Assembly: GCA_030167865.1 (NCBI GenBank)
Contig: JALAGF010003913.1
Span: 1-44,590, forward strand
Source of the DNA: Craspedostauros australis
Taxonomy: Eukaryota
Reading direction: 5' to 3'
DNA: 44,590 nt
The position numbers and the translations under genes were made by a program. This document shows positions 1 to 44,590 of this stretch, one piece after another (the stretch's first letter is position 1; each line of letters begins with the position of its first letter). The notes under the pieces are model-generated. The model was not told where the DNA came from. It was given only the letters and a program-made list of their open reading frames with translations, and searched no databases.

Positions 1-4
1 CACC

Positions 5-1063
5 ATGCCAACCACCACGCCTGGACTTGAGGTTGGATGCCTCGAAGGTCCGGGGAATGTGGCATCGACTTTCAACACGATATCTGATCAGGTCTTCTGC
101 AATGAGAGCGATGGTGCGTGCGCGGATTTCGTTGATGCAGTCGAAGGTCTACCTGGCAATGGAGATAGAATGATCAAGAGCATCTTTGGTTGCAATGATG
201 ATGACACTCCTGGGATAGTGGCAATTGGGGAAGCTCAAGCCCGATTCGACAAGATCAAGAACGATCGCGACATGACTGAGCTACTGGTGAAAACTGTGGC
301 AAAAGGCACAAGACTATTCACTGGGAGTGAAGATCCATTGCGGGAGGCTTGTGGCACGGATTGTTGCACAGATTCCGGTGATTGCCGCACTTTTCCTCCT
401 GGTGTGATGACAGTCAGTGAGAATTCCTGCGTGGAGGGCGCCCTGTGCGGTAGGATGGTCCCTGATACCATCATCATCGAGAGTTGCGTCGGCGATGAGG
501 CCTGTGATGATCTGGGCGGATTCAACAGCATCCCACACCCTGATGTCAAGCTCGGGTACCGGGTGATTGGACCAAAGGCATGCCATGGGTCATTCAGTTG
601 CTGTAGCCTTGGCCGTAACATCTTTGGCAATGTGAGAATTAAGAGTGGGGCTTGCGATGGTGACGATGCATGCTACTTTCTTGGCAGACGCAACAGTCAG
701 GGTGATACGACATCACCGATCGTGGCAGACATTACAATTGGGGAGAACGCATGCCATGGAGAATATGCTTGCCAGCGGGCACATGCGAGGACTAATTTTC
801 TGGGAATCAAAATTGAAGGAAGCTTGCTCATTGAACAGGGTGCTTGCGATGGCGAAAGCGCATGCGAGGATGTTGCCCACAATGAAACTATCGCCAATGA
901 CATTGTCATCAAGGAGAGAGCCTGCGTGGGTGATTCATCATGCGAAGAATGTCTGAGACAATACGATTGTGGTGGTGGCAACACTATGACATACACGATC
1001 AGCGACGCCGGTGATTGTCCTGGCCCTGATCCGAGGGCCTGTTCTCTGAGTAACCCACCATAG
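5..1063 (+). CDS. Cys-rich repeat protein (about 7 IxxxACxGxxAC-type repeats), probably extracellular/cell-surface; likely 5'-incomplete
   Basis: 352-aa ORF with recurring units VSENSCVEGALC, IIESCVGDEAC, IGPKACHGSFSC, IKSGACDGDDAC, IGENACHGEYAC, IEQGACDGESAC, IKERACVGDSSC. The frame is open to the window edge (ACC at 2-4) and there is no signal peptide after the ATG, so the true start may lie upstream. Confidence 0.75.
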   Translation: MPTTTPGLEVGCLEGPGNVASTFNTISDQVFCNESDGACADFVDAVEGLPGNGDRMIKSIFGCNDDDTPGIVAIGEAQARFDKIKNDRDMTELLVKTVAKGTRLFTGSEDPLREACGTDCCTDSGDCRTFPPGVMTVSENSCVEGALCGRMVPDTIIIESCVGDEACDDLGGFNSIPHPDVKLGYRVIGPKACHGSFSCCSLGRNIFGNVRIKSGACDGDDACYFLGRRNSQGDTTSPIVADITIGENACHGEYACQRAHARTNFLGIKIEGSLLIEQGACDGESACEDVAHNETIANDIVIKERACVGDSSCEECLRQYDCGGGNTMTYTISDAGDCPGPDPRACSLSNPP

Positions 1064-1741
1064 CATATGGTGCCATGCACCTCAATAGTAGAATAGGATA
1101 TGATAGCTCGTGTTTCTGCCGTCGCATGCCCACTCTGGTTTTTTCATGTAATGCTGCCCTTTCCGTGCTTTGCGAAAGAACATGTGACGAGAAGAGAAGA
1201 GATGAGTGAGGATGCTGATGATCGGAGTGATGCAACATCGGATACTGGTACTTCGTATCGCGCCAACCACCAACTCCATTCCTTACGTGCTTAGCTGTGG
1301 TTTGGTGAGTCCGCTGTCAGTTTCCGTCAAAGCCGAGACCGATGACGTGGCAAACCACGTCTCGAGGAAAGAAACTTCAGTGCGGGAAGCGTCGCGGTAT
1401 CATCCAAATACCAGTCAATCTGGCCAGAAAAACAGCAAAACGCTGCAACTCAATTGCTATCGGTTTGCCGAGTGAGTCTGGTGCATAGTACATACGCTGC
1501 AGCTCATCGTCAATGGTGGTCAGGAGATGTGTTGATGGTTGTTCGGAGTCGTGAACTACGTAAGACAACGCGGATACACCATCAACCAAATGCATCGAGA
1601 AGAGCGGACAGAATTGAGAGTTGGCGCAAACACGAACAGCGATTGCAACCATACTGGATACTGTGCTATGCTGATGCTGTTGCTGCTGTTGTTTTTTATC
1701 ACGAAGTTGTGCGCATCTTTTCTTGTGCTCGAGCCTGCTGT

Positions 1742-3043
1742 CTATCTGGAGCCTCCCGTCGAAGCCGCGTCATCTTCACCGACGTTATTGAGCACGCCTT
1801 CGTATTGACGCAGCAAATCAGCGTCATTCTTGATTGCGTTCAGCATGTTCTTGTTGGCATCCTCGAACATCTTTATCATGACACTGTCGGAGGCTGTGTG
1901 ACCATGGGATTTGACATCATCGGCAAGCTTCTGCATGGATGCGGAGACTTCCGCGCGGCCTTTCAAGATCTTCTCGACGCTGTTCGACAGCTTCTCGTTT
2001 GCCTCGTCGCGCCTGCGCTTCTTCGCCCGTGTGCTGGAACGGTACGATCCATGGAGGTTGTCGCGTAGCGATTGACTGACCTTTTCTGTGGTTTCAAATT
2101 GCAGTGTGGCAGTATTGCATGCCAGCATATGCCACGGTATGTCGGGCACGATGGAGGTGGAGGAGTAGATGCAAATGCAATGTTGGTGGCATTGCAAGAA
2201 CGAGCAGAGTAGAACAGAGCAGAATAGTCTTGTTTTGAGTGTGAGTGGCCGCAAGTTTGTTTGACACGAGCAAAATCAAGGCACATTGTGTCCACAGCTC
2301 GCGTTTCATAATCGTTGACGTGCACATGACTTCTTGTTTCACGTACCTCTCGCAAAGTTGTCAGTGACGTTGACCCAATCCCCGTTGCGTTCCTTCTTCA
2401 CGAAGCTACCGCTGTTGCTGCCATCCTTCCGGATCTTCTCCACAATGTTCGACACGATCACCGACTTCTCGAGCTTGGTGACGGCCTTGGCATAGGCCGG
2501 TGTGGATGCAGCGATGAGAGATCTGTAACGGCGGTTGCCATCGTGGTCCCACCAGCTCTTGCCGCGTGCACAAACGACGTCATTGCGTCTTGGTTGGAAA
2601 CCAGCTGGTAGGTGGATGGTCTTGTCAATATTGTGATCGTACGTCATTGGGCTTTCCATATTGTCCACGTTGTCCATGTAGTCCATGTTTCGCGTGTTGC
2701 CCGTGTTGATGTTAACATGAGCATCGGCATTGGTGGTTGCAACCGGCGTACTGGAAAAGGCTTGCTGCCCCTCCTGCTGCAAGTGCCACGAGGCCTGCGA
2801 CGCAATCTGAGATAGTGGGATTGGCTCAAAACTGCCTTGCTGTTGAATTGATTGCTGCTGCTGCTGTTGCGGGTCCGAGTGCTGCAGCGAATGAAACGGC
2901 TGACGTTGGTTCTGATGCTGCTGGAGCTTCTGCATATTCTGAATGTGCTGCAGTTGCCGTCTGAGGGTCTCGGCATCTGGCACGCCCGTTGGCTGGTTGA
3001 TGTGGTTGGAAGGTTTCATAGTGTCGAATGCTGATACTGCCAT
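1742..3043 (-). CDS. DUF6824-type protein with Gln-rich N-terminus; 2 exons (3043-2347, 2085-1742)
   Basis: The motif PRRNDVVCARGK..WDHDGNRRYR..Y..A..KLEKS.IV..IV..IR..GSFVK..W..V.D..AR is completed by EKVSQSLRD after splicing intron 2346-2086 (GTACGT...CACAG, phase 1, G+AA=Glu). This matches the DUF6824 pattern common in diatoms. Confidence 0.85.
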
Positions 3044-4278
3044 TTTGTTTTCTCTCGCTCAAGTATCGCTTGTCGTTTCGTCTGTCGACTTGAGTTCGTA
3101 TTGTCTCTTTCGATTGCACTTCCGGTTGCGTCAGCGGCTGATGCTATTCTATGTACGTGTGGTTTCCGTTTGCTTTGAGTTTGTGTTCGAGTGTTGCTTG
3201 AGTTGCCTGAGTTGCTTGCTTGTGTTTCGATTTTGTGGTTGGGCGATTTGTGAGTACCAAGCAGAGTCCTCTGTTGTCGGATTTGTGAGAGGCAAGAGAC
3301 TTCGGAGAATCGGTGGTCCATTGCTTCCATGAACGATGGTCGTGCTACGACATGTTGTGTCTTTGTGACGTCTTTTCTTCGTCGCGATTCCTCTGTTTAG
3401 GGACTCAGAGACACGGTGGTATCGACCACGACCTTCCCCGTCATCGTGATGATTCGTGAATTTAGGGATATCAACAATGGTGCATGTTCTATCGACAATA
3501 AGTAAATAGGAAATGTTATAGCCCCAATACGGTATTTGCTTGTTTCGTTAAGTGTTGACCTTAATACCAACGTCGTGCGCGACCTTCGAGACAACTGGCA
3601 AGTCCACAATTTTAACGAAAAAAGCGTTGGTGTTTGCAGTGACGAACGCAGGATGCACGAGCAAACAGAAAGTCATCGTGTTTCGTCACGCTACGATCTG
3701 TTCGTTCGCCAACGTCGGTCCCCGGATTGCTCGTCTGCGAACGTCAGCGAAAACACGTACACATGCCTGGTATGAACAAGTGGAGGAGTCGAAGCAAATC
3801 AGCACGGTCGCGACCAATCTCCACCCAGAGAGGGCAATCCCAACAGGAACCTCGCCGCTCACGGTTTTGCCCCTCCCCTTACCAGTCTGCAACATCGCTC
3901 TTTGAAGTTGTGAATGTGTCGACTGGTGTCCTTGACTACTCGTGCGTACACGTCTGTTGTCCCATGTTCAGCTCAACTCTGTCCTGTTTGATTGCTATCG
4001 CGCTCGCAGCCGAGGCTGCGGAAAGGAGACACCATTCCATCTTCTCCCATTCTTCGTTGTGACCATTTGCTTCGTGTACTCGTACAAGTGCAGTGTTGTG
4101 TATCTAGCATTCATCATGCGACATCGCTATTCAACTTCGCAGCCGACGCTGTCCTTTTTCCGCTCGTGTGATGCACTTCCACGGCGGCCATCCTCATTCA
4201 TCGGATCAGGCACAGCCAACCTCTCACTACCATACTCCTACAATCATCAACAGTCCTCTCCCCGCGCAGAGCTCGCAT

Positions 4279-7200
4279 TCAATGATGCAGCGAGTACGAC
4301 TGCAACAAGAGTGATGCCTCTTCGACCCCGCGGCTCTCCACAAAGCTCTTCAACCAGCTATCCATCCAACCATCATCCTTACCAACGTGAACCTTGGACT
4401 TGGCATCGTATATCTGCACGCAGCAAAACATCAGAGGGAATATGAAAAGCAGATGCGCGTCGGCAGGCGGCGAGCGAATACGTGAGCACGAATCTGCTGT
4501 CACACGAAACCAACCGGCTTCACTCTGCGCATCGCCGCCTTGGCTGGGGCCGCAATACGCACAATCGCAACGGCGGACACCGCCGACGCGGAGAACGATG
4601 CGGTCGTTTGCCCCAGATAATCTTCGTGTTGCGGTGCATGCACCACAACCAATCAACGAACTAATCCAACATCCGCTCCACTCACCTTGCGATTGCGCCG
4701 CAGATCGTCCCGGCCGCTGAAACGTTCGTACGTTCCCAAATAGTGATTGACCGAAAAGGGGAACCTATCCGTCCGTTCCATGTCCAGCTGGCCCTGCGTT
4801 CGACACAGCGCCATGCTCGGTCGATGGATGCTGAAGACACGGCTGTCTGTGAACATCTTGTCATCATCAGGGATCTGCGAAATGTCCATGATCACCTTGG
4901 GCTGCTTGTTGAGTGATTCGTCATCGTAGCTTGTGTGGTACTTCCACCGCAGCGTTTCGAACCGCTTCTTGTCAAAGATTTTGAAGATGTCGTCATTGTC
5001 AATGTCGTTGTGGCCGCCGCTGCCCCCATGTCCATGAGCATTCTCATCCGACCCATCTGCATCCATTTCCATTTCTGTTCTCGCTCTTGCGCCCGCATCT
5101 TCCACAGAACCAAACAGCACCCGCGGCAGGGACACACACGGATAGTTCATATCCGCGGGAGATGTCATCGTCAGCTGATTCAACAGATCCAGAATGACGC
5201 CAGGTCCGGCTTGTTTTGGAATGGGCAAGTTCGACTCGCCTAAATACCCCAATTTACGTGCGACTGGGTTGATCGTGAGGTACTCATCTGTGTCGATGTG
5301 GATCATCCAAGTTCTTTGTTGATTTCTCAATGCTTTGGTGCATTCCGTGACGAATGTGCTTTGCCTGGGTTGCATAGAAGAGAGGGGGAGACGAGGTGAG
5401 GTGAGGGGGATGACGTCATCGATTGGAGTACGCGTCCTCGCATAGCGTCCACTCTCAGATGAAAACGAGCACAGAGCCCTCGTATGTACTCGCACAGCGC
5501 ACCATGTGCACATGTACATGGTTTCCCATTACAACCATAGTCTCCGCACAAGCAGTTCCGCCACGACCATCATCATTATCTCCGCTCACCTGAATCGATG
5601 CCTGTTGATTTCGCGGACGAAGTGCTCCACGAGCGTCGTGTTTTCGACGTCGCCAATCCATCGGTCCTTGTTCTTCTTAATCTTCGCAAGACGGGGGATC
5701 AAGTGTTCGTTGTTTGGCTCAAAGAAGAAGTCCGGCATGAACCTATGATCGTCCCACTCTTCAATCGTCATCCCGATGTTTTTCCACTTTTGAAGTAGCT
5801 CAGTCGGTTGGGTCTTGCTATTCGTATCCACGGCGACGATCAAGTGCCTCAAGCCAACAACATGGTAGTGGTACGCGATCCATTCGTCAAGGATATCGTT
5901 GTCATCCTTCACCAAGGAACACGCAGACAGAACCTCTTCCTTCGGACGTCCCGCTGGTGCAGACTTGGAGTGCGCCACATTGCGCAGGTCTCCGGTTTGA
6001 ACCCATTGCTCGTGTTGGTGCCGCCTCTGCTGCTGATGGTAACTAATTGCTGATGGAGGTGGCATTAAACTACTGGCATCCTCCTGGCTGATGCTCCCAC
6101 GGAAGCCATCCAACCATCCATCAATCCACCGTATGGGAGTCTCCGATCTTGGTTCATACTTGATCTGTGCGTGGTATATGCGTGCATGCGTAGAATGTAT
6201 GGAATGTGGGACGTTTGGCATGGATAGGTGGAGGACAAAGATTGCATTTGTGTGGCGCGGGTCGGCGATGCAAGCAAAAAAAGGGATCAGAAAATGGAGT
6301 CGGCGCACTGTAAATCACGCACTCTGCTGCGCAGACAGTCAGCAGATCATGCGAACGGCCGATATCACGCCAGTGCAGTGCCGATGCCAACACTTACCTC
6401 TTGTTGGCCGGATACTTCTGTCGCTCTGTCCATGTCGCGAAGATCTCCAACGAAATGATCAACGACGATCAAGTACTTGTGCTTTTCCTCCACATCGATT
6501 GACTGTGGGTTCTTGCACGTCGCTATGGCATCCAACACGGTCATGTTCTTCAAATCTCCAAGCGCCGACATGTCAAGAAGGAGCAGGGGCTTCATTCCTC
6601 GACCATGTGCTGGCCGAATGGACAAGTACTGTTTGAAAGAGAGCATGTAATGCACGTCCCCGGATGCATCGTCATCCGCATATCCGTACGGAATCTGAGG
6701 CATCGAAATGCATGGATAGTTCAAACCCTTCGGGAACGTGGAAGCGGCCGGTCGCAAGAACTCAAAGAGGAATCTTGGATTAGCTGGCTTCACCTCATCG
6801 AGCGACATTTTCCTCCACGCATCTTGATGCTTTAGCAACGGATGCAAGTTGATGAATTGATCCACTTCTAGCATTGATACCCACGATTTGGAATGGTGAG
6901 TGCGAGAGTGCTGTATCCACGCTGCGAAGACTCGACGCCTCCTTTTTGATGCGGCGTCGTCTTCTCTTGCAACGCCCACAACTCTCTTGATTTCAAAGCT
7001 GTCAATGATCTCGTCGTCCGTGAAGGGCACGTCCCCATCTGACCACACGTCAACTTGGATGTATCGTCTCCATTTCGCGAAAAGCACTTCGAGGTCCTCC
7101 TGCGACAGAGTATTGGGACGCATCGATACGACGAGCGACGTCAGCTTCATGGAATGGTAATGCCATGCAACCCATTCTGCCACCTGTTCGATTGTATCGC

Positions 7201-9523
7201 CTTCGTTCAAAAGCAGGCAGAGTGAAAGCTCACCGGCTGTTGGCGCAGTCATGACACTGCTTGGAACAGCGCCACCATGCTCTGCAATGGCTCTCGCAAC
7301 TTGTGCTCTTGGTTGCAGATGAGACGCATCCCCAATGCTCTGTTGCGGCTGCTGTTGGTGCTTCTGCCGCTCTTCTTTGCCATCAATTGTGTATGTGCTC
7401 ATCAGCTGCATGGCTGTCTCCAGACCATGATCGTTCACAAAGTGCGGAAGCCAAGTTTCTATGAATTTGTCGTCACGGCCTTCCTTCACCAATGCCTTGG
7501 CATTGTACGTCTAGAGAGTTGGTGAAATGTGATGGATGATTTTGATATGGTTGTTGAGATTGGAGAAGAGACAAATGGAGACGCCGCGTGAGCTTCACAC
7601 TCCACGCACTCTACTGGGACAGGAATCCTCGAAAACAACCGGCCCGTCGCAACATGTCTGAGAGTAGATCCCCATCATTCACGGACGCCGCGCCATGCCT
7701 CATCAACTTACCTCGATGCTGCGTCGTGGATCATCGCGCGCCTGATACCGCTGCAACGAACCGATGTAATGATGCACCAGCAACGGGTACTTGCGGCCAA
7801 CGTAGATGTTCATCTGCGTGCCCTTGCGACACAGCCGGATGTTGGGCCTGTGGATGGAGAAGACGCGACCAGGTGTCTTGTGGGAGGAAGTTTCCGACAG
7901 AAGCTCGTGGGGGAATCCGGAGACATCCATGATGACCTTCGGCAGCTTGTTGAGCTTGGCATTCTGATAGTCGGCATGGTACTTCCAACGCAGCGTTTCG
8001 AAGCGCTCGCGATCGAAGTACCGGTAGAGATCGTTCGCGGCGTAATTGGTGTCCTCGACGGAACCGAAGAACAAGCGCGGCAACGAGATGCAGGGCCAAT
8101 TGACGACCTTGGCATTGAGTCGCACCAGCCGTTCCAAGAATAGGAGAACGGAGCCACTGGTGAGCTGCGTCGGCACAGTGACATTGCCGGCGATCCCGTC
8201 GCTGCGCAAGGTGGGATTGATCGTGACGTATTCGTCGGTGTCGATGTGCACCATCCAGGTGAGGTTGGCATCCTGCAGATGCTTGGTGCACGTGGTCAGG
8301 AAGCGGCTCTGCCGATACCGGTGGTTGTTGATGCGGAAGTAGTCATCTCGCAAATGCTCGTCGAGATCGTTGACATCGATCAGTGGATTCTTTCTCGAAG
8401 ATGCCGCTGCTCCTGGATTCCACCTCGATGCATTTTTGTCTTCGTACTTGATCTGGTTTGAATGGAAACGCCGGAATGATCGCGTGGATAGGGGGAGAAA
8501 GAATGAGTTATGAGTTGCAGATGCATCCGCTTGGAACACTTGACAACAAATCTCAGGAGAGTAGAGTAGAGTAGAGTGCAGTAGGGTAGGGTAGGATGGA
8601 CGCAACACAAGCAACGGCAACAATCGCATTGGCAACAATCGTAATGGCAACAACTCCCTCGCAGTGACGCAGGTAGTGCTCACCATCCGCGGAACTTCTT
8701 CGAACCGTCCTTCGAGAAAGAAGTCCGGCATGAAGTCCTGATCGGACCAAGTCGTGACATTCAAACCAACCCGCCGCCATTGATCGAAGATCCGGTTGGG
8801 CGATGTCTTGCTGGACGGATCGATGGCAACCACGAGATGGCGCATCTTCAAGGTGTGCCAATGGTACGCCAACCACTCCGGCAGAAGGTCGTTGTCATCC
8901 TTGAGCAGGAGGCAGATGGAGAAGGTGGCCGTGGGCGATTCACGGTTCGGCTGATGCGCTGGCATGTCTTGGTGTTTTGTCTGTGAAGATGGAGATCGTT
9001 GGACTGTAGGATGTTGCGGCCTGCTTTGCACATTGGCATCAGCCTCGTCCTGAGCGTTGGCGTTATCCTGGCCATGCTCACTCGCATGCTCGTGCGTCTG
9101 CGTCTGGATGGAACCACCATCGTGACCGTGCGCCACAAAGTCCTCCAACATGCGCTCCTTGGCGCTCGTCGCTGAACCCACATTGCGTCTGCTGGAGGAG
9201 AACGGCAGCGAAGATCTCGTGATGAAGGCATTCCGGCTGCGCATGGATGACTGCTGTGCCTCATTCGTGCTGCTGCGATTGGTTGCCACAACGATCGTGG
9301 TGACGAAGACGAAGAGGATCACATTGATGGCGCTGACGACGACGAAGATGATGCACCATCTGCGCTGATTGTGGGTGCCGTTCTTCGCGCCATTGCTGAG
9401 GTTGGTATCATGAGACTGCAATGGCTGATTGTTGTTGTTGTTGGTGCTGTTGCTGCTGCTCTGACTGCGCGAGTGACCGTTCAAAGGGTTGCGCTGCGTG
9501 TTCCTCCGCATCATCGGCGCCAT
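4279..9523 (-). CDS. Type II membrane protein with three tandem GT-A glycosyltransferase-like domains (Glyco_tranf_2_4/GT92-like); 6 exons, about 1360 aa
   Basis: Exons 9523-8684, 8452-7712, 7510-6398, 6164-5590, 5364-4686 and 4413-4279 join in frame (4083 nt) through canonical GT(A/G)AG...YAG introns. There is an N-terminal TM helix (WCIIFVVVSAINVILFVFVTTIVVAT). Three modules start FSICLLLKDDNDLLPEWLAYH, LSLCLLLNEGDTIEQVAEWVAWH and LSACSLVKDDNDILDEWIAYH; modules 1 and 3 carry HIDTDEY. Confidence 0.85.
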
Positions 9524-10126
9524 GGCATGATGGGTCGGCTGAACCCCTCCAGAGTATGTATGGCAATACTCGTCGTATAATGCTGCTCCGCGGTCCTTCC
9601 CTTCCTTTCCTTTCTTGGTTGCTGTTTGCGTCTCTCGACAATGTGGTTGCTCTGTGCTGAGCAGACGTGTGTCTCCAAGATACTCGTACGACTATGAGTG
9701 GCTCATGGTAATGGTCATGTTCATGCTCATCCCAATACGACCCACTCTGGCCAGCCACAACGCAACACAAGAAGTTTCTGGCGCGAACTCCAAATAACAA
9801 CAGCACAACAACACCACAACATGAGAAACGAAGTCTTCAACGACGAAGCTAGAGAGAGCGAAATAAGTGGTTGAACACGACTGCAGCAGAGCACTCAAGT
9901 CGCCATCTCATTTTCGGCTGTGACGCGCCGTGGTCAGTGACCTTGAGCGCATGGTACGTAGAGTATGTAGGTGCCACTCGCACAAACATACGCACACGCA
10001 GAGAAACCAACCACCAGGTGCGATGCATGTTGTACAATATAATAGCTCGTGCTAATACTCCACTTGTTCGATCGTGGCAACAACCGATGAGCTCGAAGCT
10101 GACGATGCCTTGTTCGCCGTCGTCCA

Positions 10127-11860
10127 TCAGAACTTCACGCCGTTCTTCTGAGTCGCATCCATGATGGCCTTCAGCACCGTTTCTCGCAAATCCCAGTACC
10201 CGCTCCCGCTCGGCCGATGCCGGAAGTGCGCATCCACCACGATCTCGATCGACGCTCCCTTGTACTCGCTCCAGCGCACGCGAAGCGGACGGATGCGCTT
10301 GTTGTCGATCAGCACCTTTCCAGTGCGCTCTCGGACGTTGTTCCGGATATCTTCCAGCAGCGCCTCGATCTTCGCATTGTCCAACCCGTCTTGCTTCACC
10401 ACGATGCTCTGCTTCACTTGGCACAATCTCGTCCGCGAGATGTTGGATATGCGGTTGGTGGCGATTTGGGAGTTGGGAATGCGCACGATCGTCTCATCCT
10501 CACGTCGGATGTGGGTGCGCAGCAGGCCCATCTTGTGCACGACACCCTGCGTGCCATCGTGCAGCACCAGCTCGTCGCCTTCGTCAAACAACTTCGATGC
10601 CTCGATGGCGAGACTTGCGAGCATCTGGCTGGCGAGGTCGCGGGATGCCCATGAGAAGACCAGCGTGCCCACTCCGCTCAGACCGTACAGCGATCTCAAC
10701 GCCAGTCCCATGCTGCATGGAAGGAAGTCCACGATCACCGCGACGGCGGCGCCGTAGATGAAGACATCGATGATCATGTTCACCAGGCGTTTGGAGTATC
10801 CCAGCTGTTCCACCTGGGTCTCATCGAACGCCTCCGCACTTCCACTTCGCTTGGCCTGCCTCGATAGTGCAGAGGTTTGATTGTTGAGAAACGTACGCAT
10901 GGTCCTGATAGATGCTCGTATTGCCTTTTCATCGCTCGCTGCTTCCTGGCTTGATTCATTGATGATGACGTTCCACTTGGCAACGGACAGATTCCTCGCG
11001 AACCAAAGCGACACCACGATGGCTGCCGTCCACTGCTCGATCGGGTACTTGGAAAAGAAGTCAAAGCCGAGCAACTTGACGTCAAGAAGCACAAGATCGA
11101 GGATGTAGAGGAAGGCTTGGAGACGGCCAAGCTTGCTAAAGAAGATCGCACACCTGTGCGACTTGCTGGCTTGAAAGAGAGCCTCCATTTCTGCCTTCGT
11201 GTCAACAGCATCACGATCTTGCGCCGTGGCTGTTGCGCTAGGACTGTCACCCGCCGTGGTCCTTTTCGCCAGTCTTCTGCGAATGATCTGTCGCCATCGC
11301 ATGCGCTGGCAGAACACCCACCTGGCGATGTGGACGGGTAGGAACATCCATGCGGCGATCAGCACGCATTCTATCACATGCACCGAGGCGATCACTTGCT
11401 TTGCCACGGCGTAGAGGTTGGCGGGAGACAGGAAGAGCTTTGTGATGATGGAGTGAAGCTTCCCACGCAACATGGTGCTGCTTCCTGTTGTCGCCGCTGC
11501 CATTGTGCCAGAATGGCTCATTGCGGAGAGCACAGATGAAGATCGGGAGGGTGGAGCAAGTGGGAGATTTCCGGGTGAGGCGCCATTCCGATCGAAGGAC
11601 TTGCACCTGCTACGGCTCACAGATCCACTCCAGTGTTGACTGAAGTGCCTGTGAGAGTCTCGAGGTGAACGCGATGGTGCATTCGGGATGGAGAATGAGA
11701 GCGCCGATACTGGGGCATACGAAGACCCGGAGGGATGAATCCACGATGGAGACGGCACCAAGGCCAGGATGCAAACGAAGGCCAGCGTGGTTGCCCATCT
11801 GGACGTTGCCGAGAGGAGAGGCCGTCGACCCATTGCACGAGTGCGGTTGGAAATCGGCAT
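10127..11860 (-). CDS. MscS-family mechanosensitive ion channel with N-terminal targeting-like extension
   Basis: 577-aa ORF with several TM segments and the MscS core GLSGVGTLVFSWASRDLASQMLA...FDEGDEL...GVVHKMGLLRTHIRREDETIVRIPNSQIATNRISNISR, plus a typical C-terminal beta domain ending KNGVKF. Confidence 0.92.
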   Translation of the reverse strand: MPISNRTRAMGRRPLLSATSRWATTLAFVCILALVPSPSWIHPSGSSYAPVSALSFSIPNAPSRSPRDSHRHFSQHWSGSVSRSRCKSFDRNGASPGNLPLAPPSRSSSVLSAMSHSGTMAAATTGSSTMLRGKLHSIITKLFLSPANLYAVAKQVIASVHVIECVLIAAWMFLPVHIARWVFCQRMRWRQIIRRRLAKRTTAGDSPSATATAQDRDAVDTKAEMEALFQASKSHRCAIFFSKLGRLQAFLYILDLVLLDVKLLGFDFFSKYPIEQWTAAIVVSLWFARNLSVAKWNVIINESSQEAASDEKAIRASIRTMRTFLNNQTSALSRQAKRSGSAEAFDETQVEQLGYSKRLVNMIIDVFIYGAAVAVIVDFLPCSMGLALRSLYGLSGVGTLVFSWASRDLASQMLASLAIEASKLFDEGDELVLHDGTQGVVHKMGLLRTHIRREDETIVRIPNSQIATNRISNISRTRLCQVKQSIVVKQDGLDNAKIEALLEDIRNNVRERTGKVLIDNKRIRPLRVRWSEYKGASIEIVVDAHFRHRPSGSGYWDLRETVLKAIMDATQKNGVKF

Positions 11861-12565
11861 TGTGGATACTCTGATTATGTGTGCAGCAATTGCAGCAATT
11901 ACAACAGTGGCAGCCTCTACTTGTTTCCTTTACTTCTTTTCCCGCCAATCGAAGCTCTCAACAAGTCGGATGCCTCTCTTTCTTTGCCTTCTCTGGCTCG
12001 TACGAATAGTAGTATGCTTGATTGGTCATCATGGGACCTTGGGTGGCCAAGCATCCGGGGAAGGAACCAACAGAGAGGGGAAAGAGAGCGCCACACGTAG
12101 ATCGTGCACCTGCGTGGTCGCGGAGCAGGAAGACGACCAAAGTTGTGCGATCGAGATGAGAACCCAATTCTTTTGAGATTCTTGATGGCGTTCGTGATTG
12201 ATCCATTGGGTCATGGATTGGGATGAGCGTTCGCATTGTAAATGACGAGCTCTGTTTTCTGTGTACGAGCTGAACGGAATTGAATGTTCGGTGAAACTGT
12301 GAAACGACGAACTCGATTTCTCCGTGTTTGTTGATGTTTCGCCTGTTTGAATCGAAAGAGTCCAGTGCCACCTTAGTATGGTACATGGAATAGAAGTTGT
12401 CTTCCAATGACTATTTCACTAGAGAATTGGAATGAATCATAAGCGAAAGCCAATCCGCTGCTCTAGTCGTCAGGTTCCAGTGTGAGGTGCCTCCGGCTGT
12501 GAGCTAATCCTAGTAGTACGGGTGAGTATGTGCCAAGCGATGCCATGCCCAGCTCCACTTACGAG

Positions 12566-14380
12566 CTAGTTCGCCACCTTCATCTTGTCGGCCTCGGATG
12601 AGCGAAGCAACGCCAAAAGCGAGTCGCGATCCATGTACGAGCCCAAGTCAATATCGTTGCCACGCTTTCCATCCAAAACTCTGTACATGTCCATCACGGA
12701 CATATTGCTGTACTCATCATCGTTTGACCCTCCAGCAGCAGCAGCGGCTGTTGCTCCGTTTTGGTCATGGCCCTGATGATTCTCGGCTCCTTCTTTCATT
12801 CTTGTGCATGCATCCTTCAGCATCACGCACTCGTGCTGGTCGGCGAACTGCACCATGTCAGTCAAGGAAGCTGGTGTCAGATGGTCGTAGATCAACTCCG
12901 CTTCGATGATCAGTTTGAGTCTCCAGCACCCGAAGTGGTTTGCAACGACCAGCAAGTCGCGAAGACTATGGTGCTCGGCCATGCCATCGGAACTCATAAA
13001 GGATGTATCGGCTGCGTAGATGTACTGGAGAACGTACATGACGTGCGCTGGATGGAAGTCAGGAAGGGGGATGGTGGTGATGCTTGTTTCGGTGCTGGTA
13101 CTGGGATTAGAACCCGCGTCGACCGCCTTTTCCATGGTGGTAGAGGAACCTGGGGATTGGAATGGTGGTGGAGGTTGAATTCCCGAGTCGATCATCTTTT
13201 TGATGGATGGCACGGCGAGGAGAAGCGTGGCCTTGTTTGCCTTGATTGATCGTTGGGCAGGGCCGGAACCAACAACGAAGATGATATCCGCCAAATGCCC
13301 TTCGCGGAGAGCCCTGAGTTTGTCCTTGTTGATGCTGTTGTTGGTACTGATGGTCGGCATCTTCATGAAGTTTCTTGACTGTGCGCTCTTTCTTGCCTGA
13401 TCTCGATTGTTGTGCTTGATGAGAAGCCGTTGGTAATGGGTGGCAAACGGCTCGAAGGTATAACTCTCGGGGCTATGGTATTGAATACACTCCAGCGCAG
13501 TTTTGCCTCTGTTGTTTTTTATGGTGAAATCTGCGTGATAGACTTGCAATAACGTCTCATAACCGGAACTGTCACCCTCACTGGCTCCTTCACAAAGATG
13601 ATGGAGGAGAGTATTACCATGACGATCTTGAGCATTGATGTCATATCTCCCCGAGTTCAAGATACTCAGTGCGGGATGCTCTAGGTTAAGAGAGGAAATT
13701 TCGTGAAGAGGGGTTTTACCTCTTCTGTTTGTTGCATTGACATCGATGTTGGCCATTCTTGCGACATACTCCACCACCTCACGACTACTTTCACATAGAA
13801 TGTCATGAAGGACGGTGTTATCCCAGCGATCTCTCACAACGACATCCACGCCGCAGACTTCCACCAGGTACTTCACGAGGTCCAACCCACCTGAGTTGAA
13901 AGCGGAAAACCACGGCGTGCGACCGTTCTTGTCACGAAGTTCGATATTTGCACCCCAAGATTCCACCAAGTACTTCACAACTCCCAGATGATCATTCTCG
14001 GCGGCTTTGTGAAGTAGACCTTCGCCATATTCGGTTTGCATGTCAGGATCTGTACCCTCGCATTGCAAGAGAAACTTCAAGACATCCAGATGGCCGTTTT
14101 TGGAGGCAAGGTGAAGCGAGGTGGTGCCGTAGTAATTCTTGCAGGCAACCTCTGTGCTGCATGACTCCACGAGGTACTTCACGATCTCCAAATGGCCTTC
14201 TCGGGAAGCCACATGGAGCGCATTGGATCTGCATCTGCCACTGTATCCGTCCGACAACTTGATATCCTCAATGCGTACATGCGGATATCTTGCCCTGAAC
14301 CTCTTGACCTGGTCCATGTTGCCATGCTCAACAGCCTCGAAGAATTGTTTTTTGTCGTAATCACTCACGGTGGAGTCCAT
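12566..14380 (-). CDS. Ankyrin-repeat + BTB/POZ domain protein with C-terminal SAP-like helical tail
   Basis: Ankyrin repeats (NALHVASREGHLEIVKYLVE, TSLHLASKNGHLDVLKFLL, LLHKAAENDHLGVVKYLVE, GKTPLH, GNTLLH) are followed by a BTB domain (ADIIFVVG...IKANKATL...VLQYIY...LLVVANHFGCWRLKLIIEAEL...FADQHECVMLKDAC). ATG at 14380, TAG at 12566. Confidence 0.9.
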   Translation of the reverse strand: MDSTVSDYDKKQFFEAVEHGNMDQVKRFRARYPHVRIEDIKLSDGYSGRCRSNALHVASREGHLEIVKYLVESCSTEVACKNYYGTTSLHLASKNGHLDVLKFLLQCEGTDPDMQTEYGEGLLHKAAENDHLGVVKYLVESWGANIELRDKNGRTPWFSAFNSGGLDLVKYLVEVCGVDVVVRDRWDNTVLHDILCESSREVVEYVARMANIDVNATNRRGKTPLHEISSLNLEHPALSILNSGRYDINAQDRHGNTLLHHLCEGASEGDSSGYETLLQVYHADFTIKNNRGKTALECIQYHSPESYTFEPFATHYQRLLIKHNNRDQARKSAQSRNFMKMPTISTNNSINKDKLRALREGHLADIIFVVGSGPAQRSIKANKATLLLAVPSIKKMIDSGIQPPPPFQSPGSSTTMEKAVDAGSNPSTSTETSITTIPLPDFHPAHVMYVLQYIYAADTSFMSSDGMAEHHSLRDLLVVANHFGCWRLKLIIEAELIYDHLTPASLTDMVQFADQHECVMLKDACTRMKEGAENHQGHDQNGATAAAAAGGSNDDEYSNMSVMDMYRVLDGKRGNDIDLGSYMDRDSLLALLRSSEADKMKVAN

Positions 14381-14962
14381 GATGCTTGTGACTTGTGTTG
14401 GTCGTTGAATGTTGCTTGTTGTTCGTTGCTCGTTGCTGGTTGGTTGTTCAGATTTCTCGTTTTATGGGCTCTCGTGGCCTTGCCAATTTCTTCTCTTCGC
14501 CCACCATCCCACAGTTCTGGCGACGATTGCAATGATCTGCGCAGTTCTCGCGCGATGCAATGCATCACAGTTCACGCCATCACGCTTGCACTCGTGGTGG
14601 CAACCGAAGTCTCGCTCAACGCTCGCCATCTTGAATTGCCGCCAATACCAGCACACTGGAGCCTTTCATCTTGGAAGTGGCGCAGAATGCTGCAGTGCTC
14701 TTCCACAAAACCTGAAACGGAGATGATGGGTGCAACGCACGGCAGACATGAAGACACAGAAACAACGGCAAACGAGAAATCGGAGATGGAAACAAAGATA
14801 TTTCTTCTTCCCGGTATCATGTACACACGAGCCAATCTGGTCAGAAAAACAGCGAAAACTCTACAACTGGTGCTGCCGGTTCGCAGAGTGAGTGAGAGGG
14901 ATGGTACGCACTTCTCGCAAAGTCCCATTACTGTTGCTATTACTGCCGATACGGCTACATAT

Positions 14963-17900
14963 CTATTTGTTCCAGAAGCTCAGAACTTCGTTCAAAGGAA
15001 GCTCGCCGGTACCCTTCACGAATTCGTGCCCAGTTCCATGCCCCATGCGCTGCCTACCAGGTGTACCGAAAGAGAGCTCATCGTCGGCAGCACGGTGAAT
15101 GTCGTTCGCCATCCGGATAATGTCGGCCTGCTGTTTGGCCTGTTCATTCTGAATGCGCTGTTCCTCTGCACGCCGTTGTTGCTCTGCACGCCGTTGTTGC
15201 TCTGCACGCCGCTGTTGCTCCTGCTGTTCTTGTTGCAGTCGGATTTGCTCTTGCTGGAGCTGAAGCTGCATCTGCTGCTGTCGTGCTTGCTCGAGCAGCT
15301 GCTGTTGGGTATCATCGTTGCTGGACTGTACGAACTCCTTCGTTACCTTCAGGACAGCACCTTGACCGCTTGCGCCGCCAAAACTAGAGGCAGACGTTCC
15401 GCCGCTTGCGTCGGTTGCACCTGCCTGTCCCTGTCCCTGTCCTCGTCTTGTTTTTGGCATCCGTTGCAAGTTGCGACGGTGCTCTCTGCCACCCGCCAAG
15501 CTCGTTGATATCCCCTCGCGGACGTTGTCGGCTTGATTCTTGACTGGATTGGAAAATTGCATGGCCTTCTGGTTTGCTGCTTGCCCTGCGTTGGAGTTTG
15601 GCACGGTGGCAGCCACAGCCCCTGCAGCAACTGCCGCGTTGTTCGCACCAAACAGACCAGATCCGGGGAAGTCCATTCCAACACCACAGAACAAAGGAGG
15701 ATTGGTTGTCATGGTCATATTCGTGCTACCTCCCTGCGTTGACACCATGGCGGAGTTGAAGGATTCCGAAAGGGAATCAGAAGCAACAGAGGTCGGTCTT
15801 GAACTGCCGACAACGACCTTGCCTTGACTTGAGGTCGTCACTGATGTCGACGTTGTCACTGATCCGGTCGTGCCCGTCGAAGCCAACGCAGTGACTGCCG
15901 CAGCTCGCGCACGTGCTCGTTGGGCGGACCTCCCTCCTGTGCCTGACAGCGGACCACGCGGATTGGTCTTCGCTGCTGTCAAGTGCACAGAACTCACGCT
16001 CGAGCTTCGAGATGATGCACGTGACAGTGTACTCATGGAGCCAGTCTTGCTTTGGTGTGACATGACGGGTGCAGACCCGCCATTCGGCGGGACGCCAGCT
16101 GGATCTGGCACCTGGACAGGAGTTTTGCGTCGCTGACCATCTGGCTCCAACGTGATGCGCTTCTGTTGCATTCGCTGCGATGTTCCTGATCTTGATGCCT
16201 GTTTCAATGATCGCGTGGTATTGCTGCTGCTTGTTGGCTTCCACGGGATCGATTGTGGCGAGTTATCGCGTGACGGTGGTCCAGGCAGGATGCCACTTCT
16301 GATGTTGCCATTGACGGCGCCCCGGCTTGGTGATCGGCCTTTGCCTTGACCTCGTTGACGGTGGCGCACTGGGATCTTGGGTGACGTGGATCTCGGTGCT
16401 GGCCTCGCCTTGAATTCTGGGGACGGTGATGAACTCTTTTGTTTCATCGCACCGTGTCGGTCCGGGCTCGTTCGGGGTGGAGGCGACGTTCGGATCTTGA
16501 CCAAATTGTTGATTCTCACCGGGATTGTTGGTGGAGAGGAGAGTTTTGGCGCTGGACGTGCCCGAAACGGCTTGACCTCTTCTTCCGTATCCTTCTTGGA
16601 AAATATTTGGCGCTCAGGCGACAATCGGGTCTTCTCAGGCTCCATCTTTCTCACAGGAATGGTCGGGACGGAGAAGTTTGGAAGCGGTCTCGCCTTGAAC
16701 TTTCTTGCAACCTGCGTTGGACGATTCGCAGCTTCGACCGACAGCCGACTTGTCCGCAAAGACGAGTTGAACTTGAACGGTGCAGGCATTGTCACCCGCC
16801 GGTGTCTGTCCTCGAGACTTCCAACACCCTCACCGCTTCGTCTATCTCTGCGCATACTGCCTGTGTTGATTTCGACGTTCGAGAAATCAGGCATTGGACG
16901 TGCTCGAAATTGTGGAATCGGTCGTTGAATTGGCGTCTTCTTCTCAGATTGTCGCACATCCGTGAGGAAAGTGAACGGCTGCGGCGTCGTCAGCTGCTTC
17001 CTTCCCGCATTCGGTGGTCCCTTGTATGTGGCACGGTTCGTTGCCGGGGGGCCTGCCGCGAAATTTGGCATGGGACGCGCACGGAACTGGAAGCCTTCCT
17101 CTTGATTCTCGCCGGCGTCCGTGCTGCGCGAGTGGTGCAGGCGACTGTCGGTTCGTAGATTGAATGGCTGTGGCGTTGTGACTCGCCGTTTTTCGATTGC
17201 CGGCAACGGCGCAGGATTGGTCTCATGCATTCGGACTGGTCTTGCCCGGAATGGTTTCGAATTGAGCTGCTCCATGATCTGCTTTTCCCGCTCGGCCCTG
17301 CTCAGCGGCAGAACTCGCTTGTGAATTTCGTGAAACTTGGGTGCGTGCGGCACCGTCGTCGTCATTGCGCGATCTGAGTGTTCTACTCCCGAATCCGTTC
17401 GGAGGATCTGTTGCCACGAGGGTGTTTCGCCGCCCATCTGCGAGCCGGTCGGTGTGGACGATTTCTTCTCGCCGTATCTCGCGCTCGTTGCGAAGCTTGG
17501 GGCTTGTGGGATCGTCATTCTCATTCGCCCCGATGGTGAAGCTGGGCGCCCGTCCCTCAATCCTCTTCTCAGGATGTCTGTGCTGCTTGCAAGCGACAGC
17601 TCATCAGTTTTAGTCGCTTGGCGTTTGCGTTCTCGTGGCGGCCCGAAGCGTCGTTCCGTCGCAAAGCTCGGCCCGACGGGGATCGTCGGAGTTGGCTTCA
17701 CTGGCGGGGCCTTGAAGCCCAGCACGAGGTTCTTGTTGTGCCCGATCTTCATCTTCCTGGGAGAGACTCGACGATTCTTCTGTTCGATCTTTTCCTTGAG
17801 CTTGGCGATCCTCTCCTGCTCCTTGCGGTCCAGCTCTTCGCGCTTCTTCTTGGCGCGGTCGAGTGCGTCCTTCATTTCCTTCTTTGTTTTTGCGTTCTTT

Positions 17901-20900
17901 TGCTGACGGCGTGCGATGCGGGCATCGAGTCGTTTGCGCTCCTCTGCTCTCTTCTTCTTTTGCAGATCAATTCTGGCGCGCACACGGTCGTTCACGCCGC
18001 CATCGCGTTGGGCCCGAGACGGACTGTGCTGCCCATCATCTCGTTGCTCCACAGTCTGCCCCTTTTGTGTGCTTGAGACTGTTCCAACGAGTATGCGGCT
18101 TGGTACGGAACTGGGCGCGTTCGCTGGGCTAGTACCTTTCTCGTTTTTGTCACGGTTTGCGTCACGTTTCGCGTGCAACCCATCTACTTGGATGTCACTC
18201 GTTTCTGGGGGCTGCGCTTGAGCTTGTGATTGTCCTTGTCCTTGAGTTTGTGCCTCCGCCTTTGCGTGAACAGCTGAGTTCCCGTCTGCTGCGGCGCCAT
18301 TAGATTTCATGCCTTGCACAGCTTGGCTGGATTCGACGGACGTCAGTGAGGAGAGTTGCGTTCCTGCGGCGACTGCTGCAGATGACCGATCTTCATCGGT
18401 ACGACGACTCGCTTCGATCATTGGGGTGTTGTTCGTTTTGGTTCTGGTCTTGTCCAGCTTTGTTGCGCGATTTGTGATTGTGGTTGTTACAGTTGTTGTT
18501 GTGTTTGAGTTCACATGCGCAGTTGAATTTGCAACCGCGTTTGATGTTGTCATGGACCTCCCAGCCGTCTGCCTCGAATGAGGACTCGGGGACCCTGCCC
18601 TTGATGATACCGGCGACGATGATGCTGATGCTGTTGGAGATTGCTGTTTATCCTTCGCATTGCTCGACGCGGTCCCACGCAACAGCCTGCTTGGAACCTG
18701 CGAAGATCGTGGAGACGCGGAACGTTTTCGTTCGTCGTTTGGTGAGGGAGGACGATTCGGAGATCCACGTTTCGCCTGGCTGGACGCAGTCCCGCGAAGT
18801 AATCGGCTCGATACCGCGGTTCTCATGGAGGACGTGACCGTGTTGGATGCTGCTGCCTTCGTCTCCCTTGACGTCTTTGTGGACCTCTTCGTGGAAGTTT
18901 TGGCTTGTTGTGACGACACACGGTGTTGTCGACTCTGCCGCGATGATGAACCGCCGTCCCCAGATCGCCGACTGCGATGAGCTTGATTTTGATGCCCTGT
19001 GGATGAAGCTGTCCGTGGTTGGGACAAACGACTTGACACGGCTGTGCGTGTTGATGTGTTGCCACCTCGGCTGCCGATTGCGGAAGTGTTGGTCGTGCTG
19101 CCTTGCGATCGCGCTTGCGACTGCAATTGGCTGGATGCTGTGTCTCCTCTGGATTGCGCCACCAAGGCAACGGCAGCTGGTTTCGCTGATGCCGATGTTG
19201 ATGCCGCAACGAGATTCTGGGTCGTGTTTTCAATTGCAGTTCCACCCGCTGCCGTGGCGTACTCCGCCCGTGATGCTCTCTGGATGTTTTGGTCGGAGTA
19301 TTCCTTCTGCCCATCCAGCCGCTCCTCGTTGCTCGATGTTTGTTGATGTTGCTGCTGTGCTTGCTGCGACAGCGTGGTTGTGACAGATGCGACAGCATTC
19401 ATCGAAGTTTGATGTGAGGTCGTCACCGACGTTGCATTCGATACATGCTGTGTGGAAAGTTGCTGGTTCGATGAGATCGGCAATGGGGCATCAACGTCCA
19501 TTTCGGAGATGATGGTTGAATCGGCCGCCAGTTCCATGTACGAATTGCCATCCGAGGGTGACGCTTCGACATTGCCTCGGACCACGGTGGTCGACGCAGA
19601 CGTCGGTCGTTTCCGCTGCGGCGCGGTCGTAGTGCTGATCATAGTAGATGCAGTGCTGATGCCTCCGACACTCGCAGCTGATCTCGTTTGGCGAATCTGC
19701 TTTTGCTGCATCGTGCGTCTCTGTGTGGTCTGCGTGCGCTTGGACTGCTGACTAGCAGATGACGATCGGCCCTGTTGCGATGAGCCTGGTTTCTGCCCGA
19801 TGCGCATTCCACCAACGGACTTGGTCAACGACTTGACATCCTTCTTCGTTGCCTTGCGGCGTTGGTTTTTCTTGGACGTCTCCTCTGGCTCGAGCTTGGG
19901 CTGAGCTTGAGGCTTGGATTGTTGTTGCGGCGGCGGCGGTTGGTCTTCTTCGGACGGTGGGTCGTTGCGCAATGACGTTGGTTGTTGATACTCCTGCTCC
20001 GGAGGATCGGGACCATCGGCTCCACCCTGGAACGGCGAGAAAGTCGCCAAGCGTTGCGGCGCATGCTCCTTCGGATAGATCTTCTTGGCATCATCCGGGT
20101 TGTCGTCAGGGATTGGACGACGGGTACCTTTGCGTGGTGAGGCTGCCGCATCTGTCGCCGTAGTTGATTTCGCGTTTTGTGCATCAGCTTGCGTCGTATC
20201 AGTGCTTCCCCATTGCGATACTGCATCAGACAAGGACAATTGCTTGTTCGCCGTGTTTTGCGCGGGAGATTCTGATTGTTCAGTCGCTTGATTTGTAGCA
20301 TTGCCGTTGGCGTCGGTATTGGTATTGTTGGTGTTGCGCGTGGCTCCATTTGGACCATCTGTGATGGCTGCGATTACAGTTGTTGTCTTTGTCGTTGCGC
20401 CCTTTGTCGATTTTGCTTGGGACTTTGACGAGCCGCTCATCGTTGTTGTCGTTGTGGTTTTGGCGCGAGCAGTGGTTGCCCCCGTTGACGTTGATTTCGA
20501 GTGTGATGACCCGCGCCCCTTGGAGGGAGTCTTGCTGCGCGCATCAGACGATGTGACGCTTGTCCCATTCTTGACGGAAGGTGGCGCGGGAACCGGCGCT
20601 GGACTCTTTCGACCACCGGCCGAGGATGTTGGACTGGTGGCCCTTGCCCTGCTGGATGCGGTGCCTCGCAAGAGCCGGCTGGTGGATGAAGTGGACGCAG
20701 CGCCAGAAGATGGCTCTGTTGGCGACGAAGGGCGAGATCGGAGTGGTGACGTCTGTTTGGCCTGGCTCGATGCCGTGCCTCGGAGAAGTCTGCTGCTGGA
20801 AGTGAAGTTGGAAGGAGGAGAGCTCCGCTTCGATTTGGACGGCTTCGACGTGGTCTGCGCTGGTTTTGGTTGTGGTTTGCGAACAACGCCGCGGGCCGTG

Positions 20901-22852
20901 GGCTTGCTGGTGTCGACTGCTGCAACTGCCGCAACCTTTTGATCTGCGATTTTGCTGGCGCTGGTCTTGGTGGCAGCGCGGGCACTCGTGCGTTTGGATG
21001 TCGTGCTTGCTTTTGGTGGTTGCGATTCCATCGATGTCGATCCGATGGTTTCCATGGAAACGGATTCGTTCTGAATGTTGGAATTGCCCAGGGTGCTTGT
21101 GGCGCTGGTGACGGCCACTATCTCCGTGATTGGTGGGCCGCTGTTGCGATCATCCACATCATCGTGGTACTCGTCCATTTTCTGGCGATGCATCTCGAGC
21201 GGTCCATAGTCACGCGATCGAGTCTCGGTGATGGTCTGCTGCAGCTCGAGTTGCGTTTGGTGCGCCTGTTGTTGTTGCTGAACATCGTTTTGACGCCCTG
21301 CTATCGCCCCTGCGCTTGCTGTATCCGTGGCGACTGCGGCGGTGGTGCTGGTGTTGGTAGCGAGGTTTCTTTCCTGTGCCTCCTGATCGAGCTGCCGCTG
21401 CAGGTTGACTGTGGTGGTGCGTTTTGCAGAGGCCGTGATCCTTGTGTTGTTGATGTGAGATGGCTTGATGCTCGCTGGCGTGGCCCCTTCCATCGCCAAG
21501 CGTTTGACCTGCGAATCGGTGAGGCCAGCGGATGGATTTGGCTGGTGCTGCAAGGTGGGACTCGTGATGTCAGACATCGTGGGAGAAGCGAAGGCTATGT
21601 CGGAATGGTAGTGAAACAAGTGATTGTTCTCGCTCTCGAAGCCTCCGGGAGTGGCGTGCAGTTGGTGGTGCGATTGTTGTTGCGATTGCTGGTGATGTGA
21701 TGCGATCGGCTGAAGGCTATCCATGAGATTGTTTCGCAGCTGCGAGTCGGATTCGTTGGATAGTATCCGATAGAAGATGGCGTCGTCATCATCATCTTCC
21801 TCAAATTGCATCTGCTGCTGTGATCCCGAAACCGTGGGAACTGCTCTGGGCTGTTGTTGCTGTTGTTGTTGTTGTTGTTGTTGCTGGCGTTGCTGTTGTT
21901 CCTGGAACTGGAGCTGCTGTTGAATCAGGTGTTGAATCTGGGCATCGTCCTCTTCCACAAGCATGGGAAGTTCGTTGCCGTCGTCGCCGTCGCCGCTTTC
22001 ACCAAACAGCATTGTGTGCTGCTCTGACTGTTCCTGGTCTTGGAGATGGTGATGGTGAGCATCCATCTGAGCATCCATCCGAGCAGCGGCATGTTGATCG
22101 GCATGAACAAGCTCTTCGGCGGCAGGTTGCGACGATGTGGCCTCCTCCTGGTTCAATCCCAGAGCCATGACGTTCTGCTGAAAGGTGTGCTCCGCCTCTG
22201 CCAAGAAGCCCTTGAGGGAATCTGGCACGTAATCCTCTTCATCTTCGTCTTCGTCGTCCATAATTTGATGGATGCCATCGGCATTGTTGCCGGACGTCTG
22301 GGTCGCCTGATGGTCTGGATGCGCGGATACTTGCGCGTTGCGGGCACCATCCGCCATGATGAGCTCTTCGTATCCGACGTGATGAGGGGCGTCGGCTGCT
22401 GGAGCCACGGTATCCACAACGTTCACAACGGTCTGTTCGTGGAAGACGGTCTGCTCTTCCACGACGTGCTCTTCCACGACGTGCTCCTCCACGACGTGCT
22501 CCTCCACAGCGTGTTCTTCCATAGCGTGCTCTTCCACGACGTAGTCCTCAACCAGAACAGGTATGGGTTGGGAATGGTGCTGTCCCAGCTGGTAGGTGTC
22601 GTCCACAGCGTCATCGACAACGTGACTGGCATCACCGTAGCGACCATGGTCGACGTGCGCATCAAGTCCGTGTTGCTGCATGAGCACATCGAGACCGCCC
22701 GCATCGACAGGATGAGGTGGAGAAGCTGTCATGGAATCTACCCTTCGGATCTCGTCCGTCTCCACTTCCAGCGCTCTTTCCACATCCGCAAACATGTCCT
22801 TCCACGAATCTGGGATGGCGTCATCATCGTCGAAGTCATTCGTGTCCGCCAT
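14963..22852 (-). CDS. Very large (2629 aa) low-complexity protein with C-terminal TPX2-like repeats; probable microtubule-associated protein
   Basis: Single 7.9-kb ORF; the first ATG is at 22852 (the track start at 22963 is GTG). The N-terminus is acidic/Q-rich and the middle S/T/R-rich. A coiled coil is followed by TxPxPFxF and FRARP/FKARP motifs (TTPQPFNLRT, FRARPMPNF, LTTPQPFTFLT, FRARPMPDF, TMPAPFKF, FKARPLPNF, FRARPAP, FKARPAP) typical of TPX2-family proteins. Confidence 0.8.
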   Translation of the reverse strand: MADTNDFDDDDAIPDSWKDMFADVERALEVETDEIRRVDSMTASPPHPVDAGGLDVLMQQHGLDAHVDHGRYGDASHVVDDAVDDTYQLGQHHSQPIPVLVEDYVVEEHAMEEHAVEEHVVEEHVVEEHVVEEQTVFHEQTVVNVVDTVAPAADAPHHVGYEELIMADGARNAQVSAHPDHQATQTSGNNADGIHQIMDDEDEDEEDYVPDSLKGFLAEAEHTFQQNVMALGLNQEEATSSQPAAEELVHADQHAAARMDAQMDAHHHHLQDQEQSEQHTMLFGESGDGDDGNELPMLVEEDDAQIQHLIQQQLQFQEQQQRQQQQQQQQQQQQPRAVPTVSGSQQQMQFEEDDDDDAIFYRILSNESDSQLRNNLMDSLQPIASHHQQSQQQSHHQLHATPGGFESENNHLFHYHSDIAFASPTMSDITSPTLQHQPNPSAGLTDSQVKRLAMEGATPASIKPSHINNTRITASAKRTTTVNLQRQLDQEAQERNLATNTSTTAAVATDTASAGAIAGRQNDVQQQQQAHQTQLELQQTITETRSRDYGPLEMHRQKMDEYHDDVDDRNSGPPITEIVAVTSATSTLGNSNIQNESVSMETIGSTSMESQPPKASTTSKRTSARAATKTSASKIADQKVAAVAAVDTSKPTARGVVRKPQPKPAQTTSKPSKSKRSSPPSNFTSSSRLLRGTASSQAKQTSPLRSRPSSPTEPSSGAASTSSTSRLLRGTASSRARATSPTSSAGGRKSPAPVPAPPSVKNGTSVTSSDARSKTPSKGRGSSHSKSTSTGATTARAKTTTTTTMSGSSKSQAKSTKGATTKTTTVIAAITDGPNGATRNTNNTNTDANGNATNQATEQSESPAQNTANKQLSLSDAVSQWGSTDTTQADAQNAKSTTATDAAASPRKGTRRPIPDDNPDDAKKIYPKEHAPQRLATFSPFQGGADGPDPPEQEYQQPTSLRNDPPSEEDQPPPPQQQSKPQAQPKLEPEETSKKNQRRKATKKDVKSLTKSVGGMRIGQKPGSSQQGRSSSASQQSKRTQTTQRRTMQQKQIRQTRSAASVGGISTASTMISTTTAPQRKRPTSASTTVVRGNVEASPSDGNSYMELAADSTIISEMDVDAPLPISSNQQLSTQHVSNATSVTTSHQTSMNAVASVTTTLSQQAQQQHQQTSSNEERLDGQKEYSDQNIQRASRAEYATAAGGTAIENTTQNLVAASTSASAKPAAVALVAQSRGDTASSQLQSQARSQGSTTNTSAIGSRGGNTSTRTAVSSRLSQPRTASSTGHQNQAHRSRRSGDGGSSSRQSRQHRVSSQQAKTSTKRSTKTSRETKAAASNTVTSSMRTAVSSRLLRGTASSQAKRGSPNRPPSPNDERKRSASPRSSQVPSRLLRGTASSNAKDKQQSPTASASSSPVSSRAGSPSPHSRQTAGRSMTTSNAVANSTAHVNSNTTTTVTTTITNRATKLDKTRTKTNNTPMIEASRRTDEDRSSAAVAAGTQLSSLTSVESSQAVQGMKSNGAAADGNSAVHAKAEAQTQGQGQSQAQAQPPETSDIQVDGLHAKRDANRDKNEKGTSPANAPSSVPSRILVGTVSSTQKGQTVEQRDDGQHSPSRAQRDGGVNDRVRARIDLQKKKRAEERKRLDARIARRQQKNAKTKKEMKDALDRAKKKREELDRKEQERIAKLKEKIEQKNRRVSPRKMKIGHNKNLVLGFKAPPVKPTPTIPVGPSFATERRFGPPRERKRQATKTDELSLASSTDILRRGLRDGRPASPSGRMRMTIPQAPSFATSARYGEKKSSTPTGSQMGGETPSWQQILRTDSGVEHSDRAMTTTVPHAPKFHEIHKRVLPLSRAEREKQIMEQLNSKPFRARPVRMHETNPAPLPAIEKRRVTTPQPFNLRTDSRLHHSRSTDAGENQEEGFQFRARPMPNFAAGPPATNRATYKGPPNAGRKQLTTPQPFTFLTDVRQSEKKTPIQRPIPQFRARPMPDFSNVEINTGSMRRDRRSGEGVGSLEDRHRRVTMPAPFKFNSSLRTSRLSVEAANRPTQVARKFKARPLPNFSVPTIPVRKMEPEKTRLSPERQIFSKKDTEEEVKPFRARPAPKLSSPPTIPVRINNLVKIRTSPPPRTSPDRHGAMKQKSSSPSPEFKARPAPRSTSPKIPVRHRQRGQGKGRSPSRGAVNGNIRSGILPGPPSRDNSPQSIPWKPTSSSNTTRSLKQASRSGTSQRMQQKRITLEPDGQRRKTPVQVPDPAGVPPNGGSAPVMSHQSKTGSMSTLSRASSRSSSVSSVHLTAAKTNPRGPLSGTGGRSAQRARARAAAVTALASTGTTGSVTTSTSVTTSSQGKVVVGSSRPTSVASDSLSESFNSAMVSTQGGSTNMTMTTNPPLFCGVGMDFPGSGLFGANNAAVAAGAVAATVPNSNAGQAANQKAMQFSNPVKNQADNVREGISTSLAGGREHRRNLQRMPKTRRGQGQGQAGATDASGGTSASSFGGASGQGAVLKVTKEFVQSSNDDTQQQLLEQARQQQMQLQLQQEQIRLQQEQQEQQRRAEQQRRAEQQRRAEEQRIQNEQAKQQADIIRMANDIHRAADDELSFGTPGRQRMGHGTGHEFVKGTGELPLNEVLSFWNK
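15160..15216. repeat. 18-bp coding tandem repeat (EQQRRA x3)
   Basis: ctctgcacgccgttgttg-type units repeated three times inside the TPX2-like ORF. Confidence 0.8.
21850..21900. repeat. (TGT/TGC)n trinucleotide repeat encoding polyglutamine
   Basis: A run of tgt/tgc on + reads CAA/CAG on - and encodes QQQRQQQQQQQQQQQQ. Confidence 0.85.
22453..22545. repeat. 15-bp coding tandem repeat (VEEHV/A x about 6)
   Basis: ctcttccacgacgtg-type units translate as VVEEHAMEEHAVEEHVVEEHVVEEHVVEEQ. Confidence 0.85.
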
Positions 22853-24143
22853 GGCGTCCAATCGGCGCTCGCTCTTTGCGTGTCTCCACTTCTGCGAATC
22901 TATTGTTGTCACTGCTGTTGTCACTGCTGTTGTCGCTGAGAGATGCGATGAGCAAACTGCCACGACTGCCGCTGCCCGCCCTCGTTGGTTGGTTGGCGGT
23001 GACGCTTGCGCAGCCTCGCTCGAAGGATATGTGCGTTTGCCACTACCTCTCTCTTGCTGTTGCTGCTTGCTTGCTGCCTGCTCCGTGTCTGTGTTGCAAG
23101 TGCGAGCTTCGTTGGAATCTGACTTGCCCTCTTTTGTGACGCCGCTCTTGGATCCGATGCCACAGCGGATGCGGCAAGCTACTCAAACGCGTGCGAGAAG
23201 AGGACACCTGGAAGTGTGGATACGAGTGCAGCACACAACTGCGATGATCTTTGCGTGTTCTGGTACGTGGAAGTCCTACTGTGGGTGTCGTCGATTCGCT
23301 TGTGCTGATTGTTGGTTGGATTTGAACCTCCGCAGAAATTCGCCAGACATCCTTATCCTTAGCGTTGTTTGCTGAATTCAAACAGTTTTGTGTAATACCA
23401 CCGATGGTACTTCTAGGGATAATCCGACTGGCCAAGATCCAAACAACCCCAAAACTCACAAACAAGGAGGCGTTCTTGTTGAAAGATCTTCATGACGCCA
23501 TGACGCCGCCGTGCCGCAACGAGCAGGGCGAGCAACCAGAACAGCCAGAGACTCAACAACATCATGTACCGCACGAGCCAGATCGCATAGTCCATACTCC
23601 ACTATTAATGTCTACAACAACAACGACGCAACCGCAACTGAAATCACGATGACGAGAACAACTCTCGCTGCAATCCAGCATTGTTGGCGTGCCAAGGAGC
23701 AGCGCATCCACTGGTATGCCAGATGGAAGTGACTCCGCAGCACGCAGACGCGGTGCAGAGACATCGTTCCCCATCGCAACTGCTGCCCTCGCTGGATGCA
23801 GCATCATCCGAAGTGCATTGACGACAGGAACAGGCACGAGCATTGCATCTCCCTCGTTCGCAGCAATCACGCAGCTGATGCTGTGGCCTTGACGTTCTGC
23901 GCTGGATGCGCATCGGCGAAGATGTACTAGTGCAGCTCGTATCACATGCACGCTACAAAATTACGCAGAGCATGCGACTTATCATTCTGCTCTGCTCCAC
24001 TATACTTCACGATGGATGCATGAGTGGATGCTGGGGAGAGTCAGATCCCAACATGGGGCCTCCTCGTTGCCCTTGTTTCTATCAATGATCGCCGCAGCGC
24101 CATGTTACTGCGAGCCGCCACTGAGAAGCGTGCGTCCTTGATC

Positions 24144-24899
24144 TCAGGCTTCAAGCGTCACCGTGAATGTCAGAGTGTTGTCGTCGCGCCCTCTCTCAAG
24201 AACATCCTTTCTCATCACGAACTCTTTCCATCCCCGACCGCCTCTGCCTTTGGTGTAACTGCGCCATCCCGATACCCTCTTGATGTCAAGCTTCTTGATC
24301 TCAATCGTATGCTTCACGGAGCACCTGTCGTTCGATTTCCACGAGACCCAATCTGGACACAGGTATATTGCGATGTACCCTTCTTTATCGTCGCCCATGC
24401 TCTTGTCCTCGCCTCTTGGATAGAGCCTCAAGTACCATTTCAGACCATGGAAATCAAAGGTCCCAGAGAACAGGGATTGGATGGGTGCATGGGCCAGTCT
24501 TGAGAAGTTGTGGAAGTGCACATCGACAACTTCCTTCAGCACACAATCGGTTGAAGACTTGCCAACATGCACAACATGTCTCGTTATCTTCTTCGGCAAA
24601 GGTTTCGTGCAGTCTGCCTTTGATGGCGACACAACATTTTTGCTCGTCTTCGCGGATGGAGAAGGAGGAATGGTATTCATACTTGTCGTCGTGCTTGTTG
24701 CTCGTTTCCATTTTATGCGGGTTCGTCTCTGGTTGATCTTTGTGCAACATGGTTGGCGTAGATTCGTAACGTTGTGGTCGTGCTTCGCCATGTCGCTCGC
24801 AGTCCACGATCGTGTCATTAACGACGTGCTACGCATTGGTGCTACTATTCGTACATGTGCACAACATCGTGTTTTCCTACGGTGCTGACACAAGTCCAT
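24144..24899 (-). CDS. MATH (TRAF-like) domain-only protein, copy 1; start uncertain
   Basis: MATH signature FHNFSRL...FDFHGLKWYLRLYPRG...GYIAIYL...GRGWKEFVMRKDVL...DNTLTFTVTLEA followed by TGA. Several in-frame ATGs (24899 to 24680) are possible starts. Confidence 0.8.
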   Translation of the reverse strand: MDLCQHRRKTRCCAHVRIVAPMRSTSLMTRSWTASDMAKHDHNVTNLRQPCCTKINQRRTRIKWKRATSTTTSMNTIPPSPSAKTSKNVVSPSKADCTKPLPKKITRHVVHVGKSSTDCVLKEVVDVHFHNFSRLAHAPIQSLFSGTFDFHGLKWYLRLYPRGEDKSMGDDKEGYIAIYLCPDWVSWKSNDRCSVKHTIEIKKLDIKRVSGWRSYTKGRGGRGWKEFVMRKDVLERGRDDNTLTFTVTLEA

Positions 24900-25668
24900 G
24901 AAGCCGTGGCGACCCACTCGGCTCTACTTGTCTTTGCCTCTCACAGCGTGATGTTCTCCGCCTTTGTGAGATCGGGCCTTCGCATAACATGCACCAGCGT
25001 GTACGGGAAATGGAGACGACGATCGATGAAGGCCAGAGGGAAACGGAGACGCCGCGTTGTGAGCATGGTGGGACCCGTTCGTTGATTTAGTGGTGGAACA
25101 TACGTACCAAGACCCGCACGTACGCACGAGCAATAGAAGTTGGTTGCCGCATCTGTATTGGTACAGCAGGATTGAGATACATGCATACTCCGCTGTACTC
25201 GTACCGGTTCGGTCAAAGCATCTACTCGTCGCGAGGTGACATTCTCAACCGTGGACAGCACATGTGAAGCGTACAGCCGCCGGAGGATGGCACACGCCAT
25301 GATTCCAGCGGAGAGACACACGGCAGGTTCGATGGTGCTGAACAAGACTCACCCGTTGATGCACTGGCAATCACGTGGTCGGACTGCACAGAGAGCGCAA
25401 CGTGTGCGTATAAAGCTATGCTCAATGGTAGACTATCGCTACGTTTAGATTGAGTTGCTACCATCATCCTCGTGTGGCTGTCCGACGGCTGAACCGATGG
25501 CGAGACCTGCCGGAGGGGTCCTTGCCTCATGGCCACTTGGCCAGCATCTCTCTTGCCCATGCTGCTATTCTCTTAGTTGCGTGCACAGCGTTGCTTTGGG
25601 TGAACACGTCGAACATTCCTTCATCTTCCACGGCTATTTTGCGACGTACGCACATACCTTCTGCGTGG

Positions 25669-26301
25669 TCAGGCTTCGAGCGTCACAGTGAAAGTGACAG
25701 TGTCGTTTTCACGTCCATTGTCAAGGACATTGCTTCTCTTGACGAACTCGGCGGATCCCCATCCATCTCCTCCCTTGGCGTTTTTCTGGTTGGAACTGAG
25801 TGCATGATAGCCGAAGAAATTCATGCTCGGCCACAAATCGCCCAGTCCTTGACGGGTAGCGTAAGTGCGCCATCCGGGCACCAACATTGCATCCATCTTC
25901 TTGATCTCGAATATAGACTTGATGGTGCGCGTGTCCCGAAAGAACCACGAAGAAGTGTCGAGAAGCAGGTATGCTGCAACGTGTGCGCTACCTTCATCGC
26001 GTGTGGTCTTGCGGATACCTCTCGGAAACAGCTTCAGACGCCACTTCAAGCCTTGGAAATGAAAAGAGTCCGACAAGAGAGATTCACTTGGGGCATGGGG
26101 TAGCTTGGAAAAGTTGTTGACGTGGATGTCGACAACCTTCTTGGTGGCGTACTTGAGGGGTCTCGAGGACCCCGAAGATTCCCCGACATGCACAACTTCG
26201 TCTTGCAGATTATTCGATGAAAGCTTCGCATTGTTCCGATGCTCTCCTTCCAATCGGCGCACTTCGGCGAACAGAATCAGGGTTGAAATCATACCACCCA
26301 T
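25669..26301 (-). CDS. MATH domain-only protein, copy 2 (tandem paralog)
   Basis: VVHVGESS...VDIHVNNFSKLPHAP...FHFQGLKWRLKLFPRG...HVAAYL...GWGSAEFVKRSNVL...NDTVTFTVTLEA followed by TGA. It is colinear with copy 1 and stops at the same position. An acceptor-like CTTCCTCCAG just upstream hints at a further 5' exon. Confidence 0.8.
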   Translation of the reverse strand: MGGMISTLILFAEVRRLEGEHRNNAKLSSNNLQDEVVHVGESSGSSRPLKYATKKVVDIHVNNFSKLPHAPSESLLSDSFHFQGLKWRLKLFPRGIRKTTRDEGSAHVAAYLLLDTSSWFFRDTRTIKSIFEIKKMDAMLVPGWRTYATRQGLGDLWPSMNFFGYHALSSNQKNAKGGDGWGSAEFVKRSNVLDNGRENDTVTFTVTLEA

Positions 26302-27173
26302 TGTTAATCTTGGAACCTAGTCTGGAGGAAGTAAAGTGGAGTGGAGTAGATTAGCGGGAGCAGAACACGGTCAGCGACGAGGGGTTCCAGTGTGAGCAGA
26401 TTATGGGCGATGTGTGTTGGGTGATGTATGGATGTGAACATTTGGGCGGCGTCGCTGAATGCGGGCGATAGTTCACCACCAGTCTCATCCACTACCGTCG
26501 TATGCTTTACTGATGCGTACTGTACACACGAGTATGCTTCGTTTGCTTCCTGACAACGCGAGTACTCGCCCATCGTGGAACTCTTGTTGTGTGAGTACAC
26601 ACAGCATCAAGCTGCCGCGTGTCGTGTTCTGTCGAGTTTTGCCGCGGACGATTTCGTGACGATTTGTGAGCCCAAACCGTCGAAATTGGTAGTCGTGCAT
26701 ATCGTCCGTGCGTTTGTACGTTACATGAGGCCAATTCGAATGAATCAAAGCTAGATCCTGGAGATGATTATTGAATCACCGACTTGCGACCACGCCTCAA
26801 GTGACCCTCCGGAGCGGCATCGCACACCATTGTCACTAACATGCTCGTACTCGTATCTCACAGCGTGGAATGAACTCATTCTACTTGATTGTAGGAGCTG
26901 CACTCCAATGAACCCAAGAGAGCAGAGCAGAGCAGAGTGGAGTATGGCTGTGCATGGGACTCCATCAGTGAGAGATGACGCGAAGTGGCCATTGTTTCCA
27001 GCTGGGTCTCTCTCTCTCTTGACCGAGCGACCGAATCGAACGAACGTGGCATACATTTCTGATAACCTCGGAATGCGTACAGTCGTCAAGCCATCGGAGA
27101 GGTCGTCGTTCAAGAAGTAGCCATCGATTAGTTGATGCCTCCAGTGTGCTTTTCGCCAGAGGAGCAAGCAGGT

Positions 27174-28598
27174 TCACTGCATCGTCGTCGTTGGCTTGCG
27201 GAAGATTTGTGCAATGCCCTGAAGGGGTACATACGGCGTGGTGTCATGCGAAGAGTATAGCATAGCATAGCATGGGAAGTTGGTGAACGTCAAGGAAGGT
27301 CAAAGACGCACGTCCGGTTTGACACATCGAAAGAGATAAGGGAAGCAAGCAAGTGAGCAAACACCGCCGCAAATGTTGGCCATGCGCTTCCAATGTACAA
27401 GCAGGTGGTATGCCAAGAATCGATGCAGATCAGACAGAACTGAAGCACGTTTGCAGCATTGTGTGCAGCACACAACAAGGCGCACACCACATAGTACACG
27501 CAACAAGAACCACAACCACAACCACATTCACTTGTGCTTACCTCGGCGGCCTCCACATCCCAAGTTTCGATATGATCGGTGACGAGGTATGTGTTGGGAT
27601 CGATGTCGTACCGCACACCCCAGTTCCATGCCAGGATTGGCTTCCACGGCAGATTCACTTCCAGCTGGACGGCGAGCTGCGGGCAGTGTCCATGTTCGTG
27701 TGGCATGTACAGTACACATGATGTGTGATTCGCGTGGTTTGATGCCAAGATATGTGAATGTGCCGATACCATGGACAGTCCGGAAAAGAAGAGACACAAT
27801 ACAAACACGTGAGTCGACGATCCAAGAAGCAACGACGCGACGCCATGCATGCATGCACAGAACATCTAAATATCACAAGAAGGAACGTACCGTGCTCTGG
27901 ACCTGGTTGCCGGTCTGTTCATAGGACAGAACCTCCGCCTTGTACTTGGAGACGAAGGTGCTGAGATTGGAAAGGTTGTTGACGAAGCGATCGCGTCCTC
28001 GGAAGGCGGTGAAAGGATCAGCGTAGAGGCATTGATCCTCGTAGATGTTGACGTCCACATCGCCGCTGAAGAAGTACTGACGTTGCACGAGATCCTCTTC
28101 GATGCGGCGGATGGTCTCGTCGACGGAGGTAGGCGGAGGCCGGTTGGCCAGCTCGGCGTCCTGCGCCTTGGAGGGACCCACTATGTTGCCGAGCGTTTCG
28201 GCGGTGTACGCGGATGCCTTGACCAGCGCGTTGGTGGTCTGCGTCGTCGCGGAACTCACGTCGGCGTTGCTGGCTATTGTCATGGTGCTGCTGATAGCGG
28301 CGCTGCTAATGGTGGTAGCATCGATGGCTTTGCTGATCCCGAAGATGCCATCCATGCCTTGCCTGTGCTGATATTGCTGCTGCTCCTTGATGAGCCGGAA
28401 AGCGACGCTGTTGGGATCCTGATTGCCGACTGTGTGCTGGGTGGGAGGAAGAGCCACCGGGGGTTGCGGAGAGACGACGAGGGCCTCTGATTGCACCAGG
28501 AGGCTTGCAACGGAAAGGCAGAAGGTCACGAAAGCAGCAGAGCCGCGCCGCTGTCTGCCATGGGATCTGCTTGATTCGCCCATCTTCATTGCCGGCAT
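27174..28598 (-). CDS. DUF2358-like (SnoaL/NTF2-like) protein with bipartite plastid-type presequence; 3 exons (28598-27891, 27676-27542, 27218-27174), 295 aa
   Basis: The sequence EDLVQRQYFFSGDVDVNIYEDQCLYADPFTAFRGRDRFVNNL...LPWKPILAWNWGVRYDID...HIETWDVEAAE|GIAQIFRKP is assembled through introns GTACGT...GCAG and GTAAGC...TCAG, both phase 0. A hydrophobic signal AAFVTFCLSVASLLVQSEA-L precedes it. Confidence 0.85.
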
Positions 28599-28687
28599 TG
28601 TTGTGAGTGTGCTGCTGATGATGATGATGGTAATGATGTCGCCGATACTGTACGAGCTCCTTGTCTCGGTAGGTATGGGTGCTGTTC

Positions 28688-28794
28688 AGGTCCGCAAAGA
28701 TCTTTGAAGTGCGTGTTTTCTGTCGTCTGGTGTGCCAACGAGACAGGTCCCATGAGGTCCACAAAGATCTTTGAAGTGCGTGTTGCCTGTCGTC
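28688..28794. repeat. 40-bp direct repeat pair (67-bp period) upstream of the DUF2358-like gene
   Basis: aggtccgcaaagatctttgaagtgcgtgttttctgtcgtc (28688-28727) versus aggtccacaaagatctttgaagtgcgtgttgcctgtcgtc (28755-28794), with 3 mismatches. Confidence 0.85.
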
Positions 28795-30114
28795 GCCGTG
28801 GTTGGGAAAAACGCCCTGATTTTCGCCAGAGATGATCGCAGAAGGAAGCGCGGCAACCCTGAAACCACGGTGACGTCACTACCATGTCGCATTGGGCACA
28901 TGTTCGTGTTTGTCTTGTCGAACAACAGTACCCGTGAATGAGAATTGCTTCGTGACTCGGTCATTGAAGCGATTAACACAACAAACTCTTGGCGAAAGCA
29001 GCGCGCCATAATTAGCATATTCTCATGACGTCATCATGGACAGGAACAAGAACGAAACGACACCGGATGAATCCCGCGTGTTGCGGTTTGGAGATGTGAA
29101 GATGAGAAAGGCAACAACACCATGCACGATTTGGCTGGAGGCGAACGTGGTGAATCGCGATGAATCGCGGTGAATAGTGGTGGTTGAAGATGGTGAACAT
29201 TCTTCGTTGTGGTCACAGGAAGAGCTATCTTGTCGCAGAGGCGGGAGGCCTTTCGTTGCGCGCGTTGATCTTGGTTGTTGCCTCGTCTGTCTCCACCTCC
29301 AGAAAGGCGCGCGCCATCCGCCCACTCCCCTCTCCCGATCTTGCCACCAAGGGCGCACAATCTTCATTTCCCTTGGACTGGATCGCAATACTCTGCCTTC
29401 CCCTCGTTGAATCATCGATGCACCCTGATGGTACGATCCATTACACTTGCAGACACACCGAACGTCAACACTGGGGCAGCCTCAGAAGAGGAAGCGGAAG
29501 AGCAGATTGCCGATACCACCTCCCAAACGGGAAAAGCGAACTGCAGAGCTCGAAAAGCACCGACCAACTGGAGGAGCCACTTTCATCGTTCTGGTGGAAT
29601 AGCTCGCAGGTCGTAGCTCGTGCGAGTAGATCGTTCTCGAATCGTTGCAGAACATCGGCACAGAGGGAGGGAACCGCGGCAACGACACGGGCCAGAGGGA
29701 TCATACCACGATCACGAGCACTGTTTGGAGTTGGTTCATCAACAAGCAACCAGCAGCCAGGCAACCAGCAAACATCACAACAAGAGACTGCAGGCGACGC
29801 CAACAGCACAAGGAAGGAACGATTTGCTCCTGGGCGAAGGCATCTTCTGGCAGAGAGGAGGACGATTCATCATCAGCGACGGAGACAGGCGCGCACTTAC
29901 ATCCCATTCCGAACTGCTATTACGGCCTATAATACTACTATTAGTAGCTCATACGACCGGCGAGACGCGAGTGCACAAATCGAAGCACAAACCGCACGAG
30001 TCTCCCTCCAGGAGAGGCTCGCAAGTTAACAGGCAGCGGTAGTCACAACAGACAGCAACAACAACAGCAACAGCGACGCCAACAACAACCAACGCAAGAG
30101 ACGTGGATGAAACC

Positions 30115-32438
30115 ATGAGCGCAGCTGATGGGTCGCGAGACTCTTCCGACTACTCCAACCTGTCGGAACAGCAGGAGGTCATCATCTCGGTCCTCACCGT
30201 CATCTCCAGCACTCTCTCAATATTTGGGTACGTCGCACCTTGCTCGGACCGATACCTGTGTTGGTACGCTGCTTGCGAGCACAACACTTCATCCGTGATG
30301 TTCATGTACGCTTTCAGGATGCATGGAACGGCGCCAAACACATCAGCATGTGACAGTTGATGGAGATTGGAATTGGGATTGCGATTCTTCGGTCCCTGCC
30401 ATCCACGATGCGATGTCCTGAACGCGAACCTGCAGAGCCCGTTCGGGTGGTTTCGTTTTCCTCTTGGCAACAAACTCTGTGTGATGCTGCTCCGGACAGA
30501 GTAGGCCGCGCGGCATCCTGACAATGGCGAAAACTCACATCACCATCACTGTTTATCATCCTCCACCCCTCCTTCGCGTTGCCTCCACTTCACTTGGCTC
30601 GACTCGACTCTTTATTGGCATCCACCTCCGCAACCATCTCCACTCACTTTGCTTCCAAATACATTGCCGCCGACCGATCCGCTGGCATGCCAACATGACA
30701 CGGTATCCTGCCATGCGCTATCTCATACCACGTCACGCCACACCATGCTTCATGACTGCAACCTGCTTCATGCAACAACGACAACAACAACACACACATG
30801 TACTCTTTGAATGGTGCAATCGGAACCATGCGGGCAATCAACTACTGTACCATACTCCTACGTACATCCTTTTCATCTGTGTGACCTCGCAGCTCGTCAA
30901 TGATCATAAATCTCGCATGGACCAACCCACGACAGACGCCCTACCGGCGGATTCTGCTGGGGCTGTCGATATCTGATGTGATGGCCTCTATCATGTTGGC
31001 AGCATCGCCGTTCTTGGTGCCGAAGTATCCAGGTTCCAGGGTTTGGGCCATCGGCAACGACACCACATGCTCGGTGCATGGATTCTTTGCGCAGGGATCC
31101 TTCAGCACGGTGTGGTACAGCGGATACCTCAGCCTGTACTACCTCATGACGGTGCGGTACGGGATAAAGAACGCGGACTTCGCTCGGAAGTACGAGATCT
31201 TCATCCATATCTCGGCTGTTTCCTACAGTTGGATAGCGTCCATCATCGGCATCTCGATAGGTCTCTTCAGCGAAAACGCATTGGGGGTCGGGTGCTGGGT
31301 TGCGGAATATCCGGAGAACTGCGAAGAGGACGACAGCTGCGTCGGTCAGTTCTACGGCTGGATTTTCGCCGGCGTCCCGACCTTCCTTTGGTTTGTTTTC
31401 ATCAGCGTCTCCAACTTCATGATCTACACGCACGTTCGCAGCACGATCAACAAGCCCAGCAACACGATGACCGACGAGAAGAAGAAACGCATCGCGCAGC
31501 TCGCGAATCAGGGATTCTTCTACGTCTTCTGCTTCTTCATGAGCTACGGCTGGGCGTTCGTTGTCAAGGTGGCGGAGAGCTTGAACTACAGCAAGGAGAA
31601 CGAGGCGGACATCTTCTTCCTCCTCGTGCTGCAATCGCTTTTCTTGCCGGCGCAGGGATTCATGAACTTGCTCGTCTACACGCGTCCCAACTACCTGCGA
31701 GTGCGTGACGAATACCCGCAGGAAACGCGTTGGTGGGCGGTGCGCAAATCATGGTTCGGCTCCATCGCACCCATACGAACCACAGATGTGGATGGCGCGA
31801 GCTTACCTCCCGTCAAGAACAAGAACAAGGGCAAGTTCATGATGGGGATGCGGTCGAGTCGCAAAAAGAGCAGCTCGAAACGCAACCAAAACAGTGGCGA
31901 TATCGAAAAGTACAGCGAAAGCAAAACGGCCGCGGCCATCACCGCTGCGGCGGCAAAGCAGCAGCAGCATCAGGAACGACGGCAGAAGGTCGCGGAAGGA
32001 TTCTCGCAGGAGATTGCCAAGGTGGAAACAGCCTTGGGATTCGGCAGCGGTAGCCATACGCAGACGCACCTGCCGTCTCACCACCGCACCCAAACCAACA
32101 CGAACTCCCATACGATGCTGCACACCGACTCCAGCAATGGCGGACAGCGCAATTCGCAGGTGCAGATACATGCCGAGCCGGTATTCATGCATCCCAGCGC
32201 GAGGCCAGTCCCCAGGCCGATGCACGCCCCAAAGGGGGCGGTGCGTGGGATCTTGCGGCAGTCGAGGGACCATTCACGGCCTCGCGTGCAAGAGGAGCTG
32301 ACCCGCGAAGATTCGATGGAACGGTTCCAGTCGACGGACGATGGCTTCGTCAGCGATGACGAGAATGGTGGGGTCGATGACGGCTGGGGTGGGCGGAATG
32401 ATCGCAACCGCAATAGAAACGGCAGAGGGAGGAGATGA
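30115..32438 (+). CDS. Seven-transmembrane GPCR-like receptor (cAMP-receptor/GPR157/Git3-like); 2 exons (30115-30227, 30893-32438), 552 aa
   Basis: Exon 1 supplies TM1 (VIISVLTVISSTLSIFG). Intron 30228-30892 (GTACGT...CGCAG, phase 2) joins it to SSMIIN...PYRRILLGLSISD...GNDTTCSVHGFF...CWV...LFLPAQGFMNLLVYTRP, followed by a long disordered C-tail. Confidence 0.88.
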
Positions 32439-33566
32439 TCGTGCAGTCTGTGCCGATTCAAATCAAGTCAATTGAATTCTACGCAAGCCGCTTCGAATTG
32501 ATTTGATTTGGTCGTGATTGTAATTGTGCGCTTGCGGAGCAGCGCTGTTTGAGCAATGGCCATTATCGGAGCGCGAAGCGTATGCTGCGAACATCGGAGA
32601 GCGGCAAGGGTGAGTGCAAGGCGGTTGAAGTATTGCCGTGCAGAAGAAACAATGGCGAAGAAAACAAGGCCGTCCAGATGCAACAATCATGAGACTCTGG
32701 CATTGGAAGGACTCAGCACGATGTCAGCAGGTCCAAAAAGATGACAGTCCTCTTGGTGGGAAAGCTTCGTTGGTGCGGACGTGAGCGCATCTATGAATAG
32801 GCAGGCACGCATCGGTCCTGGTCTCCAGGGGTGCGGTCAGTCGGCCCATCCATCCATGCATACATACATACAAATTCGTATGCATCTGGGCTAGGTCAGT
32901 CCAGTTCGTACTGTAGGAAAAAGACAACATTGCGAAGATTTAGAGGGAAATGTGCGAATTCAATCCGCTACATTTCTGTCCTTGTAAACTCCAAACCGAT
33001 GGAGAGACAAATCAGCGGATCATTCCTGTCACGAGCAAGCAATGGGCGCGCGTCGATTTCATTCACGATGCCGAAGATGGTATCATAAAGGAGGAGGAAG
33101 GGATGCCAAATTACAGTTGTCTTCCAACAAGCCACTACTGGCACGCCCTGATGCAATCGCACAACAACATCCGCCTCTCCGAGCAATCAAATTGCAGCAC
33201 CGAACACGGTCCAGCATCATTGCGTACAAGTACGCACTCTGCTCTTCGCCACTCCATTCCACTCCGCTTGAGACTGAATTAGAATAGCAGACAGTCTGAG
33301 ACCTGTCGTAACGTCAAATCAATTGTTCATCGAGTACTCGGACGAATACGGCACGTGTACCATGCAATATGAGTCGAACAAACCATGTGCGCTTCATGAT
33401 GTGCGAGTATCAACAACTGCGGACAAGATGAGTGTGTTAATCTATGTACAAAGAGTACTTCTGTGTCACAACTACATACGAGCACTGTATCATAGAATAT
33501 CACTTTTTAGAAATTACACCATTGTTGCGACCTTGCATCTCATGCAGATTCGATGCCATCCCCATT

Positions 33567-33633
33567 CCTCCTTGTTCAGATGGTTTTGTCACCCGTTTAC
33601 TACGGGCGAGACCTTCCATCGTCATTCAGGAAG
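33567..33633 (-). promoter_or_regulatory. Candidate SECIS element in the selenoprotein 3' UTR
   Basis: The minus strand reads cttcct ga ATGAC gatgg aag gtc tc gcccg tagtaaa cgggt gac aaaa ccatc TGAA ca aggagg. This gives a lower helix, an AUGAN/NGAN core, an upper helix and an apical mini-stem, about 180 nt after the stop. The apical AA is not at the canonical spacing. Confidence 0.6.
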
Positions 33634-33810
33634 CAATCGCAGGTAGAGTACGATCTATGCTTTTCGATACCTACACATACGTTGGGGGCGTGGCATCCAC
33701 ATCGGCATGCGGCTGGAGGCGCGAGGGATCATGGAATGAACCTGAACGGAATTGCGCTCACGGTGCGTTGCTGTTCGCGTGCGAGACCGCAACTCCTGTC
33801 CTCGACACAG

Positions 33811-34137
33811 CTACTGCGCCTCCAAAATCTTGCGGATCTTGCCGAGAAGCTGCTCTCGCTCCTTCGGCGTCGTCAGGTATCGTTCTCCCTCGGACATGCG
33901 GGTCTTCTTGGAATGCAACAGCATCTTCTTGGGCTTGCCCGTCGCATCGTCCAGCACATCAGGATGCTTCAGCACGACCTCAAAGTTCCCGGTAGGTCGA
34001 GGGTCGCGCTTGCCCTGGATCTTCACGTCCAGGCCTTGCTCTTGCATCCATTTCCGGGCCTCGATGTAGTAGCGCTGGAAGCCTCATGCTCCGCAGTACT
34101 GGATCGTGATGGATGGCTTCGTCTGGTTGGCGCCCAT
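33811..34137 (-). CDS. Selenoprotein W-like (Rdx family) protein, 108 aa, with Sec encoded by in-frame TGA at 34086-34084
   Basis: The ATG at 34137 gives MGANQTKPSITIQYCGA-TGA-GFQRYYIEARKWMQEQGLDVKIQGKRDPRPTGNFEVVLK...LLHSKK...LLGKIRKILEAQ*. I.YCxxUG, TGNFEV and LHSKK are hallmark SelW/Rdx motifs. The ORF track reports only the 78-aa part after the TGA. Confidence 0.9.
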
Positions 34138-34169
34138 TGTTCTTCGTTCTTCGTTGTGTTGCTTGTTCC

Positions 34170-34197
34170 TGCTGATGCTGATGCTGATGCTGATGCC
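34170..34197. repeat. (GCTGAT)n hexamer microsatellite upstream of the selenoprotein ATG
   Basis: tgctgatgctgatgctgatgctgatgcc seen directly. Confidence 0.75.
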
Positions 34198-35024
34198 ACT
34201 TTCGCACTTGCCTTTTGCTGCTTCGCCTTGTGGACAGGGGGTGGTTGTGATTGTGGCTGTGCTGTTTGGAATACGACAGCAGACCCGATCCCTTGCGGAC
34301 GATCAACACCGACTGGTCGAAGGAGGGTCCCGATTCATGTGCGCTCGTGAACTTTGCGTTCACTCCGCTTCCGGTCAACCCAGAACACTCACTTTTCTGT
34401 CTGTCGTGTCGTGTCGCATCTTGTGCTCTTGATTGACTTCGAGAACTTTGACATTTCCCTGTTTGTCTTGTCACGACTGCTTTGTGCACGAGCACGAATC
34501 GTGGAAAACGGACTCACTCGATCAATCGCAGATGTCATACACACGACTTGTGTACAATACCGTGATATGACGTCAGAATGATAGACGTGTCTTGGAGAGA
34601 CAACACAAATGACATTTAGTTACGAAAGGTATGATTGGATTCGACCAATGTTCGTGTCCACAATGATCCCGGACAGGATTCAATACAAGAGAGAGTCCTT
34701 TTGAGTTCATCGTTCAATGGCACTATTCGAACGAACATGTTCGTGTTCGATAAAGGTACCAGGGAGTGTTCATTGTGGGGAGTCCTTTGTGTGGTGTATT
34801 CATCTTGCTCTTTGTTCCAACCATAGTCTACACACAACTATGTCCGGACACACACGTTGTGCATTTGCTACCATCCTCACCCACAATCAGGAGGCAACCT
34901 CGACTCCTGGCGTGTGTACACAACACGTTCGTAAATGTACTAGGACACGTTAACACATAATCATTCCTCTGTGGAACGCAGCAAACTCTGCGTTGAACGG
35001 GAGGCCCACCTATCCACCTGCATT

Positions 35025-37010
35025 CTATTCGGGGAACAAATTCGGCTGTCCTGCGGTTTGCCATATGTTGCTGTTGTTGCCATCCCGCGAGTTGTGGATG
35101 CCTGACAGCCCGTGCTCCTTCAGGATGCGAATAGTGTCCTTCAGTCGCACTTCCTCCTCATCTTGTTCGTCGGTGTAAATGGATTGCAAGCTCACGGAGA
35201 TGTGGCTTGCCAGCGCCATGAGGATCTGCACATCGCGGTCCAGAAAGCCATGTTGCAAAGTATCGACGGATGCTTTGCGGAATCCTTGCGCTGCTTCGTC
35301 CGCCGCTGCGGCCTGTCCGCCAGAGATCTTGTTCATCGCCTGAATCACAGCGATCGTGCGTCCTTGTCCGTCCAGCACAGGCACGACGGCCATGTTCTTG
35401 ACGTGGGAAGGAATGACGGTCATGATCGAGCGCGTATCGTCGTCATCTTCATCACCATTGTTGCTGTCATGCCTGTCGTTGATGGAGGGGTCGGTGGCGA
35501 AATCAGGTTCGGCATGCACGTCGTAAATATTCCAGGGACGTCCGGTCATGGCGGCTCGAGACACGATGCCGCGGCCCAGCGGGATCATCAGAGCGGAGTT
35601 GGGGGATTGGGAAGACCCTGGCACCATCATCGTGGCGCCTTCGAGCAGGCGGATGTTGCTGGAGGGGTCGGAACCATCGATGCGCGATGTGATGGAATGC
35701 AACGTATCCATGACTCTTCCGGTTGCTGAGCTGAAACCCATGTCGTTGTCTGTGGATGCCGCGGATGATGAGGGCGACGACGACGACGATGATGCGGTCG
35801 ATGAGTGCATCACAGATGGCTTAATCTTGGGCAGCACGTAGTACATGGCATACAGGTGCGTCCCCGTCGCTGTGGGACGCAAGCTGCGCTTGTCGATAGT
35901 CGTCGACGCAGATCCAAAGATGGAGGTATGCCACCAATACAGAACATCGAATAGCGACGAGGATGATGCAGCAGTCGGTTTGGCTTTTGCCTTTGTTTTC
36001 CTTGGTTGCAGTGCAGGCGGTGGCTGAACGCGAAGGTACAGGCACGTTGATTCTGCTCCCACCAACGTCTTTGCTTCCGTCACGACGTCACGGAAGAGCT
36101 TCTCCAGGTGGGCATCGCGCTTCTTGCGCTCCGTCTTGTGCGGATCCAGGAACATGAGGGGGAACATGCCGATGATGCATCCGATGACAATGCCCACGCC
36201 GCAACCGAGCTGTCCCGTCCATCGCACGGAACGCAGCTGACGTTGGGCATCGGTGAGCTTGGGCACGGGGAGCTTGAGGACCGTGGTGCAGAAGTCTTCA
36301 ATGACGGTGCCCAGCATGATCCCAGCCACGTCGCTGATGATGTTGCCGATGGCGGCTGCGCAGAGCGTCGAGATTCCCAGCATGACACCTAGCGACGTGT
36401 CGATGGCGTCACCGGCAATGATGAGGATGGAATTGTCCATGATACCGAATCCGATGAACGGTATGGCCTGTGCGAGGGCCACCAGCTTGAGCTGGTCTCT
36501 CGTTGGCTCGGGAACGTGCGGAGTGGCGCCTGCGGCCACCTTGGTCGATGCTGATGATGATGCCGTGGTCGATAGATGACGCCGCTGCGTTCGTCTCGTA
36601 TGCTGCTTGCAACTCCGCTTGCAATGGCGGTGCAATTGCATTGAATCACGCAGTGAATGATTTGCGGCGTTTGTCGTTGCTGTTCGTTTGACGACATTTC
36701 GCATAGCAGAGTTCGTCGCCGACGCCATGGCAAGTTGCATGCCATGTCGAGCGTGCGTTCTACTTGTTGTGGTGGCATTGCCACGAGAAACGCATGCGGT
36801 GAAATCATTCATGCGCATGCCTCGCGTCGCCGACTGTTGGAGCTTCGTTGTACGATTATTGATGCACGTCAGCAGACTGTATTGACGAAGTTGGCGAGGG
36901 CTATGCTGTGGATGCTGATGATGCCACTGCCTCTGCAATTGAATTCGTTGCTGCAACTTCCACAGGAGCTGGCGGCGATGCATGCCCGCAAGCGTTGCGA
37001 TGGTGTGCAT
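35025..37010 (-). CDS. TMEM65-domain + GAF-domain fusion protein with mitochondrial-type presequence
   Basis: The N-terminus is Arg/Ser/Thr-rich and acid-poor. The TMEM65 signature is AIPFIGFGIMDNSILIIAGDAIDTSLGVMLGISTLCAAAIGNIISDVAGI...GIVIGCIIGMFPL. The GAF part is EAKTLVGAESTCLYL...IPLGRGIVSRAAMTGRPWNIYDVHAEPDF...KNMAVVPVLDGQGRTIAVIQAMNK...FLDRDVQILMALASHISVSL. Confidence 0.88.
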   Translation of the reverse strand: MHTIATLAGMHRRQLLWKLQQRIQLQRQWHHQHPQHSPRQLRQYSLLTCINNRTTKLQQSATRGMRMNDFTACVSRGNATTTSRTHARHGMQLAMASATNSAMRNVVKRTATTNAANHSLRDSMQLHRHCKRSCKQHTRRTQRRHLSTTASSSASTKVAAGATPHVPEPTRDQLKLVALAQAIPFIGFGIMDNSILIIAGDAIDTSLGVMLGISTLCAAAIGNIISDVAGIMLGTVIEDFCTTVLKLPVPKLTDAQRQLRSVRWTGQLGCGVGIVIGCIIGMFPLMFLDPHKTERKKRDAHLEKLFRDVVTEAKTLVGAESTCLYLRVQPPPALQPRKTKAKAKPTAASSSSLFDVLYWWHTSIFGSASTTIDKRSLRPTATGTHLYAMYYVLPKIKPSVMHSSTASSSSSSPSSSAASTDNDMGFSSATGRVMDTLHSITSRIDGSDPSSNIRLLEGATMMVPGSSQSPNSALMIPLGRGIVSRAAMTGRPWNIYDVHAEPDFATDPSINDRHDSNNGDEDDDDTRSIMTVIPSHVKNMAVVPVLDGQGRTIAVIQAMNKISGGQAAAADEAAQGFRKASVDTLQHGFLDRDVQILMALASHISVSLQSIYTDEQDEEEVRLKDTIRILKEHGLSGIHNSRDGNNSNIWQTAGQPNLFPE

Positions 37011-38037
37011 GGTGAGCGTGAATTCGCTTGCGGGCTAAAGGTGGATGGCGGCACCGTTTGATAAATGAATCTCGCGATGGCAGCACCTGGTGCCGTGAAG
37101 TTTGGTTGCTGTCGTTGCTTGTCGCCTTGTCTTGCAATCTTCGTCGAGTAGAATGGGGTGGAATAGTAAAGTAGAGTAGAGCCGCCGTGTGTATACTCGT
37201 TCCCCACCAATGCCCGCACCACACGTTCGGTGGCAAAGAGTGGAAGAATGAGTCACACCGGCAAAATCTCCATCAACCTCTTCACTGACGGCAGCGCGTA
37301 ACAACCACGATGATGGACCACGTTGAAGATACGTTGGTGTGTGTAGATATGTATTCTACAATAGACGGGTCCGGATACGGTCTGCTACGCTACACTGTGA
37401 AGGAGATGGCCGTGGTGTGGCTTCTTCGTGATGTGAATGTTCGGATGGCAATACCCGCAGAGAGGAGGGTCTGAGCAGACAGAGGTGGCAGAACGCAGTT
37501 GTGGCCGTGTTCCGGATTGTGTGATGTGGGGGTTCTGTTCCCCAACGCCGTTGTTCTCATTTTTCCAACACCACGGACCAAACGACCCATCCATTCGCGA
37601 ATCCACCCGGACTCGGGAATGCGCAACACATGAACAGTCTACGATGCAGAAACAAAGAGAGAGAGAGAGAGATGCGAGGAATACCTACGGCCACGAGAAC
37701 CCCCGCAGAGTAAACCAACGCACCTGACAGACGCAGCCGACAGACGCAGCCGACAGACACACTATGCGGAGACGAGGACGATGAGTTGGTTGACTCCCTG
37801 TTTGCTTTAGAGTAGCGTGGTATGGAACGTAACCGTTGTCAGAGTGCGGCAGAGCATGAGTACGCATAGTGCAGAGTACACGGCCTTGCATAGTATCGGT
37901 ATCACGCCATACCTTGTCTTCGCTGAAGCGCCAGCCCCCATTGCAGCCTGCCACCAGTGCCCTTTCTCGTAGAGTAGAATGATCGTATGGATCATCGTAC
38001 TCATACTCGTACATGTTTCCGTACATGTATTCGCACT

Positions 38038-39972
38038 CTACAAATCCTTGCAGATGCGACGGCGTTTGGTGGCGCGGGCCTCTTCGATCTTCGAGATGTT
38101 GGCCTGCTTGTTCTTCTTGTGGACCTCTTCGAAAGAGAACTTGTTCTCCCCAACAGCATTCTTCCATGCCTTCTTTCCGTCGATGTCCATGCGGCTGGTC
38201 AGGATGTAGGGTTCTCCTTCCTCAGGCGTAACCTCGACCTTCACTTCTCCTTCCTTCGCAACGATCTCCGTCTCGGACATGACGTTGTAGAGGATGGCAC
38301 CCTTGCCGGCTGTGATCTTTGGTGCCACGCAGTTCACCAGGATCGCCCCGTCGGCCGACAGCTCCTTGGTCTCGACCTTGCAGACCAAGGAGTCCTTGAC
38401 GGTGCCCTTGCCAATCTTGCTGATGAACATGTAGGAGTGCGTCAGATCGACCTCGCCTTCCTTGCTCGTGGTTGCCTCGTCCGAGATGCTCAGGAACTTC
38501 TTCAGCAGAGCGCACTCCGTGTTGGAATCCTCCAGGAGGAGAAGCGAGTTCTTGGAGTAGAGCTTGAGCTGTCCGTAATCCCACCAGCACGCGCTCTTTC
38601 CAACATTGACGGCTCCGAACAAGCCCATCTTCTCGCCCATGTCGAAGCCCTTCTTGAACGCTGCCATGCGCTTGTAGTGCGGTCCGGATACGGTCTCCTC
38701 GATGTCCTTCTGCTTCATCAGCCGCATGTAGTCGGCCTCGCTGAGGGTGAGCGGCATCCAGAAATCCGGATCAGTGTCAAGCTTGGCAGTCTTCTCAGTG
38801 AGCTCCTTGTCATACTCGGCGCACAACGCGGTCAGAATGGCAGCACTGACACTGAAGCTACCCAGGGATGGTCCCACCTGCCCGATCTCACCCAAGGACC
38901 CCAGCATCTGCACTGCTGTGGGATGATCCACCTTCTCGACCTGGGCAGCCTCGGCGATGGTGTTGTCGTCCTTGGCCTTCATGACGGCGATGACACCGTA
39001 CTTGTCCAGGCCTTGCTCCGTCCACTCTTCAGCGGTCGGTGCAGTGTCACCAAGCAGGGTGCACATGATGTCGATGTGGTGGGTTGGGGTGTACGCGAAA
39101 GTTTCGACGGATGGCAGGAAGACCTGGTCGCCCCAGTACACGCTCATGCGTCCCTTGCGAGATGGAGCGTAGATCCCCGTCTGTCGCACAACGGCCTCCA
39201 GCACTGTCAACGGTTCACCGTTTGGTCCCAGGAATGGAAGTTTCTGTTTGTATTCGCACGCATTATATGCAATTGCATCGAATTGCGTGGTGAAGAGGAT
39301 CGAATGATGGAATGGATGGAAGAGTGAGTCAAATGAAGAAGAAGAAGATGATGAAGAGAGAAGGAAGGGGGCAAGGGAGGGCGGATCGATGGGCGGGTGT
39401 ACTCATATGGCAGATCTGTCCCCAGGGCTCCAAGAGGCACCCAAACCTCCCTCCGATCAAAATCGACATCTCACACATGGTGCACCCTGAAGCAAACGCC
39501 AAACGCCCAACACCAATCGCAACATGACACAATGCGACAAAGTAGAGGCACCTACAACTCCTGGTTTGTTGTTGTTCTCGCTAGCAGGCAGTGGCGCCAA
39601 CCGGGTGCCTTTGCCAGCCGTGTGGTACAGCGCTGCGCTGATGGATCCATCCGAGAGCTTGGCGACCAGATCCAGACCATCGAGCTTCTCCTTTGCGTAC
39701 TTGACGGCCTTCTGCCAAGCGTAGAGAGTCCCGAGGCCGTTGCCGGCTCCCGATCCACCCCAGTCCTCGCTGACGGCAATGACCAACGGGAAGGCCCCGG
39801 CCTTGGCATCGTCGCCTTCCTTCTTGGGGCCCAGCTTGGACATCCAGAAGTCCGCCTGGTGGTCATCGGTGGTGCAGATGATGGTGACATCGTAGACATT
39901 CTCTGGCTTGGTCATGGCCGTCACGGCGGCCTCCAGCCGGGTGTTGATCTCTGCTTGGTCTGGGGCGGACAT
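38038..39972 (-). CDS. Uncharacterised sugar-phosphate nucleotidyltransferase-like protein; 2 exons (39972-39556, 39243-38038), 540 aa
   Basis: Intron 39555-39244 (GTAGGT...AACAG, phase 0) joins NNNKPGV to KLPF...LTVLEAVV. Motifs GAGNGLGTL, HTAGKGTRLAP and VYWGDQVF resemble nucleotide-sugar pyrophosphorylases, and the C-terminus has a hexapeptide-like beta region. Codon usage is strongly C/G-ending. Confidence 0.75.
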
Positions 39973-40321
39973 TGTCGTTTCTTCTTTGCTTCCTCGATGT
40001 GCTGTCTTCGATTGCAATGGCGAATATACTTGCGAATTCAAGAATAATGAAGAGGTTGCTTCTCTCCTTGGGTTTGGCGGATTCGGTTGCCTTTGGTTGG
40101 CTTGCTCTCTTGTGACTTCCTGTCGGCGTCTGCTGCGTCTCCTCTCTCTTTCTCTTTCCTTCGTTACCGTTGGCGCTATCACTGGTTGCTGGCCGCATCT
40201 TTCGCTCTCTCCTTGGATTTGGGTTCGGATCCTTCTCTCTTCTCTTTTGGCAGCGGTTGGGACATCATTGTGTCTTGGCGCCGGTTTTCGTGATGCCAAA
40301 TTTGGCGTTGTTGGCACGAAG

Positions 40322-40389
40322 TGTCGTGACCACTACTCGTGAATGAAACTCGTGACCACCACTCATGACTGCAAACTCGTGACTCGTGG
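40322..40389. repeat. Cluster of ACTCGTGA motifs with about 13-bp period in a divergent intergenic region
   Basis: TGTCGTGA 40322, ACTCGTGA 40335, ACTCGTGA 40348, ACTCATGA 40361, ACTCGTGA 40375, ACTCGTGG 40382. Confidence 0.7.
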
Positions 40390-41059
40390 ACGTTGAGTTT
40401 GTGTTTGTGTTCGCGCGACCAGAGATCTCATTTTAACGCCTTTCTGACGTGTCCATCTCATGAAAGAAGCTAATAAAGCACTTCATTGACGCACAGAATT
40501 CGTGAAATTGGACACATCTTGGCACGCGTGTCGTGTTCTGTTCCTTCTTCTCGTTGTTGTGTGCGCCAGTTCGTAGTCAGCAAAAGGAAGGATGCGCACT
40601 CTCCAGACAGCGTTGGCGCCCTCTCCCAAACCAGGGTGCGATCAAGAAACAGACAAACAGAGAGACGAGGAGAGGAACGGGAGAACATTGAAACGAGGCA
40701 ACCACACACACCGCTCAACCCCATACTCCAACACACCAACAACAGACATCGAATTGCCACTCACATTCATCACACAGTGCATGGCACTCATGCTAATACA
40801 AGCTATCGAAGACACACGATCAATATCTTTGCCATAGGCAGCTCAGACCACACACTTGCTCGACAGCCAATCCGGCGGCAATCGGCCAACGTCAATCGTC
40901 GAGCATTCATTGACCATCCTCTCACAATGCCGAATGCTACGAACGAACAACTCTGTAGTGCTGCCTTGGCAGGTGACTTGTCGGTGTTGAGGGAATGGAA
41001 CAAGCAGAACAAAACGCGGAATGAAGGAGTTGATGTCAACAAGATTACAGACAGGATTG

Positions 41060-41520
41060 GTCTGACTCCCCTTGAAAAGGCATGCTTCGGTGGCCGCCTG
41101 GAGTGTGTCAAGTACCTCATCGAATTATGTGAGGCGAACATCAACTGCAAAGGCAAGAATGGTTGGACTCCCCTTCATTGGGCATGCTCCAAGGGCCACC
41201 TGGACTGTGTCAAGTACCTCATCGAATCATGTGAGGCGAACATCAACTGTAAAAACAACCGTGGTTGGACTCCACTTCATCGGGCATGCAACGAAGGCCA
41301 CCTGGAGTGTGTCAAGTACCTCATCGAATCATGTGAGGCGAACATCAACAGCAAAAACAACGATGGTGAGACTCCCCTTCATCGGGCATTCAACAGAGGC
41401 CATCTGGAGTGTGTCAGGTACCTCATCGAATCATGTGGGGCGAACATCAACTGCCAAAACAAAGATGGTTCCACTCCCCTTCGTTGGGCATGCCAGAACG
41501 GCATGCTGGAGTGTGTGGAG
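41060..41520 (+). repeat. 102-bp tandem ankyrin-coding repeats (about 4.5 units), highly similar at DNA level
   Basis: The GA(G/C)TGTGT anchor recurs at 41101, 41203, 41305, 41407 and 41509, with a shared core tacctcatcgaat.atgtg.ggcgaacatcaac in four units. Confidence 0.9.
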
Positions 41521-41867
41521 TCCCTCATTAGAGGACTTTCGCCTTCAGCTCACCCACAACTACAACAACTGCAGCAACACTTGCAACAAACAAGCAAGAG
41601 AATGAACAACCACAAGAACAGTTGAGACAGCAGTTGAAGCGGAAGAAGCAAGATAATGAACACAAACACAGCAGCCACAAGAGGACCAACATCAGCATTG
41701 GAGAAGACCAGCTCAGATCATTCCAAACCAAGAACAGAGCAGGCACCATCTTCTTGTGTGGACAGGACGACGAACAGTAACCAATCAAGGCAAACGCCAA
41801 AGTCCTCATGATCACCCTCCCATCCATTCAGACACTGATCGACAAAGGAATCTAACATCACCACGCG

Positions 41868-42156
41868 GTTCCGACGACCTTCCAGTTGAAGCACACCTGG
41901 TGTGGATAGAGCAAACCGCCGCTCAACTGTGCACAGCAGTGGCCTTCAGGGCGCTGCTCAAGTGGATCCATCTCCGGGCCCGGAACAGCCGCAGGAAGTA
42001 ATCAGGACGTCGTCCTGCTCCCACCATACATGATACAAACGAAACCCAACACAACAACACAGATTTCGCGCCCTCTGCCCGCGTGGCGGGCAGTTGCAAA
42101 GGGACGGAGAAAGGCGCAGTCGATTAAGAGACTAATCATTGAGTTATTTATTTATT
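41868..42156 (+). mobile_element. 289-bp retroposed insertion (5'-truncated non-LTR retrotransposon or SINE-like) with 15-bp target-site duplication
   Basis: TAACATCACCACGCG occurs at 41853-41867 and again at 42157-42171. The insert ends in a TTATTTATTTATT tandem tail, carries the tail of an ORF (stop 41999-42001) and has a GC hairpin at 42075-42093. Removing it restores the BTB frame (DKGI*HHHAKDG...TTITLP). Confidence 0.8.
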
Positions 42157-43365
42157 TAACATCACCACGCGAAGGATGGCACCGAAGACGGCACGGCCCC
42201 CATCCAAACAACCATCACTCTTCCCAACCTTCAACCAAAACACGTCCGAGACGTCCTCCAATGCATCTACACAGGCAAGATACCTTCAATAACAGCGCTC
42301 GTGACAACGCTGCTGCTCACATCGGCGCCCATGTTGGCGCTCACCACGATGTAGATGCCTCTCACCAGCCAACTCCCACCCTCACTGGACAGGACGATCT
42401 GCAACAGCTGATCCTTGTGGCCAATGAGTTCGGCTTCTGGCGACTCAAGCTTGTTCTTGAAGCAGAGTTGATCCGTAAGCACATCACAGAGGACACTATG
42501 ATAGATGCGTTGATATTCGCCCATGAACACAACTGTGCACTATTGAAAGATGCGTCGATGAGGCTTGCAGCTGAGAATGAGGACACATTGTTCAGTCATC
42601 CAGATTTCAGCTAGCTGATTCCACACCATCAACTGATGACGGAGACCCAAGTGTTTTGCAGTGGGAGAATGGAGAGTGATGGTATTGATGACGAGTACAG
42701 TCCAATGTCGATGGTGGAGTTGTACAAGGCTGTGGGCGAAGACGAGGGTACAGCACAAGTGGATTCATACATGGATCGCGCAACGTTGATGAACTTCGTG
42801 CGCTCCTCCACACCCGCCATGGTGGCCGGGGCGCTGCTGAGGAAGAGGAGCGAATCACAACAACAGCAGACTGAGAAGTGACCGAATGATGGAGTAGAGT
42901 TGATGCGTACAATTAGTAGTCAGGGTAGTATCCATTGTGTAAGGAGGCAATCAACGATGCATCCAATGTTGCGCCTGGCATGTCGTGACATGTTGTTCTA
43001 CGCACGATCGCATCGTTCGCAGCACAGCCTGGCTGGACCGCAAGGCGTGATCTTCTGCCAGCAGCAGGTTCGCGTAGTCCGCCGTTGCTTTGTTGATGGC
43101 CCCGACGCTGTGCTGCATGTGATCCCGGCTGGTGTCCAGCACGTTTATCTGCAGTATCATCGGACAGTGTGGCACAAAGACGACAGGCTGGCCACCGCTG
43201 TCATCATCGTTGTCGTCACCGATCATACGATTTTCCATGATGTGGAAAGAGTTGTGTGAGAAAAGGATGCGGACTCCACGGAGTTCATGCATGGAGTGCA
43301 GTACTCCACTACAACTTGACAGAGCAGGATAAATTGCTACTTCGCCTTGTTGTTGCTGCGACAGT

Positions 43366-43993
43366 CTATCGATGATATCGCGCAAGGCGCACGCCAGCTA
43401 CCACATGGCTACCGATGCAGCCGACAAAGATGACGAACCAGGAGAGAAGTTGCTGATGCCAAAGCAGACGATTTCCTTGATTTGTTGATCCGATGAGTGC
43501 TGCTGTTCCAAGCCATGCTAGCGGCATCCTGGCACTTGTCAATTGGGTGCGCAATAGAGTAGACTGCTGCCTATTATAGCTCTGTTGTGCTTGTGGTTGG
43601 ATCGCTCGTGTAGTTGTGGTCCATCCAACGGCCATCAGCACACTGCCTTCGTTCCTCCTTCTTCATGAGAAGAAACAAGTGTATTTGAAAGCTTCCAAAA
43701 AGCTTCACCACAGCCACATCATGCGGATCTGAATCGGCATGAAAGTTGGAGCAGTACTCTGGATGATTTACGATGGTCTTGTAGATGTTGTAGCGATTCA
43801 TCGGAACAGCGCCGAAGGATTGCGCGCAATGGGATAAAGTTAGAACGATGTCCGGTGCGATGAGCGCGCCTCTGCACACATGCTTCATGCCATCAGTCAG
43901 GCTTGACATGAAGGGAAAGCTGAGCTTCGGATCCACCGCTTCACCATCAATGATCTGAGGCCGTGCATCGAAGTCATACAGCAGACGATGCAA
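43366..43993 (-). pseudogene. Degenerate trypsin-like (S1) serine protease relic
   Basis: PQIIDG...FPFMSSL...HVCRGALIAPDIVLTLSHC...HPEY...HDVAVVKL are eroded IIGG, CGG, LTAAHC and catalytic-Asp motifs. AVGW follows in another frame, and no intact GDSGGP is found in frame. Confidence 0.65.
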
Positions 43994-44087
43994 GGATGTT
44001 GTGTCTGCTCATGGACAATAACCTCCGATGTGGAAGGCGAAGATGCCGATGGAGCTGGTGTTGGTGTTGGAGTTGGAGTGCGTCTCC

Positions 44088-44107
44088 AGAGAGAGAGAGA
44101 GAGAGAG
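44088..44107. repeat. (AG)n microsatellite
   Basis: agagagagagagagagagag seen directly; a shorter tract lies at about 37656-37672. Confidence 0.8.
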
Positions 44108-44469
44108 TGAGGGTGGGAGCACAGCGCATCACCTGATCGACATGGTATGAGCATGGCTACGTACGCCGCTCTGTATCTCTACCCTTGCTATTGCCATTGC
44201 TCTTGCGATGAGTGACTGTCTCTGCCAAGAGTGTCGTCCAGCCTTGCTCTTCACTCGTATCGTCGTCATGGCCACCATCTCCTCTCTGCTCATCCGTCGC
44301 ATCACATCACATCACATCATGTATCTGTTCAGGGAGCCATGGTAATATAGATAATTTCCCTCGGGTCAAAAATCGAAGATCCAACGGGATTCATTCGAAT
44401 TGGCAACCACACAAACAAAAAATGACGACAACGACAGGCAAAATGGGTCTCCTGCGCGATGCATTGTTC

Positions 44470-44476
44470 NNNNNNN
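44470..44476. other. Assembly gap (7 N)
   Basis: Run of n characters. Confidence 1.
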
Positions 44477-44590
44477 TACAACCAATTACTCTGCTCTGCT
44501 CTACTTGCTTAGTCTGTCTCTCTAGTAACTGACTTGGAAAGGCTGGAAGAAGCCTTCATCAATGGACAGCTGTGTGATCATGGCAACCAC

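Follow-up and report, generated by a model that had tools for sequence, protein, structure and literature searches.

The window, a 44,590-nucleotide stretch of DNA, encodes on its minus strand a protein in which a TMEM65 membrane domain with a putative, apparently intact ion site runs directly into a GAF domain of the phosphodiesterase (PDE) type. The fusion is real, neither a chance join nor a merged gene. Comparison with its relatives suggests that the TMEM65-GAF family probably began as a cyclic nucleotide (cNMP)-gated exchanger, and that this protein belongs to a diatom branch whose GAF domain has been remodelled and is probably not a cNMP sensor. The features that carry this reading are collected in Table 1. 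Most interesting is that a putatively intact ion site of TMEM65 and a conserved regulatory domain occur together in organisms reported to be without the MCU channel.

Table 1. Features of the TMEM65-GAF gene (positions in the window)
Feature	Positions	Strand	Basis
Whole ORF, TMEM65-GAF fusion	35025..37010	-	661 aa; without stop or frameshift; intron unnecessary
Leader, aa 1-146, Arg/Ser/Thr-rich, acid-poor, presumed mitochondrial presequence	36573..37010	-	Composition; candidate cleavage motif R144-H-L-S
TMEM65 three-helix membrane domain, aa 181-289, glycine zipper G269-G273-G277-G281	36144..36470	-	PF10507, E 3.6e-41; 48% identity to bat TMEM65; pLDDT 93.7
Presumed ion-site residues D192, D227, G230, E238, with N193 and N223	36297..36437	-	Alignment to animal TMEM65; conservation; modelled dimer axis
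Helix aa 290-317, continuous from TM3 to the first helix of the GAF domain, candidate rod for coupling	36060..36143	-	Helix 290-317 in model; conservation 0.64
GAF domain, aa 299-615, PDE/CyaB2-type descent	35166..36116	-	Pfam; PDB sequence hits; Foldseek; structure alignment
Low-complexity insertion in the strand 1-2 loop, aa 329-378	35877..36026	-	Loop of 55 aa; medians 23 (close relatives) and 3 (distant relatives)
Ser-rich insertion in the strand 2-3 loop, aa 391-472	35595..35840	-	Same loop carries an EF-hand pair in homologue P0247
GRGIVSR, aa 479-485; GIxG of cNMP-binding GAFs replaced by GIVS and a clade-specific Arg	35556..35576	-	Column counts
Lid region, aa 505-537, acidic, unconserved, without D..TG[FY]xT	35400..35498	-	Lid counts; conservation
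NK...F...DV form of NKFDE (N560, K561, F589, D593, V594)	35229..35333	-	Sequence and family columns
C-terminal region: acidic stretch, conserved helix (aa 621-638), LFP motif at the end	35031..35174	-	Conservation

The open reading frame runs for 661 codons from an ATG without a stop, as the initial annotation had described, and its start (M1) is common to the closest homologue (P0002). Both domains score above their cut-offs, PF10507 with 140 bits against a curated 25 and PF01590 (aa 461-608, E 1.4e-8) with 35.8 bits against 22.4. They lie where that annotation had placed them, the TMEM65 domain at about 36500-36150 and the GAF domain directly after it at about 36100-35180. A first protein search returned 178 hits among 7999 candidates, and the 120 homologues among the matches listed that were checked for domains carry both Pfam domains without exception (120/120). 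Several of these fused homologues are complete proteins derived from MMETSP transcripts; in relatives, then, a single mRNA encodes the fusion, which counters the concern raised at the outset that the two domains might sit on separate transcripts. A misreading of two adjoining genes, or of an accidental join, as a single frame could be argued from the fact that no Craspedostauros read or contig bridging both domains was found; the one open frame, the conserved linker helix and the uniformly fused homologues, transcript-derived ones among them, effectively refute it. An 837-nt contig from one read run, RNA only by guess, matches 34928-35760 with 0 differences and 0 gaps, covering the GAF half alone and bridging no domains. 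A weak in-frame intron candidate of 57 nt lies in the first GAF loop and none in the other three loops; the leader holds several intron candidates at chance level. Rfam gave no match near the gene.

The membrane domain is strongly conserved. Its mean top-residue frequency is 0.81, the structure model folds it into three membrane helices, and glycines 269, 273, 277 and 281 of the zipper are invariant in 121 sequences. The 48% identity to bat TMEM65 (240 aa) extends over 132 columns, and this alignment maps human D132, G140, E144, D167, G170, E178 and Q195 onto D192, G200, D204, D227, G230, E238 and Q256. A VIT1/CCC1-like fold, considered as a lead, was not among the matches listed in structure and profile comparisons of the domain; no known fold rose above Z 6.0 and Foldseek gave no match at E 0.001. 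D132, D167, G170 and E178 are reported as required for TMEM65 activity in human cells (PMC12830682). Their counterparts D192, D227, G230 and E238 are each kept in 119/119 close relatives; among 29 distant fusions the first three are kept in 29/29 and E238 in 25/29. These counts derive from 271 sequences, reduced to 160 with a complete first GAF domain and then by 12 cluster mates. The residues of the putative ion site are thus intact by alignment, in keeping with the proposed ion transporter core, and Ca2+/Na+ exchange by the diatom protein would follow by analogy.

A structural model of two chains places these residues together. Modelled as two copies, aa 166-635 reached a score of 0.58, whereas the best of three controls gave 0.01. 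The score mark is reached by 21/30 solved pairs and 0/23 single chains, and among eukaryotes by 17/29 pairs and 0/30 single chains, with only 1/7 of those without an older solved relative reaching it; the PDB sequence hits included no chain of TMEM65. Agreement between runs is 43% of contacts or more, and pLDDT is 55 or higher. The confident interface spans aa 185-291 and thus all membrane helices, with contacts 192-227', 223-192' and 193-223', so that residues 192, 193, 223 and 227 meet across the modelled axis. The model supports a homodimer with aspartates meeting at its axis. Such an interface fits one shared cation site as well as the homodimer reported for animal TMEM65 (PMC13254257), and it supports binding, short of showing it. 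The model names no confident GAF-GAF contact, an observation of no weight either way.

The N-terminal leader is presequence-like by composition, as had been claimed, with 21 R, 6 K, 2 D and 0 E (27 basic, 2 acidic) in aa 1-165. Among the 91 family leaders that begin with Met and comprise at least 40 residues, 76 have a net charge of at least +3 in the first 40 residues, and 0/91 contain a hydrophobic run like that of a signal peptide. The pattern that we take to mark cleavage occurs in 43/90 family leaders versus 1/90 control segments, and here falls at R144. The helical hydrophobic moment of the protein's own N-terminus is low (0.07-0.24 over the first 22 windows). A mitochondrial location is presumed from the leader's composition and the candidate cleavage motif. 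Because the C-terminus of human TMEM65 is reported to lie in the intermembrane space, the GAF domain would face that compartment, if human topology holds, within reach of cytosolic small molecules.

The function of the membrane domain could also be read differently, as the movement of Na+/H+, Mn2+ or Fe2+, or as a role outside mitochondria, with Ca2+ beside the point. The long, weakly amphipathic leader would suit this account, as would an apparent mismatch in distribution: all diatoms analysed in one study lack MCU (PMC11085791), yet TMEM65 was reportedly picked out in animals for its MCU-like distribution. The retention of all four residues needed for the Ca2+ phenotype speaks against it, as do the absence of signal-peptide-like runs from the family leaders and the EF-hand pair within the GAF domain of P0247, which scores below the Pfam cut-off and points to Ca2+ in the family. 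Of the accounts weighed here in which the fusion is genuine, this is by a shade the least probable.

The C-terminal half is a GAF domain by fold and descent. In an AlphaFold2 model built on an alignment of 121 sequences, mean pLDDT is 65 with cores at 80-95, and the GAF region superimposes on the PDE2A GAF (1mc0) with Z 17.5 and rmsd 2.4 over 147 residues, which counters the possibility that this part is not a GAF fold; the PtsP GAF is tied with it within about 1 Z unit. Foldseek ranks CyaB2, PDE10A, PDE5A and PDE2A at the top. The best PDB sequence hits, CyaB2, PDE5, PDE10 and PDE2, support the PDE-type ancestry proposed initially, and CyaB2 is matched at E 1.6e-50 by a family-wide profile whose consensus contains the full lid. 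Mean top-residue frequency is 0.64-0.78 over the linker and GAF core and 0.09-0.18 in four loops; with the membrane part included, the cores range from 0.66 to 0.81, so the low-complexity insertions do lie in loops. The conservation of the GAF core itself (0.66-0.78) indicates that the domain is under selection. Some JGI homologues are labelled as free methionine-R-sulfoxide reductase; the catalytic Cys of GxCG, presumably the motif of that enzyme, was not found, and column 483 holds V, I, L, A or K in the 119 close relatives. The homologue labels "diguanylate cyclase" and "tRNA-specific adenosine deaminase 1" are unsupported by those proteins' Pfam lists. Beyond the GAF domain, at least four acidic residues occur in 109/121 sequences, followed by a helix (conservation 0.69) and the LFP motif (0.93). 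Loss of the acidic tail of animal TMEM65 is reported to lower activity (PMC12830682), and the acidic stretch after the GAF domain may stand in for it.

A key question is whether this GAF domain still binds a cyclic nucleotide. The NKFDE motif marks cNMP-type GAF domains without touching the ligand, supporting fold and binding instead, and in PDE2 GAF-B single alanine changes in any of its residues are reported to abolish cGMP binding (PMC11977230). The diatom protein carries the NK...FxxxD form noted previously, with N560, K561, F589 and D593 followed by V594, so that the motif is incomplete. N, K, F and D are near invariant in the family, and the Glu is Val in 105/119 close relatives by column counts and in 118/139 of the set used for the lid count. 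The GIxG motif at the start of helix 3 is likewise changed, reading GIVSR. S484 is found in 113/119 and R485 in 117/119 close relatives, versus Gly in 25/29 distant ones.

A further difference lies in the lid. In cNMP-binding GAF domains helices 3 and 4 close over the ligand, and CyaB2 contacts it through R291, T293, I308, D356 and N359 (PMC4411481). Just before strand 5, alignments of PDE5 and CyaB2, from which the search pattern was derived, read D..TG[FY]xT or D..NGYRT. From 355 proteins, 17 without a membrane match and 140 without a complete first GAF domain were set aside. In the remaining 198, the anchored D..TG[FY]xT motif of helix 4 (CyaB2 D356, N359) is present in 0/139 close relatives, defined by membrane identity of at least 0.6 and, being related sequences, representing about one evolutionary event, versus 18/59 distant ones. 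A second Fragilariopsis paralogue (P0192) is among the distant fusions with an intact lid; of the rest, 12 have another conserved lid in common and 29 show neither type. A looser pattern is matched by 2/119 close sequences (P0026 and P0039), neither of which passes the anchored one. Lid length among the close relatives ranges from 8 to 41 residues, with a conservation of 0.13, and the lid is net negative in 103/121 sequences. In the brown algal and Hondaea fusions the lid segment is absent outright and the helical frame kept, as read by eye from the alignment.

These observations bear directly on the view that the GAF domain still binds cAMP or cGMP, so that cytosolic cNMP in the intermembrane space would switch Ca2+/Na+ exchange directly. 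Several features are consistent with it: its closest solved relatives are cNMP-type GAF domains (CyaB2, PDE5, PDE10 and PDE2), four of the five motif residues are nearly invariant, the family-wide profile retains a full lid, and a genome search gave 150 phosphodiesterase matches, which are matches and not gene counts. In addition, the PDE5 pocket-floor residues V230, I266, Q283 and I285 (taken from PMC11977230) map, by our own indexing of the alignments, to V483, M540, Q557 and M559; position 557 among the 119 close relatives is Q in 59, R in 30 and E in 24. The hydrophobic floor and the retained Q557 could therefore still allow weak cNMP binding. Against this stand the loss of the lid motif, the replacement of the motif Glu by Val and the net-negative lid, which disfavours an anionic ligand. 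Furthermore, no conserved residue corresponds to the CyaB2 contacts R291, T293, D356 and N359: positions S321 and C323 are variable, and the lid is unalignable. Direct cNMP switching is hence unlikely in this protein. The initial annotation had taken the NK..F..D motif as a pointer to cGMP or cAMP binding, a suggestion not supported for this protein, given that the motif is reported to make no ligand contact and that the domain has lost the lid motif, with both GIxG and the Glu changed. The wider proposal of ligand-coupled mitochondrial Ca2+/Na+ handling keeps the support of the architecture, the leader and the TMEM65 site and probably loses cNMP sensing here. On sequence grounds, gating by cNMP is a better reading for the distant members and for the second diatom paralogue than for the present gene.

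The named sources of the listed homologues are diatoms (Nitzschia, Seminavis, Cylindrotheca, Fistulifera, Amphora, Mayamaea and Pseudo-nitzschia), and the tree places this protein among the raphid pennates. When 50 of the 160 aligned fusions are placed in a tree, rooted for drawing only, it falls in a clade of 21 rows (100/96), and a separate clade of 6 rows (99/96) joins Fragilariopsis P0192 with Amoebophrya. Diatoms as a group therefore possess at least two TMEM65-GAF paralogues. The pair PF10507 and GAF, whose taxonomic range had been proposed for checking, proves widespread in protists. Further fusions come from Perkinsus, Diplonema, Amoebophrya, Platyproteum, Chrysoparadoxa, Fragilariopsis, Ectocarpus, Discosporangium, Hondaea and Cladosiphon, a range that takes in brown algae, a thraustochytrid, alveolates and Diplonema. 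The Atlas holds four TMEM65+GAF clusters (at 0.95-0.97), all eukaryotic, whose commonest phyla, from few labelled members, are Chlorophyta, Bacillariophyta and Apicomplexa. Thirty long or low-scoring proteins were picked from 131 new profile hits, and 27 of them carry both domains. Their add-ons are C2 in six, ankyrin repeats in two, EF-hands in two and PAS in one; one protein is a GAF-phosphodiesterase. With the GAF region as query, no longer fused form (1158-3305 aa) was found among 8000 candidates, which is weak evidence, and a later profile search gave one of 1862 aa. Searches of the organism's own genome for a second TMEM65 (1, 7 and 2 candidates scored) found only this locus, though an intron-split copy could be missed; a GAF family search also matched this locus only, which suggests low sensitivity. 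A search of the genome for MCU gave no match, its controls being silent as well, and carries no weight. Since intact lids occur on several branches, loss of the lid in the diatom clade would be the simplest history.

The proposed mechanism, which we hold to be an even call, is that of a dimeric inner-membrane Ca2+/Na+ exchanger tuned by its GAF domain through a continuous helix, without tight cNMP binding. After removal of the leader, two chains would pair through their three membrane helices each, and D192, N193, N223 and D227 from both would form one central cation site, exchanging Ca2+ for Na+ as proposed for animal TMEM65. The GAF domain, joined to TM3 by the single helix of aa 290-317, could thereby set exchanger activity; we infer that such regulation takes place. 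It would have descended from a cAMP/cGMP-binding GAF domain still intact in many protist TMEM65s. In the diatom branch, remodelling of lid and pocket would have turned it into an allosteric, structural or partner-binding cap, or alternatively into a sensor of another small anion via the new S484-R485 pair. The reported lack of MCU in diatoms, which makes the need for a Ca2+ exporter less obvious, counts against this explanation, and a further weak point is the full-length model's pLDDT of only 65.

The protein might instead not transport ions on its own and serve as a subunit that regulates a diatom exchanger of the NCLX/CCX type, its GAF domain being the docking or control module. For animal TMEM65, debate continues over whether it exchanges ions itself or regulates NCLX (PMC13483046). 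Human TMEM65 has been reported to depend on NCLX (PMC10592617), and the genome contains an NCLX-like gene (G000:C6344) whose sole PDB hits are NCLX chains (E 2e-23). Other papers report activity independent of NCLX, however, and the invariant acidic residues on the axis of the modelled self-dimer are in keeping with a transporter. The matrix hook, an N-terminal element proposed to contact NCLX, is also not clearly present (E 5.2 with an animal profile and 0.005 with a protist one). A purely regulatory role is thus quite improbable, a touch less so than transport of a cation other than Ca2+ or a role outside mitochondria.

All diatoms analysed in the MCU study lack that channel; its authors call the alternative uptake route unknown, and TMEM65 goes unmentioned there (PMC11085791). 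TMEM65-GAF is a candidate for that printed question of how Ca2+ crosses the mitochondrial inner membrane in diatoms. A bolder extension, improbable though slightly less remote than a mere NCLX subunit, holds that TMEM65-GAF proteins could be an old and widespread protist class of second-messenger-gated mitochondrial Ca2+ exchangers: cNMP-gated where the lid is intact, Ca2+-gated through EF-hands or C2, and perhaps light-gated through PAS/LOV. In diatoms without MCU, the remodelled paralogue would then provide a gated, reversible Ca2+ route, uptake included, with its GAF domain reading a ligand other than a cyclic nucleotide.

The connection of TMEM65 with mitochondrial Na+/Ca2+ exchange dates only from 2023-2026, and both its transport activity on its own and its control are disputed. 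A natural series of TMEM65s with sensor domains at the presumed intermembrane-space end shows where regulation can enter, and within diatoms an intact-lid GAF and a remodelled one form a matched pair. The pairing of TMEM65 and GAF domains was already visible in database annotations; new here are the division of the family into intact and remodelled pockets, a second paralogue, the connection with the loss of MCU and a model of the dimer. In a literature search with most subscription journals outside its coverage, no paper on a TMEM65-GAF fusion was found, nor any experiment on a protist TMEM65 or characterisation of the protist fusions compared below.

Like animal TMEM65 (PF10507), the diatom protein has the three-helix domain, the equivalents of D132, D167, G170, E178, G140 and Q195, the glycine zipper, a presequence-like leader and a modelled homodimer. 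Unlike animal TMEM65, it has a GAF domain of about 320 residues and a C-terminal helix in place of the short acidic tail, Asp at the position of E144, no clearly present matrix hook, and a host lineage reported to be without MCU. The MICU1 protein of the MCU channel is an intermembrane-space sensor controlling an inner-membrane Ca2+ path, there as a separate EF-hand subunit; the analogy is functional only, with no homology to TMEM65-GAF.

With the GAF domains of CyaB2, PDE2, PDE5 and PDE10 (1ykd, 1mc0, 3mf0 and 2zmf), the diatom domain shares its fold (Z 15.9-17.5), its best sequence hits, the N-K-F-D residues and the hydrophobic pocket floor. In contrast to them, it is a single GAF on a predicted membrane transporter, without cyclase or phosphodiesterase, and it has no D..TG[FY]xT lid, GIVS and Arg for GIxG, Val for the motif Glu and three long loop insertions. 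PDE5 GAF-B, which is held not to bind cGMP, offers a parallel: alignments show NK..F..D kept and the TG[FY]xT lid absent there as well, although it stands in a tandem pair ahead of a catalytic domain and keeps its Glu. The order TMEM65, helix, GAF and the invariant membrane residues are common to the other protist fusions (Fragilariopsis P0192, Amoebophrya P0243, Perkinsus P0225, Diplonema P0171, Ectocarpus P0308 and Hondaea P0302). These differ from the diatom protein in that some have the full cNMP lid, some carry tandem GAF domains with C2, EF-hand, ankyrin or PAS additions, and some have the lid deleted.

The frame immediately downstream of the TMEM65-GAF gene encodes a candidate selenoprotein of the Rdx family, in which a CxxU motif would be present provided that the in-frame TGA is read as selenocysteine. 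An Rfam scan found no SECIS element. The gene on the upstream side gave no match in a Pfam search; by eye, its glycine-rich N-terminal motifs suggest a possible sugar-phosphate nucleotidyltransferase. The same search returned no match for the 2629-aa ORF, and no connection to TMEM65-GAF was seen for the 7TM-like, MscS, ankyrin-BTB and MATH genes of the window.

Genes surrounding TMEM65-GAF in the window and an NCLX/CCX-like gene elsewhere in the Craspedostauros australis assembly (stretches L017 and L022)
Feature	Location	Strand	Remarks
MscS channel	window 10127-11860	(-)	Pfam search
Ankyrin-BTB protein	window 12566-14380	(-)	Pfam search
2629-aa ORF	window 14963-22852	(-)	strong AT skew in this stretch
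MATH-domain frames	window 24144-26301	(-)	Pfam search
7TM receptor-like protein, weak	window 30900-32438	(+)	Pfam search
Rdx-family selenoprotein candidate, 108 aa	window 33811-34137	(-)	Pfam Rdx, E 1.7e-6; next gene downstream
Upstream gene	window 38038-39972	(-)	apparently two exons
NCLX/CCX-like exchanger gene	L017 1216-1992 and L022 (contig G000:C6344)		E 2e-23 to solved NCLX

Elsewhere in the 66-Mb assembly, the phosphodiesterase family PF00233 accounts for 150 matches spread over many contigs, duplicates among them.

Some homologous fusions carry additional elements. The loop between GAF strands 2 and 3, which is Ser-rich in the window protein, holds an EF-hand pair in homologue P0247 and, by eye, long inserts in P0229, P0227 and P0240; an EF-hand match also occurs in P0228. 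Homologue P0202 has the architecture TMEM65-GAF-GAF-C2-PAS, and its PAS part contains the sequence GRNCRFLQ, a motif typical of LOV photosensors. This protein is possibly chimeric, since it is known from a single contig.

In a tree of 50 of the 160 aligned fusions, P0171 from Diplonema papillatum clusters with the tandem-GAF forms, adjoining Perkinsus and Platyproteum, a placement that might reflect transfer, contamination or old paralogy. A second diatom paralogue, P0192 from Fragilariopsis cylindrus, possesses both the NKFDE motif of cNMP-type GAFs and the full ligand-covering lid known from PDE5 and CyaB2, and is the stronger candidate for true cNMP gating.
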